The notes beneath the pieces are model-generated. The model saw only the letters and a program-made list of their open reading frames with translations. It did not search any database and was not told the origin of the DNA. The position numbers were made by a program, and so were the translations under genes. This document shows positions 1 through 41,958 of a stretch of DNA of 41,958 bases, in pieces. Position 1 is the stretch's first letter. Each line of letters begins with the position of its first letter. Source of the stretch: an uncultured archaeon (GTDB taxonomy: Archaea > Aenigmatarchaeota > Aenigmatarchaeia > QMZP01 > JAFGSV01). The stretch spans positions 1 to 41,958 of the forward strand of contig CAZXIU010000002.1 in assembly GCA_964640865.1 (NCBI GenBank), in the 5' to 3' direction.

Positions 1-180
1 CGACCGTACTCCCCAGGCGGCCCACTTAACGCTTTCGCTACGGCACTGGCAACCCACGTGAGATTGCCAATGTCTAGTGGGCATCGTTTACAGCCAGGAC
101 TACGGGGGTATCTAATCCCCTTTGCTCCCCTGGCTTTCGTCCCTCACCGTCGGATCCGTTCTGGTCTGGCGCCTTCGCCA

Positions 181-866
181 TTCACCTGGTATGAGCCATC
201 AGTATGAGTTTCTCCTTTTTCTCAGGATGCAAAATGTTTACATTTTTCTGGAAAAAAGAGAAATTTTTCCTCCCCGTTATCCAAAAACGTAGGGAAGTCA
301 TGTTTCTTTTGTCTGATGGACGTACATATACGCGATCATTTCTAATACCTGAAGTTTCTATTTTTAGGTCATTTAGTAGTGACATTATTTGCTCAAGGAA
401 CACTTCAAGTTCATTGGATAAAGAACTGTCTTTTGACAATTTGAAACATATTTGTTTACAATCGTCAGCTCTGAATCCACCGTCGTCATCAAATAGTGCT
501 CCGAGGAAGGCACTTTTAATTTTATCATTACCTTCCATAATCCAATTTGGGACTTCCGTTTTCTGAAGCACATTTGAACCAACTGGTGCACCCTGATTTT
601 CAAGGTATTTACCAACGTTGTTTGAAAACTGGTATCTTGGAGTTCCACCAATTGATGTGCCGACACTGAATTTAACATCACCAAGTAGAGTGTATATACA
701 TTTTCTTACATTTTCTTGTAAGAGACGATTTGAGTTGGTATATATGAAGTAACGTTTTGTGTATAGACCCATCACCTAGTGCGTGTCCCAATAATCGAGC
801 AATAATGACTTTATTCGCCATATATTGTACGTAGTAAGCCTAATAAAAATGAATGGCTCATACCAA
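181..866 (-). mobile_element. Archaeal BHB-type rRNA intron (686 nt) carrying a LAGLIDADG homing endonuclease gene
   Basis: In rRNA sense the 5' side reads CACC-UGU-UGGUAUGAGCCAU and the 3' side reads AUGGCUCAUACCA-GGUG-AAU-GGCG. This gives a 13-bp inner helix, a 4-bp central helix (CACC:GGUG) and two 3-nt bulges. Cutting after the 2nd bulge nucleotide joins ...GGACCACCUG to UGGCGAAGGCG, the conserved archaeal 16S sequence. Confidence 0.85.
182..775 (-). CDS. LAGLIDADG homing endonuclease, C-terminal 197 codons of a frame-broken gene (the first motif lies upstream in another frame, ATG at 821)
   Basis: The second LAGLIDADG motif KSAFLGALFDDDGGF is in this ORF. The first motif, MANKVIIARLLGHALGDGSIHK, is encoded at 821-756 in a frame offset by one. 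The two frames meet at an A4 run (minus strand, plus coordinates 755-758). The gene has the same orientation as the rRNA. Confidence 0.85.
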   Translation of the reverse strand: MMGLYTKRYFIYTNSNRLLQENVRKCIYTLLGDVKFSVGTSIGGTPRYQFSNNVGKYLENQGAPVGSNVLQKTEVPNWIMEGNDKIKSAFLGALFDDDGGFRADDCKQICFKLSKDSSLSNELEVFLEQIMSLLNDLKIETSGIRNDRVYVRPSDKRNMTSLRFWITGRKNFSFFQKNVNILHPEKKEKLILMAHTR

Positions 867-1183
867 CAGGTGGTCCCCAAGGGATTACAGGATTTTACCC
901 CTACCCCTTGAGTACCCCAGACCTCTCCCGGTCCCAAGTCCAACAGTTTCCCTAGCAAGCCCCACAGTTAGCTGCGGGATTTCACTAAAGACTTTCTGGA
1001 CCGGCTACGAACGCTTTAAGCCCAATAAACGTGGTTATCACTCGTGGCGCGGGTATTACCGCGGCGGCTGGCACCCGTCTTACCCACCACTTATTCTTGG
1101 AGCTGTTTACACTCCACAAAAGCATCCCCTATGTAAGAGAATGCACTCCAGATCCCTTCCTCACACTTGCGTGCATTGGGAAA

Positions 1184-1216
<33 letters not shown>

Positions 1217-1533
1217 TTCTTGTCTCAGAATCCATCTCCGAGCTTCCTCTCTCAAGGCTCGTACGGATTATCGGCTTGCCAGGACGTTACCCTAACAACA
1301 ACCTAATCCGGTGCAGTCCAATCCTCAAGCGCAAAAGCTTTAGAAAAGAAAACATTCCAGTACTTCTTATCTATCAGGTATTAGCCTCAGTTTCCCGAGA
1401 TTATCCCTGACTTGAGGGCATATTAACTACATGTTACTGAGCTTTCTGCCCTAATGTCCAAAGATGAACATCAAGACTTGCATGGCTTAGTCGAATCCGG
1501 ATAGCAATAACCTCCGGCAGGATCAACCGGAAT

Positions 1534-1709
1534 TGGAATTTGACGTTTTTCTCTCTTATAAAATATTTAAAACCACACAAGGACATATTTCGAACTCGAA
1601 AGTTACTTCCAAGCTCACACGTAGTTCATTGTTCAGTCGCCTGAACTCGCATCTATCTATTAACAGGTCTTATTTATAAAGGTTATTATCAGTTCTGGTT
1701 TTTAGAAAA
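1534..1709 (-). promoter_or_regulatory. 16S upstream leader / promoter region with two TATA-like boxes
   Basis: On the minus strand there are TTTATAAATA (plus 1671-1680) and TTTAAATATTTTATAAG (about 1555-1572), plus a perfect hairpin GTTCAG-TCGC-CTGAAC (1631-1646). The region is AT-rich and non-coding. Confidence 0.45.
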
Positions 1710-2198
1710 TTATGCAACATCCTCTGGTATAATTGATTTGGTTGACATTCCGGTTTCCCCAACAGGCTTAAAATTAACTGACATTTTCACCTTTGATATG
1801 AAATCGTATTTTTCAATTTGTTCAGGGTAGACGTTATTGTCTCCCTCTATTATCATATAAGGTATGATTTTCCTTCCGCTTTTCTCGTTGCCTAGTTCTC
1901 TTATTTTCAGGCCGAATTCTTTTCCCATACTCTCCAAGTCCACAGTTTTACCTGTCTTTATATATGCCTTGAAGAACTCCCTTGATGGTATCTCTTCAAT
2001 CTCGTGCACTAGGTCTATACCTTTATAATCCCCTATTTTGTGTGCAATATGCCCGTTTGGAGATTCAAGCATCATGAATGCGCCATAAACATCCACTCCT
2101 ACCTCATTCAGCGTAAGACCGAACTCGTTCATCATCTCACCATATCTTTCCTGAATTCCGTTTATGTATGCTTTGATTAGTGCCATAATGTTCTCCAA
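1710..2198 (-). CDS. Hypothetical protein (162 aa)
   Basis: Long ORF with protein-like composition that fills the gap between the 16S promoter region and tRNA-His. No motif recognised. Confidence 0.55.
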   Translation of the reverse strand: MENIMALIKAYINGIQERYGEMMNEFGLTLNEVGVDVYGAFMMLESPNGHIAHKIGDYKGIDLVHEIEEIPSREFFKAYIKTGKTVDLESMGKEFGLKIRELGNEKSGRKIIPYMIIEGDNNVYPEQIEKYDFISKVKMSVNFKPVGETGMSTKSIIPEDVA

Positions 2199-2279
2199 GC
2201 CCTCAATATAGTGTTCAACCTTTATAAATGCAGCCTCAGTGAATGTTTAAAAACAACATCTTCAAAGAATAACTACCAT

Positions 2280-2395
2280 GGCTGTCGTAGTGTAGTGGTT
2301 AGCATAAGAGCCTGTGGTGACCAATGGTGTCAGAAAGCGTGTTTACCATTGTTCGTGGAAAGCTCTTGGCCCGGGTTCAAATCCCGGCGACGGCC
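2280..2395 (+). tRNA. tRNA-His (GUG) with a 43-nt intron at 37/38 (2318-2360)
   Basis: Cloverleaf built by hand. The acceptor is GCUGUCG/CGACGGC, with an encoded G-1 (2280) opposite C73 (2395). The anticodon stem is AGAGC/GCUCU, the loop is CU-GUG-G...A, and the T arm is CCGGG-UUCAAAU-CCCGG. Confidence 0.85.
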
Positions 2396-2983
2396 CTATT
2401 TCTTTCTGTCTCGCATATTCACATACTCTATGAATATATCAGGGACGGGGTATTTCCTGAACCTTTTCAGAAGATTCATTCCATACATTAACCGCGAAAT
2501 TACCTCAGCTGTAAGCTCGGCATCGTCCAGTGCATTGTGCGCATTAGTCCTCGGAGGTATGCCTGACATATACAATGCTGCGTCGAGGCTCCAGGGAAGT
2601 CCTGCGAGAAGAGGGGAAATTTCATGAAGCTCAATGCTTTTTGCCTTGAATGGATACTTCATGCCAATTCTCCTGAAGTTCTCCTGAAGGAATCCTGTAT
2701 CGAACCAGATATTGTCTCCGGCAATGGTCTTGTCCTTTATGGGCTTCATCCATTTCATAAAATACATAAGCAATTCCTTTGACGTTGGTTTTTCAGGGTC
2801 GTTTATCTCCTCACGGCTGAACCCGTTTATTTTCAGGGCTATGTTGCTGACAGAAGCGCCCTCGTCCGCCCTGCATTCGCCGTAGAATGTGTTCTTCTGA
2901 TTACTGAAATCGAGCGCGCCTATGCTGAGAAGGCTGTTTTTTTCAGGCTCCATTCCAGTTGTCTCGATGTCGACTACTATCAT
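2396..2983 (-). CDS. DEDDh-family 3'-5' exonuclease (DnaQ/RNase T-like)
   Basis: Exo I motif VVDIETTG, Exo II motif NIWFDTGFL and Exo III motif HNALDDAELTAEV. The stop codon abuts the 3' end of tRNA-His. Confidence 0.8.
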   Translation of the reverse strand: MIVVDIETTGMEPEKNSLLSIGALDFSNQKNTFYGECRADEGASVSNIALKINGFSREEINDPEKPTSKELLMYFMKWMKPIKDKTIAGDNIWFDTGFLQENFRRIGMKYPFKAKSIELHEISPLLAGLPWSLDAALYMSGIPPRTNAHNALDDAELTAEVISRLMYGMNLLKRFRKYPVPDIFIEYVNMRDRKK

Positions 2984-2991
2984 ATTTTTAC

Positions 2992-3037
2992 TTTTCCGCG
3001 AGCGCTTCTCGATGTCATCGTTTTTCCGCGAGCGCTT
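2992..3037. repeat. Two copies of the motif TTTTCCGCGAGCGCTT (2992-3007, 3022-3037) in the tRNA-Leu 3' flank
   Basis: Exact 16-nt direct repeat 30 nt apart. The same family recurs at 13249-13264 and 13292-13307, inside the tRNA-Ser intron, and at 32238-32255. Confidence 0.8.
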
Positions 3038-3054
3038 TTTCTAAAAGGGCTCTA

Positions 3055-3188
3055 TGCGGGGGGCAGGATTCGAACCTGCGAAAGCACTGAGCTACAGGAT
3101 AACCCATTGGGGCGCCATCATCTTGGAATCAGCACTTAAGAACCCAATCTTAAGTCCTGCCCCTTTGGCCAGACTCGGGTACCCCCGC
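3055..3188 (-). tRNA. tRNA-Leu (UAA) with a 48-nt intron at 37/38 (3101-3148)
   Basis: Acceptor GCGGGGG/CCCCCGC with A73, anticodon stem CAGGA/UCCUG, loop CU-UAA-G...A, a long variable arm, and T arm GCAGG-UUCGAAU-CCUGC. The intron forms a canonical hBHBh' structure (CUUA:UGGG central helix, UUGGG:CCCAA inner helix). Confidence 0.9.
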
Positions 3189-3208
3189 GTGATTCAGTAT
3201 TAGATGCA

Positions 3209-3222
3209 CTTGATTTAAAAGC
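3209..3222 (-). promoter_or_regulatory. TATA-like box for tRNA-Leu
   Basis: Minus-strand GCTTTTAAATCAAG lies about 25-32 nt upstream of the tRNA 5' end, between the trpS stop and the tRNA. Confidence 0.4.
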
Positions 3223-4323
3223 TCATTTATCGAGGAATTTGTCAACTTTCTTCTTTGCTGATTCACGTTTTTTCTGATGCTCCGTGAGGAAGGTTTCCAT
3301 TTTACCTATGAGAATTTGTTTGAGTTCGCCTGTAAGCAGAGCACCTGATTTGTAATCTTCCCGGATTTTTTCGATTTTCCTGTCATCTGGTTCGAACTGC
3401 GTGAACAGATACTGGAATGAAACATCTATATCAGGATTCCCGCCGTGTTTCCGGTGCTCTTCAACTGTTTCACGTCCTCCGGAGAATGCATATTTGTTTA
3501 TTTTATTTTTTGCCTCTTTCGGGCTGTCTGTCAATGATATATATGAATAGGGGTCAGAGCTTGACATCTTTCCTCCCTTTAGTCCCTTTATGAAACGATG
3601 ATATGTTGCTCCGGGAAGCGTGAAACCGAGTTCTTTCTGGAAACGCGCTGCAATGTCGCGGGAAAGCCTTATGTGCGGATCCTGATCTATGCCAACGGGC
3701 ACGACCACATTCTTCGTCCCGCCAAATTCTTTTAGCTGGGGATGGAGGATATCGGAAACCTGAAGCATCACAGACATAATCTTGCCGGGCGAAAGTTCGC
3801 CGTATATTGCATGAAGCTCGTTCATCGTCACTTTCTTTGCAGCCATGCTTGCCAGTTTGTAGTAAGGACTGGCTTTGTCTTTAGAGCGGTTGCTCTGGAA
3901 GTAGAAATCACAATTCTTTGGTTCAAGACCTAGTGCAATATAATTGAGAAGATATTCTTCTATTGCTGTTTCTCTTAGCTTCTCCATGTCCGCAAGCCTC
4001 ATGTTGTAGGCCTCCACATCTGCTACGCAAAGGAACACTTTTGCGCCGAGTTCTTTCTGATGGTATATAATCTGGTCTGCCAGTATCTTGTGACCGAGAT
4101 GGAACTTACCGCTGGGCATGAGTCCTGTCATCATTGCATAATTTTTTGCAGCAAGAACCCTGTCAAAATCCCTGTGACCAAAGATCACACCCCTTCTCAT
4201 GAGCAGGTGGGGATTCTTTATTTTCTTCAGTACACTTGTAAAAGGTGAGATGCCGAAATCCTTGGCTGTTTTTGCATAGTCCTTTACATCATCCGAGCCC
4301 CATGGATTGATTTCTTTTTTCAT
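3223..4323 (-). CDS. trpS: Tryptophanyl-tRNA synthetase (archaeal/eukaryotic type)
   Basis: HIGH-type motif GKFHLGH, KMSKS-type motif KMSSS, and class Ic architecture. The ATG at 4323-4321 overlaps the tyrS TGA by 1 nt. Confidence 0.9.
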   Translation of the reverse strand: MKKEINPWGSDDVKDYAKTAKDFGISPFTSVLKKIKNPHLLMRRGVIFGHRDFDRVLAAKNYAMMTGLMPSGKFHLGHKILADQIIYHQKELGAKVFLCVADVEAYNMRLADMEKLRETAIEEYLLNYIALGLEPKNCDFYFQSNRSKDKASPYYKLASMAAKKVTMNELHAIYGELSPGKIMSVMLQVSDILHPQLKEFGGTKNVVVPVGIDQDPHIRLSRDIAARFQKELGFTLPGATYHRFIKGLKGGKMSSSDPYSYISLTDSPKEAKNKINKYAFSGGRETVEEHRKHGGNPDIDVSFQYLFTQFEPDDRKIEKIREDYKSGALLTGELKQILIGKMETFLTEHQKKRESAKKKVDKFLDK

Positions 4324-5399
4324 CAACTTGTCACCTCAAAATTCTTCACTTTTTCGAGAAGCTTCTTTGCTTTTGCATTCTTTTCAAAATGCTTTCGGAC
4401 AGGTTCCACAAGCTGGTTTATGTGGTCTGAGACAGCATTCTTGAGGTCCATCGGATGGAGCTTGCCGCTTTTGTAAATGCCCACAAGATCGCTGTACGAT
4501 TCTATGCTCAGGTTTCCGCCAAACTTTTCAGGTCGTTTCACTTCCAGTGTTTTGAATTTCTCGAATATGATGTGTTTGCAGTATTCCATTACTGGATTTT
4601 CTTCCACTATTTTTTCAGGGCAGTAGGCTTTTGATATTTTTCTGTTTATTTCTTTTTCGCTATCATCCATGAATATTGCTGTGTCCGGCTTGCTTTTTGA
4701 CATCTTCATCTCTATTGCTCTTTCTGTTGCATCCTTGGATATTGTTGCATGTTTTCCGAGCCCCATGAGCATGTGATGGCTGACAACAACAGGCTTCCAG
4801 AAACCGAGTTTCGGACCTATTTCCCTTGCCAGCATGTTGACCTTCCGCTGGTCCATCCCCAGTTGCGTGATGTCGCATTTCAGCTCGAATATGTCAGCAG
4901 CCTGCATGCAAGGATAGAGTATCTGCGACGCCGAAAGGGTTTCACTTTCCTTTCGGCCCATTATCTGGGCGCATCTCAGCACCCTTTTTACTGTACTGTT
5001 CCTCGCTACTTCCATTACAGTTTTCCAGTACGTTTCATTCCCGAGAAGGTCGCTTGAGCGCACGAATTCTATTTTTTCTATGTCCATGCCTGCGGATTTC
5101 CAGACCTCGAGCATGTAATCGCCTGCGATGTGAATCTTATCGAGGTCCCCCCCAAGCTTGTTGTTCGCCCATCCGTGCCAGTCAGCAACGAGCATCTTGA
5201 ACTTCACGCCTGCCTTTATCATCTTGTTTACATTAATTGCCCTGAGGATGCCCTGCGCTATGTGTATCCGTCCGGAGGGCTCGAAACCGTCATAAGCAAC
5301 AGGCCTGGTTTTTGACTGAAGAAGTTCCCTGAGGTCATCCTCGGTTATGATTTCCTCACCGACCGACCTTATCATATCCATCCTGCTTTCGATGTCCAT
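4323..5399 (-). CDS. tyrS: Tyrosyl-tRNA synthetase (archaeal type)
   Basis: Contains FEPSGRIHIAQG, YPCMQAADI, KMSKS and the C-terminal KRPEKFGGNL...LHPMDLKNAV block typical of archaeal TyrRS. Confidence 0.92.
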   Translation of the reverse strand: MDIESRMDMIRSVGEEIITEDDLRELLQSKTRPVAYDGFEPSGRIHIAQGILRAINVNKMIKAGVKFKMLVADWHGWANNKLGGDLDKIHIAGDYMLEVWKSAGMDIEKIEFVRSSDLLGNETYWKTVMEVARNSTVKRVLRCAQIMGRKESETLSASQILYPCMQAADIFELKCDITQLGMDQRKVNMLAREIGPKLGFWKPVVVSHHMLMGLGKHATISKDATERAIEMKMSKSKPDTAIFMDDSEKEINRKISKAYCPEKIVEENPVMEYCKHIIFEKFKTLEVKRPEKFGGNLSIESYSDLVGIYKSGKLHPMDLKNAVSDHINQLVEPVRKHFEKNAKAKKLLEKVKNFEVTS

Positions 5400-5526
5400 T
5401 GAATCACAAACTTAAACCTTCCTATATTAGTAAATGTATGGGCACCGGACATAAATCATTAACCTTTGAAGTTAATTTTCTCACACCTAATTATCCAATT
5501 TAAATTGTCCAAAACAAGGAGTACTC

Positions 5527-6432
5527 ATGAAAAATATTAATGATTACGGAATAGAAGCCGGCATGAAGGCATCTGAACTTGTAGACCAGATGGCATCAGC
5601 AGGCTTCCAGGCATCGGAGATAGGCGATGCCGTGAGGCTGATAAAGCAGATGAAAAAAGACAAGGCGACTGTATTTCTGAGTTTCACAGCCAACATGGTC
5701 GCCTCCGGTCTCCGGGGGATTATAACAAAGCTTGTGAAGGAGCGCTATGTTGATGTCATAATAACCACAGGCGGTTCAATAGACCATGACATAATAAGGT
5801 CAGGAAAAACATACCTGAGTGGCGATTTCAATCTCAATGACGAGGACCTTCACAGGAGGGACATAAACCGCCTCGGCAATATACTCATACCGAGCGACCG
5901 TTACATTTTTCTGGAGAAGTTCATACAGCCGCTTTTCTCTGAGCTGAAGTCGCGCAAGCGTTCATGGACGCCGAGCGAGTTCATACACGAGGCCGGCAAG
6001 AGGATTAAGGACGAAGGCTCATTCCTCCACTGGGCATCAAAGAACAACATTCCGGTTTTCTGTCCAGGCATAACAGACTCAGCCATAGGTTTGCAGCTTT
6101 ACTTCTTCAAGCAGGACAACAAGGACTTCGAGATAGACGTGAGCGGCGACATGAAGCTTGCGGACATAGTCATAAATTCCGAGAAGACCGGCGGCATAAT
6201 ACTAGGCGGCGGGATAGCCAAGCATCATACAATCGGCGTCAACATACTGAAGGAAGGACTCGATTACGCAGTATATGTCACTACGTCTTCAGCATGGGAC
6301 GGAAGCCTTTCCGGAGCAACTCCCAATGAGGCGAAATCATGGAGCAAGGTGAAGGAAAAGGGAGGCACAGTGACTGTATACGGCGATGCTTCTGTCATTG
6401 TTCCTCTTATATTCGCTAAGGTGTTCGGATGA
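5527..6432 (+). CDS. dys: Deoxyhypusine synthase
   Basis: Contains ITTGGSIDHDII and LGGGIAKHH...DYAVYVTTSSAWDGSLSGATPNEAKSWSKV, which matches the conserved DHS C-terminal block. A Shine-Dalgarno-like (SD-like) AAGGAG lies upstream. Confidence 0.9.
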   Translation: MKNINDYGIEAGMKASELVDQMASAGFQASEIGDAVRLIKQMKKDKATVFLSFTANMVASGLRGIITKLVKERYVDVIITTGGSIDHDIIRSGKTYLSGDFNLNDEDLHRRDINRLGNILIPSDRYIFLEKFIQPLFSELKSRKRSWTPSEFIHEAGKRIKDEGSFLHWASKNNIPVFCPGITDSAIGLQLYFFKQDNKDFEIDVSGDMKLADIVINSEKTGGIILGGGIAKHHTIGVNILKEGLDYAVYVTTSSAWDGSLSGATPNEAKSWSKVKEKGGTVTVYGDASVIVPLIFAKVFG

Positions 6433-6902
6433 AGATATACATCAATTCGGGTGAAGGCGAGGGTCCTACAAGAAAGGCTGCCTTCGACAATGCCCTGTGG
6501 AAAATAGGGATAGCCAACTACAACATAGTTCCGCTTAGTTCTATAATACCGGAGGGCTCTGAGATTTTAGAGGAAAAGATTGACTGGAATGACAGGGAGC
6601 ATGGTCACAGGCTCTACGTTGTCATGGCAGAGTCCTATGCAGAGAGCCCTGGTGAGAAGGCAGCAGCAGGAATCGGTTGGATATGGGAGGAGCGCGAAAA
6701 TGGAAAAGGCATATTCGTTGAAATAGGCGGTAAAAGCAGGGAAGAAGTATCGGAAGATATCAAAAAATCGCTGTTGTCAATGGCATCTTACAGGCCCGAG
6801 AAGTACGGAGACCCAAATATCAGGATTTCTGAAACCGAATGCAGGTCAGATGTCGCATGCGCTCTTGTTGTCGCTGTCTACAAGTCCGAGGGATGGGAAT
6901 GA
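6429..6902 (+). CDS. pdaD: Pyruvoyl-dependent arginine decarboxylase
   Basis: Family size is about 155 aa. The self-cleavage region is NIVPLSSIIP (Ser-Ser). There is an ATGA overlap with dys. Confidence 0.85.
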   Translation: MKIYINSGEGEGPTRKAAFDNALWKIGIANYNIVPLSSIIPEGSEILEEKIDWNDREHGHRLYVVMAESYAESPGEKAAAGIGWIWEERENGKGIFVEIGGKSREEVSEDIKKSLLSMASYRPEKYGDPNIRISETECRSDVACALVVAVYKSEGWE

Positions 6903-7780
6903 AAATACTCGAGAACACTTCCCTCTTCTTTATAGTCGCTATCGTTCTCGGGCTTCTGGTACCGCAGCTTTCCGGTCTGACTTCAGGATACATACTGCTT
7001 TTTTTTATAATAGCCACGACATTCTCACTTTCACACATAACCTTCTCAAGGAGTGATGTGAGGACAGGATTCAGTTCTTCGCTCAAGGCAGTTGCGCTCA
7101 GCTACGGCCTGCTCTCGGTTTTCATAATAGCCATGGCATACATTTTCGTTCCGGGAACCGATTACTTTGCAGGATTTGTCATATTGGCGTCAGCACCGCC
7201 TGCTGTTGCTGTGATAGCCTTCACATACCTTCTCAGGGGTGATGAAAAGAGGACACTCGGCGGGGAGGTGCTGAATTATGTGCTTGCACTGGCTTTCGCT
7301 CCTCTTATAACATTCATTTTTCTTGGTTCTGCGGTCAGCGTCTTAGAGATAATGAAGGTGCTTTTCCTGATAATAATAGTTCCTCTTGGGCTTTCAAGAC
7401 TCGCCAACAGATACTACAAATCCGGGATTGGCATACAGAAGCTTCTGGTGAACATATGCTTCGCGCTGATAAATTACAGCATAGTCGGGCTCAACAGCGC
7501 TGCAATACTGGCTGACCCCGTATCCCTTGGGCCTGTGCTAGCTGTCAACTTCCTCACGGTTTTTGTGCCGGGTACTGCTGTTTTTGTGCTTATGAGAAAA
7601 TTATGTGATGATAAGGGAAAATGCATAAGCTATGCGCTTTTCGCTGCATTCAAGAACGGCGGCATGAGCGCGACACTTGCGCTTCTTCTGATTTCCCCCA
7701 CAGCGAGTCTTCCCGGAGCGCTCCACGGACCTTTTACTATAGGATTCTTCATGTTCCTTGAGTACATGACAAGGAGATAG
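6899..7780 (+). CDS. Polytopic membrane transporter (bile acid:Na+ symporter / AEC-like fold, tentative)
   Basis: About 9-10 hydrophobic segments. ATGA overlap with the pdaD stop. The family call rests only on overall resemblance. Confidence 0.45.
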   Translation: MKILENTSLFFIVAIVLGLLVPQLSGLTSGYILLFFIIATTFSLSHITFSRSDVRTGFSSSLKAVALSYGLLSVFIIAMAYIFVPGTDYFAGFVILASAPPAVAVIAFTYLLRGDEKRTLGGEVLNYVLALAFAPLITFIFLGSAVSVLEIMKVLFLIIIVPLGLSRLANRYYKSGIGIQKLLVNICFALINYSIVGLNSAAILADPVSLGPVLAVNFLTVFVPGTAVFVLMRKLCDDKGKCISYALFAAFKNGGMSATLALLLISPTASLPGALHGPFTIGFFMFLEYMTRR

Positions 7781-7781
7781 C

Positions 7782-8330
7782 ATGATATTGACACTGCTTT
7801 TTGTATTCCTTGCGGGCATGTCCACAAGGCTGTCGGACATGGTTGCTGACGGTGAACTCAGAGCCAGGAAATTTTATGGTTATGCACTCGGTATATCATA
7901 CGGAACCCTTACGGCATTAGTAGTGGCACTGAATCCCATACTGGGAGATGTCGCAATCGCAGTCATACTCTCTGTGCTTCTGACTGGAAAAATAGACAAT
8001 CGCATACATTACCTCGGTATAGGGGCATTCGCTGCTTTCATAGCTTTATCCGGCATAAATCCCATAGGAAATGTTCCCATACTTCTGGCCTTCATAGCAG
8101 CCGGGGTTATTGACGAGATAGGCAATGACTACTCTGACAGGAGGAAGAAGAATGATGTCATAGGTATATTCTTCCAGAAGAGAATGGTTATGGAACTCAC
8201 GTCCTTCCTTGTGACACTTGTCACAGGAGAGATTGTATTCTTCATTTCGCTGATAATATTCGAGATTGGCTACAGTTACATATTCATGACACCTCCAGGT
8301 AAAAAACTATTAAGACTGACGAAACAATGA
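7782..8330 (+). CDS. Hypothetical integral membrane protein (182 aa)
   Basis: Multiple hydrophobic helices. One-nt gap to the upstream gene and an ATGA-type overlap with the downstream gene. Confidence 0.6.
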   Translation: MILTLLFVFLAGMSTRLSDMVADGELRARKFYGYALGISYGTLTALVVALNPILGDVAIAVILSVLLTGKIDNRIHYLGIGAFAAFIALSGINPIGNVPILLAFIAAGVIDEIGNDYSDRRKKNDVIGIFFQKRMVMELTSFLVTLVTGEIVFFISLIIFEIGYSYIFMTPPGKKLLRLTKQ

Positions 8331-9580
8331 TGTTTATGGAGTTAAAGTTTCTCGGTGGATGCCAGGAAGTCGGAAAATCATCGATTTTTGTGAACACAGG
8401 AAAAGAAAAATTCGTAATGGACCACGGCATAGAGGTGCAGGAAGGGCACAGCCCGATTCAGCCACCCATGGATCTCAGCGGTGTTTTCATAACGCATGCG
8501 CATCTTGACCATTCAGGGTTTGTTCCAGGGCTTTACAGCAGAGGATACAGGGGAAGGACGTTCGCCACGCCTGCGACCTTTGACATCTCACATATGCTTC
8601 TTGAGGACTCACTAAAGGTTCAGAAAAAGAGAGGAATGACACAGGGCTTCACAAGCCAGGACATACGGACCATGGGGAGAAACGAAAAAATAATGGCTTT
8701 CAATGACCCCCAGGAAATTGGTTCCAGCACAGTGGAACTGCTGTCAGCAGGTCATATTCCCGGTGCGTCAATGGTGAAGATTGAAAGCCGCGCAGGAAGC
8801 ATTCTGTACACAGGTGATGTGAAATTCATATCAACTGACTTCATGTTTGGCGCAGATTCGGATGTTGGACATGTACAGACACTCATTTCAGAATCCACAT
8901 ATTCATACAAGAATCATCCGGACAGGGATGAACTGAAGAAGAAGCTGCTTGAGATTATAGAGGACACATGCCACAATGGCGGAATAACGATTCTTCCTGC
9001 ATTCGCTGTCGGAAGGACGCAGGAGATACTCATGATGCTGAAGGACATACAGTTCCCGATATATGTCGACGGCATGGGCATACGCGCAACCCACAGGATG
9101 CTCTCGCATCCAAAATCATTCCGCAATCCCGGCATGCTTCGGGAAGCCATAGAAAGGGCCCACTGCATAAGGAAGCAGCCTGAGAGAAAGGAGGCTGTCA
9201 GCGGTCCTGCTGTCATAATAACAACAGCAGGTATGCTCCAGGGAGGCCCTGTCAGTTTCTACATAAGCCAGCTCGCTAAAAGAAAGGACTGCTCAATGGT
9301 GCTGACAGGATATCAGGTCGAAGGAACAGCAGGACGTACACTCATGGATACAGGCATATATGATAACGGGGAGATGACAGCAAATCCGGAATTTCCGATA
9401 CATTTCCTGGACTTCAGCGCTCACACAGACAGGGATCATCTGATTGAATTCTATAAGAAAGTTAACCCGGAAAAGCTCGTGCTTGTCCATGGAGACAGGA
9501 CACCTGAATTCGCTGAAGAGCTCAGGGGAATGGGATTCGACGCAATTGCCCCCAAGAACGGCGACTCCCTCAAAACGTGA
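8327..9580 (+). CDS. Metallo-beta-lactamase / beta-CASP ribonuclease (aCPSF2-like, no KH domains)
   Basis: MBL motif THAHLDHSG, N-terminal LGGCQEVGKSS, about 415 aa, and a C-terminal HGD motif. Confidence 0.75.
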   Translation: MMFMELKFLGGCQEVGKSSIFVNTGKEKFVMDHGIEVQEGHSPIQPPMDLSGVFITHAHLDHSGFVPGLYSRGYRGRTFATPATFDISHMLLEDSLKVQKKRGMTQGFTSQDIRTMGRNEKIMAFNDPQEIGSSTVELLSAGHIPGASMVKIESRAGSILYTGDVKFISTDFMFGADSDVGHVQTLISESTYSYKNHPDRDELKKKLLEIIEDTCHNGGITILPAFAVGRTQEILMMLKDIQFPIYVDGMGIRATHRMLSHPKSFRNPGMLREAIERAHCIRKQPERKEAVSGPAVIITTAGMLQGGPVSFYISQLAKRKDCSMVLTGYQVEGTAGRTLMDTGIYDNGEMTANPEFPIHFLDFSAHTDRDHLIEFYKKVNPEKLVLVHGDRTPEFAEELRGMGFDAIAPKNGDSLKT

Positions 9581-9609
9581 TTCTTTAAAACGTGAATCTG
9601 TATAATTTT

Positions 9610-10653
9610 ATGAGCAAAAACTTCGTTGAGGTCGACGGTTCCATAATGGAGGGAGGGGGGTCCATATTGAGGCTCACATCAGCGCTTTCTGTGCTTACGC
9701 AGAAGTCTGTGCGCATATTCAACATACGCTCCGGAAGGCCGCAGCCGGGGCTGAGAACGCAGCATCTGAGGGGACTTGAAGCCACTGCAGAGATGTCAGG
9801 CGGAAGACTCGAAGGAGCCAGAATCGGTTCCACGGAAGTGTTCTTCTATCCTGGAAATGATAAGAAGGATGAAATCACAGTGCCCATAGAGACTGCAGGG
9901 TCAACCGGGCTTGTTCTTCAGTCACTGCTTTTGTCATCCCTGCGCTTGAAGAAGAAACTCACAATAAACATAGACGGCGGAGCGACATTCGGAAAGTATG
10001 CCCCACCGCTTCAGTACATACAGTTTGTGCTGCTTCCTATACTCAGAAAAATGGGATATCATTCTGAAATCAACATCATCCGTCACGGATTTTTCCCAAA
10101 TGGCGGAGCTGTTGCCAAGGTGATTGTCCAGCCGCCTGAAGAGCTGAAGCCGATAAATCTCACTGAACAGGGGAAAATAGAGGCAATTGACGTTATCTCC
10201 GTAGCGTCAATGAGGCTCAAAAAGCCGAGGGTTTCCGAGCGTCAGTACAGGGAGGTCGAGCTAATGTTAAAGAAGAGGGGATACGAGCTCAACATAAAGA
10301 AGCAGTATTCGGAAAGCGCATGTCATGGTTCGGGTGTCGTCCTTGTAGGAAGAAGCGACACCGGATGCATAATAGGTGCTGACGGGCTCGGGGAAGCGGG
10401 GAAGTCAGCTGAAGAGGTTGCGGCTGAGGCTGTCAATTCATTCAACAGAACCGTAGATTCAGGAGCATGCGTTGATGAATACATGAGCGACCAGCTATTG
10501 CCATATATGGCACTGGCTAAAGGGAAGTCGTCCATAAAGGCACCTATGCTGTCAAGTCACGCACAGACCAACATTCACATTTTGGAGCAGTTCCTTCCCG
10601 TGAAGTTCAATGTTTCGGAAAAGGGAAACTGCATTCTGATAGAGACTATCTGA
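9610..10653 (+). CDS. rtcA: RNA 3'-terminal phosphate cyclase
   Basis: N-terminus VEVDGSIMEGGGSILRLTSALS and RPQPGLRTQHL are typical RtcA blocks. Start chosen at MSKNF. Confidence 0.88.
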   Translation: MSKNFVEVDGSIMEGGGSILRLTSALSVLTQKSVRIFNIRSGRPQPGLRTQHLRGLEATAEMSGGRLEGARIGSTEVFFYPGNDKKDEITVPIETAGSTGLVLQSLLLSSLRLKKKLTINIDGGATFGKYAPPLQYIQFVLLPILRKMGYHSEINIIRHGFFPNGGAVAKVIVQPPEELKPINLTEQGKIEAIDVISVASMRLKKPRVSERQYREVELMLKKRGYELNIKKQYSESACHGSGVVLVGRSDTGCIIGADGLGEAGKSAEEVAAEAVNSFNRTVDSGACVDEYMSDQLLPYMALAKGKSSIKAPMLSSHAQTNIHILEQFLPVKFNVSEKGNCILIETI

Positions 10654-11137
10654 TTAAGCGCATGGGAACACCGCCCACAGTCCTTCCGGGTTTGACGGAC
10701 TTGTTTACAAGGGAGTATGCCGCAACTGTTGCATTATCCCCGATTTCAACACCGGGAAGCACAACTGTCATTGTTCCTATTGTGACATTTTTGCCTATCT
10801 TTATGTTTCCCTTCTTCCAGCCGCCTGCTGTGAATTCGTGAGTCAGTACAGCTGTCTTGTTGCCCACAACGCTGTTGTCGCCTATCTCTATCATCTCAGG
10901 GAAGAATATATCGAAGTTCGAACCGAAGAGGCTGACATTTCTCCCTATCTTCATTCCGGTTTTCCTGTAGATGCGATTCTTCCATTCAGTATCCGGAAGG
11001 ATCTTGCATAATGTCATCAGCAGGAAGTTTCTGAGTACAATCCTCCTGCTCCGTATCTCTTTCCATTTCTTCAGCGACTTGTCGTCTCTGCTGTAACCGA
11101 AGGCTTCCGTCATCCTCTTTTTCATACTGACGTCCAT
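10646..11137 (-). CDS. Hexapeptide-repeat (left-handed beta-helix) acetyltransferase
   Basis: Repeated [LIV]-G-x4 hexapeptides (IGDNSVVG, IGKNVTIG, IGDNATVA). The 3' end overlaps the rtcA 3' end by 8 nt (convergent). Confidence 0.75.
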   Translation of the reverse strand: MDVSMKKRMTEAFGYSRDDKSLKKWKEIRSRRIVLRNFLLMTLCKILPDTEWKNRIYRKTGMKIGRNVSLFGSNFDIFFPEMIEIGDNSVVGNKTAVLTHEFTAGGWKKGNIKIGKNVTIGTMTVVLPGVEIGDNATVAAYSLVNKSVKPGRTVGGVPMRLIR

Positions 11138-11141
11138 AAAA

Positions 11142-11870
11142 TCACACTGTCATTACTTCCATTATATTCAGGTCATCGAGGCCGAAGACAAGTATGCTGC
11201 CCTTGCCGGGGTTCACTGATATTGTCTCTCCTATTATATCCTTCCAGCTTCCTGACATTCGCGGGGATTCATGTATATGTCCATGGAGCGTCAGATACGG
11301 CTGTTTCTTCTCTATGAATTCCCTCACAGCTCTGCTTCCCACATGGTCACCGCTGAAAATGATATCAAGATTTGTTCCAATTGGAGGAGCATGCATGGAG
11401 TATATTGTTTTCTTTGGATTGCTCTTCCCTGACAGACTTTCAAGATCGTCCTCTATTGAGCTTTCGGATTTTTCCCAGTCCTTGATGAGTATCGGAGCCT
11501 CGTTGACGAATGAATAGCCGGCTATGTATTTTCCTCCCAGCGGATAAACCTTCTGGTTTATAATTCTGAATGCGCCGTTTTTCTCCCCTTCTTCAAGTGT
11601 CTTCATGTTCATTTTCAGGTCATCGTTTCCCATCATTAGGAAGACATCCTTAGGGGTCTTCTTCTGGAAATCATTAAGGCGCGGAATCAGGTACGACTTT
11701 ATGAAATCCTTCTGGTAGCCCGCTATGTCTCCTATCACCGAAAGGAACGGACCTATATCCCCGCCTATGACAAGCGCTTTCACGTTCTTTCCTGCAGCGA
11801 CCTCAAGAACCTTCTCATACTGGTATATCTCCCCGTGAAGGTCAGTCGCAAAAACAATAACCTTTTCCAT
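11142..11870 (-). CDS. Calcineurin-like metallophosphoesterase
   Basis: Motifs ATDLHG, GGDIG, MGNDD and HGHIH. Confidence 0.8.
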   Translation of the reverse strand: MEKVIVFATDLHGEIYQYEKVLEVAAGKNVKALVIGGDIGPFLSVIGDIAGYQKDFIKSYLIPRLNDFQKKTPKDVFLMMGNDDLKMNMKTLEEGEKNGAFRIINQKVYPLGGKYIAGYSFVNEAPILIKDWEKSESSIEDDLESLSGKSNPKKTIYSMHAPPIGTNLDIIFSGDHVGSRAVREFIEKKQPYLTLHGHIHESPRMSGSWKDIIGETISVNPGKGSILVFGLDDLNIMEVMTV

Positions 11871-11872
11871 TC

Positions 11873-12049
11873 CTACTCCTTCTCGCCAAACCAGTCAGGA
11901 AATAATATGACTGCTGCGGAGAGAGCCACTGAAAAGACTATGGGTGGAATAAGCTTCTCATTACCGCCTATTCCCCATGACATCATCCAGACAAGCGAAG
12001 CTATTATTACAGCCACGATTATCAGCCCTGATACATTCATGTTATCCAT
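11873..12049 (-). CDS. Small two-helix membrane protein (58 aa, below the ORF-track cutoff)
   Basis: Hand translation gives MDNMNVSGLIIVAVIIASLVWMMSWGIGGNEKLIPPIVFSVALSAAVILFPDWFGEKE. The stop is 2 nt before the phosphoesterase ATG. The ORF fills an otherwise empty gap next to tRNA-Ala. Confidence 0.45.
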   Translation of the reverse strand: MDNMNVSGLIIVAVIIASLVWMMSWGIGGNEKLIPPIVFSVALSAAVILFPDWFGEKE

Positions 12050-12062
12050 TAAACCACCTTTA

Positions 12063-12174
12063 TGGACTGGGTGGGAATTTCAGACTGGAAGCAGATTGCA
12101 TCTGCTTCATGCGCCTTTTGAACCCACGGCCTCCCGATTGCCAACCGAGCGATCTACCACTGATCTACCAGCCC
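12063..12174 (-). tRNA. tRNA-Ala (GGC) with a 40-nt intron in the T-loop at 59/60 (12077-12116)
   Basis: Acceptor GGGCUGG/CCAGUCC with G3:U70 and A73. The anticodon loop UU-GGC-AA is uninterrupted. The T stem is GUGGG...CCCAC. BHB: UUCA:UGAA central helix, bulges AAA and AUU, and inner helix GGC:GUC plus a 9-bp hairpin. Confidence 0.85.
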
Positions 12175-12217
12175 GCTATGACCTTTCTTTATTTAACTAA
12201 TTTAATAATTTAACCTT

Positions 12218-12727
12218 ATGGACTGGGGGACGCTTATTGCTGCTTTCCTTGAATGGTCTAATGGATTGATAGGTGCGTTCGGCTATGTGGGCGTCTTCGT
12301 AGTCAGCATGCTATCCTCAGCATCCATATTCCTCCCCCTTCCTGGATTCCTTTTCATAATAGCTGCGGCCCCATTTCTTAATCCTCTTCTCGTCGGAATA
12401 ATCGCAGGAGCGGGCTCTGCAATTGGTGAGATGACAGGTTATGCCATCGGCAAGGGAAGCCACAAAGCACTGAAGAGAAAAGACGTGAAATGGCTAAAAC
12501 GTGGGGAGAAATGGTTTCAGGAAAAGCGCGGCTTCTTTTTCATAGTTATTTTCGCTGCAACACCCCTTCCGGATGACGTGACAGGAATACTCGGTGGCAT
12601 GTTCAGGTATGACTGGAAGAAATTTCTCTTGGCATCGTTCATAGGGAAGACACTCCTGAATCTGGTACTGGCTCTTTCAGGATTCTATGGCGTGAATTTC
12701 GTGGTGCCTATTCTCACAGGCACCTGA
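12218..12727 (+). CDS. DedA / VTT-domain family membrane protein
   Basis: Contains GAGSAIGEMTGYAIGK and ...TPLPDDVTGILGG... blocks, with about 4-5 TM segments. Confidence 0.7.
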   Translation: MDWGTLIAAFLEWSNGLIGAFGYVGVFVVSMLSSASIFLPLPGFLFIIAAAPFLNPLLVGIIAGAGSAIGEMTGYAIGKGSHKALKRKDVKWLKRGEKWFQEKRGFFFIVIFAATPLPDDVTGILGGMFRYDWKKFLLASFIGKTLLNLVLALSGFYGVNFVVPILTGT

Positions 12728-12755
12728 TTTAAATGCTCAAAAACCAATATATAAT

Positions 12756-13091
12756 ATGGGGACATCTCAAATGGAACCCTGCCCGTGTCAAGATCCGCTT
12801 CTGAAACCCAGATATCCCGTTGCCAATGAATATGGATGGGTTGATTCTAATGCAGTTCCAAACTGCTGCATGTCTTGCGTGAGTGACGAGGGCAACTGGA
12901 ATTGCGATTTCTATAGGAATCATATCTCCAATCTCATCGATGACCTCAAGCAGGAGGTCAGAGACAAGAAGAATGAAAACGTCAAAGTATCACCGGTAAA
13001 GGTATACATGATACCGGAGAGGTACAGGAACGAGATACTGAATGGGATACCAGAAGAGTACATGGAAGATATAATTTCTCTGACAGGGTGA
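12756..13091 (+). CDS. Hypothetical Cys-rich protein (111 aa)
   Basis: ORF with an N-terminal Cys cluster (CPC...CC..C...C) and a charged C-terminal half. The start codon is uncertain. Confidence 0.45.
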   Translation: MGTSQMEPCPCQDPLLKPRYPVANEYGWVDSNAVPNCCMSCVSDEGNWNCDFYRNHISNLIDDLKQEVRDKKNENVKVSPVKVYMIPERYRNEILNGIPEEYMEDIISLTG

Positions 13092-13092
13092 G

Positions 13093-13207
13093 TGGGCCGA
13101 GCAGGATTTGAACCTGCGATATCCGCCTTACTTACACCTGCCGTCGGCATGCTGCTCAACGAAAGGATGCTGTAAGGGCGGCGTCATAACCACTAGACCA
13201 CCGGCCC
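13093..13207 (-). tRNA. tRNA-Val (UAC) with a 42-nt intron at 37/38 (13129-13170)
   Basis: Acceptor GGGCCGG/UCGGCCC with A73, anticodon stem CCGCC/GGCGG, and loop CU-UAC-A...A. BHB: CUUA:UAAG central helix with bulges CAG and UAA. Confidence 0.88.
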
Positions 13208-13248
13208 GCGTAAAATTTCTTTGTTCCAGAAAATATAAAAGTATACGA

Positions 13249-13307
13249 TTTTCCGGGAGCGCTTTTGTATGTCTCAGACAGAAAAGGGTTCTTTTCCGGG
13301 AGCGCTT
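13249..13307. repeat. Two copies of TTTTCCGGGAGCGCTT (13249-13264, 13292-13307) in the tRNA-Gly/tRNA-Val spacer
   Basis: Exact 16-nt direct repeat. One substitution relative to the copies at 2992-3037. Confidence 0.8.
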
Positions 13308-13324
13308 TTTCCAAGAGAATTCTA

Positions 13325-13443
13325 TGCGACCGCCGGGATTTGAACCCGGGTCGCTGGCTTTTTTCAAGCTTTTCAACTTTTGCCTGAGCTTTTCCGAAAA
13401 GCTTATGGGAAGCCAGAGTCCTGCCAGACTAGACTACGGTCGC
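13325..13443 (-). tRNA. tRNA-Gly (CCC) with a 46-nt intron at 37/38 (13360-13405)
   Basis: Acceptor GCGACCG/CGGUCGC with A73, anticodon stem CUGGC/GCCAG, loop UU-CCC-A...A, and T arm CCGGG-UUCAAAU-CCCGG. The inner helix AAGCUUUUC:GAAAAGCUU is perfect. The central helix has one mismatch. Confidence 0.85.
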
Positions 13444-13454
13444 AGGCCAGAAAG

Positions 13455-13677
13455 CGCTGAGAGAGGGAATTTCAGAATCCTTTTGCGATTTTCCCGTAAA
13501 CGCTTCTCGTTCGTGCGCCAGCGTACTTTCCGCTTTTGCTTCTCGTTCGTGCGCCAGCGTACTTTCCGCGAACGCTTTTGTGCGTTTACTGCGCAAAAGG
13601 GTTCATTTGAACCCTCGCGAGGCGAACCTCACACGGTTAGCAACCGTGCGCCTTTAACCTAACTCGGCCATCTCAGC
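13455..13677 (-). tRNA. tRNA-Ser (GCU) with a 137-nt intron in the T-loop at 59/60 (13469-13605)
   Basis: Acceptor GCUGAGA/UCUCAGC with G73, intact anticodon arm CACGG-UUGCUAA-CCGUG, and a long variable arm (GAGG-UUCG-CCUC). The T stem GAGGG...CCCUC is split by the insertion. BHB: UUCA:UGAA central helix, bulges AAU and AUU, inner helix GAACCC:GGAUUC. Confidence 0.8.
13502..13573. repeat. Tandem direct repeat, 2 x 36 nt (32 nt identical), inside the tRNA-Ser intron
   Basis: GCTTCTCGTTCGTGCGCCAGCGTACTTTCCGC occurs at 13502-13533 and 13538-13569. Confidence 0.9.
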
Positions 13678-13802
13678 AATTCTTTTACTATTCTGGTTTT
13701 ATCCTTTAAAACCTTAAACCTCCGTTCGATTTTTAAATCCGGTTAATAAGTTTTAAAAACATCTAATCGCAATAAGAATTGAACATACCCCAGGAGGTAA
13801 CT

Positions 13803-14108
13803 ATGGCAATACAGGTTTCGAGTATATCAGATACATATGCAAAGGATGTTTTCACAGACAGAGGGTTTTTCTGCGGAAAAGTTGAGGACGTTGAGTGTGA
13901 CCTTAAGAGGTTCAAGATAAGGTCGCTTGTAATAAGGGCTATCAAGGGTTCATACCTTAGCAGGATGCTCGGCGACAAGAAGGGTGTAGTCATCCCGTTC
14001 CCAATGGTTCACGCAGTCGGCGACATAATACTGATAAAGCACATCGCACCACCCACAGCAGCAGAAGACGCAACACCACTCCCTGAAGCCCCAGAAATGG
14101 GGGACTGA
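13803..14108 (+). CDS. PRC-barrel domain protein
   Basis: Small archaeal PRC-barrel pattern (G..fG.V.D...D.....I..LvI......VIPF..V..VGD.ILI). AGGAGGT lies 6 nt upstream of the ATG at 13803. Confidence 0.65.
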   Translation: MAIQVSSISDTYAKDVFTDRGFFCGKVEDVECDLKRFKIRSLVIRAIKGSYLSRMLGDKKGVVIPFPMVHAVGDIILIKHIAPPTAAEDATPLPEAPEMGD

Positions 14109-14193
14109 ATTTTTATTAGTCCTGCGCTTGCGGGACTGCAAATCTTATTTGTTAATAATTTAATCAGTGAAAGACAAATCTCTATCATTGTGA

Positions 14194-14784
14194 TTGATTA
14201 TGCGTACTGTAAAGTTTGATGATGTCCTGAAGGATTGTTCTATCAGGAAGAGCGTTGTCAGTGACATGAGAGCCGGAAAGATATTTGTTTATCCCACGGA
14301 CACAATCTACGGCATCGGATGCAATGCCGGGAATGCGCAGTCTGTAAGCAGGGTGAGAGAGGCGAAGGGACGGGATTCAGGAACTCCATTCTCTGTGATA
14401 ACACCTTCAAAGGAATGGATAAAAAAGCATACAGGCGTTTCGGATGTCAATATGAAGCTCATAACAAGCATGCTTCCCGGACCTTACACCATGATAGTGC
14501 CTTCTGTTCATTCATCACCAAAGCCGGTTGTATCCGGTGAAAAATCAATAGGTATCAGAATGCCGAGGCATCCATTCTCAGACCTGGTGAGCGAAGCCGG
14601 GGTGCCGTTTGTAACAACATCTGTAAATGCTTCAGGAGAAATGCCAATAACAGATGTAACAGACATTCCGGAAGAAATGAAGCCTTTCATAGACTGGATT
14701 ATAGACGCTGGCAAAATCAGTGGCAGTGCTTCACGTATATTCGATATGCGCAGCAATGATATAAAAGTCGTAAAGAGGCGCTGA
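14194..14784 (+). CDS. tsaC: L-threonylcarbamoyladenylate synthase, short YrdC/TsaC form
   Basis: YPTDTIYGIGCNA motif and SVNASGE block. About 195 aa, so it lacks the extra Sua5 C-terminal domain. Confidence 0.8.
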   Translation: MIMRTVKFDDVLKDCSIRKSVVSDMRAGKIFVYPTDTIYGIGCNAGNAQSVSRVREAKGRDSGTPFSVITPSKEWIKKHTGVSDVNMKLITSMLPGPYTMIVPSVHSSPKPVVSGEKSIGIRMPRHPFSDLVSEAGVPFVTTSVNASGEMPITDVTDIPEEMKPFIDWIIDAGKISGSASRIFDMRSNDIKVVKRR

Positions 14785-14786
14785 AT

Positions 14787-15632
14787 TCACCTGTCGAGAT
14801 TTCCGGCAAACTTCTCAAGCATGATAACAGAGACGAAGCCCGTAGCACCTGAAATGATTACCAGCAATGGCGTGAATTCGTTGCTTATCACATTCTCGTA
14901 CGGCATTCTGAGCGCCCCGAGCATCAGGCCGAGGAGGAATGACATTGTGACCGGCTTGTGGTTCTTGAGGAGGTGACTCAAAACCCTGGACATTGAAAGC
15001 AGTCCCGTCACAGCACCTGCTATGAAGACAGCTATAATTGTTATCTCAATTCCGTGGAGCGCCCCGAGCATGTATTCATACTGTCCGAGGAAGAAAAGTA
15101 TGAATGCGCCTGAAATGCCAGGAAGCAGCATCGCGCATATGGCTATAATGCCTGAGAAGAATACAACAGGAAGCGAATGCGTGGATTGGACTGTCCCGAG
15201 ACCGACAAAGAGCATCGCAAAGATGAACCCTGCGGCTCCGGCGGTTATGTTCCTTGCGGAAATCTTCCCCACATACCTGTAAACAAACCCTGCTGACGCA
15301 AGTATGAGTCCGAAGAAGAATGCGTACGTGTTTGATGGCTGGGTATCCATGAAGAATTCTATCACTCCTGACAGAAGGAGGAATGATGTTATTATTCCCG
15401 CGAAGAGTGTTATCAGGAATCTCAATTCCATTTTCATGAAGCTGGCTTTCGCCTTTTTCATGTCACCTTTCAGAATATGCTTAAGAAAAGCGGGACTGAG
15501 ACTTCCAAGGGCGAATATGAACCTTTCGTATATACCTGTTATGAGAGCTATTGTGCCGCCTGACACTCCGGGGATTATGTCTGCCATGCCCATGAAGAGC
15601 CCCCGGAGGAAGATGAGTAAGCGCTCTTTCAT
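14787..15632 (-). CDS. DUF368 family membrane protein (polyprenyl-phosphate transporter family)
   Basis: GMADIIPGVSGGTIALITGIYERFI is repeated in the second half as PGISGAFILFFLGQYE. Start placed at MKERLL (15632) to leave a promoter gap; the ORF is open to 15695. Confidence 0.75.
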   Translation of the reverse strand: MKERLLIFLRGLFMGMADIIPGVSGGTIALITGIYERFIFALGSLSPAFLKHILKGDMKKAKASFMKMELRFLITLFAGIITSFLLLSGVIEFFMDTQPSNTYAFFFGLILASAGFVYRYVGKISARNITAGAAGFIFAMLFVGLGTVQSTHSLPVVFFSGIIAICAMLLPGISGAFILFFLGQYEYMLGALHGIEITIIAVFIAGAVTGLLSMSRVLSHLLKNHKPVTMSFLLGLMLGALRMPYENVISNEFTPLLVIISGATGFVSVIMLEKFAGNLDR

Positions 15633-15706
15633 AATGTTACTATTGAAGGGTTCTATTAAAACATTTAAAAGTACACCAGCAATTATAGTTGTCAAAGGCG
15701 ATAAAC

Positions 15707-15967
15707 ATGAAAGCTAAGGTACTTAATTTCAGGCAGGGAAGACGCACCCAGAGAACCAACCAGCTTCTGCTCTCCGTGGAGGATGTCGACAGCAGGGGCG
15801 CTGCTTCTAAGCTTGTAGGCAGGAAAATCGTATGGAAGACGAAGTCCGGCAAGGAAATCGCAGGCAAGATTGCAGGCGCACACGGCAACAACGGCGTTGT
15901 CAGGGCAAGGTTTTCCAGAGGAGTTTCCGGTGAAGTTCTGGGAAAGGAACTAGAACTGAAGGAATAA
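15707..15967 (+). CDS. rpl35ae: Ribosomal protein L35Ae (eL33)
   Basis: Matches MKAKVLNFRQGRRTQ...GRKIVWKT.SGKEI.GKI...HGNNGVVRARF. Confidence 0.85.
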   Translation: MKAKVLNFRQGRRTQRTNQLLLSVEDVDSRGAASKLVGRKIVWKTKSGKEIAGKIAGAHGNNGVVRARFSRGVSGEVLGKELELKE

Positions 15968-16012
15968 GTCCGCAGGTTCACCCTTTTTAAAACTTTTTAT
16001 AGCATACTATAG

Positions 16013-16453
16013 ATGGCCGGACGGTATCCTTCAACGTCATTCGGTACGCATACCCAGACTGAATTGTGCAACAACTATTTCGATGTTATGGAAAACGGAA
16101 GCGACTGGCGCGATGTTGAAACAGCTTACAGGAATTTTATGAGCAATAACCATGCCGAGAGAGGCGTGGGAATACTGACGAATGACCATATGATTTCGGA
16201 TGTTGAGAAGAGCCACATGATTTACAAAGCTGAGACACTGAACAAATTCCAGAGCGCGCACGGCGTCTCGACTGTTCTTTACGACAACTGGGAAACTGAA
16301 GAACATGCTTACAAAGAACTCATGGACTTCCTGAAATTTAATTCCACAGACTTTGAGATAAGTCTAGCTGAAAAAAATCACAGACGATACGAGAGGAACA
16401 GGAAGTGGCATCTAATCAAGAAAGGCCTGTCCCTCATAGGGCATGGATTCTGA
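16013..16453 (+). CDS. Hypothetical protein (146 aa or shorter)
   Basis: ORF fills the gap between rpl35ae and trm1. No motif recognised. The start is uncertain (alternative MENGSDW). Confidence 0.5.
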   Translation: MAGRYPSTSFGTHTQTELCNNYFDVMENGSDWRDVETAYRNFMSNNHAERGVGILTNDHMISDVEKSHMIYKAETLNKFQSAHGVSTVLYDNWETEEHAYKELMDFLKFNSTDFEISLAEKNHRRYERNRKWHLIKKGLSLIGHGF

Positions 16454-16486
16454 AACGTTTTTCTTTTCACTGCCTTAAGATGTGTT

Positions 16487-17578
16487 ATGGTTAGAATAAC
16501 AGAGGGAAAGGCTGTAATTGAGATACATGAGCAGCCTGTGACCCGAAAGGCAGAGGCATTCTACAATCCTGAAATGGAATACCAGCGCGATATAACGATG
16601 TCAGCCCTGAGGATTTTTGGCAGGGGAAAGGACATGTATGTATGCGACCCTCTCGCAGGAACCGGCATAAGGAGCCTGAGGATGGCAGCAGAGGTTCCTG
16701 GCGTGAAGAGCATACTTGTGAATGACATGAGCGAAAGCGCATTCGCTGTACTGAAGAAGAACATAGGCAATGCATGCATAGAAGGCACGGAGATAAATGT
16801 CAGCAACAGGCACGCACGAGACATTTTCAGTGAAAATACCAAGGCTTTTGATTTCATAGATATAGACCCATTCGGGTCTCCGATAGGATTTCTCGAAGGG
16901 TCAGCATCGTCACTGAAAAACAGGGCGCTGTTCGCGGCAACAGCAACCGATACGGGCGCTCTATGCGGAGCATTCCCGAAAACATGCCTGAACCGATACA
17001 GCATAAAGTCATTCAAAACAGACTTCTTCAAGGAGGTCGGCATAAGGACGCTGATTACTGCAGTAATGAGAGAGATGGCTGATGAAGGCATATCATTCGA
17101 GCCAATGTATTCGCATGCGAATCACTACTTCAGGGTCATAGGCATTACAAGACGCGACTCTAAAAGAGTGGCAGCCCAGCAGAAGCTCGTAAAGGATGTT
17201 TCCTTTTGCAGCATATGCCTCTTCAGATTTGCGGGGTCTGCTGGCAAATGTCCTGAATGCGGGAGCAATTTGAATGTCATCGGACCGTTATGGACAGGAA
17301 AAATACTTGACAGAGATTTCTGCAGAAGAATGCTGAATGATCTGGAGTCAAAAGGTTACAAAAAGACAAAAGAGCTTTCAATGGCTTTGGAGGATGGCGA
17401 TTCACCTTTCTTCTATGACCTTCACAAGCTTTACAAGCTTACGAAGAAGACTCCACGGAAGATTCGCGATGTCATAGGGTGCCTTGAGGAAAATGGTTTC
17501 AAAGCGACCAGAACTTATCTCTCGGGGACAGGTATCAGGACAGACGCTCCCTATGGGAAGATTATCAACTGCCTATGA
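16487..17578 (+). CDS. trm1: tRNA (guanine26-N2)-dimethyltransferase
   Basis: Contains FYNPEMEYQRD, DPLAGTGIRSLR, IDIDPFGSP and a C-terminal Cys4 cluster (CSIC...CPECG). Confidence 0.9.
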   Translation: MVRITEGKAVIEIHEQPVTRKAEAFYNPEMEYQRDITMSALRIFGRGKDMYVCDPLAGTGIRSLRMAAEVPGVKSILVNDMSESAFAVLKKNIGNACIEGTEINVSNRHARDIFSENTKAFDFIDIDPFGSPIGFLEGSASSLKNRALFAATATDTGALCGAFPKTCLNRYSIKSFKTDFFKEVGIRTLITAVMREMADEGISFEPMYSHANHYFRVIGITRRDSKRVAAQQKLVKDVSFCSICLFRFAGSAGKCPECGSNLNVIGPLWTGKILDRDFCRRMLNDLESKGYKKTKELSMALEDGDSPFFYDLHKLYKLTKKTPRKIRDVIGCLEENGFKATRTYLSGTGIRTDAPYGKIINCL

Positions 17579-18136
17579 CTCTTCACCAGTCTCTTCGCGC
17601 CTTTCCTTCATGCCTTCATCCGCAAGCATCTCTAGCGACGCCTCAGCTGTGGTCACAGTCTTCATTCCGTACTTTTCCTTGCACCAGTTCATGAAATTGT
17701 TTATGTAGTCCCTGCACATATGCACGTAACTCTCGCGCATCTTGGCGTAGAACATGTAGTTGTAGAAAATCCAAATGTACTTGGTGAACCAGTTAACATT
17801 TCCGAATGAGTTCTTTATCTCACCGTATAGCTCGAGGCTGAAATCGCCGTCCTTCTTTCCCTTGGAAACATAACCGAGTGCACGGAGGGTGATGAACATG
17901 TTCGTGAACCTGCTGAATTCCTTTTTCACCACCCATTCGTTATAGAACCTTATGGGATCGCCTGTGTAATCCCATAACAGTTTCTTTTCCATGCATCTGG
18001 TGCTGGAGACATCAAATATGAACCTCAGGTTCTTTCTGAGGTTCGAAAGGAATCCCACAGGGTCAGGCCCTGAGTAGCTTATCCATGTCATTCTTCGCGG
18101 TACAAGGCATTCGTCTGTTATTACAAGCTTACCCAT
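17573..18136 (-). CDS. Hypothetical protein, paralog A of a tandem pair (187 aa)
   Basis: Shares its layout with the upstream 177-aa ORF: Y.GP.P near the N-terminus, a central beta-like segment, an aromatic-rich C-terminal helix, and ...EKYG/EQYG. It has an additional acidic tail. Confidence 0.6.
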   Translation of the reverse strand: MGKLVITDECLVPRRMTWISYSGPDPVGFLSNLRKNLRFIFDVSSTRCMEKKLLWDYTGDPIRFYNEWVVKKEFSRFTNMFITLRALGYVSKGKKDGDFSLELYGEIKNSFGNVNWFTKYIWIFYNYMFYAKMRESYVHMCRDYINNFMNWCKEKYGMKTVTTAEASLEMLADEGMKERREETGEES

Positions 18137-18662
18137 ACTGCTCCCTCAGGTCCTTGAAGTAATCAATAAGCTGCTGCTGCATCATTGAAAGCAGATTCCT
18201 TCCTTCAAGAATGTATTCCCTTCGCCTGTTGTGATAGAACATCCTGTGCCAGAATACCCTGATCATCTCATAGAATATAGTCCTCTGCCAAAGCGTGTCC
18301 TGCGGGTACTCGGTCCTGAGAAGAGGCCTTATTGTTATGCTAGCTTTTCCTGCCTTCTCGGTGCCCTCCCCTTTGACATCTATCCTTATGAAGAAGTAAG
18401 TGAACTTGTCGAGATTCCTGTGAAGGAAGAACCGCACATTGAATTTCTCTTTCTCGCCCTTGCCCCAGTCGAATATTTCCTCATGGAGGTCGGATTCAGT
18501 TGCATTGAAGACAGACTTCACAAGCTCCCTTGTCTTCGGGTACAGCTTCATCGGATTCGGGCCTACATAGCTGTGTATGGAACGCGGTGAGCCTTTTGCT
18601 GTTCCCTTCGGAGGGAAAATCTCCTCCTCAACGAGCATTTTCATTCTTGCTAATATCGGCAT
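18129..18662 (-). CDS. Hypothetical protein, paralog B of a tandem pair (177 aa)
   Basis: See paralog A. Overlaps it by 8 nt, implying co-translation. Confidence 0.6.
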   Translation of the reverse strand: MPILARMKMLVEEEIFPPKGTAKGSPRSIHSYVGPNPMKLYPKTRELVKSVFNATESDLHEEIFDWGKGEKEKFNVRFFLHRNLDKFTYFFIRIDVKGEGTEKAGKASITIRPLLRTEYPQDTLWQRTIFYEMIRVFWHRMFYHNRRREYILEGRNLLSMMQQQLIDYFKDLREQYG

Positions 18663-18713
18663 AGTGCATCACATACCCTATTTTTATTAATTCGTGAATA
18701 GATTATTAAATAT
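18663..18713. promoter_or_regulatory. Divergent promoter region (TATA-like TTTTTATTAA and ATTATTAAATAT)
   Basis: AT-rich 51-nt spacer between divergently oriented genes. A similar box, CATTTTATTAAT, lies about 30 nt upstream of the ATG at 18923. Confidence 0.4.
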
Positions 18714-18884
18714 ATGTTCGGATTATGGGGTCTTGCTTTCGGAATTATTCTTCTTGCTTTCGGAGTTTTCGCTATATTCTTCTTCCCGAGTTCTCAGACG
18801 CATCAGGAGGAATCCCTTGCAGTAGGAGGCATTGTCATGGGTGTGATTGCCATTGTGATAGGCGCAATGCTCGTGTTCTGGTAG
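18714..18884 (+). CDS. Small two-helix membrane protein (56 aa, below the ORF-track cutoff)
   Basis: Hand translation gives MFGLWGLAFGIILLAFGVFAIFFFPSSQTHQEESLAVGGIVMGVIAIVIGAMLVFW. It sits at the head of the plus-strand unknown cluster. Confidence 0.5.
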   Translation: MFGLWGLAFGIILLAFGVFAIFFFPSSQTHQEESLAVGGIVMGVIAIVIGAMLVFW

Positions 18885-18922
18885 TTAAAACATTTTATTA
18901 ATTTATCCTATAATAGTTCTTT

Positions 18923-20623
18923 ATGGCTGGAGACAAGGAAATCGATGTAAAGACATTGGACAGGACCAACGAGCCTGATGTGCTGATATTTGACTGGCTG
19001 TGGAAATGGAAAGATGAAAACAAAGGAATTCTCAACGGCGGAGAAGCCATGTGCAACTGGCCTCCTGACCAGACAGTGATGATGAATGCCACAACACCCC
19101 TTGGTCACGGCAATCTCATTTATGCCATACTCACGTACACCATGCCGAAGTTTCATTATTCTTTTTACAAACTCTCGGAGAGCCTTACTGTGTCGCCTTC
19201 ATATCCGGAGATGTACGGAAGGATAATATCCAAGAAACGGGAAATCGAGGGGCACATAAAATCAGGAATGGCGTCAGCTGCGCAGGCTGTTGCCGATTAT
19301 GACCTTCTTAAGCACGACGAAAGGAAGTATCGTGAGGTACTGGACTACTTCAAGGAAGGAAACAAGGACGAGCATGTGCTCAGGTCGCTCTTCATAGACA
19401 GGGTGGATGCACATACAGGTGAGGGCTATTCGATGATTTCAATGACAAAGAGGTGGCCTACCATAATCACAGACTTCATAAGGCTTTCAATTGTTCCCAA
19501 GGACGAACGGGCTGACACCAAGAAAATAAGAAAGCAGCTAGAGATTTCAGAGGCAGAGGCAACTGTGCTGAAGACCAAGGACAGGATATTCAATGAATGG
19601 AAAACAATCTTCTTCCCTGACATAAAGGACAGGTATGCAAGGATAAAGAACCTTCTTGAGGCAAGGAAGAAGTCCATAGACGAGTACCGGGAATGGCTGA
19701 AGCCGTATGTGGCCAACCTCAAGATGATGAGGGAAGGAACTGAAATCAATCCTTCCCAGGTTCTCACGAAAGCAATAACCCCTTGGCACAAGCCCAATGC
19801 CATGTACGAGGTAAGGCTTCTCATGTGGAAGATGTTCACAGCAGAGGAGGTAGGCAAGCCCGGTTTCGTTGAGGGCGAGATAGAACCGTATGATGATTTT
19901 GTCAGGAGACTGACACCAAAAATAGAGAAGCATTACGAAATCCGCATAGTGAAGTCAAGGAAGGACGCCAAAAAGATAATTGATAAGGAGAACCTCGTGG
20001 AAGACGACGTGATAGTGGTCGACGAGATGCTCGCCAAGTGGTACAAGGGCGAGGACAGGCATAATTACGAGGGCGACCCTCCTATATCAAAAGACAGGTA
20101 CTACTACTGCATGTACGACATAGAGATAATCAGCCCGATATTCAAGATGGAGGCAGGCAAAGAGGAAGTGGATGACTGGAACTGCATGATAACACCATTT
20201 CTTGTCAGCCAGAACATTGTGCTTCTCGCGCTCCTTGAGATAGAAGCGAAAGAACGCTGGATGAAGAAGTACGTAAAGGAGCTGATAGGGGTCAGGGAAA
20301 TCGAGGACAAGATAAGAAAGGAAGTCGAGAAGAGATACGGGCTTGATGATTCAGAAGAGAAGAAGAGCATATTTGCATTCTACAAGAACATGAAAGCGAG
20401 GAACAAGGCTTTTGGCGACCGGTTCGATGACTGGGTTCTCTATAACAAGCCTAAGATGAGGCATGTGCTCAAGTACTTCATGAGGATAGGGCCATACGAG
20501 ACTGTTACGAATGAAAGGCTTTCGAAGATGTACGGAAGGTATATGGGAGGAGGTTACACAGACCCTCTCATAAAGTTCGTCAAGGCTCAGTTTGGCAAAT
20601 TGTCAGGCGTTCAGCCTCCATAG
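18923..20623 (+). CDS. Hypothetical protein (566 aa), no recognisable domain
   Basis: Long ORF, Lys/Glu/Trp/Tyr-rich, with predicted helical/coiled stretches. No P-loop, nuclease or TM motif was seen. Confidence 0.7.
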   Translation: MAGDKEIDVKTLDRTNEPDVLIFDWLWKWKDENKGILNGGEAMCNWPPDQTVMMNATTPLGHGNLIYAILTYTMPKFHYSFYKLSESLTVSPSYPEMYGRIISKKREIEGHIKSGMASAAQAVADYDLLKHDERKYREVLDYFKEGNKDEHVLRSLFIDRVDAHTGEGYSMISMTKRWPTIITDFIRLSIVPKDERADTKKIRKQLEISEAEATVLKTKDRIFNEWKTIFFPDIKDRYARIKNLLEARKKSIDEYREWLKPYVANLKMMREGTEINPSQVLTKAITPWHKPNAMYEVRLLMWKMFTAEEVGKPGFVEGEIEPYDDFVRRLTPKIEKHYEIRIVKSRKDAKKIIDKENLVEDDVIVVDEMLAKWYKGEDRHNYEGDPPISKDRYYYCMYDIEIISPIFKMEAGKEEVDDWNCMITPFLVSQNIVLLALLEIEAKERWMKKYVKELIGVREIEDKIRKEVEKRYGLDDSEEKKSIFAFYKNMKARNKAFGDRFDDWVLYNKPKMRHVLKYFMRIGPYETVTNERLSKMYGRYMGGGYTDPLIKFVKAQFGKLSGVQPP

Positions 20624-20631
20624 GTGTTTCT

Positions 20632-22434
20632 ATGCCGTTTAAGGTTGGTGTAACAACAGGACTCTATTATATCGCCCATGATGTCAGCCTTGCGAGTACC
20701 GTGAAGAAAATCGGTTATACCCTTACAAGGGGAGCAAGTGTTGTCGAGATATCAGGCGACACACCCCACGAGATAACCGAGACAGAAGGCACTGAGATAA
20801 GGAACGTCAAGAAGAACCAGGGGCTTGAAACGCTTTTTCACGGCAGCCTCACAGTGCCGATGTGCATGCCTGAGCGTACGGACTGGAGGGATGCACAGGA
20901 CCACATGGAGAAGTCCATGCGTTCGGCTGTCAACGGAGGATGTCACTACGTTCTTTTCCACGCATGCCTTCATTTCTGGGTCGAACTGCTCACATACACA
21001 GGTACCAAGCTCACGATTACCATGTGCGACCATGACGGGCGTTTCATTTCCGAGATACTCTACGAGAATGCTCGCCTGAGGAAATGGTTCGTCAAGAACA
21101 TGCGAAACCTCGGTGACATTCAGTATCACAGCATGATATTGAGCGAGGATGAAATTTATGATGCCCAGTACAAAGCCCACGGAAGAATGAGGGCATGGCA
21201 GGATGACGAGACCAAGAAGAGGGTTGAAAATCTCTACAAAGAACTGGGAATGAAAGACATAGAGGGGAAAAGCAACCTTACACCTGATGAGGCCAGGAGG
21301 TACAACAAGTACAGAATAGAAGCAGAAGCCATACGTCAGGAGGTCGGCTCTGAATCCGGTGCCAAGGAAGCCAGACTCGTGAGAGAATATGTTGACAAGG
21401 AGGTCGAGAAGAAGCTTTCCAGAGATACTTATGAAACAAGAAAATGGCGGATAGACACATACGGAAGGCTTGTGGACGCGTACAAGGTCATGGCTCATTA
21501 CCTTTTCTTCACAAAGGACCCGCAGTGGTTGGCTATGACAGATGTCTATTCAGGCCTCATGAAGAGATACAAGATGGATTATAATGATGATGAATGGCTT
21601 ATGAAGTCATGGGACATGGCGGAAAAGAACAATGATACAGAGTTCAAGCAGTTCTTCTATGCAGTTGTTGGCGCCAAGTTCCTCGAGGGGCATCTGAAGA
21701 AGCTCGAGAGCTGGAAAAACAATGAATTTATCGAGAAAGAGCTAAAGGGCAAGCCAGACCTTCAGGAGATTGCCCGCAACCTTCAGGTGACAATAGAGAT
21801 ACCCGACGCCAGAGACCCAAAATATGCCGGGCGCTACATGCTCTCGCATCCGAAGCAGATATATTCAGCTGTGAAGACAACAAGGGAGCAGATAAAGAAA
21901 AGCAACATATGGATGACCATAGACAACGAGCACCTTGCAACGCAGGGCTACGATCCATGGGTAGAGGGAAAGATGATGGCCGAGAAATATCCGGACTACG
22001 GAAGCATGGTGCAGTCAGTGCACGCCACTTATCCGACGCCGCTGCATTCCCACTATCCCATAGAGCTCGGGCAGGTTGAAGTCTATGAGCTTTTGTGGTA
22101 CCTGAGGACAGCTGGCATGGGAAAAAAGAACAATGTCTTCCTGATATTCGAGCGAGGCGGGGGGGATGACCCGTTCAGGCAGTCCGTGGATGCGCTGAAG
22201 CTTATGGCCAAGTTCCTCGATCAGGACGTGAAACCAGAGGACCTTCCAATAGAATTCTTCGGTCTCGAGAAGACAGCTTTCGATAAGAAGCGGCAGTCGC
22301 AGATAATGATGGACCACAGGTTCGATGTGCTCAAGGACCTGTTTGAGATGCCGGAAGAGGAATGGGGACTGCTTTCAACTTCAGCAGTGAAGAAGGGCAA
22401 GAGGGACATCTTCAAGAAGGAAGATCTTAGGTGA
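20632..22434 (+). CDS. Endonuclease IV / xylose-isomerase-like TIM-barrel protein with a large (~240 aa) helical insertion
   Basis: Blocks align to Nfo metal ligands: LFHG (H70), LFHAC (H110), VTIEI (E389), TIDNEHLATQGYD (D431, H434), VHAT (H464), LHSH (H472/H474) and IFERGG (E507). Nfo has about 35 residues between the second His and the Glu; here there are about 280. Confidence 0.65.
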   Translation: MPFKVGVTTGLYYIAHDVSLASTVKKIGYTLTRGASVVEISGDTPHEITETEGTEIRNVKKNQGLETLFHGSLTVPMCMPERTDWRDAQDHMEKSMRSAVNGGCHYVLFHACLHFWVELLTYTGTKLTITMCDHDGRFISEILYENARLRKWFVKNMRNLGDIQYHSMILSEDEIYDAQYKAHGRMRAWQDDETKKRVENLYKELGMKDIEGKSNLTPDEARRYNKYRIEAEAIRQEVGSESGAKEARLVREYVDKEVEKKLSRDTYETRKWRIDTYGRLVDAYKVMAHYLFFTKDPQWLAMTDVYSGLMKRYKMDYNDDEWLMKSWDMAEKNNDTEFKQFFYAVVGAKFLEGHLKKLESWKNNEFIEKELKGKPDLQEIARNLQVTIEIPDARDPKYAGRYMLSHPKQIYSAVKTTREQIKKSNIWMTIDNEHLATQGYDPWVEGKMMAEKYPDYGSMVQSVHATYPTPLHSHYPIELGQVEVYELLWYLRTAGMGKKNNVFLIFERGGGDDPFRQSVDALKLMAKFLDQDVKPEDLPIEFFGLEKTAFDKKRQSQIMMDHRFDVLKDLFEMPEEEWGLLSTSAVKKGKRDIFKKEDLR

Positions 22435-22463
22435 TTTTTAATAAATGAGGGGTAATTATAGGA

Positions 22464-23675
22464 ATGGCTGTAAAAAAGGTTGATTCTGAACCGAAGACTG
22501 AAGTATCAATGGATGAATCTGATTTCGTTGAAATGGACTTCAAGAAGAAGGAGTCCAAGAAGCCTGACGAGATAGAGGAAGTCAACGACAAGAAGGAACG
22601 GATAGACATACTCAAAAGGTTCACAAAGGAAGTTCTGAAGAGGCACGGCGCGCTCATAAGGTCTGTTGTCCTTTTCGGTTCAACTGCAAGGGAAGAATGG
22701 GAAGGCAAGTCAGACATAGATGTTTTCGTTATAATTGATGACACAAGGCAGAAGATAACGCCGATGACCAAGGATAAGCTTGACAGGGATCTGGTGGAGA
22801 TTTCCAAGAGCATACATTCGCAGCTTTCAGTGCAGCAGCCGTACCTGCTGACAGAGTTCTGGAACATGGTAAGGCTCGGCCATCCGATAGTTTTCAATTT
22901 CATCAGGGAGGGCGTTCCGATATACGACAAGGACACATTCCTTCCGATAAAGCGCCTGCTTCAGATGGGAGAGATAAAACCCAGCAAGGAGGCTGTCGAG
23001 AAGTACATAGAAAGGGCACCCAAGAGGATAAAGCGGGTGGAGAACGCCAAGATGTACATGGTCGTTGAGGACTGCTACTATGCGATGATGGAATCCGCGC
23101 AGGCTGTGCTCATGTTTCTAGGCGAGACGCCGCCAAGACCTTCGGATGCAGCAGATGCACTGAGAAGGTCAACTGTGAAGATAAAGCTTCTTGAACCCAA
23201 GTTCGCTGACTGGATGGAGGAAATGGTAGCCACAAGAAAAGACGTGGAGCACAGGAAGAAACAGTCCATGTCAGGTGAGGAGCTCGACCGCTGGATAAAG
23301 AAGACAAAGCAGTTTGTGAAGAGGATGCAGCAGCTCATTGTGAGAATAGAGATAATGAAGAGGGAGAACATAATAGAGAAGTCCTATGACATAATGAAAG
23401 AGACCACGATAACCCTCCTCAAGGCCACGAAGCAGATGCCTAAGAAAGGCAACCCTGAAATAGAAAAGCTTTTCGAGACGAAGCTCGTGAAAACAGGGCT
23501 GATTTCAGACAGCTATCTCACGGCATTCAAGGAACTCAGGAAGCTGAAGGATTCCTCTGCTGATGGCAAATCCCTTGAGATGCCGAAGCAGCACATTCTG
23601 CTGCAGAGGGAATACGTCAGAAAGTTCATACGCGAGGTCGGGAAGATACTCAAGGAAAAGAAGTACACAGAGTGA
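22464..23675 (+). CDS. Nucleotidyltransferase (Pol-beta/MNT type) fused to a HEPN domain, with a Lys/Glu-rich N-terminal tail and an extra C-terminal helical region
   Basis: NTase motif LFGSTAREEWEGKSDIDVFVII. HEPN-type Rx4H motif RKDVEH in the central helical domain. Confidence 0.75.
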   Translation: MAVKKVDSEPKTEVSMDESDFVEMDFKKKESKKPDEIEEVNDKKERIDILKRFTKEVLKRHGALIRSVVLFGSTAREEWEGKSDIDVFVIIDDTRQKITPMTKDKLDRDLVEISKSIHSQLSVQQPYLLTEFWNMVRLGHPIVFNFIREGVPIYDKDTFLPIKRLLQMGEIKPSKEAVEKYIERAPKRIKRVENAKMYMVVEDCYYAMMESAQAVLMFLGETPPRPSDAADALRRSTVKIKLLEPKFADWMEEMVATRKDVEHRKKQSMSGEELDRWIKKTKQFVKRMQQLIVRIEIMKRENIIEKSYDIMKETTITLLKATKQMPKKGNPEIEKLFETKLVKTGLISDSYLTAFKELRKLKDSSADGKSLEMPKQHILLQREYVRKFIREVGKILKEKKYTE

Positions 23676-24293
23676 TTACCTGACCCTGTAGCTCTTTACC
23701 TCAAAACCATTCCCGCCTATTGAGTAAATGTTTGATTTCTTCTCTATTTTTGTGGACCGCATCTTTTCGACTTTGAGCAGGTTCTTGACCTCTCCTGCGG
23801 CTTCCACGGATTTCAGTATGATTACCCCGTCTGTGAGGAATTCAGATATGGTGTCACGGCTCAGCCAGACACTCTCCTTAGGCAGCTCTGATATAAGTAT
23901 CGATGTGCAGCCTATTTCCTTGGACTTCATTATGAACCTGCCGAGTGAGTCTCTGGTCATAACAGCAATGGAAGATAGCGAATCCAGGACAATCCTGTCA
24001 AACTTCTTGTTAACAAAGGCCTCCTCAAATTCTGATGATTTGAACTCGATGAACTCCAGTGTCTCCATACCCCATCCGAATTCAGCAGCCTGGTCCAGTA
24101 TGTCCTTCGGGGACTGTGAATAAGTGATATAAGCGCATTTCTCTCCTTTGTCGAGTCCTTCCTTGAGGAATCTCAGGCTGAAAATTGTTTTTCCTGTTCC
24201 GGGAGAGCCTGAGAGCAGGATGGAGAAATTCTTCGGGAAACCGCCTTCTATCAGAGCATCAAAACCCGGAACACCTGTGGCGACCCTTTCCAT
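23676..24293 (-). CDS. KaiC/RadA-like single-domain RecA-superfamily ATPase
   Basis: GVPGFDALIEGGFP followed by Walker A GSPGTGKT, and a Walker B-like IVLDSL. Confidence 0.75.
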   Translation of the reverse strand: MERVATGVPGFDALIEGGFPKNFSILLSGSPGTGKTIFSLRFLKEGLDKGEKCAYITYSQSPKDILDQAAEFGWGMETLEFIEFKSSEFEEAFVNKKFDRIVLDSLSSIAVMTRDSLGRFIMKSKEIGCTSILISELPKESVWLSRDTISEFLTDGVIILKSVEAAGEVKNLLKVEKMRSTKIEKKSNIYSIGGNGFEVKSYRVR

Positions 24294-24322
24294 AACAAAT
24301 ATTTGTCAGGCCGCTATAAAAA

Positions 24323-24877
24323 TCATTCAGACTTCTTCCTGAACTCGGATATTATCTTCTCCGCGACCTCTTCCGGTTTCATGCTTGTCGTATCCAGAAC
24401 AAGGTCGAAACACCCCTTGTCGTGAATATCGACGTCATAGTATTTTCTGTATCTCTTGATATCGCTTTCAAGACGCCTTCTTATGGCTTCTGCTGTCTCC
24501 TTTTCATCAGCGTATCGGCTTTCATTCCTCTTGCTGTTGCTCCTGACATCCTCATAAATCCTCTTCGCACCTACTTCAAATTTTACATCAAGAAAAACCT
24601 TGAATGAATGCGGGATGAGAAAGAAACTCGTTCTTCCCTCTATTATGAAGTTGTCCTCCTTTTTCCCCAGCTCTTTCTGGAAATCATCGACCTCTTTGTC
24701 TGTCCATGGTTCATTCTCGCCTATTTCATTCAATTGGTCGAGGTTCATACCCCTTTTCCGGGCAATCTCCCGCCTCATTCCTCCCACGTAATACCGTTTC
24801 ATGCTGAGTTTTCTGGAAATAATCTTCGCAACAGTACTCTTTCCTGCACCGGGCATGCCTGAAATGCTTATTATCAT
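24323..24877 (-). CDS. cmk: Cytidylate kinase, archaeal type
   Basis: P-loop ISGMPGAGKST, about 180 aa, with an archaeal CMP-kinase-like layout. Confidence 0.7.
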   Translation of the reverse strand: MIISISGMPGAGKSTVAKIISRKLSMKRYYVGGMRREIARKRGMNLDQLNEIGENEPWTDKEVDDFQKELGKKEDNFIIEGRTSFFLIPHSFKVFLDVKFEVGAKRIYEDVRSNSKRNESRYADEKETAEAIRRRLESDIKRYRKYYDVDIHDKGCFDLVLDTTSMKPEEVAEKIISEFRKKSE

Positions 24878-25746
24878 CTTACCATATCCCCAAGCTGGTC
24901 CAGAATATCGACAATCTTCTTTTCCCTTTCGGGCTCTTCGAAGATTATCGTACCGGTTATACCATAAGATAATGCGGTTCTTATTAAATGCTCCAGCTTG
25001 AGGTCTGATCCTATGAAAGACATATGTCCTAGCTCCCCGGACGGTCCGTACTTTATGCCCGAGAAGAAGAAGTAAGCATCACGCATCCATGCCTGGCCGA
25101 TGCCCCTGTTGAGCTGGTCAACCACGCTTCTGAAGTTGTCCTGTGTTTTCAGGTATCCGGCACCTCTGGCATGTATATGCGCCCAGTTTATCACAGGCTC
25201 CGTGTTTGTGGTCCTTTTGCATATCTCTATTACATCTTCAATACTTCCGAGTTCTCCTACCCTTCCTGTGTTCTCTATGCCTATCTTCGCTTTCACCCTG
25301 AGCTCATTGACAATCTCATTTATCTTGTAAACAACGAGCTTAAGTGCCTGCTGCTGGGGCATTCTCGAATAGAAATTGGGATGTATTGCGAATGTCCTGC
25401 AGTCCATGACAGATGATATTGTCGAGAAGAGCCTGAGCTTGTTTTCAGGCATGTCCCCGAAATCTGTCTGCCTGAGAGAGAGCTCTATGCCGAATTTCTT
25501 TGCTATGTTCTTCAGTCTCAGGAGGTCGCCATAGTATTCCTTGTACAGTTCAGTCGTGTCCTGTATGTTCGCGAAAAGCTCCGGGGGGAGGACAAGCGCC
25601 CTGAATCCGACCTTGTACAGTTCTCTCAATGCTTCAAGAGCCTGGTCTATTGTCTTTACAACAGGGATAGTGGAAACACCATATGTCACCCCTATTTTCA
25701 TTCCAAGCCTGTCCTGCATTTTCAGGGCTTTTTTTCGTGTTAGCAT
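24874..25746 (-). CDS. Endonuclease IV-like TIM-barrel protein (divergent)
   Basis: FAIHPNFY, IGIENTGRVGELGS, INWAHIHARG and IIFEEPE align with Nfo blocks. The HLND block is replaced by FFFSG, so part of the metal site looks altered. Confidence 0.55.
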   Translation of the reverse strand: MLTRKKALKMQDRLGMKIGVTYGVSTIPVVKTIDQALEALRELYKVGFRALVLPPELFANIQDTTELYKEYYGDLLRLKNIAKKFGIELSLRQTDFGDMPENKLRLFSTISSVMDCRTFAIHPNFYSRMPQQQALKLVVYKINEIVNELRVKAKIGIENTGRVGELGSIEDVIEICKRTTNTEPVINWAHIHARGAGYLKTQDNFRSVVDQLNRGIGQAWMRDAYFFFSGIKYGPSGELGHMSFIGSDLKLEHLIRTALSYGITGTIIFEEPEREKKIVDILDQLGDMVR

Positions 25747-25814
25747 AATATTATATTAACGGAACCAAAATATTAGAGAATCCCTTAACCTCGTTATTTT
25801 AAAGAAAATGGCAC

Positions 25815-26579
25815 CTAAGCTGCTTGTGCAAGAACCTGCGGACGTAACAAAGAGCCGATATAACCGGAAGCTTCCTGTTTGTATCTCCTCATGTTGTCTC
25901 TGAAACTTGTGATATTCGAATTTCCATAGTCCTTTCTGTACTTCTTCTGTTCTGTAATGTATGAGTTCGTTCCAGATTCTATATCAGCGTTCGCCTCTAT
26001 TATATCCCTCGCATCCTCTCTTTCACTTGTCAGTTTCCTTATTGTGCCGCTGTAGTCCTGGTTGCTGTGGAACGTCTCGTGGTCAACTGTCTTCTGCAAT
26101 TGCTCTTCGTTCATTCCTATGTAGTTTCCTGTAGCCAGTGACTTATCTATCACAAGCCTGCTTGTTTCCGGATTGTATGTGCCGTTCACTCCCATGAGCT
26201 TTTTCACGCCATTCTTTGTCTTTACATACCAGCCCGGAAGGTCCTCAACTGCTATCTTCAGCTTTCCCCAGTGGAAAGGTATTGCTCCTTCCTTGTACCT
26301 GAAATAGTCCGTGAACTTGTCTATTGCGCGGCTTACGTATTTTCCGACGAGCGATTTTGAGTTTCCAAGATATGTCGGCTCCGGGAGGTCGTCTTTCCCT
26401 ATGAGACTATTTGACATTGAATCCGGAATCACATTGTATTTATTCCCAAGTTCTTTCAGTACAGACTTGTATGAATTCTCGTCTATATTCACCTCTAAGG
26501 CTCTCTTTGCAGGGCTTTCAACGAATTCAGGGCCTGCGTAAAGCTCTCTTTGCAGTCTTTCTAAAGGTGAATCTGCCAT
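25815..26579 (-). CDS. Hypothetical protein with an HExxH motif (putative Zn metallopeptidase)
   Basis: VDHETFHSNQ is the only recognisable motif. No signal peptide or TM segment was seen. Confidence 0.5.
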   Translation of the reverse strand: MADSPLERLQRELYAGPEFVESPAKRALEVNIDENSYKSVLKELGNKYNVIPDSMSNSLIGKDDLPEPTYLGNSKSLVGKYVSRAIDKFTDYFRYKEGAIPFHWGKLKIAVEDLPGWYVKTKNGVKKLMGVNGTYNPETSRLVIDKSLATGNYIGMNEEQLQKTVDHETFHSNQDYSGTIRKLTSEREDARDIIEANADIESGTNSYITEQKKYRKDYGNSNITSFRDNMRRYKQEASGYIGSLLRPQVLAQAA

Positions 26580-26630
26580 AATATCACTCGTTTATTAATG
26601 GTAACAAAACTTTAAAAGGAGAAAAAACGA

Positions 26631-27062
26631 TTAACCGGCGACTCTCTTCTGTTTCTTGGCGAATATCACGAGTTCGCCGAGCTTTTCCATCATCTTTGGC
26701 TCTGCTGCGATTATATCAGAAGCGGTGACTATTCCAAGAAGCTTTTTCCCCTCAACTATAGGAAGCTTCTTTATTCTCTTCTCTGTCATTATCAGCGCGC
26801 CTTCCTCAATGCTCTTTTCAGGGGTTGTGTGAACAACATCGCTTACCATTATGTCACTGACCTTGGTTTCATGCGGGTTCTTACCCTTGCTTACAACCTT
26901 CCTTATTATGTCATCCTCTGTGATTATGCCTGTAAGCTTTCCGTTGTCAACGACAACAAGATAGCCGATGTTCTCCTCTGTCATCCTTGCTGCAGCCTCT
27001 GTAACGCTTATACCGGCTTCGGTCTTCTCGATTTCCTTTTGCATTATTTCACCAAGCTGCAT
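26631..27062 (-). CDS. CBS-pair domain protein
   Basis: Two CBS repeats (...VVVDNGKLTGIITEDDIIRKV..., ...LPIVEGKKLLGIVTASDII...). Start placed at MQLGEIM, 1 nt after the upstream stop. Confidence 0.8.
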   Translation of the reverse strand: MQLGEIMQKEIEKTEAGISVTEAAARMTEENIGYLVVVDNGKLTGIITEDDIIRKVVSKGKNPHETKVSDIMVSDVVHTTPEKSIEEGALIMTEKRIKKLPIVEGKKLLGIVTASDIIAAEPKMMEKLGELVIFAKKQKRVAG

Positions 27063-27063
27063 A

Positions 27064-27648
27064 TTATTCACCTGCCTTCTTCTCCCATCTTGGTACGAAA
27101 ATCCTGTATTTGTCTTTGTCCTCAAGTTCCAGAAGTACTCGTCTGACTATGAGTTTCTCAGGATTGGGAAGTAGTGGAACCCTTTTCTTTATGCTGTCGA
27201 ATGACTCGAATGCAGCCTTCTTGCGCTCTTCTATTATCCCCCATAAGTGCCTCTTGCCTACACCGGGAAGCAGTTCAAGCTGATGAAGCCTTGTTGTCAC
27301 AGGTCCTGACTTGTTGAAGAAATTGAGGAATGTCTCTGGATTCCTGGTTACTATCTTTTCCACAATTTCTGTGACTTCGTCCCTTGCGACTGATGTCAGG
27401 TCTTTGTAGTTTATCCTTTTTCTGATGTATCTGACATCACTCCTCTTTCCATCTCCTATGTATATCCGGTCTTCGGTCTTGAAACTGGCATCCTCTCTTG
27501 TTATGACTTCCAGCAGGGAGAAATATCTCTCTCCTATCACCTGGGCTACTGGCTCTGATCTCTGCATACCGGAGTGCCCCTTTGCGAGGTAGTCCAGCAC
27601 TAGTGCCCATTCATCCTTTTTTATAGGTTTGACTGTCATTTTTCTCAC
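27064..27648 (-). CDS. DUF655 family protein (OB-fold plus helix-hairpin-helix)
   Basis: Contains EWALVLDYLAKG, FSLLEV, FLNFFNKSGPVTTRLHQLELLPGVGKRH and ...KYRIF, matching the conserved archaeal DUF655 pattern. Confidence 0.75.
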   Translation of the reverse strand: MRKMTVKPIKKDEWALVLDYLAKGHSGMQRSEPVAQVIGERYFSLLEVITREDASFKTEDRIYIGDGKRSDVRYIRKRINYKDLTSVARDEVTEIVEKIVTRNPETFLNFFNKSGPVTTRLHQLELLPGVGKRHLWGIIEERKKAAFESFDSIKKRVPLLPNPEKLIVRRVLLELEDKDKYRIFVPRWEKKAGE

Positions 27649-27736
27649 TTCCTATCATTACAATGAATCCATATTTTATATTAATTTAGTCGCTTGGTCC
27701 CAGAAAAATTTATAACTGCACTCTACAATTAAAGAT

Positions 27737-28123
27737 ATGGCAACAAAAGCTAGCACAGTAAAGTCTCTCAAACCGGGGCATTACGTCATAATAGAGGACG
27801 AACCATGCAAGGTTCTGAGCATTTCCCTATCAAAGCCGGGAAAGCACGGGTCAACGAAGGCACGTGTCGATGCCGTTGGCATATTCGACAACAAGAAAAG
27901 GAATTTGCTCAAACCGGCAGACTCAGCTGTTCAGGTCCCGATAATCGAAAAGAAGAAAGCTCAGGTAATATCGGTTTCAGGTGCGTATGTCCAGCTCATG
28001 GACATGGAGGAATACAACACATTCGACGCATCAATACCTGAAGAGATGAAAGGAAAGCTTGAGTCAGGACAGGAGATAAACTACTGGAAAATCGGTGAAA
28101 AGGTTCTTGTGAAGGAGTCCTGA
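27737..28123 (+). CDS. eif5a: Translation initiation factor 5A (aIF5A)
   Basis: The hypusination loop SKPGKHGSTKA is present, and the protein has the expected size and OB C-terminal domain. Confidence 0.92.
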   Translation: MATKASTVKSLKPGHYVIIEDEPCKVLSISLSKPGKHGSTKARVDAVGIFDNKKRNLLKPADSAVQVPIIEKKKAQVISVSGAYVQLMDMEEYNTFDASIPEEMKGKLESGQEINYWKIGEKVLVKES

Positions 28124-28213
28124 AAAAGAGGGATTTCCCATATACTGATATGGAGTAATATTGAACTAATCCATCTGTTGGATTTTTAAGCTTTTTATGA
28201 CAAACGAATATTC

Positions 28214-28303
28214 ATGAAAAATCTTTGGTACGACGAAGAGGACGAAGAGGCTGACGAAGACTCGGATGAAGACAGCGAAGATGTAGAAGAAGACGATTGG
28301 TAA
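28214..28303 (+). CDS. Candidate hyper-acidic micro-protein (29 aa)
   Basis: Translation is MKNLWYDEEDEEADEDSDEDSEDVEEDDW, with 18 of 29 residues Asp/Glu. TTTTTAAGCTTTTTA lies upstream. It sits in an unusually long (249 nt) gap for this locus. Confidence 0.3.
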   Translation: MKNLWYDEEDEEADEDSDEDSEDVEEDDW

Positions 28304-28372
28304 AAGTTCTCGCTTCTCCGGTCAACACTTTTTAATAGGTTTATTTTGCTGTAATTCAAGAAAATCAGGAAT

Positions 28373-29161
28373 TCACTGTGAATTCCACATGTTATTGAAC
28401 ATGTGCTCAAGCGCTCCTGCTGAGACATGCTTTGAAGCTGCCCAGAAAGCGACATCCTGCGTGTGGTGCACTTCTGCTGTGTCTGTCAGTGCCATCATGA
28501 AGTGTTCCCCGTCTACTGTGAATATCCTTCCCATTGAAGCCGGAAGAGGCTTGACCTCAGCGATTGACGAGAGTATCTTGGCTGTCTTTGTTTCCGCATT
28601 CGGAGTAAGAATCCTTATCTTTGCACCAGATTTCCTTGCATTCTTCAGTGAGTTGTGATGCTTGTCATGGATTTCGGCGAGGCCTTCGTCAGTTGTGATT
28701 ATGTTTATGCTGCTTTTGGCGCCCTTGAAAAGTGATTTCATCTGCTGGTTTATTGAGAAGCTGCCTTTCAGTGTTCCTGCGAGGTCAGAAGCCTGAATCA
28801 TTGAAAATCCCTTGTTGTATATTTCCTCAAGCTCTGTCATCACGCTGGACCCGGTCATCTTTTCCATCCTGTCTATTGTGTCCGTATGCTTTCGGTGGAG
28901 GTTGTCCTTTGCTCTTTCAATCGCATCCTTCGGTGCAAGTGAAACATACTTTATGGGCTTGGATGACTGTGCAACCACGAATCCCTTGTCAGCAAGTGAC
29001 TCAAGAACATCATAAGAACGGGACCTCGGAACCTTTGCAATCTCAGAAACCTCACCGGCTGTTGCAACACCCTTGGCTATGAGTGCCACATAAATCTTTC
29101 TCTCGTAAAGATTAAGGCCGATGTTCTTCAGTGCATCGAGTATTTCCTGCGATCCCAACAT
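28373..29161 (-). CDS. TrmB-family transcriptional regulator
   Basis: N-terminal wHTH L..IGLNLYERKIYVALIAKGVATAGEVSEIAKVPRSRSYDVLESLADKGFV plus a TrmB-type C-terminal domain. Confidence 0.8.
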   Translation of the reverse strand: MLGSQEILDALKNIGLNLYERKIYVALIAKGVATAGEVSEIAKVPRSRSYDVLESLADKGFVVAQSSKPIKYVSLAPKDAIERAKDNLHRKHTDTIDRMEKMTGSSVMTELEEIYNKGFSMIQASDLAGTLKGSFSINQQMKSLFKGAKSSINIITTDEGLAEIHDKHHNSLKNARKSGAKIRILTPNAETKTAKILSSIAEVKPLPASMGRIFTVDGEHFMMALTDTAEVHHTQDVAFWAASKHVSAGALEHMFNNMWNSQ

Positions 29162-29365
29162 ATTATCTCCATTTGTTACTGCTTACTAATTAACATTTAT
29201 ATTTTTAAATGTTTTTCCGAACACAGTCGTCACGAAACAACTGCGCTGATTATGAAATATACTAGTAAGTTATTTAAAGATATTGTCACTTTCAAGTAGT
29301 CTAAAAATACAACTATACTTCTTTATAGCTTTTACAGAAATAATTAACAGGTGAAAAATATTTCC

Positions 29366-30589
29366 ATGTTCCAGCCGCCAAGAGGTACAAGAGACTTCCT
29401 TCCGGATGATATGGTCAGGAGAAGGGAGGTTTTCGGAAAGATAATGGATGTCTTCAGGAGATACGGCTATGGCGAGGTGTGGACCCCTGCATTCGAGGAC
29501 TTCGAGCTTCTGTCAAAGAAATCAGGACCTGAGATTGAGGAAGAGATATATTCATTCAAGGACAAGTCCGGCAGGAAGTTGGGACTGAGATTCGACCCCA
29601 CAGTTCCCATATGCAGGATAGTCGCATCAAATCCCTCGCTCCAGAAGCCTGCAAGGTTCTGCTACATAACAAACATGTGGCGCTATGACAGGCCCGGCGC
29701 CGGCCGCTGGAGGGAGTTCTGGCAGTCAGGCGTTGAGCTCATAGGCCCAATGACACCGGAAGCTGATGCAGAGATGCTTGCGCTTGTCAGCGATTCACTG
29801 AAAGCCATAGGCGCGAAAGGATTCTACTTCAGGATAAGCTCAAGGAAGATAGTGGATGCATTCGTCAGGGAGGCGGGAATACAGGAGAAGAGCACAGCTG
29901 ATGTATTCAGGGCCATAGACAAGCTTGACAAGATAGGCGAAAGGGGTGTCATGGCTGAAATGAAATCACGCGGAATAAAGCCTTCGCAGGCTGACGCTTT
30001 CATGGATTTGGTAAAAAGCGGGAAGTCCGGCGGACCTGAGCTCGGTGAACTGAAATCCATACAGGCTGCAGCCAAGAGGATGGGCGTGCCGAATGTCGAG
30101 ATAGACCTGAGCATCGTGCGCGGCATTGATTATTATACAGGATTTGTTTTCGAGACAATGGTTAAGGGATTTGAGAAACTGGGCTCTGTTGCTTCAGGCG
30201 GGCGCTACGACAAGCTCATTGGAATATACAGCGGGAACGATGTGCCTGCAACAGGATACGGCATGGGCATAGACCGCCTGCTTGAGATAATACCTGAGAA
30301 GGAAGCAGAGCCGCCTGTCACAGTGTTTGTCGTTCCTGTGAAGGATGAAGTCAATAAGCATGCTACTGCCATAACACAGGCACTAAGGGGCAGCGGAGTC
30401 AGTACCGAGACAGAGATGATGGGGAGGAACATACGAAAGCAGCTCGAATACGCATCGAAAAAAGGCATACCTTTCGCAGTCATAGTGGGGCCGAGCGAGG
30501 TCAGCGCAAAGAAGTACACACTCAGGGACATGAAGACAGGAAAGGAGAGTAAACTTTCCTTAGAATCTATAGTCAAGAAACTGAAATAA
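29366..30589 (+). CDS. hisS: Histidyl-tRNA synthetase
   Basis: Contains PRGTRDFLP, motif 2 FWQSGVELIG, GGRYDKLI and an anticodon-binding C-terminal domain. An upstream GTG at 29351 is possible. Confidence 0.92.
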   Translation: MFQPPRGTRDFLPDDMVRRREVFGKIMDVFRRYGYGEVWTPAFEDFELLSKKSGPEIEEEIYSFKDKSGRKLGLRFDPTVPICRIVASNPSLQKPARFCYITNMWRYDRPGAGRWREFWQSGVELIGPMTPEADAEMLALVSDSLKAIGAKGFYFRISSRKIVDAFVREAGIQEKSTADVFRAIDKLDKIGERGVMAEMKSRGIKPSQADAFMDLVKSGKSGGPELGELKSIQAAAKRMGVPNVEIDLSIVRGIDYYTGFVFETMVKGFEKLGSVASGGRYDKLIGIYSGNDVPATGYGMGIDRLLEIIPEKEAEPPVTVFVVPVKDEVNKHATAITQALRGSGVSTETEMMGRNIRKQLEYASKKGIPFAVIVGPSEVSAKKYTLRDMKTGKESKLSLESIVKKLK

Positions 30590-31162
30590 CTATTTTCTGA
30601 AGAATGAAAGATAAGCCGTGTGCATGAGTCCCTTTGTCTCGGGACGCGTTCCTGTTTCCTTGACTGCCATCTCCCTGACTATGCATTCAACAGACTGCTC
30701 GTGCTTCAGGCCATTTTCAATGCACAGGAGGACGAATTTCCTCATCTGCTCCACTGTCGGCAGATAGGAAACAAGATAGCCTCCCTTCTTCAGCGCACTG
30801 CAGACATGGTCGATTGCATGCCAGGGCTCCGGCATGTCAAGTGTGATTACGTCCACGTCCTTCTCGTCAATGCCCTTGAAGATGTCTTTGTTCTTCACTT
30901 CAACATACTTCTCAAGCCCTGCTTTCTTCACGTTCCTTGCGGCAATCTTCGAAAAGTCTTCACGAACCTCGTAGGAGAAAACCTTCCCCTCTGGTTTTAC
31001 CTGATTTCCAAGGAAAATGGAGAGAAATCCTGAACCAGCTCCTGCGTCAACAACGATGTCGCCTGACGTGAGTCCTGTAAATGCGGCTATCATTCCCGCA
31101 TCCTTGAGGGTTATAATCTGCGGCCCCCTCGCAAGCTTCCTGAACAGTTCCGGTATTCTCAT
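30590..31162 (-). CDS. trmI: tRNA (adenine58-N1)-methyltransferase TrmI/Gcd14, catalytic-domain-only form (start uncertain)
   Basis: Contains RGPQIITLKDAGMI, the SAM motif VVDAGAGSGFLS, and EGKVFSYEVREDF. The ORF is open to 31450, but the extension crosses an AT-rich double TATA-like spacer and overlaps a plus-strand ORF. Confidence 0.7.
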   Translation of the reverse strand: MRIPELFRKLARGPQIITLKDAGMIAAFTGLTSGDIVVDAGAGSGFLSIFLGNQVKPEGKVFSYEVREDFSKIAARNVKKAGLEKYVEVKNKDIFKGIDEKDVDVITLDMPEPWHAIDHVCSALKKGGYLVSYLPTVEQMRKFVLLCIENGLKHEQSVECIVREMAVKETGTRPETKGLMHTAYLSFFRK

Positions 31163-31198
31163 ATAGGATATTAAAATCTGCGATATTAAAATAAGGTC
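31163..31198. promoter_or_regulatory. Putative divergent promoter: duplicated GATATTAAAAT boxes
   Basis: ATAGGATATTAAAATCTGCGATATTAAAATAAGGTC lies between the ATG at 31162 (minus) and the ATG at 31199 (plus). Each box is about 20-33 nt from the start codon on the far side. Confidence 0.4.
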
Positions 31199-31699
31199 AT
31201 GAGCGGCTGGGAGTATGGCGGCGGCAGTTTCACCAAGCACGTCCCGGGAATAGAGGCCGGACACTACTGCCGTGAGGCCGATCCTGGGAGGATACTTTCC
31301 ATATACGTGGCTTTTAGCAATCCGACTCCAGGTTTCTATGGTCCCACCACCACGAGTTTCAACTTCTTCATGAAGGATTACGATGACAAGAGCCCGGTTT
31401 ACAAGATAGTCGATTCCAGAGACTGTACGGCAGTCGAGCCCATCAATCAAAGGGTGGAACGGCCTATGACAGCAGACGAGATAAACAGAATGTGCGACCT
31501 ATTCTCGAATGAGATAGGAGATTTTGGTGCAACCAGATATATCTTCAGGCACATGACCAATAATCTGGGTAGCCTGTTCAAAAGGAACGAAGGGACCAGC
31601 GAATACAGGGCAGAGCAGATAGTGAGGTCGATACTCAAGGAAAGGATAACGGAATCTCTGGATGTTATCAGAAACAAATCCGTGGAACCTGTCGCATGA
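31199..31699 (+). CDS. Hypothetical protein (166 aa; possibly shorter, from MTADE at about 31466)
   Basis: The C-terminal 77 residues are clearly protein-like and do not overlap other genes. The N-terminal part competes with the long form of trmI. Confidence 0.45.
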
Positions 31700-31766
31700 G
31701 AGCCAACATTTAAAAACAATACATTTATTAACATTACCCAGTATAATTAGAGATACGTGGTTTCCC

Positions 31767-32063
31767 ATGAAATATCCGAAAAACAAGAACACATACTGCC
31801 CGAAATGCAAGAAGCATACTGAGCACACAGCCAGCATAAGCAGCAGGAAAGGCAGGGGAAAGGCGCACCCGTTGTCAGAGGCTCAGAGGCGATTCAAGGA
31901 AAAGCTCAAGGGATACACTTCATTCCCAAGACCCAATCCGAAGGGTGACGGAAAGCCCACGAAAAAGCTGGACCTCAGGTTTAAATGCAAGGAATGCGGC
32001 AAGAGCCATACGAAGAGCAGCGGCGGATTCCGGGCGAAAAAATTCGAATTTAAGGGTAAGTGA
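31767..32063 (+). CDS. rpl44e: Ribosomal protein L44e (eL42)
   Basis: [20 protein letters not shown]...CKECGK zinc-ribbon pattern. Confidence 0.9.
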
Positions 32064-32064
32064 T

Positions 32065-32232
32065 ATGACTGGAGATTTTCTTAAGGTAAAGTGCAAGGAC
32101 TGCAAGAATGAGCAGATAATATTCTCAAAGCCCGCAGGCGAGGTAAAGTGCCTTGTATGCGGCTCTGTACTCGCAAAAAATACAGGCGGACGGGCTGAGA
32201 TAACAGGCAACATCATAAAGAACGTTGAATAA
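32065..32232 (+). CDS. rps27e: Ribosomal protein S27e (eS27)
   Basis: FLKVKCKDCKNEQIIFSKPAGEVKCLVCGSVLA. Follows rpl44e directly, as in the conserved archaeal operon. Confidence 0.9.
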   Translation: MTGDFLKVKCKDCKNEQIIFSKPAGEVKCLVCGSVLAKNTGGRAEITGNIIKNVE

Positions 32233-32237
32233 AGAAA

Positions 32238-32255
32238 CGCTTCCGGGAGCTTTTT
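32238..32255. repeat. Variant of the TTCCGGGAGC motif fused to a TATA-like box upstream of eif2a
   Basis: CGCTTCCGGGAGCTTTTTAAATA. TTTTTAAATA lies about 23-32 nt upstream of the eif2a ATG. Confidence 0.6.
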
Positions 32256-32282
32256 AAATATCTCTCTTCTCTATCTTATCGT

Positions 32283-33047
32283 ATGAGAAAGAGAGGTCTG
32301 CCGGAAAGGGGCGATTTGGTTGTCTGCGAGATAACCAAGATAAATCCCAATTCCGTTTATGCGAAGCTTCTTGAATATGACAGAAGCGGAATGATACACG
32401 TCTCGGAGATAGCCAAGCGATGGGTCAAGGACATACGTGAGTTCGTAAAGCTCAGGCAGCTTGTTGTTTGCAGTGTCGGCCGCGTTGAGGGCAATGATAT
32501 TTCTCTTTCACTGAAAAGGGTGAACAAGAATCAGGGAGACAGGAAGCTTCAGGAATACAAGAAGGAGATGAATGCTGAGAAGTTCCTTGAGCAGATAGCC
32601 AAGCAGCTGGGAAAGACACTTGAGGAAGCATTCGAGGAAGTCGGTTATGACCTTGAGGAGAAGTTCGGTTCAGTAAACAGGTCCTTCGAAACAGCCCTGA
32701 GGAATCCCAATCTTCTCGCAGAGAAGGGAATAAACAAGGAATGGGCGGACGCCATCACCGATATGGCCAAGAAGAATTATGTTGAGAAGACTTACGAGGT
32801 GAAGTCCAAACTCAACCTCGTCAGTTATGCTGAAAATGGCATGGAAGTTATCAAGGGCGCACTCATAAAGGCTGCGGAAAAAGGACTTGATGTGAGGTAC
32901 ATATCCGCACCCAAATACCAGATTACCGGAACCGGCAAGAACATAAAGGAAGTCAAGGAGCTTGTCGAAAACGTAAGCAGGGAAGTGATCGGGGAAGTAG
33001 AAAAGTCCGGAGGGGAGTGCAGCTTCGTCCTTGAGGGCAAGAACTGA
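32283..33047 (+). CDS. eif2a: Translation initiation factor 2 alpha subunit (aIF2-alpha)
   Basis: N-terminal S1 domain (GDLVVCEITKINPNSVYAKLLEYD..GMIHVSEIA..WVKDIREFVK) and conserved operon context. Confidence 0.9.
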   Translation: MRKRGLPERGDLVVCEITKINPNSVYAKLLEYDRSGMIHVSEIAKRWVKDIREFVKLRQLVVCSVGRVEGNDISLSLKRVNKNQGDRKLQEYKKEMNAEKFLEQIAKQLGKTLEEAFEEVGYDLEEKFGSVNRSFETALRNPNLLAEKGINKEWADAITDMAKKNYVEKTYEVKSKLNLVSYAENGMEVIKGALIKAAEKGLDVRYISAPKYQITGTGKNIKEVKELVENVSREVIGEVEKSGGECSFVLEGKN

Positions 33048-33066
33048 AATCTCCAGAGGTGGTACC

Positions 33067-34398
33067 ATGGTTCTCGATACATTCGGAGACTCGATAAAGA
33101 AGATTTTCAGTAAAGTTTCTGGTTACTCTTTAGTAGACAAGGAAAAGGTCGATGCGCTTGTCATAGAGCTGCAGAGGGCGCTGATACAGGCTGATGTTGA
33201 CATAGAACTGATAGCAGAACTCTCCGGAAGGATAAAGAGCAACGTTCTCAAGAAAGAGCTTCCCAAGGGCATGAGCATGAAGGAGGTTCTTGTCAAGAAT
33301 CTCTATGATGAACTGGTGTGGTTTCTCGGAGAAAAGAGCAATGGTCTTGAGCTGAAGAAGCAGCGCATACTTCTTATAGGGCTTTTCGGTGCCGGAAAAA
33401 CAACTGCAGCCGGAAAGCTTGCGAAATGGTTCCAGACACGCGGTCTTCAGGCAGGTCTTGTTGCATGCGATGTTCACAGGCCAGCAGCCCAGGACCAGCT
33501 TGAGCAGAACGCAAAAAGGATAAGCGCGCCTGTCTACAGGGACGGGAAGGGCGCAGACGGCGTGGCAAAGGAAGCTGTCAAAAAGTCAAAGGAGCCTGTG
33601 ATGATTTTCGACTCTGCGGGGCGTGATGCACTTGACAATGAACTCGCAAAGGAGCTGAAGGCACTGAGCAAGACGGTTAACCCTGATGAGGTCTTTCTGG
33701 TCATACCAGCTGAGCTTGGGCAGGCCGCGCGGACGCAGGCATCCGAATTCTCAAAGCTTGTTGGCATAACAGGCATAATAATAACAAAAATGGACGGCAC
33801 AGCCAAGGGCGGTGCCGCGCTGGCTGCATGCAGGGCAGCCGGCACGAGCGTCCGCTTCATTGGAACAGGCGAGAAGATAGGCGACCTTGAGGTATACGAC
33901 CCGAAGCGTTTCGTCGGAAGGCTCATCGGGTACGGCGATATTGAAGGGCTCATGGAAAAGGCAAAGGAAGCAGGCATGAGCGAGGATGTCGCAAAGAGGA
34001 TAATGGACGGGAAGTTCACCATGAAGGATTTTCAGGAACAGATAAAGTCAATGAAAGGAATGGGTTCAATGACCAAGATGCTTGACATGCTTCCGGGAGG
34101 CTCATCTGCCCTGAAGAAGAAGCTTCCGGACGGTTTTCTCAGCAATCAGGAAGAAAAGATGAAGAAATGGGAGTTTGCTATAAATTCCATGACACCTCAT
34201 GAGAGGGAGAATCCTGAAGACATAACATCCAGCCGCATAAAAAGGATAGCTTCAGGCTCGGGCATGAGGGAGGACGAGGTCAGGCATATGATGAAGTCTT
34301 ACAAGCAGATAAAGAAAGTGATGAAGATGACGAAGGGCGGGAAGGCCTTCAAGCGCGGCCCGTTCGCGAATATAGCGAAGCAGTTCGGGATGGGATGA
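33067..34398 (+). CDS. srp54: Signal recognition particle protein SRP54
   Basis: GLFGAGKTT, FDSAGRD, TKMDGTAKGG, and a Met-rich M domain. Confidence 0.95.
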   Translation: MVLDTFGDSIKKIFSKVSGYSLVDKEKVDALVIELQRALIQADVDIELIAELSGRIKSNVLKKELPKGMSMKEVLVKNLYDELVWFLGEKSNGLELKKQRILLIGLFGAGKTTAAGKLAKWFQTRGLQAGLVACDVHRPAAQDQLEQNAKRISAPVYRDGKGADGVAKEAVKKSKEPVMIFDSAGRDALDNELAKELKALSKTVNPDEVFLVIPAELGQAARTQASEFSKLVGITGIIITKMDGTAKGGAALAACRAAGTSVRFIGTGEKIGDLEVYDPKRFVGRLIGYGDIEGLMEKAKEAGMSEDVAKRIMDGKFTMKDFQEQIKSMKGMGSMTKMLDMLPGGSSALKKKLPDGFLSNQEEKMKKWEFAINSMTPHERENPEDITSSRIKRIASGSGMREDEVRHMMKSYKQIKKVMKMTKGGKAFKRGPFANIAKQFGMG

Positions 34399-36032
34399 TT
34401 ATGAAGGTTACAATAGCTCAGCTGAATCCGGTGGTCGGGGACATAGACGGCAACCTTAAGAAGGCAAAGGATGTGCTTTCCAATGCCGGTGTCACGGACC
34501 TCGTGATATTCCCAGAGATGTTTCTGACAGGATATCCGCCGAGGGACCTTCTCGAAAAGAAGTATTTCGTAGAGAGGTCTATGAAGGCTGTTGATGAGCT
34601 TGCTAAGGCTTCGGAGAATTACGGTTTCGGTATAATAGTAGGCGTTCCTGAGAAGAACGGCGGCAAAGAGGGAATGGGACTTTACAATACAGCTATTCTC
34701 CTGCATAAGGGAAAAAAGATTTTTGTCCAGAGAAAATCACTCCTCCCGACCTACGATGTCTTTGATGAGGCAAGATACTTCGATCCTGCAGATAAGATAG
34801 ATGTTGTCGGTTTCGGTGGTGAAAAAATAGGGATTTCAATCTGTGAGGATGCGTGGAATGACCCTCAGCTCTGGCACAGAAGGCATTATGATTTCAATCC
34901 CATAGAGGAACTTGCCAGAAAAGGCGCAACCCTCATGATAAACATATCAGCCTCGCCATTCCATCTCGGGAAAGGAAGCATAAGGTACAGGCTTGTCAGC
35001 AATCATTCAAAAAAGCACCATGTTCCGTTCATCTACGTCAATCAGGTTGGGGCGAATGACGAACTGATATTCGACGGTAGAAGCATGTTCACGGATTCAG
35101 AGGGAAAGCTTGTGAAAGCGCTCCCGGCATTTAAGGAAGCGGTTGTCACTGTTGACACAACCGAAAAGGGGAAATCCGAATACATGGAGGAAGGGAAAAT
35201 GGAGAGCCTCGAAAGCGCTCTTGTCCTCGGAGTTGGCGATTACTTCAGGAAGTGCGGATTCAGGAAAGCAGTTGTCGGTCTTTCAGGCGGCATAGATTCT
35301 GCTGTAACGTGCGCATTGGCTGTCAAAGCACTTGGAAAAGGTAATGTCCTTGGAATATCAATGCCTTCAAGGTTCTCGTCCACAGGAAGCGTTGACGACT
35401 CCAGAAAGATTGCCAAGAACCTTGGCATAGAATTCATTGTGATACCCATAAAGGAAGTGCACGACTCGTATATTGCTACACTGAAGGAACATTTCAGGGG
35501 AAAGAAGGAAGACGTTACAGAGGAAAACATCCAGGCAAGGATAAGGGGAAATCTCCTTATGGCATTCTCGAACAAATTCGGGCATATCGTGCTCTCAACA
35601 GGCAACAAGAGCGAAGTCTCTGTCGGCTATTGCACACTTTACGGCGATATGACAGGAGGACTCTCCGTGATATCGGATGTCCCGAAGACAATGGTTTATG
35701 AACTTGCCAGATACATCAACAGAAACGGAGAGATAATACCCAATGAGACAATAAAGAAACCTCCTTCTGCGGAGCTGAGACCCAATCAGAAGGACCAGGA
35801 CAGCCTTCCGCCTTATGATGTACTTGACGAAATACTGAAATATTATGTTGATGAAAGGCTTTCATCCGACGAAATAAAGAAGAAGGGATTCAACAAGGAC
35901 ACAGTTGACTGGGTGATAGGGACTGTCAACAGGAATGAATACAAAAGGAAGCAGGCTGCTCCCGGGCTTAAGGTTACTTCCAAGGCATTTGGCCAGGGAC
36001 GAAGGATACCCATAGCTGCAAAGCATGAATGA
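34395..36032 (+). CDS. nadE: Glutamine-dependent NAD+ synthetase (CN-hydrolase domain plus NadE domain)
   Basis: N-terminal nitrilase-type domain (ICEDAW) and synthetase P-loop GLSGGIDSAV. ATGA overlap with srp54. Confidence 0.9.
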   Translation: MIMKVTIAQLNPVVGDIDGNLKKAKDVLSNAGVTDLVIFPEMFLTGYPPRDLLEKKYFVERSMKAVDELAKASENYGFGIIVGVPEKNGGKEGMGLYNTAILLHKGKKIFVQRKSLLPTYDVFDEARYFDPADKIDVVGFGGEKIGISICEDAWNDPQLWHRRHYDFNPIEELARKGATLMINISASPFHLGKGSIRYRLVSNHSKKHHVPFIYVNQVGANDELIFDGRSMFTDSEGKLVKALPAFKEAVVTVDTTEKGKSEYMEEGKMESLESALVLGVGDYFRKCGFRKAVVGLSGGIDSAVTCALAVKALGKGNVLGISMPSRFSSTGSVDDSRKIAKNLGIEFIVIPIKEVHDSYIATLKEHFRGKKEDVTEENIQARIRGNLLMAFSNKFGHIVLSTGNKSEVSVGYCTLYGDMTGGLSVISDVPKTMVYELARYINRNGEIIPNETIKKPPSAELRPNQKDQDSLPPYDVLDEILKYYVDERLSSDEIKKKGFNKDTVDWVIGTVNRNEYKRKQAAPGLKVTSKAFGQGRRIPIAAKHE

Positions 36033-36050
36033 ATTTCCCATAATCAGAAG

Positions 36051-37211
36051 ATGATTACTATGAAAGAAAGTGATTTCTCTAAAAAAGAGATACTGGAAAT
36101 TGCGAAGTCAGTCATGAAAAGAGGGAAGACATGCAATCACTGCCTCGGCAGGCAGTTTGCGCATGTCTCAACAGGAATGACAAACAAGGAGCGCGGAGCT
36201 GTGATAAGGGCTCACCTGAAGGTGAAAGAGGACAGGAAATGCGATGTATGCGGTGATATATTCAGAAAGCTCGACAAGTATGCTGATGCCGCAGCAGCCA
36301 GAATGAACAAGCTCGAATACAGCACATTCCTTGTGGGGACAATACTAAGCAGCGAACTGATTTCCAAAGAGGAAAGCCTGTGGGAAGACGTGGGCATAGA
36401 ATACTGCGAATCAATAAAGAGCGAGCTTAACAGGGAACTCGGAAAGGTCATATATGACAGGGTCAAAAAGGAGCACGACCCGAAGATGCCGGATGTTGTA
36501 GTGATACTAAATCTTGACAAGGACCGGATAGAGCTGAATGTCTCCTCACTTTTCATAAGAGGCGAATACAACAAATTCAAGAGGGGGCTTCCCCAGACAA
36601 AATGGGACAGATATGACGAGACACTGGAAGATGTCATAGCAGCGCCATTCATGATGGCTACAGGAGGTGACGGCCACTCCCTCCACGCGAGCGGAAGGGA
36701 GGACATCGACGCATTATGCTTTGGCGGAAGGTCCTTTGTCCTTGAGATAAAGAATCCTGTGAGGCGTGATATAGACCTGAAGAAGATGGCAGCTTCTGTG
36801 GAAAAGACAGGGAAGGCCGAGATAATGAGACTGAAATTCACTGACAGAAGGGAAGTCGTGAAAGTCAAGAGCCTCCGGAATGATAAGAGCTACAGGACGC
36901 TCGTTGAATTTGAGAAAACTGTCAGGGACATTGAAAAGCTCGGCGAGCTTAACAATGCGGTCATAAACCAGCGCACTCCTCACAGGGTTGAGCACAGAAG
37001 GGCTGATAAAGTGAGGAAAAGGAAGGTGCTTGGCATATCCTGGAAGAGGATTAATAATAAAAGCTTTGAGTTACTAATAAAAGGAGAAGCTGGGTTATAC
37101 ATAAAGGAACTGGTAAGCGGCGATGACGGAAGGTCGAAGCCGTCTGTTTCCGGTTTACTCAAGAATCCGGCAGTTGTCAAGGAACTTGATGTAGTTAAGA
37201 TATGGAAATGA
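36051..37211 (+). CDS. pus10: tRNA pseudouridine54/55 synthase Pus10
   Basis: N-terminal CxxC...CxxC zinc module and the catalytic block SGREDIDALCFGGRSFVLEI. Confidence 0.88.
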   Translation: MITMKESDFSKKEILEIAKSVMKRGKTCNHCLGRQFAHVSTGMTNKERGAVIRAHLKVKEDRKCDVCGDIFRKLDKYADAAAARMNKLEYSTFLVGTILSSELISKEESLWEDVGIEYCESIKSELNRELGKVIYDRVKKEHDPKMPDVVVILNLDKDRIELNVSSLFIRGEYNKFKRGLPQTKWDRYDETLEDVIAAPFMMATGGDGHSLHASGREDIDALCFGGRSFVLEIKNPVRRDIDLKKMAASVEKTGKAEIMRLKFTDRREVVKVKSLRNDKSYRTLVEFEKTVRDIEKLGELNNAVINQRTPHRVEHRRADKVRKRKVLGISWKRINNKSFELLIKGEAGLYIKELVSGDDGRSKPSVSGLLKNPAVVKELDVVKIWK

Positions 37212-37215
37212 TAAT

Positions 37216-37506
37216 ATGGTAAAGTCATCAAAGGGACTCAGGGCAGGAACAAGGAAGAAGTTCACAAAGAATCTTCGTGACAAATTCACAGTTACACCCT
37301 ACCTCAGGGAGTTCAAGGAAAATGACAGAGTAACTGTTATGCCAAAGCCTTCGTCAGTCAGCGGAATGCCGCATTTCAGGTTCAAGGGTGCAGCAGGCAT
37401 AGTGACTGGAAAGAGGGGGACTGCATACGCAGTCGAAGTTAAGATTGGGAACAAGAAAAAGACAGTGATTACAAAGCCAGAGCATCTTGTCCCGGCAAAA
37501 GTTTAG
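37216..37506 (+). CDS. rpl21e: Ribosomal protein L21e (eL21)
   Basis: MVKSSKGLRAGTRKKF... and GKRGTAYAVEV. Confidence 0.9.
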   Translation: MVKSSKGLRAGTRKKFTKNLRDKFTVTPYLREFKENDRVTVMPKPSSVSGMPHFRFKGAAGIVTGKRGTAYAVEVKIGNKKKTVITKPEHLVPAKV

Positions 37507-37514
37507 GTGATATT

Positions 37515-37844
37515 ATGGAAATAAAGAACGAAAAAGTTGTAACTTCGTATGACGCTAAGGCTATCCTGAAGAAGAGAGAAAAGGAAAGTGAGCTTAATTA
37601 TGAGCAGAAGAACGCACTTGATTATATCAGCAAGTTCTGCAAGCTTCCCGAGAAGGACATAAAAGCACTCGTGGAAAGACTTTCTAAGATAGAAAAGCTT
37701 CTTGACAGGCATGTTGTCGCAATAGTGGAGACCATGCCGAAAGACGATGATGATCTCAGGCTGCTGTTCGCAAATGAGAGGATAGTCCTTGAGGACAACG
37801 AGAAAAAAGAGATTCTCAGCGCTGTGAAAAGTCTTGGCAAATGA
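37515..37844 (+). CDS. rpoF: DNA-directed RNA polymerase subunit F (Rpo4)
   Basis: Size, conserved position after rpl21e, and the pattern ...AKAILKK....L.YEQK.ALDY..KF.KL......L.E.L........V.IV...P....DLR.LF... Confidence 0.7.
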   Translation: MEIKNEKVVTSYDAKAILKKREKESELNYEQKNALDYISKFCKLPEKDIKALVERLSKIEKLLDRHVVAIVETMPKDDDDLRLLFANERIVLEDNEKKEILSAVKSLGK

Positions 37845-37964
37845 ATGCATTGGAAGATACCAGTTTTGGTCTTTTATATGTATACTCCACTACCGATAAG
37901 TTTATAAATAGCTTGGGTGATAGTTTATATCACTTTACTCGTATATTCACTAAAGAGGAGTAAC

Positions 37965-38939
37965 ATGGAACAAAAACCTGAAGAAAATGCTGGAGAAAAA
38001 CCTGAAGAAAAAAAGAAGCCTGCGTGCCCTGAATGCGGCAGCGAGAACATACAGTTCGACCCTAACAGGGGCGAGTCTGTCTGCATGAAGTGCGGGCTTG
38101 TTGTTGACGAAGCGGCAATTGATGTTACTCAGGAATGGAGAGCATTCGACGAAGACCAGAGATCCAGAAGGGTAAGGACAGGCGCTCCGCTTACTCCCAC
38201 AAAGCATGACCAGGGCATAACAACTGAAATGGGCAAGGGCCGTGGCGAATTATTCAAAGTGGCTCCGAAGAAGAGAGCGCAGTACTACAGGCTTACCAAA
38301 TGGCACAAGAGGCTCATAAAGTCAAAAGACAGGAACCTCTCATTCGCATTCTCAGAGCTCCAGCGTCTTATCTCATTCTTAGGTCTTTCCCAGTCTATAC
38401 ACGAGAAGGTCGCCAAGCTGTACGAAAAGGCAGTTGAAGGCGGTCTTGTAAGGGGAAGAAGCACGGAGTCCATAATCGCAGCGCTCCTTTACACTGTATG
38501 CCGTGAGGAAGGTGCTCCGAGGACACTTGACGAGATATCGAAGGCATCCGGAATAAACAGGCGTGACATAGGCAAGACATACAGGTATGTCGCCAGGAAA
38601 CTCGGCATGAGGATACTTCCAGCCAAATCACAGGATTATGTTCCCAGGTTCGGTTCACTTCTCGGGCTTTCAGAAAGGGTTCAGGTAAGGGCAGTCCATG
38701 TTCTGGATGAGGCAAGCCAGTATGATGTCACATCAGGAAAGGGCCCGATAGGTGTCGCAGCAGCAGCGCTCTATATAGCAGCTGTTCTCGGCGGAGAGAA
38801 GAAAACCCAGAGGGAAGTTGCAGATGCAATCGGTGTCACAGAAGTCACCATAAGAAACCGTTACAAGGAAATCGTTGACAAGCTCGGAATCAGGGAAGAA
38901 GTGGAAGAGAAGGTCAAAGAAGAAGAAGACAGCAACTAG
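37965..38939 (+). CDS. tfb: Transcription initiation factor B (TFB)
   Basis: Zn ribbon CPECGS...CMKCG, B-reader/linker, and two cyclin repeats. Lys/Glu/Pro-rich N-terminal tail. AGGAG lies upstream of the ATG. Confidence 0.93.
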   Translation: MEQKPEENAGEKPEEKKKPACPECGSENIQFDPNRGESVCMKCGLVVDEAAIDVTQEWRAFDEDQRSRRVRTGAPLTPTKHDQGITTEMGKGRGELFKVAPKKRAQYYRLTKWHKRLIKSKDRNLSFAFSELQRLISFLGLSQSIHEKVAKLYEKAVEGGLVRGRSTESIIAALLYTVCREEGAPRTLDEISKASGINRRDIGKTYRYVARKLGMRILPAKSQDYVPRFGSLLGLSERVQVRAVHVLDEASQYDVTSGKGPIGVAAAALYIAAVLGGEKKTQREVADAIGVTEVTIRNRYKEIVDKLGIREEVEEKVKEEEDSN

Positions 38940-38983
38940 ACAACCACCCAAACTTTTATAGCATTTACTGTATTAGAAAAACT

Positions 38984-40750
38984 ATGAGAAATGCGAATTT
39001 CGCTTTCTATGGAAAACAGGCAGTCATTTATAACAACGGCATTATACCGGACACAAGCGAAGAGCTTGTGATGTCAGGCCTTTTCGAGCATGTTTTCAGG
39101 GATTATATGCAGCATCTTCGGGAAAAGGATTCACCGCTTTTCGAGATTGTTCCTAAGGGCATAAGCGGGAAGAAGCAGGACAACCTGATGCTGATGATAT
39201 TAAGGAAGCTCACGCACATGAGGCACGACGAGGTGGCAATGGCATTTCCCAATGCAAGGGAAGTCTTCAGGGACACATACATGCTTAACGAGTTCGTCGA
39301 GAAGTTGTATAACTTCTGGAGGAGTTTTGAAAGGTTTTTCATCTGTTATTCACTTGAAGGCGGCGGCGAGGACCAGGAATATGACAAGCGGCCTTACAGG
39401 ACATTCAATCATACAATTGAGATACTCAACCACCTAACAAGAAAGGCATACCGTGACATCTGCGAGAACATAACAGGAAACCATCCGAGGGTTTACAGGC
39501 AGGTGGCTGCAGGATGCCAGATAGGCGTCATAGCAGGCGAGAAGGAAATACCTCTTTCAAAGAAGTATGCCAATCTTTCTGCTGTTCCCGTGATAAGGCA
39601 GGTTTTCATGTCACCGCCTCTCATACTTGACCCCACTATGAACAAGAGGGCAGGAATATTCAGGGAAGTCAAAGAAAATCCATTGGAGGGTGTTGATTTC
39701 TCATCAGGGGAATGGCTCTGCTATCCCGCAAAGGTATGCGACACGCTGATTCATGTTTTCTTCCACTCGCGTTTCATGGGACTCAGTACATCGCTCGCGA
39801 ACCTCTTTGACCTTGCAGATGACGAGGATCTCAGAAGGAAGCCTGATGCAATCTATGCATTCGGCGTGCCGATAAAGCACATGAAGAAGTATGGAAAAAA
39901 CCCTACTGTCTTCTTTGAAGACAAGAAGAACGAACTCTTCGTAGGTGCTGTTCCCGGTGATGACAGCTACGGATATTTCGGATACCTAAAGAAGATGATA
40001 CTTACACTCCATAACATAGTTTCCATAAAGAAAGGTCGCCTTCCGGTTCACGGAGCCATGGTACGGATAAGCATGAAGAACAGGAAGACCGCTAACGTTC
40101 TGGTCTGGGGAGACAGCGGCGCGGGAAAATCCGAGACACTTGAAGCTTTCCGAATGTTGGGAAGAAAATACATACGCGACATGACCGTCATATTCGATGA
40201 CATGGGCTCACTGGGTATTGGCAGCAATGGGAAGGTGGTCGCTTACGGAACGGAGACCGGTGCGTTCGTCAGGCTTGACGACCTTCAGCCCGGTTTTGCA
40301 TTCGGGAACATGGACAGGACAATAATACATAGTCCATACACAATAAACAGCCGCGCGATACTGCCAATAACAACCCAGTACGAGGTAACCAAAGGCCATG
40401 AGATAGATTTCCTTCTCTACGCAAACAATTACGAGAGCGTGGACACTGAGCATTCGATACTCGAAAGGTTCAGCAGCATTGAGAACGCGCTGAAGGTCTT
40501 CAGGGAGGGGGCGAGGATGGCCAAGGGCACTACAACTGAGACAGGGCTCGTCTATTCATTCTTTGCCAATCCTTTCGGTCCTGCACAATACAAGGATGAA
40601 TACGAGAAACTGGCGAAGAAATACTTCGAAAAAGTATTCGCTTCGAAAGCCTTTGTCGGACAGCTTCGGACGCGCTTGGGCATATCCGGCATGGAAACCA
40701 AAGGCCCGCAGGAAGCTGCAAAGGAACTGTTCAGGATTATTTCAGGCTGA
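38984..40750 (+). CDS. Divergent PEP carboxykinase(ATP)/HPr-kinase-fold P-loop protein (588 aa), function unknown
   Basis: YFGYLKKMILTLHNIVSIKKGRLPVHGAMV...VLVWGDSGAGKSETLEAF...VIFDDMG...ETGAFVRL...TINSRAILPI parallels the PckA blocks Y.GE.KK....N.L.....G...MHCSAN / GLSGTGKT / IGDDEHGW / EGGCYAK / TENTR..YP, and the HprK block GDSG.GKSE. The N-terminal ~330 aa lack the PckA GRSPKDK motif. Confidence 0.6.
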   Translation: MRNANFAFYGKQAVIYNNGIIPDTSEELVMSGLFEHVFRDYMQHLREKDSPLFEIVPKGISGKKQDNLMLMILRKLTHMRHDEVAMAFPNAREVFRDTYMLNEFVEKLYNFWRSFERFFICYSLEGGGEDQEYDKRPYRTFNHTIEILNHLTRKAYRDICENITGNHPRVYRQVAAGCQIGVIAGEKEIPLSKKYANLSAVPVIRQVFMSPPLILDPTMNKRAGIFREVKENPLEGVDFSSGEWLCYPAKVCDTLIHVFFHSRFMGLSTSLANLFDLADDEDLRRKPDAIYAFGVPIKHMKKYGKNPTVFFEDKKNELFVGAVPGDDSYGYFGYLKKMILTLHNIVSIKKGRLPVHGAMVRISMKNRKTANVLVWGDSGAGKSETLEAFRMLGRKYIRDMTVIFDDMGSLGIGSNGKVVAYGTETGAFVRLDDLQPGFAFGNMDRTIIHSPYTINSRAILPITTQYEVTKGHEIDFLLYANNYESVDTEHSILERFSSIENALKVFREGARMAKGTTTETGLVYSFFANPFGPAQYKDEYEKLAKKYFEKVFASKAFVGQLRTRLGISGMETKGPQEAAKELFRIISG

Positions 40751-40751
40751 A

Positions 40752-41958
40752 CTACTCCACATAATAGTACGCATTCCTGCTCTTCTGCTCGCTGTCTTTC
40801 TGCGAACCCGGCTTGTTAGCGCGCGCTCTTCCTGTCTGCGGGTCGCGCCTGAATGTGATTCCAATCTTTTTCAGGAAGTGGTTCATGCCGTCCTTTGAGT
40901 TCATCGGCGCCATGCCGTGACCTCGGACGCCGCGCTTCCCGTCGAATATCATGAGCCTGTCAGACATTGCATCGAGAATCTGCAGGTCGTGGTCAACTAT
41001 GAAAGCGGCAAGTTCTTTGCTTTCTATGACCTCGCGGATGAGCTTTGATGCGCGCAGTCTCTGCTCGACATCAAGGAATGCAGTCGGCTCGTCCATGAGA
41101 AGTATGTCGAATTCCTTCCCAAGTGTCGCAGCTATGGACACACTCTGCATCTCTCCTCCTGAAAGCGATGAGAGTTTCTTTTCCATGAGCCTATCAAGGT
41201 CAAGCATGTGGATAATCCTCTGCTTCATCGTCTTGTCAGTCATCTCCTTCTGCAGGTACAGCCTGACTGTCAGGCCCTTTTCGTCATCATCCAGTTCTAT
41301 CCTCTGGGGCTTGTATGCAAGCTTCATCTTCCCAAGAGCTTCCCCGTTGTCAGGCTTGACATTGCCTGTAAGCATGTTTATGAAAGTGCTCTTTCCGGTT
41401 GCATTGGGACCCAGTATTCCGATGATTTCACCCTTGTAAAGATTGCCGCTGTCTGTTTCCAGTGAAAATTTATCAAACTTTTTCGTGAACCCGGGAAATG
41501 TCAGGAAATGATTGGTCTTCAGTGTATTCTTCATGCCTTTCCTGAATATTATTTCTTCGTCCCTGAAGCGGACGTTTTCCTCTTTTATCATGCCTTCAAG
41601 ATACGTGTTTATGCCGACCCTGACACCATAAGGCTTTGATATCACGCCGAACACAGCCGGCTTTCCATAGAGCAGGTGCACCTGGTCTGCGAGGTAATCT
41701 GCGACAGCAAGGTCGTGCTCGACAACCATGACCATTTTGTCCTTCGAAAGCATGCGTATGGCTGCAGCAACCCTTAGCCTCTGCTCCACGTCAAGGTAAG
41801 AGCTCGGCTCGTCGAAGAAGTACAAATCAGCATCCTTTATCATCGTTGCGGTAACAGCCAGCAGCTGGAGCTCACCCCCTGAAAGCGTTTTGATGTCTTT
41901 GTTCATTATGCTTTCTGTCCTGAGTTAGAAGGTTGTCAATCACAAGGAGATACTTTTG
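40752..41958 (-). CDS. abce1: ABCE1 / RNase L inhibitor homolog (ribosome recycling ATPase), partial at the window edge, with a frame break near 41880-41925
   Basis: LSGGELQ...FDEPSSYLDVEQRL...VVEHDL (NBD1 end), hinge, NBD2 (GPNATGKST, LSGGEMQ, MDEPTAFLDVEQR), and the C-terminal ITFRRDPQTGRARANK...YYYVE. The ORF-track start (41906) lies in the middle of NBD1. Upstream coding continues in another frame. Confidence 0.85.

Follow-up and report, generated by a model that had tools for sequence, protein, structure and literature searches.

The 16S rRNA gene of this archaeon, a member of the Aenigmatarchaeota (DPANN), is interrupted at E. coli position 722/723 by a 686-nt insert (positions 181 to 866 of the window, minus strand) that we take, with a probability of about 0.93, to be an archaeal bulge-helix-bulge (BHB) intron. 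The window is the whole 41,958-nt stretch analyzed here, which forms the start of contig C2; the assembly totals 896 kb in 79 contigs and is 86% complete. The stretch occurs in salt-marsh metagenomes. The insert has BHB ends that covary among nine introns at the same site, and it encodes a LAGLIDADG homing endonuclease whose reading frame is broken in the window copy. In one salt-marsh metagenome, an allele with the intact gene and intron-less DNA were found together.

Position and ends of the insert

The window opens with a single-copy 16S rRNA gene on the minus strand (1533 -> 1; Rfam SSU_rRNA_archaea alignment). The rest of the gene, i.e., the 3′ part lost at the contig end, is absent from all other contigs of the assembly. 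At the insert, 692 nt stand against 6 positions of the Rfam model RF01959 (SSU_rRNA_archaea) and the flanks align with high posterior probability, which indicates an insertion of ~686 nt. The covariance model thus treats the segment as a pure insertion with exons aligned on either side, and the joined exons are colinear with it. When aligned to the E. coli 16S sequence (rrsH) by MAFFT, the joined exons are free of gaps and their junction falls between 722 and 723. An earlier note on this DNA, made from the letters alone, had given the length as 686 nt, which is exact, and had counted the insertion point to near E. coli ~720. The G+C content is 36% in the intron compared to 52% in the exons. 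The flanking sequence on the RNA strand is ...GGGGACCACCUG / UUGGUAUGAGCCAU ... AUGGCUCAUACCAGGUGAA / UGGCGAAGGCGCC... The features of the interrupted gene are as follows.

867..1533, minus strand: 16S rRNA exon 1 (E. coli 1-722); from the RF01959 alignment, with E. coli numbering by MAFFT.
181..866, minus strand: BHB intron, 686 nt; from the RF01959 alignment, folds, the intron-less relative G009, and DNA contigs of two runs over both junctions.
1..180, minus strand: 16S rRNA exon 2 (E. coli 723 to ~898), cut by the contig end; from the RF01959 alignment.
869..872, minus strand: exon strand (CACC) of the central BHB helix, paired to GGUG at 183-186; all four pairs form in each of the nine introns known here at 722/723.
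866..868, minus strand: 5′ bulge UGU, with its cut placed after base 2 (867/866); from the tRNA-Val register, the intron-less allele, and the 179/866 joint, with 1 nt of slack.
853..865, minus strand: inner helix, 5′ arm, 13 nt; from an inverted-repeat search, 100% complementary.
187..199, minus strand: inner helix, 3′ arm, 13 nt, which also codes for the last endonuclease residues; from the inverted-repeat search.
183..186, minus strand: central BHB helix, intron strand GGUG, overlapped by the endonuclease stop UGA (184-182); from the nine-intron comparison.
180..182, minus strand: 3′ bulge AAU, cut after the second base (181/180); from the fold, the nine-intron comparison, and contigs.

The two arms at 853-865 and 187-199 form the only inverted repeat of at least 10 nt in positions 100-950; it is perfect and lies one base inside each proposed splice site. 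In the minimum-energy folds of both a 751-nt stretch and a mini-construct, the insert is closed by this 13-nt helix plus CACC(U):(A)GGUG, and the fold of the whole 751-nt stretch has a z score of -5.8 against shuffles. RNAfold favors a 5-bp helix, CACCU:AGGUG, with one U-A pair that is able to join either helix; the register that fits the BHB rule is the 4-bp one with bulges UGU and AAU. The 13-bp inner helix, the CACC:GGUG pairing, and the two bulges are all as the earlier note had described them. Cuts after the second base of each bulge would release an intron of positions 181-866, with UUGGUAUG at its 5′ end and GGUGAA at its 3′ end, and leave the product GGACCACCUG-UGGCGAAGGCG. The ambiguity of the splice sites is a single base, as both cuts can be slid by one U with an identical product.

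The cleavage register itself had been taken from tRNA introns of the window, and it does give the 37/38 junction when applied to tRNA-Val(UAC) at 13207..13093, where CUUA (32-35) pairs with intron UAAG and the bulges are CAG and UAA. Rfam tRNA matches, not ARAGORN, were used for this check. All tRNA genes that were detected in the window carry an interruption (2281-2395, 3055-3188, 13093-13207, 13325-13443, and 12081-12174). Rfam reports four of them, in which at least 43-49 nt are inserted at the anticodon loop, and ARAGORN reports only one, a tRNA-Ala gene of 94 nt. In this genome, standard tRNA gene finders miss part of the set.

On its outer side, the motif looks relaxed. The helix between exon 1 and exon 2 has at best C-G, A.G, and G-C (three positions with an A.G mismatch) and is formed in no fold, and exon 2 makes its own native hairpin, UGGCG-AAGG-CGCCA, in the folds. 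The textbook helix-bulge-helix-bulge-helix described earlier therefore holds for the inner and central helices and the bulges, but its outer helix is marginal and was never predicted. With such a weak outer helix, cleavage would need an enzyme tolerant of relaxed motifs.

The intron-borne endonuclease gene and its frameshift

The earlier account of the intron as a BHB intron stands, but it missed the LAGLIDADG gene carried inside and the frameshift in that gene. The open reading frame fills 640 of the 686 intron nucleotides, with only 45 nt outside. An ATG at 821, 45 nt from the intron 5′ end, opens MANKVIIARLLGHALGDGSIHK... and the frame stops after 47 codons, of which the first 22 residues alone belong to the protein. 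The +1 frame carries on over 197 codons; its stop, the UGA at 184-182, falls within GGUGAA, a single base short of the 3′ splice site. The pieces are as follows.

678..821, minus strand: endonuclease N-terminal piece, 47 codons and then a stop, with LAGLIDADG motif 1, LLGHALGDG, at ~768-797; from the list of open reading frames and the homologue alignment.
182..775, minus strand: endonuclease C-terminal piece in the +1 frame, a 197-codon open reading frame with motif 2, FLGALFDDDGG, at 476-508; from homologues and Pfam.
749..758, minus strand: frameshift site, one AAAAC unit compared to two in the other allele (a 5-nt deletion); from contigs of run X2 versus run X1.

Joined across the break, the protein has 212 aa and matches Pfam LAGLIDADG_3 (PF14528) with 29.9 bits (cutoff, 22.5). 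Thirty homologues of 165-232 aa were found, most of them 208-232 aa long with 48-57% identity over 95-100% of the length. Neither a single-protein search nor a 12-sequence profile search brought up a relevant PDB chain by sequence; the family assignment comes from Pfam and the predicted fold. The model of an intact homologue (P0003, 56% identical) has a pLDDT of 94.6 and a double alpha-beta-beta-alpha-beta-beta-alpha fold; in Foldseek it matches the intein endonucleases TliVMA and PI-PfuI best, together with I-Tsp061I and I-DmoI. The cargo is a double-motif monomeric LAGLIDADG homing endonuclease by descent and a pseudogene in the window allele.

All close orthologues found (G195, G224, G132, G055, and GCA_975962685) occupy the same 16S site. 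A search for related loci in genome contigs returned only four, one of which is a distant paralogue in Woesearchaeota that does not lie in 16S. Elsewhere in the Aenigmatarchaeota, paralogues at 75-146 bits occur in about 35 more genomes (L047-L071), with frames mostly of 235-445 aa, none of them in 16S; these second-tier paralogues could be inteins, 23S introns, or free-standing genes. In the window and in GCA_975962685, the endonuclease frame runs through the inner-helix 3′ arm (window 182-199), as it usually does, and ends with the UGA of GGUGAA, so the same bases serve coding, the BHB, and the splice site. In G224, the intron 3′ end is GGUUAA and the frame stops earlier, at UAG.

The window copy is broken after codon 22 by a 5-nt deletion in a tandem AAAAC repeat. 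Where the family reads HKxKxYFIYTNSN, the window reads HK-RYFIYTNSN in the homologue alignment, i.e., 5 nt are missing. Four runs were compared (X1 and X2, DNA; X7 and X13, RNA) as Logan contigs, in which retained or circular forms would not show up if they were rare. In run X1, both junctions and the frameshift site are identical to the window. In run X2, GTTTT is inserted behind 753; on the RNA strand this allele has AAAAC twice, and its frame stays open for a 214-aa protein whose HKTKRYF agrees with the family HKxKxYF. The X2 allele with the intact endonuclease also has an A>C change at 572 (depth 4, one contig). Run X2 holds, in addition, a contig joining 179 to 866, which is intron-less DNA.

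The break could still be a sequencing or assembly error, or it could be bypassed in translation such that this copy makes an active enzyme. There is a single break in a frame that is otherwise open over ~212 codons, both catalytic acidic residues are present (GDG and DDDG), and the intact allele exists in run X2, all of which would suit this explanation. Against an error, the X1 contig over 689-935 is the same as the window, with the reservation that X1 may be the window's source sample. Furthermore, the alleles differ by one complete 5-nt repeat unit, which is typical of replication slippage and unlike a homopolymer miscall. An error or bypass is thus unlikely, and the window copy is most likely a real slippage deletion of one 5-nt unit.

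The same site in relatives and in RNA

The site is assembled in 21 of the 40 relatives compared and is uninterrupted in 14 of them, including all five genomes of the same genus in which it could be read (G001, G003, G006, G008, and G009). The most important of them is G009, whose 768 nt of 16S match the joined exons with one mismatch (window 1363; 99.87% identity) and are intron-less. Over the site it reads GGGGACCACCTGTGGCGAAGGCGCCAGACC, which is exactly the predicted ligation product; the agreement of the joined exons with conserved archaeal 16S sequence, as claimed earlier, is borne out by this genome as well as by the colinearity with RF01959 and E. coli. Three of the 21 relatives have a short intron at exactly 722/723 (G034, 38 nt; G036, 30 nt; G021, 88 nt) with no endonuclease gene, and four have a 41- to 75-nt insert near position 727, five bases downstream. 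Five other genomes (G195, G224, G132, G055, and GCA_975962685) have introns of 693-702 nt at 722/723, each encoding one of the closest relatives of the window endonuclease; G224, contig JACPAG010000001.1, is of the same class as the window genome.

Together with the window, this makes nine introns of 30-702 nt at the site in Aenigmatarchaeota genomes. Six of them, 686-702 nt long, carry the endonuclease, and the other three (30, 38, and 88 nt) lack it. The central helix has 4/4 pairs, and the geometry of two 3-nt bulges is kept, in all nine. The first pair of the central helix covaries, being CACC:GGUG in seven introns, AACC:GGUU in G224, and UACC:GGUA in G021, and the inner helices are unrelated in sequence, e.g., UGGUAUGAGCCAU, UAAUGGGUGCCAAA, CAGCAGGAGUCA, and GAGAUGGAA, yet remain complementary. 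This covariation, and the pairing of inner helices that differ in sequence, provides strong comparative evidence that selection acts on the structure and not the sequence of the intron ends.

In the RNA runs X7 and X13, the joined exon form was found with 31 and 13 bases past the joint, respectively. Depth in these runs is zero over 217-864, compared to 20-67 in the flanking exon bins. One joined RNA contig has a variant at 944 that is absent from both the window and G009. The joined RNA contigs agree with splicing, but they may derive from intron-less strains, because intron-less DNA with the same junction exists (X2 and G009). The transcript check suggested earlier thus gave joined exons and no intron coverage, with the qualification that the joint is the same as in the DNA of X2 and G009.

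The segment might instead be a lineage-specific expansion segment, or an intervening sequence excised without ligation, so that the mature 16S rRNA would be longer or fragmented. The origin of the joined RNA contigs from intron-less strains would be compatible with this, as would the many short inserts that relatives in the order carry, which may or may not be introns. Five observations make it very improbable. First, the segment is missing from a 16S sequence with 99.87% identical exons (G009). Second, it encodes a mobility enzyme. Third, it has 36% G+C in exons of 52%. Fourth, its BHB ends are maintained by covariation in nine introns. Finally, the RNA contigs have no depth over the segment, whereas DNA contigs cover it evenly.

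Even less probable is a group I or group II intron that splices itself, carries a LAGLIDADG gene, and has only incidentally BHB-like ends. The precedent for it is that LAGLIDADG-bearing group I introns occur in DPANN rRNA genes, one of them in an Aenigmarchaeota LSU gene (Nawrocki et al. 2018, PMC6125680). However, an Rfam scan of 100-950 with permissive filters gave no Intron_gpI or group II match at E values up to 10, and beyond the SSU model it gave sub-threshold noise only; at the gathering score, Intron_gpI likewise has no match. In addition, the reading frame takes 640 of 686 nt and leaves no space for a ribozyme core, the 30-, 38-, and 88-nt introns at the same site retain just the BHB, and the central helix between exon and intron covaries. 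Against misassembly of the insert, contigs of two DNA runs cross both junctions.

The 16S genes of the order hold other inserts as well. They are often 1.8-3.3 kb long (L010, L011, L014-L018, L021, L025, and L033), and that of G021 is ~5.5 kb, with large inserts of ~420-810 nt plus many of 30-140 nt; their boundaries were set by BLAST and are approximate. Large inserts near E. coli 782, 909, 919, 978, and 1082-1097 match or adjoin the published loci 781, 908, 919, 978, and 1093, and others are off the published list (~316, 948, 1000-1007, 1067-1080, and 1228). Just upstream of its 88-nt intron, G021 carries an additional insert, A-rich and ~150 nt long, in the region of helix 23 near E. coli 690 (L021, minus strand, ~2212-2400), and G031, an otherwise intron-free reference, has ~45 extra nucleotides near E. 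coli 697-703 (L003, ~2130-2175). The inserts just downstream of the 722/723 site are hairpins of 41-75 nt in the GCGAAGGC loop, near E. coli 727/728, in four genomes. They lie at the following coordinates.

L013:880-930: ~727/728 hairpin insert.
L015:2283-2333: ~727/728 hairpin insert.
L025:3140-3184: ~727/728 hairpin insert.
L026 ~741-817 (minus strand): ~727/728 hairpin insert.

In the L013 insert, a BHB can be drawn by eye, with GUGG:CCGU and bulges CGU and ACA; the ~727/728 inserts may be a neighboring mini-intron site.

Proposed mechanism, significance, and known systems

Splicing of this intron would follow the archaeal route. In the pre-rRNA, the last exon bases, CACC, would pair with GGUG near the intron 3′ end, and the 13-bp helix would join the intron ends such that each splice site sits in a 3-nt bulge. 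A tRNA-splicing endonuclease would then cut after the second base of each bulge, releasing the intron, and RtcB would ligate the exons to ...GGACCACCUG-UGGCGAAGGCG... We infer these two enzymes from the gene content of the genome, which encodes an RtcB ligase (PF01139 match, 516 bits) and two splicing-endonuclease homologues (PF01974) with reading frames of 189 and 398 aa.

G000:C12 (L039:1189-2385), minus strand: 398-aa splicing-endonuclease homologue; PF01974.
G000:C15 (L038:1231-1800), plus strand: 189-aa alpha-like splicing-endonuclease subunit; PF01974.

The 189-aa homologue has N- and C-terminal domains. In the 398-aa homologue, a strong catalytic domain in the interior is preceded by a weak match to the N-terminal domain and followed by a third, C-terminal unit that is also weak. 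The domain pattern resembles the epsilon-type endonuclease of ARMAN, an enzyme of 390 aa with three units that cuts relaxed motifs (PMC3239211).

To spread, the homing endonuclease would cleave intron-less DNA at the insertion site, and repair of the break would insert a copy of the intron. The empty site (GGACCACCTGTGGCGAAGGCG) holds a near-palindrome, CCAC-CT-GTGG, whose center is 2 nt from the insertion point. LAGLIDADG enzymes make a central 4-nt cut, and the placement of the near-palindrome, as read from the DNA, would fit such a cut. The window copy appears to have had its endonuclease inactivated just recently, by the 5-nt slippage deletion; it should still be spliceable but would probably be unable to home.

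The window intron is an ordinary archaeal rRNA intron and adds little to what is known of the mechanism. Its interest lies elsewhere. A well-bounded annotation prevents a miscalled 16S gene and spurious open reading frames inside rRNA. The 515F and 806R primer sites bracket the insert, and the V4 amplicon is 978 bp compared to 292 bp without the intron, as the earlier note had anticipated in saying that the amplicon would be longer; the organism would drop out of standard surveys while its intron-less, near-identical sister is detected. It is also the first intron at locus 722 that is seen to code for an endonuclease, and the population data give evidence of three allelic states. The intact X2 allele is a candidate source of a new, rare-cutting enzyme of the LAGLIDADG type whose target in 16S is defined. 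A wider proposal, for and against which we see about equal odds, is that the Aenigmatarchaeota, as mesophiles with small genomes, form a second major reservoir of BHB rRNA introns, comparable to the Thermoproteales, in which locus 722 is actively cycling. If this is true, empty, intact, and freshly frameshifted states coexist in one salt-marsh population and sister families keep 30- to 88-nt relics. The site would then be a natural system for watching the archaeal homing-endonuclease cycle, with the first endonuclease assignable to 16S site 722.

Among known systems, the closest are the archaeal 16S introns tabulated by Jay and Inskeep (2015, PMC4496867), who list 13 intron loci, each named after the E. 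coli position that precedes the insertion. In their table the present site is exactly locus 722. Two introns are listed there, partial, remnant, or uncharacterized and with no endonuclease gene; the table names Caldiarchaeum as host and the text also Thermoproteus (PMC4496867). The same source states 16S introns for Thermoproteales, Desulfurococcales, and Aigarchaeota only. BHB introns have been described alongside group I introns in DPANN rRNA genes (PMC6125680), and intron-containing CPR and DPANN 16S genes have been mentioned as a cause of primer failure (bioRxiv 10.1101/2020.05.14.094862). The novelty implied by the earlier note is reduced accordingly, since the position was published and DPANN 16S introns had been mentioned. 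A search of a limited collection of papers found none surveying BHB introns in Aenigmatarchaeota or assigning an endonuclease to locus 722.

The window intron is like the 16S BHB introns of Thermoproteales, Desulfurococcales, and Aigarchaeota in having a BHB at its junctions and, as we infer here, in its removal by the tRNA-splicing endonuclease and RtcB. It shares with the published locus-722 introns the insertion locus, in a conserved, non-variable region (PMC4496867). It differs from them, as compared by description, in its nearly intact double-motif endonuclease gene. It also differs in its host, which is not a thermophile but a mesophilic DPANN archaeon of salt marsh whose genome has ~0.9 Mb.

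The enzyme is similar to I-Tsp061I (PDB 2dch) and I-DmoI (PDB 2vs7 and others), which likewise have ~190-215 aa and two LAGLIDADG motifs per chain. The predicted structure suggests that it shares their alpha-beta-beta-alpha-beta-beta-alpha repeat fold (Foldseek E values of 2e-8 and ~1e-6, respectively; TM-scores of 0.6-0.7). I-Tsp061I, a 16S-intron enzyme of Thermoproteus, and I-DmoI are also encoded in BHB introns of rRNA genes. However, identity to them is 13-15%, the target site would be a different one (16S 722), and the window enzyme is predicted from sequence and fold.

The states of the site may also be set beside the homing endonuclease life cycle (Goddard and Burt; Burt and Koufopanou 2004, as cited in PMC11270868). 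All of its stages would be represented at this one site, the empty stage by G009 and X2 DNA, the intact stage by X2 plus five other genomes, the freshly frameshifted stage apparently by the window, and the presumed late stage by the mini-introns of 30-88 nt in G034, G036, and G021. The cycle at this site is read from metagenome snapshots, and its direction (gain or loss) and any homing within it are presumed.

Finally, rRNA insertion sequences with LAGLIDADG genes are known from CPR bacteria (Tsurumaki et al. 2024, PMC11270868). As in that case, the host belongs to a small-genome episymbiont lineage with many rRNA insertions, and endonucleases at the same position are mutually closest (PMC11270868). 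The CPR insertions differ in that they are often group I/II-like, with none described there as BHB (PMC11270868), whereas removal of the window intron would rely on an archaeal protein endonuclease.

Follow-up and report, generated by a model that had tools for sequence, protein, structure and literature searches.

The canonical archaeal tRNA intron occupies a BHB motif at position 37/38 of the anticodon arm (Marck and Grosjean 2003, as cited in PMC6379350), and T-loop positions are among the known intron sites in the account that PMC6379350 gives. The nearest described system is that of ARMAN-2. A 2011 report (PMC3239211) describes T-loop BHB introns at position 59/60 in that organism, a strict hBHBh′ case among them, and the cleavage in vitro of a 59/60 intron by the epsilon2 splicing endonuclease (EndA). 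Kaneta et al. (2018) knew the epsilon2 enzyme only from ARMAN-1, ARMAN-2 and the Mancarchaeum lineage. A second relevant precedent is provided by the Thermoproteales, where similar introns are found in different tRNAs (Fujishima et al. 2010, as summarized in PMC4090602, PMC4033280 and a 2026 bioRxiv preprint).

The locus described here shares with ARMAN-2, as portrayed in those sources, a DPANN host, a 59/60 T-loop intron, the strict hBHBh′ form and a gene for a three-unit, epsilon-type EndA. It differs in phylum (Aenigmatarchaeota), in the host tRNA (Ala GGC), in an unrelated intron sequence and in having an intron that is one of a multi-copy family marked by a conserved 9-bp hairpin; cleavage is predicted here whereas it was assayed there. 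Like the Thermoproteales families, as these are summarized, closely similar introns occur across tRNA identities and are present or absent among close relatives, and the requirement for a BHB limits where copies persist. Unlike them, again comparing through summaries, the DPANN host carries an epsilon-type rather than an (alpha-beta)2 EndA, and most copies lie at the single site 59/60 with a minority in the D loop. The arrangement also agrees with that of canonical 37/38 introns, so far as the citing source describes them, in the 3-4-3 BHB, in the use of exon as the 5′ strand of the central helix, in the recruitment of the arm's own 5-bp stem as the outer helix and in the cut register. The difference is that the intron is in the T arm, not the anticodon arm. 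Introns of the 59/60 BHB type are thus already known from ARMAN-2; what is added here is a member, gained not long ago, of a mini-intron family that seems to be mobile. Literature searches covering main texts found no analysis of Aenigmatarchaeota tRNA introns.

The window, by which we mean the whole 41,958-nucleotide stretch of DNA that was analysed, is contig C2 of an assembly of 896 kb in 79 contigs that is 85.9% complete (genome G000 in what follows, compared with 40 related genomes). On the evidence of sequence comparison it is highly probable that the locus is a functional gene for tRNA-Ala(GGC), the sole such gene in the assembly, and that it carries a 40-nt, protein-spliced 59/60 intron which belongs to a family of 37–40-nt introns and was likely gained recently. 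The features are as follows.

12063 to 12174, minus strand: tRNA-Ala(GGC) gene, 112 nt, G1 at 12174 and discriminator A73 at 12063 (from sequence, fold and ARAGORN)
12117 to 12174, minus strand: 5′ exon, 58 nt, standard positions 1–59 (from the cut register and the alignment with G009)
12142 to 12140, minus strand: anticodon GGC, within the 5′ exon, in a 7-nt anticodon loop
12077 to 12116, minus strand: BHB intron, 40 nt, between T-loop positions 59 and 60 (from an exact 40-nt gap in G009 and the cut register)
12063 to 12076, minus strand: 3′ exon, 14 nt, running from U60 through the 3′ strands of the T and acceptor stems to A73
12123 to 12127 with 12071 to 12075, minus strand: T stem GUGGG/CCCAC, 5 bp, the outer helix h of the BHB
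12119 to 12122 with 12079 to 12082, minus strand: central helix H, 4 bp, exon UUCA (U54, U55, C56, A57) with intron UGAA
12116 to 12118, minus strand: 5′ bulge AAA, predicted cut between 12117 and 12116
12076 to 12078, minus strand: 3′ bulge AUU, predicted cut between 12077 and 12076
12113 to 12115 with 12083 to 12085, minus strand: inner helix h′, GGC/GUC, 3 bp
12088 to 12108, minus strand: perfect 9-bp hairpin GAAGCAGAU/AUCUGCUUC with a 3-nt loop, the hallmark of the intron family
11835 to 12200, plus strand: open reading frame of 121 aa on the opposite strand, judged spurious

The earlier note on this DNA had assigned the gene to alanine on the basis of G3:U70, A73 and the GGC anticodon, and all of these identity features were located between 12174 and 12063 on the minus strand. 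The acceptor stem consists of 7 bp including G3:U70, the D arm of a 4-bp stem and a 7-nt loop, and the anticodon arm of a 5-bp stem and a 7-nt loop. The variable region is 5 nt long and CCA is not encoded at the 3′ end. Within the T stem there are 47 nt against the 7 expected for a T loop. The gene folds well for its composition, with two of 200 dinucleotide shuffles folding equally well (z = -3.03).

The enlarged T arm satisfies the strict hBHBh′ definition, having two opposite 3-nt bulges, a 4-bp helix between them, and h and h′ on the flanks. Every component that had been proposed for the motif (the T stem, UUCA/UGAA, the AAA and AUU bulges, GGC:GUC and the 9-bp hairpin) lies at the position listed above. 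The inner helix of this copy is only 3 bp long including one G-U pair, and is followed by an asymmetric internal loop. In energy calculations on the T arm with the intron the BHB conformation has -21.3 kcal/mol, 2.3 kcal/mol above the MFE of -23.6 kcal/mol; UUCA and UGAA are unpaired in the MFE fold, in which the central BHB helix is consequently absent. We judge this to be a limit of the nearest-neighbour model when applied to a motif stabilized by protein, and not counter-evidence. A reading of the hairpin region as a K-turn or box C/D motif was rejected by eye, since U-C rather than G-A lies opposite the 3-nt bulge beside the inner helix and no tandem sheared pairs are possible.

In the precursor the T stem would serve as the outer helix while T-loop positions 54–57 (UUCA) would pair with the intron UGAA, leaving two 3-nt bulges that are closed off by the 3-bp inner helix and the 9-bp hairpin. 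The splicing endonuclease would cut after the second nucleotide of each bulge, and RtcB would then join A59 to U60 to give the 7-nt loop UUCAAAU in a tRNA of 72 nt. Since the intron is in the T arm, the precursor would be unable to form the elbow between T loop and D loop before splicing.

The register in which the tRNA-Ala(GGC) precursor would be spliced was taken from the other tRNA genes of the genome. These were scanned for the BHB layout, defined by 3-nt bulges flanking a 4-bp central helix, an inner helix, and an outer helix of 4 bp or more, and cuts were placed after the second nucleotide of each bulge. Applied to anticodon-arm introns (that of Val UAC and five others) the rule gives 37/38 and the correct 7-nt anticodon loop. 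Applied to the alanine gene the same rule gives a 40-nt intron (12116–12077), exons of 58 nt and 14 nt and a 7-nt T loop, which agrees with the proposal that splicing in the standard register would restore the loop UUCAAAU. ARAGORN recognizes the product spliced in silico as a 72-nt tRNA-Ala(ggc). In its restored T arm this product matches the paralogue tRNA-Ala(CGC) exactly; the gene of the paralogue, on contig C25, itself carries a 17-nt intron in the D loop. The shared register, together with the 5-bp stem and 7-nt loop that both arms possess, leads us to regard the T-arm arrangement as reproducing the geometry that canonical 37/38 introns have in the anticodon arm. A second BHB-like candidate, a 49-nt 'intron' starting at position 38 of the gene, appeared only in a permissive search that allowed G-U pairs and was rejected because its removal would delete half of the tRNA.

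Comparison with close relatives provides an intron-less allele. The closest relative, G009, is 92.7–95.1% identical over the flanking 3 kb and its Ala(GGC) exons are identical to those of G000 except at nucleotide 59, which is G in G009 and A in G000. The alignment displays an exact 40-nt gap at the T loop. The G009 gene holds a 46-nt intron in the D loop, which G000 does not have. In three further genomes of the genus (G001, G004 and G008) an intron-less Ala(GGC) gene lies next to the same downstream gene, which encodes a VTT domain. The intron is therefore present at one of five syntenic Ala(GGC) loci, that of G000, and absent from the other four. The simplest history is that the G000 lineage gained the T-loop intron once, the alternative requiring at least two losses, and the gain most likely postdates the divergence of G000 from a sister strain whose flanks are about 95% identical.

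Both alleles are present among public DNA contigs from four runs. Two salt-marsh runs yield contigs that carry the intron allele with no differences. The intron-less allele, in a form like that of G009, is on a contig of 20.7 kb assembled from a 2021 sediment metagenome. As the sample of origin may be among these runs, their agreement does not prove the assembly independently. The T-loop intron is absent from metagenome contig X6, and Ala-tRNA contigs of other origin cease to match at 12117, the last nucleotide of the 5′ exon.

The intron is not confined to this gene. A BLAST search with the T arm and intron had hits in 14 of the 301 genomes sampled from the phylum. These belong without exception to two families of the window's order (with G000 excluded, 2 of 10 genomes in family f1 and 11 of 23 in f2). 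The copies are 37–40 nt long, lie at the same 59/60 site and are hosted by tRNA genes with at least 11 anticodons, a count that takes in eight clean single-intron calls and five with a canonical second intron and leaves out four calls that looked unreliable. Host identities come from a strict pattern scan of the fetched loci, whose spliced forms were then given to ARAGORN. The family intron is the only one in the genes for Ala(GGC), Ala(CGC), Asp(GUC), Ser(GCU), Thr(GGU), Gly(CCC) and His(GUG), and those for Ser(GGA), Ser(CGA), Met(CAU) and Tyr(GUA) have a second, canonical intron as well, in which circumstance the ARAGORN identity is unreliable (L018, for example, is Phe(aaa) according to ARAGORN and Ala(UGC) by eye). 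The nearest copies to the alanine intron, 93% and 91% identical, are in Ser(GGA) and Tyr(GUA) of G006, a member of the same genus. Mean column identity over 21 copies of 37–40 nt is 81% in a MAFFT alignment, where the end gaps of 38-nt copies are misplaced and from which pair counts were not taken.

A covariance model of the T arm and intron was built from ten 56-nt copies and the copies were then realigned. The model matches 46 of 91 genomes of the order with up to 15 matches per genome, the weaker of which may be other T-loop introns of the same architecture; by family the figures are 20 of 23 genomes in f2, 17 of 47 in f6 and 4 of 13 in f1. In an alignment of 46 copies from 42 loci, which was fitted to the model and so favours the structure, standard pairs make up 97.7% of cells, and both sides have changed in 17 of 22 pairs. 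None of 500 shuffles reaches any of five measures of covariation, and sliding the partner by one to three columns reduces pairing to 35–56%. Helix 1, the T stem, is 100% paired with changes on both sides in four of five pairs. Helix 2, the central helix, is 97.3% paired and columns 9:95 switch between A-U and G-C in five copies. The inner helix 3 is 92.4% paired with changes on both sides in all four modelled pairs, and in the hairpin, helix 4, 99% of cells are paired and eight of nine pairs are compensatory. Even so, an effect of this size, together with the replacement of A-U by G-C in the central helix, is hard to account for in another way.

Is the organism equipped to remove such an intron? 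Two homologues of EndA (PF01974) are encoded in the genome, on contigs C12 and C15, and an RtcB ligase scores 516 bits. The C12 protein (8556–9749 of that contig) is 398 aa long and residues 3–398 align with residues 6–387 of 4fz2_A (E = 5e-92), the epsilon2 three-unit EndA of ARMAN-2 (PMC3488258 and PMC6379350). Residues that align with Tyr236, His251 and Lys282 of the catalytic triad and with Lys161 of the specificity loop are retained, the numbering being that of the same two papers. As a single polypeptide of about 390 aa with three units colinear with those of ARMAN-2 EndA, the C12 protein would be classed as epsilon2-type. The C15 protein, 189 aa, is of alpha type and closest to the M. 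jannaschii alpha4 enzyme; it has alanine in place of the catalytic lysine of three aligned structures. Were the epsilon-type enzyme inactive, no intact nuclease would be known in the genome. The homology makes the three-unit EndA on C12 the likely cutter.

Strict BHB motifs are acceptable to an EndA of narrow specificity (summarized in PMC6379350), and because the motif in the alanine gene is strict such an enzyme should accept this intron too. Epsilon-type EndA is widespread in the phylum, occurring in 97 of the 301 sampled genomes. The assignment of a 59/60 intron in a strict hBHBh′ motif, made initially from the letters of the window, is thus backed by the register, the spliced product, the intron-less allele, covariation and the enzyme genes.

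The first alternative is that the gene is a pseudogene, or that a recent insertion of 40 nt stays in the transcript and has inactivated it, with GCC and GCU codons read by a tRNA missing from the assembly. The absence of the insertion from four of the five syntenic loci is compatible with this, as is the score of 22.2 bits that the Rfam tRNA model gives the locus, below the gathering score of 29 bits (the intron-less orthologue in G004 scores 65.2 bits). The assembly, at 85.9% completeness, also leaves room for another alanine tRNA, and an intact second Ala(GGC) could reside in the missing part. Against this, the exons match those of G009 apart from nucleotide 59 while the flanks differ by 5–7%, and the insert brings with it a complete, strict BHB in the correct register. 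Inactivating insertions would hardly be expected to resemble one another as these do, with the same element at the same site and compensatory changes among 46 copies in many tRNA types. An intact Ala(GGC) gene elsewhere, coupled with a lack of expression or splicing at this locus, had been put forward as what would undermine the proposal. In the 85.9%-complete assembly no second tRNA-Ala(GGC) was found, and the only other alanine tRNA gene detected is Ala(CGC) on C25. An Ala(UGC) gene probably lies in the 16S-23S spacer beyond the contig end, as it does in relatives L007, L017 and L020. The intron-bearing gene is the only tRNA found in the assembly that is able to read GCC and GCU, which constitute 43% of 11,119 alanine codons in 340 open reading frames of at least 300 codons. 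We consider loss of function unlikely.

Somewhat less likely again is a genuine intron excised in another register, for example 58/59 or 60/61, that would also leave a 7-nt T loop. The run of A residues at the 5′ site and AUU at the 3′ site mean that shifted cuts keep the loop length, and comparison of DNA by itself does not fix the cut to one nucleotide. The symmetric rule that yields 37/38 in the canonical introns of the genome yields 59/60 here, however, and the resulting loop equals those of the paralogue Ala(CGC) and the G004 orthologue. The 59/60 register also keeps U60, as in G009.

Two further readings of the locus come from gene finding and we regard both as barely credible. ARAGORN assigns alanine and the correct anticodon, ggc, to the unspliced gene and misplaces the 3′ end at 12081, calling a gene of 94 nt (12081–12174). 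In that model the tRNA is intron-less with a long extra arm, and the heptamer CCAGUCU of the intron acts as the 3′ strand of the acceptor stem; the heptamer can indeed pair with the acceptor 5′ strand if two G-U pairs are included. A T arm and a 3′ acceptor strand with A73, both perfect and located 18 nt downstream, would go unused in this model. Alanine tRNAs are of class I, which is without a long extra arm, and the extra arm of the 94-nt model does not suit them. In addition the orthologues in G009, G004, G001 and G008 end at the equivalent of 12063, not 12081, and the heptamer in other copies of the intron does not match the acceptor stem of its own host. The remaining proposal, that the locus encodes the 121-aa plus-strand protein (11835–12200) and not a tRNA, has in its favour an open frame, which overlaps a tRNA with strongly constrained exons, matches no Pfam family and in G009 accommodates indels of 40 nt and 46 nt across a span where the tRNA exons are identical except at nucleotide 59. 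The earlier note had called this reading frame spurious, and its presence without a Pfam match, together with the two indels, sustains that opinion. The accompanying concern that automated pipelines may miss the tRNA was borne out in part: the Rfam model falls below threshold, whereas ARAGORN finds the gene and anticodon and errs in the 3′ end. As a generic covariance scan misses the gene and ARAGORN shortens it, genomes of this lineage will seem poor in tRNA genes unless BHB-aware tools are used.

Having preferred a functional, intron-bearing tRNA-Ala(GGC), we can ask how the intron arrived. Closely similar introns in tRNA genes of different identity and presence or absence at orthologous loci of close relatives were both looked for, and both were found. 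Copies are more alike within genomes (mean identity 0.73 over 23 pairs) than between them (0.56 over 1012 pairs), a value not reached in any of 2000 label shuffles, with the qualification that the sampling of loci is biased and that the genomes, being related, are not independent. The nearest neighbour is in the copy's own genome for just 8 of 26 copies, and for that reason spread within genomes is no more than suggested. In relatives the family hairpin turns up in D-loop introns too, and at a few positions between genes; most copies are at 59/60 and those in the D loop are a minority. We tentatively entertain the idea, which in our estimation falls a little short of even chances, that the insert arrived very recently as a copy of an active, mobile family of mini-introns, 37–40 nt long with a near-invariant 9-bp hairpin and seen almost only in Aenigmatarchaeota, that homes into T loops and more seldom into D loops. 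A preference for T loops at 59/60 would follow from the target loop itself supplying half of the BHB. A search for the reverse transcriptase domain PF00078 in the 85.9%-complete genome did not find it.

If the mobile reading is true, G000 with the intron and G009 without it represent a natural snapshot of before and after, the unsolved mechanism of intron gain in archaeal tRNA genes could become testable, and the conserved hairpin is a candidate recognition element for the moving machinery. Independently of this, the Aenigmatarchaeota join the lineages whose tRNA introns behave like a spreading family. Intron families were described before in the Thermoproteales, and 59/60 introns together with an epsilon-type endonuclease in ARMAN-2. 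Near-identical strains with and without the intron are material for the study of how introns are gained. Of possible interest to specialists are the behaviour of the family, the two alleles that differ in the intron and the frequency of epsilon-type EndA in the phylum.

A T-loop intron is not in itself unusual for the lineage, and a single gene of this kind is ordinary there, given that at least six tRNA genes with T-loop introns occur in this genome and that 46 of 91 genomes of the order were matched. Besides the alanine gene, no fewer than five tRNA genes of the assembly have other T-loop introns of the same architecture, namely those for Ser GCU and Gly GCC, two whose anticodon loops contain GUU and CAC, and a fifth located on contig C22. 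A pattern scan of the assembly revealed no second copy of the family itself, and with a single copy no donor is visible. Six of its 15 hits are in tRNA genes, and the other nine are in coding sequence without tRNA context. An exact-pattern scan of the genomes of 185,579 species identified 13 stretches, eight from Candidatus Aenigmatarchaeota, four from entries named uncultured archaeon and one from a Thermotogota MAG, where the match to the family pattern is a palindrome.

The orthologue of the tRNA-Ala(GGC) gene (window 12063-12174) in the sister strain, on G009 contig C2 (L010), carries a 46-nt intron in the D-loop and no T-loop intron. The exons are otherwise identical to those of the G000 assembly, save nucleotide 59, and a DNA contig from the sediment-metagenome run X6 likewise carries the sister-strain allele. 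Set against each other, the T-loop intron of G000 and the D-loop intron of G009 show near-identical lineages each holding a private intron in one and the same gene.

T-loop introns occur in five more tRNA genes of G000. All display the same 59/60 BHB layout, with different sequences and lengths of approximately 40 to 143 nt. ARAGORN cut off the Gly(GCC) gene at position 5135. A tRNA-Ala(CGC) gene has an intron in the D-loop, placed in a BHB for which the D stem provides the outer helix; the acceptor stem and T arm of this tRNA are identical to those of spliced tRNA-Ala(GGC).

Further intron-containing tRNA genes of G000
C48:5109-5194, Gly(GCC), T-loop intron
C62 near 1091, T-loop intron
C15 near 5466, T-loop intron
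C22 near 14354, T-loop intron
Window 13455-13677, Ser gene, T-loop intron
C25:1844-1932, minus strand, tRNA-Ala(CGC), 17-nt D-loop intron

Two genes for tRNA splicing endonuclease (EndA) were located in G000.

EndA genes of G000
C12:8556-9749 (L022:1189-2385), minus strand, outside the window, epsilon-type three-unit EndA
C15:5719-6288 (L021:1231-1800), plus strand, second EndA, alpha-type, 189 aa

The first gives a full-length match to the ARMAN-2 epsilon2 structure 4fz2_A (E = 5e-92). As of Kaneta et al. 2018, epsilon-type EndA was assigned to ARMAN-1, ARMAN-2 and Mancarchaeum alone. We find it in 97 of 301 sampled Aenigmatarchaeota genomes, including nearly every genome in the order to which the window belongs (families f1 10/10, f2 22/23, f6 32/35 and f4 3/3) and members of four more families of the phylum; it was not found in the remaining families of this sample, for example in 0 of the 58 genomes of f13. 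Alignment of the alpha-type paralogue with three EndA enzymes, those of M. jannaschii, M. kandleri and ARMAN-2, reveals that the catalytic tyrosine and histidine are retained and that alanine occupies the position of the catalytic lysine. Directly upstream of this gene lies a pair of tRNA genes, and a T-loop intron interrupts one of them.

The 9-bp hairpin with its 3-nt loop, characteristic of the intron family, is also observed within D-loop BHB introns of other tRNAs (L033, L035, L043 and L044). In two loci of relatives, L042 and L045, it is intergenic and close to gene ends, the 21 nt of the L042 copy matching that of the window with no differences. The sole match to the hairpin pattern beyond archaeal MAGs is in a Thermotogota MAG (L094, 1356-1380). 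It is probably due to chance; since the pattern is palindromic, the hit shows up on either strand.

Two short elements are associated with tRNA-Ala(GGC) itself.

Elements in and near tRNA-Ala(GGC)
Window 12081-12087, minus strand, heptamer within the 40-nt intron, near-repeat of the acceptor stem 3' strand
Window 12189-12196, minus strand, A/T-rich TATA-like box, 15-22 nt before the 5' end of the tRNA

ARAGORN was misled by the resemblance of the heptamer to the acceptor stem. The heptamer stems from one extra A compared to other members of the intron family, and the likeness looks coincidental. The TATA-like box is recognised from sequence; a motif resembling it is preserved upstream in genus relatives, and the divergently oriented gene for a VTT-domain protein may use the box as well.

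Follow-up and report, generated by a model that had tools for sequence, protein, structure and literature searches.

The locus at positions 13455-13677 of the window, by which we mean the whole 41,958-nt stretch of DNA analysed, is a real serine tRNA gene on the minus strand, interrupted in its T-loop by a 137-base protein-spliced intron. Exon 1 (13606-13677, minus strand, 72 nt) comprises the 5' strand of the acceptor stem, the D arm, the anticodon arm with its GCU anticodon, a long variable arm, the T-stem strand GAGGG and the T-loop bases UUCAAA, ending at position 59; it is identical in the nearest relative, L001. Exon 2 (13455-13468, minus strand, 14 nt) contributes U60, the T-stem strand CCCUC, the acceptor strand UCUCAGC and the discriminator G73. 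The BHB intron between them, at 59/60 (13469-13605, minus strand, 137 nt), has homologous introns in L001 and L005.

Splicing would create an exon-exon junction in which GGGUUCAAA is followed directly by UCCCUC. The spliced 86-mer is recognised by ARAGORN as tRNA-Ser(gct): its acceptor stem has 7 bp, its variable arm is long, its T stem is GAGGG/CCCUC and its T-loop reads UUCAAAU. This bears out the split at 59/60 on the minus strand that the initial annotation had proposed. The unspliced 223 nt gave no tRNA call in ARAGORN, and Rfam likewise did not call the unspliced gene, its tRNA model scoring only 27 bits on the 5' part. In L004, the syntenic ortholog is an intronless 86-nt tRNA-Ser(GCU) in which exon 1 is continuous with exon 2 and which differs by 1 nt from the predicted spliced product. 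Removal of the intron restores a canonical cloverleaf, as judged by both the ARAGORN call and the L004 ortholog. The gene adds one more ectopic BHB intron to a lineage whose disrupted tRNA genes are well known, and its value lies mainly in annotation, since its unspliced form escapes standard tRNA finders.

An A/T-rich, TATA-like box, UUUUAAAGGAUAAAA (13697-13711, minus strand), lies ~20-34 nt upstream of the tRNA start and may serve as its promoter. Similar boxes precede the orthologous tRNA-Ser genes of L001 and L004-L007, where the tRNA gene also lies upstream of, and divergent from, the same PRC-barrel and Sua5 genes; in L008, the tRNA-Ser gene lies upstream of the PRC-barrel gene. A TATA-type promoter of its own would drive a precursor of 223 nt or longer, and co-transcription with the tRNA-Gly gene 11 nt downstream is probable.

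The exon-intron boundaries are organized as a textbook splicing motif. Its 5' half (13605-13616, minus strand) consists of the T-stem strand GAGGG (13616-13612), the central-helix strand UUCA (13611-13608) and the 3-nt bulge AAU (13607-13605), with 5' cleavage expected after the second bulge nucleotide. The 3' half (13463-13487, minus strand) consists of the intron helix strand CGCAAAAGGAUUC (13487-13475), UGAA (13474-13471), the bulge AUU (13470-13468) and CCCUC (13467-13463). Written out, GAGGG-UUCA-(AAU)-GAACC... faces ...GGAUUC-UGAA-(AUU)-CCCUC, that is, an hBHBh' motif with two 3-nt bulges and a 4-bp helix between them. The long-range pairings that had been thought to close the intron are present as well, GAATCCTTTTGCG with CGCAAAAGGGTTC over 13 nt (92% complementary) and GTAAACGC with GCGTTTAC over 8 nt (100%). 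In the precursor, the T stem GAGGG/CCCUC, the 4-bp UUCA:UGAA helix and the long intron helix GAACCCUUUUGCG:CGCAAAAGGAUUC would flank the AAU and AUU bulges as a canonical hBHBh'. An archaeal splicing endonuclease would then cut both bulges, and an RtcB-type ligase would probably join A59 to U60, yielding the 86-nt tRNA and releasing the 137-nt intron in linear or circular form; neither the endonuclease nor RtcB is encoded in the 42-kb window.

Structure prediction and comparison with relatives both uphold the folded intron described in the initial annotation. The pre-tRNA is more stable than all 200 of 200 shuffled sequences (z = -3.5). A fold constrained to the cloverleaf plus BHB reaches -83.1 kcal/mol, against -85.0 kcal/mol for the minimum free energy (MFE) fold, a gap of 1.9 kcal/mol, with an ensemble penalty of 2.7 kcal/mol. 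In the MFE fold, the 5' strand of the T stem pairs with the 5' end of the intron (AGGGUUCA/UGAACCCU) and the BHB does not form; correct folding may therefore need the tRNA body or proteins. The same five helices recur in 12 related T-loop introns, with 96.5% paired cells against 87.5% in shuffles (0 of 500 reach the observed value) and at most 53% in a slid-register control. Double changes occur at seven pairs in these 12 introns, including UUCA:UGAA to UUCG:CGAG, and further junction variants such as UUCG:CGAA are found among related introns. Together with the L004 ortholog and the hBHBh' geometry, this covariation strongly supports the tRNA-Ser(GCU) reading.

It is very improbable that the locus is a tRNA gene killed by an insertion, or a split gene whose two separate transcripts are joined in trans. 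Such a reading could draw on the failure of ARAGORN and Rfam to call the unspliced gene, and on the conserved module at the 5' end of the intron (described below), which occurs also at gene 3' ends and, with its short T tract, could terminate transcription after exon 1. However, both exons are intact and identical in L001, all tRNA stems are perfect and the BHB has the canonical form. The short exon 2 (14 nt) lies 137 nt downstream on the same strand, and no promoter-like sequence precedes it. The homologous intron also persists with compensatory changes in L005, whose Sua5 is 59% identical, and the architecture is common to many sister introns. We regard it as likely that the locus is a functional tRNA-Ser(GCU) gene of an Aenigmatarchaeota-like DPANN archaeon, carrying a spliced BHB-family intron whose duplicated core is a tolerated expansion.

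Other classes of intron and intron-borne cargo do not fit. A group I, group II or homing-endonuclease intron is not indicated, as the intron has only 137 nt and matches no Rfam family. The one ORF that overlaps it, an antisense frame of 184 aa (13108-13662), was rejected as coding since it matches no Pfam family and overlaps three tRNA genes. An intron-encoded C/D or H/ACA guide is excluded: direct reading finds no UGAUGA or other box in the intron, and no snoRNA or sRNA family passes the Rfam E-value threshold, in agreement with the initial annotation, which had seen no C box. Of the other functions it had offered for the core, a remnant of a mobile intron and a protein-binding module are both still alive. 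In haloarchaea, the BHB intron of tRNA-Trp is structured, longer than 100 nt and the source of a box C/D guide RNA. The Ser intron resembles it in its length, its structure and its extra RNA module; unlike the Trp intron, it has no C box (RUGAUGA) or D box K-turn and no evident guide function.

The intron had been described as about three times the size of the others. This holds within the window, where the Ala T-loop intron measures 40 nt and the others ~40-60 nt, but 137 nt is long rather than unique: among the matches listed, 28 distinct module-bearing introns at T-loop position 59/60 span 48-183 nt, with a median of 77 nt. The reported tandem repeat at 13502-13573 was found as two 32-nt units, GCGGAAAGUACGCUGGCGCACGAACGAGAAGC, at 13569-13538 and 13533-13502 (duplication 13502-13569, minus strand), which are 100% identical, separated by AAAA and spaced with a period of 36. 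In the intron family, their counterpart is the region termed "hairpin B". A second addition is an inverted partial copy of the 5' arm and loop of hairpin A, GCGUUUAC-GGGAAAAU-CGCAAAAGGAUUC (13475-13503, minus strand), which extends the closing helix in both the MFE and the constrained folds. The extra length comes from two lineage-specific events, the 36-nt tandem duplication of the hairpin-B region and this inverted copy. The window contains no further copy of the 32-nt repeat at up to 3 mismatches (0 expected by chance), and comparison with the metagenome finds no other relative of the unit except a 20-nt stretch in L091.

The duplication is a recent, lineage-specific expansion. The homologous intron of L001 (131 nt) retains both copies, the first with 3 substitutions and the second with a 6-nt deletion, whereas that of L005 (69 nt) has a single copy. 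Because the copies are already diverging in the nearest relative, there is no evidence of selection on the duplicated core, which appears to be tolerated and is probably neutral. On the other side, tandem copies of the GCGGAAAG..CGCUG module recur independently in L052, L122 and L091, and in L122 they form a 4 x 42 nt array inside a tRNA intron; this recurrence could mean that multiplied binding sites are useful and counts against neutrality of the core. The intron flanks are 100% identical between the window and L001, but the surrounding tract, which extends over the neighbouring PRC gene, is itself 97-100% identical, so this identity was rejected as a sign of selection on the flanks.

The initial annotation was right that the intron core is structured and duplicated, but the core does not stand alone: a very widespread module family includes the 5' third of the intron. 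This module (13563-13604, minus strand) consists of hairpin A, with arms GAACCCUUUUGCGC and GCACAAAAGCGUUC around the loop AGUAAAC (13604-13570), and the tail GCGGAAA (13569-13563). The first ~45 bases of the intron thus read GAACC-C-UUUU...AAAAG-C-GUUC-GCGGAAA and fit exactly the family pattern at the splice-site end, GARCC-C-UUU...AAAG-C-GYUC-SCGGAAA, with the module starting one base after the 5' cleavage site. The 5' arm of hairpin A has two possible partners, the 3' arm close by and the distal arm at 13487-13475, and the distal pairing is the BHB-competent one; across the family, the 5' arm pairs with GGYUC at the intron 3' end to form the h' helix. More than 25 metagenome introns can be aligned with the window intron at 88-93% over 42-57 nt, and 27 other T-loop introns among the matches listed have the same junction layout. 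The intron is one member of a large archaeal BHB family in which the splice-site-end module (hairpin A plus GCGGAAA tail) is usually followed by hairpin B.

Module copies reach well beyond T-loop introns. A single metagenome scan placed the module in at least 120 contigs, with at least 117 distinct copies in at least 120 loci, ~30 of them in spacers and some inverted, among the matches listed; with a loose tail motif there were 215 matches, against 2-7 in shuffles. In-silico splicing combined with ARAGORN assigned 38 of the listed copies to BHB introns, whose host tRNAs cover at least 15 isotypes. Module-bearing introns occupy D-loop, 37/38 and 59/60 positions in tRNAs and occur also in archaeal 16S rRNA genes, while other copies directly follow tRNA 3' ends and stop codons. 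The hosts range from 27 to 62% in GC content, and their 16S genes are mutually only 65-86% identical. The module is a multi-copy, imperfect palindrome found between genes in both orientations, which is one feature of REP/MITE-type mobile elements.

Two tRNA trailers within the window carry the module. The trailer of tRNA-Gly(CCC) (13250-13322, minus strand) has two tandem copies, a degenerate one (13322-13293) and a full one, GAACCCUUUU...AAAAGCGCUCCCGGAAA (13291-13250). The tRNA-Leu trailer (2993-3052, minus strand) has a module, GAGCCCUUUUAGAAAAAGCGCUCGCGGAAA (3052-3023), starting 2 nt after the tRNA, and a second copy of the tail (3009-2993); between them they occupy the whole spacer as far as the start codon of a gene for an RNase T-like exonuclease. 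The Ala, Gly and Val introns of the window lack the module, which is therefore not needed for splicing.

Several simple readings of the module were set aside. A K-turn in GYUC-SCG-GAAA was rejected, as the 5' strand would need GA and positions -2/-1 are variable. In short spacer copies, as worked through for L056, the GCGG after GYUC does not pair with the four bases that precede the bulge; these copies form no internal BHB and are therefore not introns. A promoter role with the A/T loop as TATA box is unsupported, both because the loop lies too close, ~15-23 nt, to module-abutting start codons and because some copies have long G/C-rich loops. A simple oligo-T terminator would involve a T tract of only 3-6 nt and would leave the conserved 3' arm and tail unexplained. 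The asymmetry between G·U and A·C, as a discriminator of RNA from DNA hairpins, was uninformative (9 G·U and 12 A·C at the base pair), with loop positions contaminating the stem counts.

Two roles are conceivable for the module, that of a hairpin element that propagates and that of an RNA signal recognised by a protein. As to the first, the module, and hence the intron, is possibly, though somewhat doubtfully, the footprint of a short imperfect palindrome with a tail that spreads at the DNA or RNA level. A copy would survive in tRNA or rRNA genes only where its inverted ends, together with four complementary bases, form a BHB through which the host endonuclease excises it; this would make it an archaeal counterpart of transposon-derived "introner" introns. 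Such an element would concern only the origin of the intron and is compatible with a spliced, functional tRNA-Ser gene. The same 25 or more fixed bases recur in at least 120 metagenome stretches across the divergent hosts described above, at varied sites (several tRNA positions, 16S rRNA, tRNA trailers and gene spacers) and in both orientations, with the GARCC end always facing the splice site or the end of the gene. Different tRNA genes can share one identical 42-nt module, as tRNA-Ile and tRNA-Val do in L010, and head-to-tail arrays occur in L011, L121, L122 and the window trailers. Intron presence, absence and position vary between close relatives, as in tRNA-Ala, and partial duplications of the 5' end of the downstream gene lie beside some copies (L022, L034, L082). 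Copy number also differs between close relatives: the tRNA-Gly trailer of L001 has one module where the window has two, the only such polymorphism seen.

Against propagation, the window showed no transposase, integrase or reverse transcriptase, module copies lack a clear target-site duplication, and no larger module-bounded element was found, pairs of convergent copies yielding no autonomous one. Viral contigs gave 0 matches, and a viral origin was rejected. A generic element could not transport the 4-nt strand complementary to the exon, and conservation across phylum-level divergence fits functional constraint equally well. In its fullest form, the intron 5' module would be the unit of a previously undescribed, widespread archaeal hairpin element that spreads within and between DPANN-type genomes. 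With inverted ends that are half a BHB, it would be tolerated in stable RNA genes and actively generate protein-spliced tRNA and rRNA introns; elsewhere it would act as, or decay into, 3'-end and intercistronic hairpins. We offer this proposal only tentatively.

It is unlikely, though worth weighing, that the module is instead a functional RNA signal read by a conserved host factor, with the duplicated core multiplying the binding site and the excised, possibly circular intron acting as a stable protein-binding RNA. Such a signal could act in processing, at the 3' end or in stabilisation, as a hairpin marking where the upstream RNA ends. Its unpaired parts are invariant (CGUUC, GCGGAAA and, in T-loop introns, the GUAAAC loop) while the stems covary, and most copies are oriented like the flanking gene. 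In tRNA trailers, the module starts 1-2 nt after the discriminator, and in ~10 spacer copies among the matches listed it starts at or overlaps the stop codon of an upstream same-strand ORF, although these ORF ends come from a crude ORF scan rather than gene calls. The independent tandem duplications of the GCGGAAAG..CGCUG unit point the same way. However, neither a K-turn nor C/D, H/ACA or any other known protein-binding signature is present in the module, which matches no Rfam family; some copies run antisense to the tRNA gene that hosts them, many introns and trailers of the same genomes lack a module, and both repeat copies are decaying in L001.

Archaeal non-canonical BHB tRNA introns are known as multiple or ectopic introns in Thermoproteales and in disrupted tRNA genes of DPANN archaea, and are cut by broad-specificity endonucleases (PMC4033280, PMC5829648). 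The Ser intron is likewise hBHBh'-defined, presumably protein-spliced and located outside 37/38, at T-loop 59/60, in a lineage with many disrupted tRNA genes (PMC4033280, PMC5829648). It differs from the usual BHB introns in its 137 nt, against a usual length quoted as <100 nt (PMC4033280), in its perfect tandem repeat and in the presence of its 5' module at loci outside tRNA introns. A 2010 study, as related in PMC4033280, took similar intron sequences in different tRNA species and positions to indicate spread between genes and rapid gain. The module-bearing introns match this pattern in their varied tRNAs and positions. As far as that summary goes, they differ from the 2010 case in having DPANN-type hosts, in sharing a defined unit, a hairpin plus tail of ~30-45 nt, and in that this unit, conserved among highly divergent hosts, occurs also in 16S rRNA introns, tRNA trailers and protein-gene spacers.

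Bacterial REP/BIME sequences and archaeal PATEs are short, multi-copy imperfect palindromes and miniature elements. By analogy, the module resembles them as an imperfect palindrome with a conserved mismatch and a conserved adjacent single-stranded motif, and in its many copies, single or head-to-tail, directly after stop codons or between same-strand genes. Unlike REP/BIME and PATE elements, it has no HUH/RAYT-type transposase seen beside it in the window, and it sits at splice sites of BHB introns in stable RNA genes, where REPs are not known to occur. Eukaryotic introner elements are transposon-derived spliceosomal introns. The likeness, an analogy only, lies in one repeat family behind many introns at unrelated sites with fast gain and loss; module introns would instead use a protein endonuclease and ligase rather than the spliceosome, and no transposition machinery was identified.

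Where the protein-spliced introns of archaea come from and how they move is a long-standing question, on which the only prior evidence found is sequence similarity among Thermoproteales introns. The module described here is compact and searchable, and it links introns at different tRNA positions, 16S rRNA introns, tRNA trailers and gene spacers across divergent archaea. Since close relatives differ in intron presence, position and copy number, it provides a handle on whether introns are gained by spread of an element or by reuse of an RNA signal. A model of the module would also make it easier to detect split tRNA genes that lie hidden in DPANN genomes, whose tRNA sets often seem incomplete.

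Introns of tRNA genes turn over very fast in the source organism, the Aenigmatarchaeota-like DPANN archaeon. The Ser and Ala T-loop introns had been linked by their common junction, read as a sign of shared origin or of a shared target site. The two show no similarity beyond the junction, and the closest relative has no T-loop intron in tRNA-Ala; a shared origin was rejected on both counts. The likeness arises because the shared T-loop sequence imposes the junction, and sequence comparison thus indicates that the two introns have a target site, rather than an origin, in common.

The tRNA-Ser(GCU) gene can be read directly as a 223-nt precursor on the minus strand (13677-13455), split in the T-loop at 59/60 by a 137-nt intron (13605-13469). 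Its 5′ exon runs through GCUGAGA, UG and GCCG..GGC to CACGG UUGCUAA CCGUG, a long variable arm and GAGGG UUCAAA, and the 3′ exon beyond the intron reads U CCCUC UCUCAGC G. ARAGORN calls no tRNA in the unspliced 223-nt stretch, and the gene was missed in whole-window ARAGORN and Rfam runs; the 5′ part scores 27 bits against the Rfam tRNA model, below the gathering score of 29 bits. The joined 86-mer, by comparison, is called by ARAGORN as tRNA-Ser(gct), with all stems intact.

Relatives of this locus were collected via Sua5 homologs. The Sua5/YrdC protein of the window shares 93% identity with its counterpart in a Zodletone spring MAG (Candidatus Aenigmatarchaeota, JAFGFG010000009.1). In the closest relative, L001 (Sua5 93%), the tRNA-Ser(GCU) exons are identical to those of the window and the T-loop intron is 131 nt. 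The ortholog in L004 (Sua5 76%) is intronless, 86 nt long and 1 nt away from the predicted spliced product, which fixes the splice junction and identifies the window locus as the lineage's tRNA-Ser(GCU) gene. Together with the ARAGORN call, this ortholog bears out the initial annotation, which had proposed a tRNA-Ser(GCU) split by a T-loop intron. Among more distant loci, L005 (Sua5 59%) has a homologous 69-nt intron at 59/60 and a second intron near the D arm, L006 (59%) and L007 (58%) have a D-side intron only, and L008 (58%) has none.

The tRNA-Ser gene and the PRC-barrel and Sua5 genes are divergently oriented, with tRNA-Ser upstream, an arrangement kept in relatives. A putative promoter, an A/T-rich box common to L001 and L004-L007, precedes tRNA-Ser by about 20-34 nt. 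Between 13389 and 14188, a tract spanning the tRNA-Gly 5′ end, tRNA-Ser, the upstream box and the PRC-barrel gene, DNA identity to L001 is 97-100%, against about 94% in surrounding regions, and both genomes encode the same PRC protein sequence. This tract reflects either recent recombination or unusually strong constraint. A run of N in L005 (9158-9257 of CP070804.1) covers most of the tRNA-Gly adjoining tRNA-Ser, and the tRNA-Gly comparison was made without this locus. On the whole, genes related to tRNA abound in the window, which encodes RtcA, a beta-CASP nuclease, Trm1, Sua5, Pus10, a TrmI-like methylase and HisRS, and two adjoining class Ib (Trp/Tyr-type) aminoacyl-tRNA synthetase genes lie on the minus strand (3223-4326 and 4323-5399).

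The Ser junction, GAGGG-UUCA-[AAU]-GAACCCUUUUGCG ... CGCAAAAGGAUUC-UGAA-[AUU]-CCCUC, is a canonical bulge-helix-bulge motif (hBHBh′): its outer and intron helices flank two 3-nt bulges with a 4-bp central helix between them. As established for BHB introns, the splicing endonuclease would cut the precursor and RtcB would ligate it; neither gene is within the window. A forced cloverleaf and BHB fold has −83.1 kcal/mol, compared with −85.0 kcal/mol for the unconstrained minimum free energy (MFE) fold, and an ensemble penalty of 2.7 kcal/mol. The MFE fold pairs AGGGUUCA with the intron's UGAACCCU rather than forming the BHB, and an alternative fold therefore competes with it.

RNAalifold analysis of 12 T-loop introns yields a consensus of the T stem, an h′ helix (GAACC/GGUUC), hairpin A with a loop that is usually GUAAAC, single-stranded CGUUC, and hairpin B (GCGG...CCGC). 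With the central helix added, 96.5% of cells are paired versus 87.5% in shuffles, 0 of 500 of which reach the observed value, while no slid register exceeds 53%; both sides change in seven pairs. The precursor fold itself beats 200 of 200 shuffles (z = −3.5). The structure prediction and covariance analysis suggested initially agree with a structured intron, its helices being paired across 12 relatives. The tandem repeat and two long-range pairings described there are likewise present: two 32-nt units (13502-13533 and 13538-13569) are 100% identical with a period of 36, with no third copy in the window, and the pairings show 92% complementarity over 13 nt and 100% over 8 nt.

The Ser intron opens with a conserved 45-nt module, in which GARCCCUUU and the following AAAAGCGYUCSCGGAAA make up a hairpin whose C·C mismatch is invariant. 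The latter motif has six matches in the window versus 0.04 expected by chance. Five of these adjoin tRNA genes on the tRNA-sense strand (two after tRNA-Leu, two after tRNA-Gly and one in the Ser intron), and the sixth, with 2 mismatches, falls within coding sequence. The tandem pair after tRNA-Gly(CCC) (13250-13322, minus) has a period of 43 nt and is a single copy in L001; that after tRNA-Leu(UAA) (2993-3052, minus; period 30 nt) takes up the entire spacer before an RNase T-like exonuclease gene (2396-2983), reaching its start codon.

One metagenome scan with the pattern TTTCCGSGARCGCTTTN{2,25}AAAGGGYTC found at least 127 matches in at least 120 stretches; pooling these with the window and related loci and removing duplicates gave 117 distinct copies. 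Among the matches listed, many 59/60 introns carry the module directly after GGUUCRAAU, and 28 distinct ones are resolved at both junctions (48-183 nt, median 77), the Ser intron being the second longest. By in-silico splicing with ARAGORN, 38 copies resolve as BHB introns; these cover at least 15 isotypes and also occupy D-loop and 37/38 sites. The module also occurs in archaeal 16S rRNA genes (L023, L084/L089, L097), in tRNA trailers starting 1-2 nt past the discriminator, inverted at intron 3′ ends (L042, L107, L015 and others), and as short copies of 28-32 nt between protein genes. Its hosts are very diverse, with GC contents of 27% to 62% among the matches listed and module-bearing 16S genes 65-86% identical to one another and to that of the window. 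The module was not found in viral contigs, matched no Rfam family in the window and module-bearing loci searched, and has no description in the literature searched.

Two readings of the module remain. The many contexts, both orientations and arrays, copies that are identical between different tRNA genes, copy numbers that differ between close relatives, and partial duplications flanking copies in L022, L034 and L082 are consistent with a propagating hairpin element, REP/MITE-like and analogous to an 'introner' where BHB introns result. However, no transposase was seen in the window and no larger master copy found, target duplication is not clear, and a site-specific 4-nt complement is required. 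In L082 (~1550-1650), L022 (~1430, minus) and L034 (~4657, minus), the duplicated stretch comes from the 5′ end of the gene that follows (in L082, 23-24 nt of a putative gene for ribosomal protein L24e, by eye from translation; in L022 and L034, 15 nt of a tRNA), laid out as truncated copy, module, spacer and intact gene; such duplications may be a trace of an insertion mechanism or of intron loss.

The module may instead be an RNA signal recognised by the host, since its unpaired bases are invariant across phylum-level divergence, it sits exactly at upstream RNA ends, and its orientation is mostly sense. About ten spacer copies start at or overlap the stop codon of an upstream same-strand ORF. 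The R:Y pair at the hairpin base covaries (A:U in 62 copies, G:C in 34, G:U in 9), and A·C stands there in 12 copies, a subfamily that always has CCGGAAA. Antisense copies nevertheless exist, and no known protein-binding signature was found. The module is absent from the Ala, Gly and Val introns of the window and is therefore dispensable for splicing.

The length of the Ser intron has two sources. The L005 intron follows the layout of the family and has only one GCGGAAAAUACGCU unit, while this region occurs twice in the window and in L001, which places the duplication before their split. In both, the 3′ segment GCGUUUAC-GGGAAAAU-CGCAAAAGGAUUC is an inverted partial copy of the hairpin A 5′ arm and loop, which makes the closing helix a long stem. 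The L001 repeat copies carry 3 substitutions in one and a 6-nt deletion in the other, with the remaining intron identical to the window; this identity is unclean evidence of selection, because the 97-100% tract includes the PRC gene. Among the loci compared, relatives of the repeat unit are confined to L001 and a 20-nt stretch in L091. The sequence comparison suggests that the duplicated core is a tolerated, slippage-type expansion, with the caveat that tandem hairpin-B-type units recur independently elsewhere: in a tRNA intron of L122 (2521-2679, minus; 4 x 42 nt, 3.8 copies, unit with AAAAGCGUUAACGGAAA), in a D-loop intron of L052 (5690-5760, plus; 2 copies of GCGGAAAGUCYGCUGACG), in arrays in L011, L091 and L121, and in both module-bearing tRNA trailers of the window (after tRNA-Leu and tRNA-Gly).

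Ectopic BHB introns and multiple introns per tRNA are known in Thermoproteales, and heavy tRNA gene disruption in DPANN (PMC4033280, PMC5829648); the tRNA-Ser(GCU) gene is thus a further case of a known phenomenon. Similar introns in different tRNAs of Thermoproteales are described as 'intron transposition' (PMC4033280). Three features have no counterpart in the literature found: that the module is compact and conserved, that it also lies outside tRNA introns, and that its hosts are so broad.

The window tRNA-Ala(GGC) (12081-12174, minus) has a 40-nt T-loop intron at 59/60, in place of which the L001 ortholog (around 8115, minus) has a D-loop intron; the L007 gene is intronless and the T-loop intron in L008 is a different one. 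Introns turn over extremely fast. The Ala and Ser introns resemble each other only at the junction, so that of the shared target site or shared origin first suggested for them, the former stands and a common origin is unsupported.

The archaeal 16S rRNA gene cut by the window edge (1-1533, minus; Rfam) contains about 690 nt of extra sequence within model positions 1-843, in which an ORF (182-775, minus) weakly matches LAGLIDADG_3. These features suggest an rRNA intron that carries a homing-endonuclease-like ORF; the insert gave no match to the module motif. The tRNA-Leu(UAA) intron (3055-3188, minus) contains GCUGAUU and AGAUGAUGG, D-/C-box-like in reverse order, and Rfam at gathering threshold reports only tRNA in this region. 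A second hairpin family, AAGCUUUU-loop-AAAAGCUY, is present in canonical 37/38 introns of the window tRNA-Gly (13359-13404, minus), L001, L052 (3773) and L107 (7353), and directly 3′ of tRNA ends in L012 (235) and L063 (4715), the same intron/trailer duality as that of the main module.

Follow-up and report, generated by a model that had tools for sequence, protein, structure and literature searches.

We describe a compact, divergently oriented cluster of five to six genes that is kept in nearly every genome of Aenigmatarchaeota, a phylum of tiny archaea, is seen nowhere else, and probably encodes an undescribed multi-protein machine. Its sole recognisable part is one protein, here called E, a metal-dependent enzyme similar to endonuclease IV of DNA repair. 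The cluster was studied in a stretch of 41,958 nucleotides from a Candidatus Aenigmatarchaeota MAG, hereafter the window. It is best read as a module for a co-regulated, possibly membrane-associated phosphoesterase complex that would act on nucleic-acid ends or lesions, and repair or nucleic-acid processing is our best guess for its role. That an Aenigmatarchaeota-specific, vertically inherited module encodes a multi-subunit metallo-phosphoesterase complex is a tentative conclusion, to which we assign a probability of roughly 0.4. A first-pass annotation of the window had postulated a divergent cluster of six ORFs, and all six were found in place:

17573-18136, minus strand: gene A, 187 aa (ORF call)
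18129-18662, minus strand: gene B, 177 aa; its last 8 nt overlap the start of A
18663-18713: divergent spacer, 51 nt, AT-rich
18669-18673, minus strand: GTGAT, Shine-Dalgarno-like element before B
about 18679-18692: TATA-like box 1 of the spacer, read from the sequence
about 18701-18713: TATA-like box 2 of the spacer, read from the sequence
18714-18884, plus strand: gene C, 56 aa; two hydrophobic helices
38-nt gap between C and D: TATA-like element TTTTATTAATTT, upstream of D
18923-20623, plus strand: gene D, 566 aa; orphan
20632-22434, plus strand: gene E, 600 aa; starts 8 nt past D
22464-23675, plus strand: gene F, 403 aa; starts 29 nt past E; NTase-HEPN fusion

The length and the AT-rich composition claimed for the divergent spacer hold, and the suggestion that it is a shared promoter region gains weight from comparison across clades. 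The centres of the two TATA-like boxes lie about 21 nt apart, and twin AT-rich boxes of this kind, as well as a CAC/CACC element beside B, are seen again in most of the roughly 50 B-C spacers compared. From this sequence pattern we infer an interdigitated bidirectional promoter. With transcription starts placed by the standard archaeal TATA-to-start spacing, box 1 would give rise to a leaderless C mRNA and box 2 to a B-A mRNA whose leader would span about 19 nt. Both gene arms would be co-regulated by such a compact bidirectional promoter.

The tandem genes A and B are paralogs, as had been proposed: they share 20% identity over their full length (BLASTP, E=4e-9), their family HMMs cross-match at 1e-11 to 1e-42 in every locus, and they adjoin in 49 of 51 loci. 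Across the phylum A, the faster-evolving copy, shows 25-72% identity; this basic protein (pI 8.6) is rich in Trp, Tyr and Phe and ends in an acidic tail. The slower-evolving B (38-88% identity) is basic too (pI 9.5) and shows the near-invariant motif LRTEYPQDTLWQRSLFYEMxRVFWHR in its alignment. C forms a membrane hairpin of two helices, joined by a loop with the conserved pattern FFFP...HQ; its family HMM matched in 59 loci, each time at a gene that lies between B and D, and outside the family it gives only weak matches, to generic small transmembrane families. The earlier statement that A to D lack a recognisable domain agrees with our searches, as none of the four matched Pfam, NCBIfam, PADLOC or PDB entries; for B, PDB sequences gave nothing at E<=10 and no Pfam match recurred among 29 members. 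Correct as well was the impression that the larger proteins resemble each other in being rich in aromatic residues: Trp, Tyr and Phe together make up 11-17% of the cluster proteins versus 8.5% of 21 other window proteins, and Trp alone 1.7-3.2% versus 0.66%. This is not homology, since hhalign finds no similarity between B and D, B and E, or D and E.

The main evidence on function comes from E. Its model (pLDDT 86, pTM 0.83) is an eight-strand, xylose-isomerase-like TIM barrel with the following parts:

residues 1-127 (20632-21012): barrel strands 1-4, from the model
residues 128-384 (21013-21783): helical insertion of 257 residues between strands 4 and 5, from the model
residues 385-545 (21784-22266): barrel strands 5-8, from the model
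residues 546-600: conserved C-terminal tail of low confidence, with the motif PEEEW

An endonuclease IV fold with a huge insertion had been claimed for this protein, and both the barrel and the insertion, a large all-helical domain that is confidently predicted, bear this out. Foldseek assigns a probability of 1.00 to the Endo IV structures 4hno, 1qtw, 2nq9, 2x7v and 8rly, with target-normalised TM scores of 0.62-0.68 and rmsd values of 5.4-6.8 A; 4hno, 1qtw, 2nq9 and 8rly have the lowest rmsd among the full-length matches (5.4-5.7 A). At the sequence level, PF01261 (AP_endonuc_2) reaches 21.9 bits in the window protein, below the gathering cut-off of 31.1, and matches 58 of 64 E homologs with a best E-value of 3.3e-10. 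NCBIfam, including the nfo models TIGR00587 and PRK01060, gave no match at E<=1, and no TIM barrel was matched among PDB sequences, even with the insertion removed.

In E, 139-142 of 142 sequences conserve nine positions: H70, H110, E389, D431, H434, H464, H472, H474 and E507. These are placed where strands 3-8 have their C-terminal ends, or within the loop that follows strand 7, and they match the order and spacing of H69, H109, E145, D179, H182, H216, D229, H231 and E261 of Nfo, with His472 as a conservative change at the position of D229. In an hhalign comparison with a provisional E. coli Nfo sequence, the register agrees for the first five ligands at an E-value of 0.1, which is not significant. 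E reads HGSL against HDSYL in Nfo, so that Tyr72 of Nfo, a residue important for DNA binding, is apparently missing. With a profile of the insertion, human PriL was matched at E=4.6e-4 over 71 residues only (99-169), and with the full-length profile at E=0.009; no archaeal PriL was matched, no Fe-S domain was found, and PriL is outside the top 50 Foldseek matches.

The same structural comparison leads to a different enzyme class as well. Foldseek gives a probability of 1.00 also to ketose 3-epimerases, and these, together with UlaE, have the best E-values for E (5.9e-4 to 1e-2, versus 7.7e-3 for Endo IV). The epimerases thus stand slightly above Endo IV by this measure, which counts against an Endo IV-type enzyme, and JGI names many E homologs 'sugar phosphate isomerase/epimerase'. 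E might accordingly be a sugar(-phosphate) isomerase/epimerase, or else a phosphodiesterase that acts on envelope precursors or the head groups of lipids, in a membrane-proximal metabolic complex with a substrate other than nucleic acid. D, A and B would be its scaffolds and C its anchor, and it might, for example, remodel lipids or glycans scavenged from a host. Such a view would suit the gene for a membrane or membrane-targeted protein that lies beside D in every lineage: C in the main clade, three multi-TM genes in locus L086, and in L087 and L088 a gene for a small protein with an N-terminal amphipathic helix. It would also suit the high Trp, Tyr and Phe content, which is common in carbohydrate-binding and membrane-interface proteins. 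Nevertheless, we consider a metabolic complex unlikely, because five invariant histidines beyond the Glu-Asp-His-Glu set of the epimerases fit the trinuclear site of Endo IV, and because the rmsd between E and the epimerases is mostly 9-16 A in full-length matches, well above the range for Endo IV. Furthermore, no gene of sugar or lipid metabolism is a conserved neighbour across the loci, and the partner proteins are basic. The tagatose epimerase of P. cichorii has C66 and L108 where E has H70 and H110, which favours a trinuclear site of the Endo IV/UvdE type over a mononuclear epimerase site.

D is represented by at least 283 homologs, all from Aenigmatarchaeota, which form 239 clusters at 50% identity and have no relatives outside. 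In its AlphaFold2 model (pLDDT 77, pTM 0.76), long helical hairpins (residues 95-148, 210-268 and 476-516) are accompanied by beta-sheets (42-90, 292-304 and 394-429). Residues 105-260 form the most conserved stretch, and two segments are basic (95-270, pI 9.4; 476-566, pI 9.9). No PDB sequence matched D, and its model had no Foldseek match with E<=0.001 in PDB or BFVD; the weak likeness that was seen is to coiled-coil proteins only. For the D and B families, charge is the sole hint of nucleic-acid binding. The basic nature of A, B, the D segments and F was counted in favour of a complex acting on nucleic acids.

These helical hairpins with their weak coiled-coil matches could instead belong to a phylum-specific structural or cytoskeletal machine, for example for division, cell shape or a host contact site. 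D and the all-helical insertion of E would then be the building blocks, and the barrel of E would be regulatory or accessory. Phylum-wide retention of the module in very small genomes and its association with membrane proteins are compatible with such a machine. The near-absolute conservation of the nine metal-ligand positions, however, points to catalysis as the selected function of E. The cluster lacks an NTPase, and D shows no likeness to known archaeal cytoskeletal families, the best being CdvA at E=0.015 in 3 of 60 D members. We therefore regard a cytoskeletal role as quite improbable.

Linkage was counted on 51 species-level loci with enough flanking sequence. Of these, 47 share exactly the arrangement A(-)B(-)|C(+)D(+)E(+), even where the identities of A and D fall to 25-29%. 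Two further loci (L036 and L046) carry an inversion of the whole A-B-C-D block, which placed B-A directly before E, and still have all five genes. The median gap is 7 nt between A and B and likewise 7 nt between D and E. Since the same arrangement occurs in 47 of 51 independent species-level loci, the cluster is far beyond chance, and since the flanking genes differ between clades, its linkage outlasts much of the surrounding synteny. Deep-branching lineages keep the D-E pair only, with a short form of D and E 5-32 nt apart and with A, B and C not beside them. D and E adjoin, a few nucleotides apart, in every lineage examined; in two loci (L083 and L044) E is alone. D-E is the ancient core, accompanied in the main clade by A, B and C. 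The first-pass annotation had asked for a check of neighbourhood conservation of the 566-aa and 600-aa genes and the paralog pair, and these do co-occur, co-oriented, across the whole phylum. Its six-gene unit stands in part: A to E are linked in the main clade, yet they are not a uniform block, as deep lineages have D-E only and F is present in 24 of 46 loci.

A genome scan found relatives in 99 species genomes; 80 loci were kept, every one on a contig of a different assembly. Inheritance looks vertical. In the window the cluster is flanked by the housekeeping genes trm1, cmk and one for a KaiC-like ATPase. An embedding among housekeeping genes without marks of mobility had been noted before, and our results agree: GC content is flat across the window, flanking repeats do not exceed short chance matches, and no tRNA adjoins the cluster. 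The IMG/VR, phage and plasmid collections contained none of its genes. One locus per assembly among the 80 kept, the vertical look and the lack of viral, phage or plasmid copies together are the signature of a lineage-specific core function.

The linkage might also mean that the genes do not form one system, and that unrelated lineage-specific genes merely retain their synteny in slowly rearranging, reduced genomes. Other neighbours are indeed syntenic over long distances, with ABCE1 upstream in 31 loci and cmk and a second TIM-barrel gene downstream, and both the loci with E but without A to D and the deep lineages without A, B and C beside D-E could be read in this way. Yet the five genes are contiguous with gaps of a few nucleotides while their flanks change between clades, and the inversion in L036 and L046 carried A-B-C-D as a block that still abuts E. 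The bidirectional promoter architecture is conserved, and all four orphan families, A to D, have the same phyletic distribution. Taken together, this makes mere synteny very unlikely.

F was rightly called an NTase-HEPN fusion, as both domains are matched in Pfam (NTP_transf_2, 3.1e-9; HEPN, 1.1e-3):

residues 51-157: minimal nucleotidyltransferase
residues 192-288: HEPN domain
23235-23252: Rx4H motif, R258-H263

It is basic (pI 9.3) and carries a C-terminal helical extension, and its motifs G72-S73, D84xD86 and R258-K-x-x-E-H263 are invariant in 33 homologs. Its linkage was scored on 46 loci with at least 5 kb downstream of E: F follows E in 24 (11 times within 200 nt, 12 times within 5 kb and once further away) and is absent from 22. 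It also follows E in the divergent lineages L086, L089 and L090. F is a frequent, not an obligate, downstream partner of E. The earlier suggestion of a surveillance or stress-response module is not supported when taken as a defence island: PADLOC found nothing for A to E and reached F only through its generic NTase, the cluster is confined to one phylum with one locus per assembly among the 80 kept, and the viral, phage and plasmid collections hold no copies. That a defence, toxin-antitoxin or stress-response module is centred on F is highly improbable even though its MNT and Rx4H HEPN motifs are intact, it has matches to PDC-S09 and PDC-M70A, two candidate families of PADLOC, and weak ones to MntA and HalB, and E is a potential nuclease, because those PADLOC and NCBIfam matches span the generic NTase core only and lie far under the cut-offs (MntA, 23.8 versus 60 bits), the F domains are fused in one chain while type VII systems consist of two proteins, A to E match no defence family, the cluster keeps a fixed place among housekeeping genes, and F is dispensable at this position.

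For the phosphoesterase complex that we prefer, the following mechanism might be envisioned. E would be the catalytic subunit: its TIM barrel, of the endonuclease IV type, would hold a complete trinuclear metal site, and its helical insertion is a probable docking or substrate-selecting platform. D, with its coiled coils and beta-sheets, would be the obligate structural partner of E, to which the main clade may have added the basic pair A and B, likely as a heterodimer, and the two-TM protein C. Membrane attachment may come from C or, in deep lineages, from other membrane proteins. As chemistry, phosphoester hydrolysis at damaged or blocked nucleic-acid sites would be the most likely, and candidate substrates are abasic sites and DNA or RNA ends of the 3'-phosphate type. 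In loci with F, these ends may also be acted on by its nucleotidyltransferase and HEPN activities. Besides the better E-values of the epimerases, several points count against this proposal: E lacks sequence matches to nfo models and TIM barrels and apparently also Tyr72 of Nfo; D and B hint at nucleic-acid binding by their charge only; DNA-repair enzymes rarely share an operon with a conserved membrane protein; E stands alone in two loci; and in about half of the loci no F is nearby.

Compared with known systems, families A to D fit the description of Module 128, an Aenigmarchaeota lineage-specific module of protein families without any functional prediction (Castelle et al., 2021; PMC8204110), a likeness that is by description only; that paper does not describe this cluster, its architecture or an Endo IV-like enzyme. 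F shares the MNT core (GS...DxD) and the HEPN Rx4H motif with type VII HEPN-MNT and KNTase-like NTase-HEPN systems. In contrast to their toxin/antitoxin pair, it is a single chain of 403 aa with additional regions at both termini, scores far below the MntA and HalB cut-offs, and occupies a fixed chromosomal place downstream of E rather than variable mobile islands. With ketose 3-epimerases and sugar-phosphate isomerases such as D-allulose 3-epimerase and UlaE, E has the barrel and the Glu-Asp-His-Glu metal ligands in common, but its invariant His 70, 110, 434, 472 and 474 are not all shared by them. These five extra histidines suggest a larger metal cluster than the single Mn/Co site of epimerases. 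The last comparison is with endonuclease IV (Nfo; PF01261/TIGR00587). Nfo acts as a monomer and is not known to have dedicated partners, whereas the gene for E stands with the orphan partner D and usually also with A, B and C. Nfo is a single compact domain of about 285 aa; E, with 600 aa, has in addition the 257-residue helical insertion that separates strands 4 and 5, as well as a conserved tail of 55 residues at its C-terminus, apparently lacks Tyr72, and has no significant sequence match to nfo models or solved TIM barrels. Both nevertheless share the (beta/alpha)8 barrel, and the nine positions of the trinuclear metal ligands of Nfo are invariant His, Asp or Glu in E, in the same strand order and with the same spacing.

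The six open reading frames around which the first-pass annotation had drawn a gene cluster were all recovered by ORF calling, at exactly the positions claimed. There is an 8-nt overlap between A and B, a gap of 8 nt between D and E and one of 29 nt between E and F:

17573-18136, minus strand, gene A, 187 aa
18129-18662, minus strand, gene B, 177 aa
18714-18884, plus strand, gene C, 56 aa
18923-20623, plus strand, gene D, 566 aa
20632-22434, plus strand, gene E, 600 aa
22464-23675, plus strand, gene F, 403 aa

When all six proteins were scanned against Pfam, NCBIfam, PHROGs and PADLOC, nothing turned up for A-D, in agreement with the earlier description of these four as domain-less. E gave an AP_endonuc_2 match below threshold and F matched NTP_transf_2 and HEPN in Pfam. 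Scanning the B and D alignments against Pfam member by member revealed no recurrent weak family, and long variants of A, B, D and E carry no domain fusions; their surplus consists of start-codon over-extension, longer insertions and low-complexity tails. A and B had been called paralogs, and they share 20% pairwise identity over their full length (E=4e-9), while their family HMMs cross-match at 1e-11 to 1e-42 in every locus. The similar composition that had been noticed by eye is real as well: W+Y+F amount to 11-17% of the cluster proteins and Trp alone to 1.7-3.2%, compared with 8.5% and 0.66%, respectively, for 21 other window proteins. However, profile-profile comparison with hhalign detected no homology between B and D, B and E or D and E, and thus the common W/Y/F-rich composition does not reflect shared ancestry.

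The one recognizable part of the conserved set is E, its predicted catalytic subunit. Its structural model (pLDDT 86, pTM 0.83) is an eight-stranded barrel with strands at residues 3-8, 37-41, 66-70, 104-110, 385-389, 426-431, 460-464 and 502-506. An all-helical domain, residues 128-384, is confidently predicted as an insertion after strand 4. Nine residues located at the ends of strands or in the loop that follows strand 7 (H70, H110, E389, D431, H434, H464, H472, H474 and E507) match the nine metal ligands of endonuclease IV (Nfo) in order and spacing, and these positions are kept in 139-142 of 142 sequences, deep-branching forms included. An hhalign comparison with an Nfo sequence placed the first five ligands in register; its score was non-significant and it was used for register alone, as was a non-significant alignment of the E barrel with a second TIM-barrel protein of the window. 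That second protein, an AP_endonuc_2 member of ordinary size (24874-25746, minus strand, 290 aa; PF01261 2.8e-11, weak nfo matches), is encoded next to cmk, and its synteny with cmk and F is kept in many loci of Aenigmatarchaeota. By eye it has no His where Nfo has H69, and compared with E its metal site looks less complete. As a separate observation, the start of the insertion in E (residues 133-203, window 21028-21240, DHxGRFISEIL...LRxWF) matches residues 99-169 of the human DNA primase large subunit, with E=0.009 for the full-length profile and 4.6e-4 for the insertion-only profile. No archaeal PriL was matched, nor does PriL figure among the top Foldseek matches of E. Against PDB sequences the D, B and E profiles gave no TIM-barrel or other informative match, B gave no match whatsoever, and E with its insertion deleted likewise gave none.

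The remaining proteins are less easily placed. D was modeled with pLDDT 77 as long helical hairpins combined with beta-sheets, and no Foldseek match at E<=0.001 was found in PDB or BFVD. Its top matches in PDB (AP205, 8toc) and BFVD are nearly all maturation proteins of ssRNA phages, with E values of 3e-3 to 0.1. These matches recur, but with a TM of ~0.1 they were dismissed as evidence; the likeness is probably a mere common mix of long helices and long strands. B contains the near-invariant motif LRTEYPQDTLWQR..., and C is a hairpin of two transmembrane segments with a conserved FFFP...HQ loop. In F the NTase motifs and the Rx4H HEPN motif are intact in 33 of 33 homologs.

Conservation across the phylum is extensive. 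We found at least 283 homologs each of D and E, and 43 of B; all taxon-named homologs of D and E come from Aenigmatarchaeota, with the exception of three whose labels are generic or probably mis-binned. The D profile retrieved 239 clusters at E<=0.001 from 1.84 billion representative proteins, the best 150 of which all look like D-family proteins or fragments of D. Divergent short forms of D (390-430 aa) showed no Pfam domain among those checked, and the taxon-named ones again belong to Aenigmatarchaeota. Relatives of E occur in 99 genomes of a scan with one genome per GTDB species. We compared gene order in 51 non-redundant loci, each with at least 3.6 kb upstream of E, and in 47 of them the arrangement A(-)B(-)|C(+)D(+)E(+) is identical, with a median gap of 7 nt both for A-B and for D-E. 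Two loci (L036, L046) carry an inversion that yields D(-)C(-)|B(+)A(+)E(+), so that the stop of A abuts the start of E; one is interrupted by a scaffold gap, and one (L083) contains E alone, as does L044 with its shorter flank. This order persists although the lowest identities are 25% (A), 28% (D), 35% (E) and 38% (B). The co-occurrence implied by the first-pass annotation thus holds for A-E in the main clade, but the six genes are no uniform block. Among the 46 loci with enough downstream sequence, 11 have F within 200 nt after E, 12 have it within 5 kb and one has it farther away, and in 22 it is absent. It also follows E in very divergent lineages (L086, L089, L090), and F is thus an old and frequent, but dispensable, partner of E. 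In L089 (321-2278, minus strand) and L090 (1-1321, minus strand) two nucleotidyltransferase genes (~275 aa and 377 aa) rather than one F stand after E.

Three deep-branching lineages have a short D (392-426 aa) and an adjacent E-like gene, while A, B and C are undetectable. As these lineages keep only D and E, this pair is the ancient core, to which A, B and C were joined in the main clade. Other genes accompany the short D: three multi-TM genes lie upstream of it in L086, and in L087 and L088 a divergent gene beside it encodes a small, disordered protein whose N-terminus is amphipathic. The latter products (L087 7504-7935, L088 237-584; 115-143 aa) have an amphipathic helix at the N-terminus, a disordered middle rich in Pro and Arg and, at the C-terminus, similar coiled-coil motifs. 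At the N-terminus of the E-like protein in L086 (9263-11116) lies a glutaredoxin-like domain, and by eye the sequence of this protein shows no CxxC motif.

The spacer between B and C, 51 nt long and AT-rich in the window, had been proposed as one shared promoter region. Across clades these spacers contain two AT-rich TATA-like boxes ~20 nt apart and a GGTG/GTGAT element adjoining the start of B. In the window they lie as follows:

18669-18673, GTGAT-type Shine-Dalgarno-like element beside the start of B
~18679-18692, TATA-like box 1 in the B-C spacer
~18701-18713, TATA-like box 2 in the B-C spacer

If TATA boxes and transcription starts are spaced here as is usual in archaea, box 1 would yield a leaderless C mRNA, with a predicted rightward start near 18712, and box 2 a B-A mRNA, with a predicted leftward start near 18681 and a leader of ~19 nt that bears the Shine-Dalgarno element. 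This twin-box geometry, read from sequence, supports the proposal.

The cluster region is chromosomal core DNA and not an island. As had been claimed, it lies among housekeeping genes (trm1, cmk) and flanking repeats are absent except for short chance matches. A KaiC-like ATPase gene is a further neighbor, and the GC content of the region is flat. Relatives of D, E and B were found neither in IMG/VR nor in phage or plasmid collections, and on this and the lack of flanking repeats a mobile or viral origin was rejected. The neighboring genes are housekeeping genes, many for RNA or translation: TrpRS/TyrRS, deoxyhypusine synthase, a beta-CASP nuclease, RtcA and Sua5, and further HisRS, Trm61, SRP54, NAD synthase, Pus10, TFB and aIF2-alpha. 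The window also contains an archaeal 16S gene and tRNAs that probably have introns. It matches contig JAFGFG010000009.1 of a Candidatus Aenigmatarchaeota MAG across a 17.8-kb locus around E, with an E product 99% identical. Flanking genes vary by clade; trm1 and KaiC are found in close relatives only and ABCE1, a TrmB-like regulator or DNA ligase elsewhere. The gene for ABCE1, the ribosome-recycling ATPase, is convergent to the A/B arm in 31 loci, 0-3 kb beyond A (including L001, L003 and L087, a deep lineage). In the window's own clade trm1 replaces it at that place, and in L086 trm1 directly follows F; ABCE1 and trm1 are recurrent RNA and translation neighbors of the cluster.

Some further features of the window were recorded. 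The two class Ib aminoacyl-tRNA synthetase genes of TrpRS/TyrRS type (3223-5399, minus strand) are adjacent with a 4-nt overlap, and the RNA-metabolizing beta-CASP nuclease is directly followed by the RNA 3'-phosphate cyclase RtcA (8327-10653, plus strand). Three more ORFs are without a Pfam match: 16013-16453 (plus, 146 aa), seen in close relatives only, 25815-26579 (minus, 254 aa) and 38984-40750 (plus, 588 aa). The partial 16S rRNA gene (1-1533, minus strand) is 1533 nt long, yet covers model positions 1-843 only, with ~690 nt of inserted sequence. On the same strand within it, ORF 182-775 has a LAGLIDADG_3 match below threshold (E=2.5e-4), and the whole has the look of an rRNA intron that encodes a homing endonuclease. 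Four Rfam tRNA matches (2281-2395, plus; 3055-3188, 13093-13207 and 13325-13443, minus) probably contain introns, given their length of 115-134 nt. ARAGORN missed all four and gave instead a 94-nt tRNA-Ala at 12081-12174 (minus strand).

Taken together, the results point to a phylum-specific functional module around a catalytic subunit, because tight linkage survives rearrangement, the bidirectional promoter is conserved, all families show identical phyletic restriction and the active site of the enzyme is near-absolutely conserved. The module is solidly established as real and conserved, while its function we infer. Our tentative reading, to which we give a probability of about 40%, is a multi-subunit Endo IV-type phosphoesterase complex whose targets are lesions or 3' ends of nucleic acids. 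In it, D would serve as obligate partner of E, A and B as an accessory pair and C as a possible membrane tether, while F might be an optional enzyme working on the same nucleic-acid ends. Hints toward nucleic acids come from the set of Endo IV ligands, from the basic charge of A, B, F and parts of D and from the catalytic motifs of F. Of the other readings, an enzyme near the membrane with sugar or lipid phosphoesters as substrates is the least improbable, though we consider it unlikely. Somewhat more doubtful is a wholly new membrane-tethered nucleic-acid-processing machine, unique to Aenigmatarchaeota. Here E, an Endo IV-derived nuclease or 3'-phosphoesterase, would sit on novel-fold scaffolds (D, A/B) with C as membrane anchor and would cooperate with the NTase-HEPN enzyme F. 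Such a machine might allow organisms without nucleotide biosynthesis to process or salvage DNA or RNA imported from a host or the environment; alternatively, it might repair RNA 3' ends. A structural machine seems a little less probable still, and synteny alone, without a shared system, would be quite surprising given that linkage survives rearrangement. The surveillance and stress-response role first suggested, taken as a defense or toxin-antitoxin module, is contradicted by both the PADLOC results and the gene distribution and is very improbable. What probability remains falls to functions outside these readings.

Aenigmatarchaeota are uncultured DPANN archaea with tiny genomes and are presumed to be symbionts. 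A module of ~1,600 codons that is kept in nearly all of these tiny genomes is likely central to their biology, yet of its five core proteins four are complete orphans. If the module acts on nucleic acid at the membrane, it could be relevant to the way in which presumed symbionts acquire or maintain nucleic acids. Should the new-machine reading be true, it would mean a new architecture for an enzyme complex and three or more new protein folds or families. Lineage-specific orphan modules are unsurprising per se, and a comparative study has described an Aenigmarchaeota-specific module of protein families without functional prediction (PMC8204110). With a single enzyme whose metal site and partners are defined, the cluster offers a concrete and testable entry point to lineage-specific dark matter that comparative studies merely counted. 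Our literature search found no description of the cluster, the rebuilt Endo IV-like enzyme or its partners.

How, then, does E relate to known enzymes? The first-pass annotation had assigned it an endonuclease IV fold with a huge insertion, and the barrel model bears this out with a Foldseek probability of 1.00 to Endo IV (E=7.7e-3 to 3e-2, TM 0.62-0.68, rmsd 5.4-6.8 A). Ketose 3-epimerases reach the same probability and a best E of 5.9e-4, with an rmsd of mostly 9-16 A in full-length matches. However, they have only four of the nine ligands in common with E. Consequently, E is best regarded as a metallo-phosphoesterase of the trinuclear Endo IV type that carries a large insertion, as far as model and ligand set indicate. 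We do not file it as an Nfo ortholog, because the curated nfo models did not match it and because E, at 600 aa, departs from the compact monomer that Nfo is. If our reading is right, a large, partner-dependent enzyme can be built on the endonuclease IV scaffold, which would widen the knowledge of this repair-enzyme family. New here, compared with the known members, is thus an enzyme of the Endo IV superfamily with an unprecedented architecture and dedicated orphan partners.
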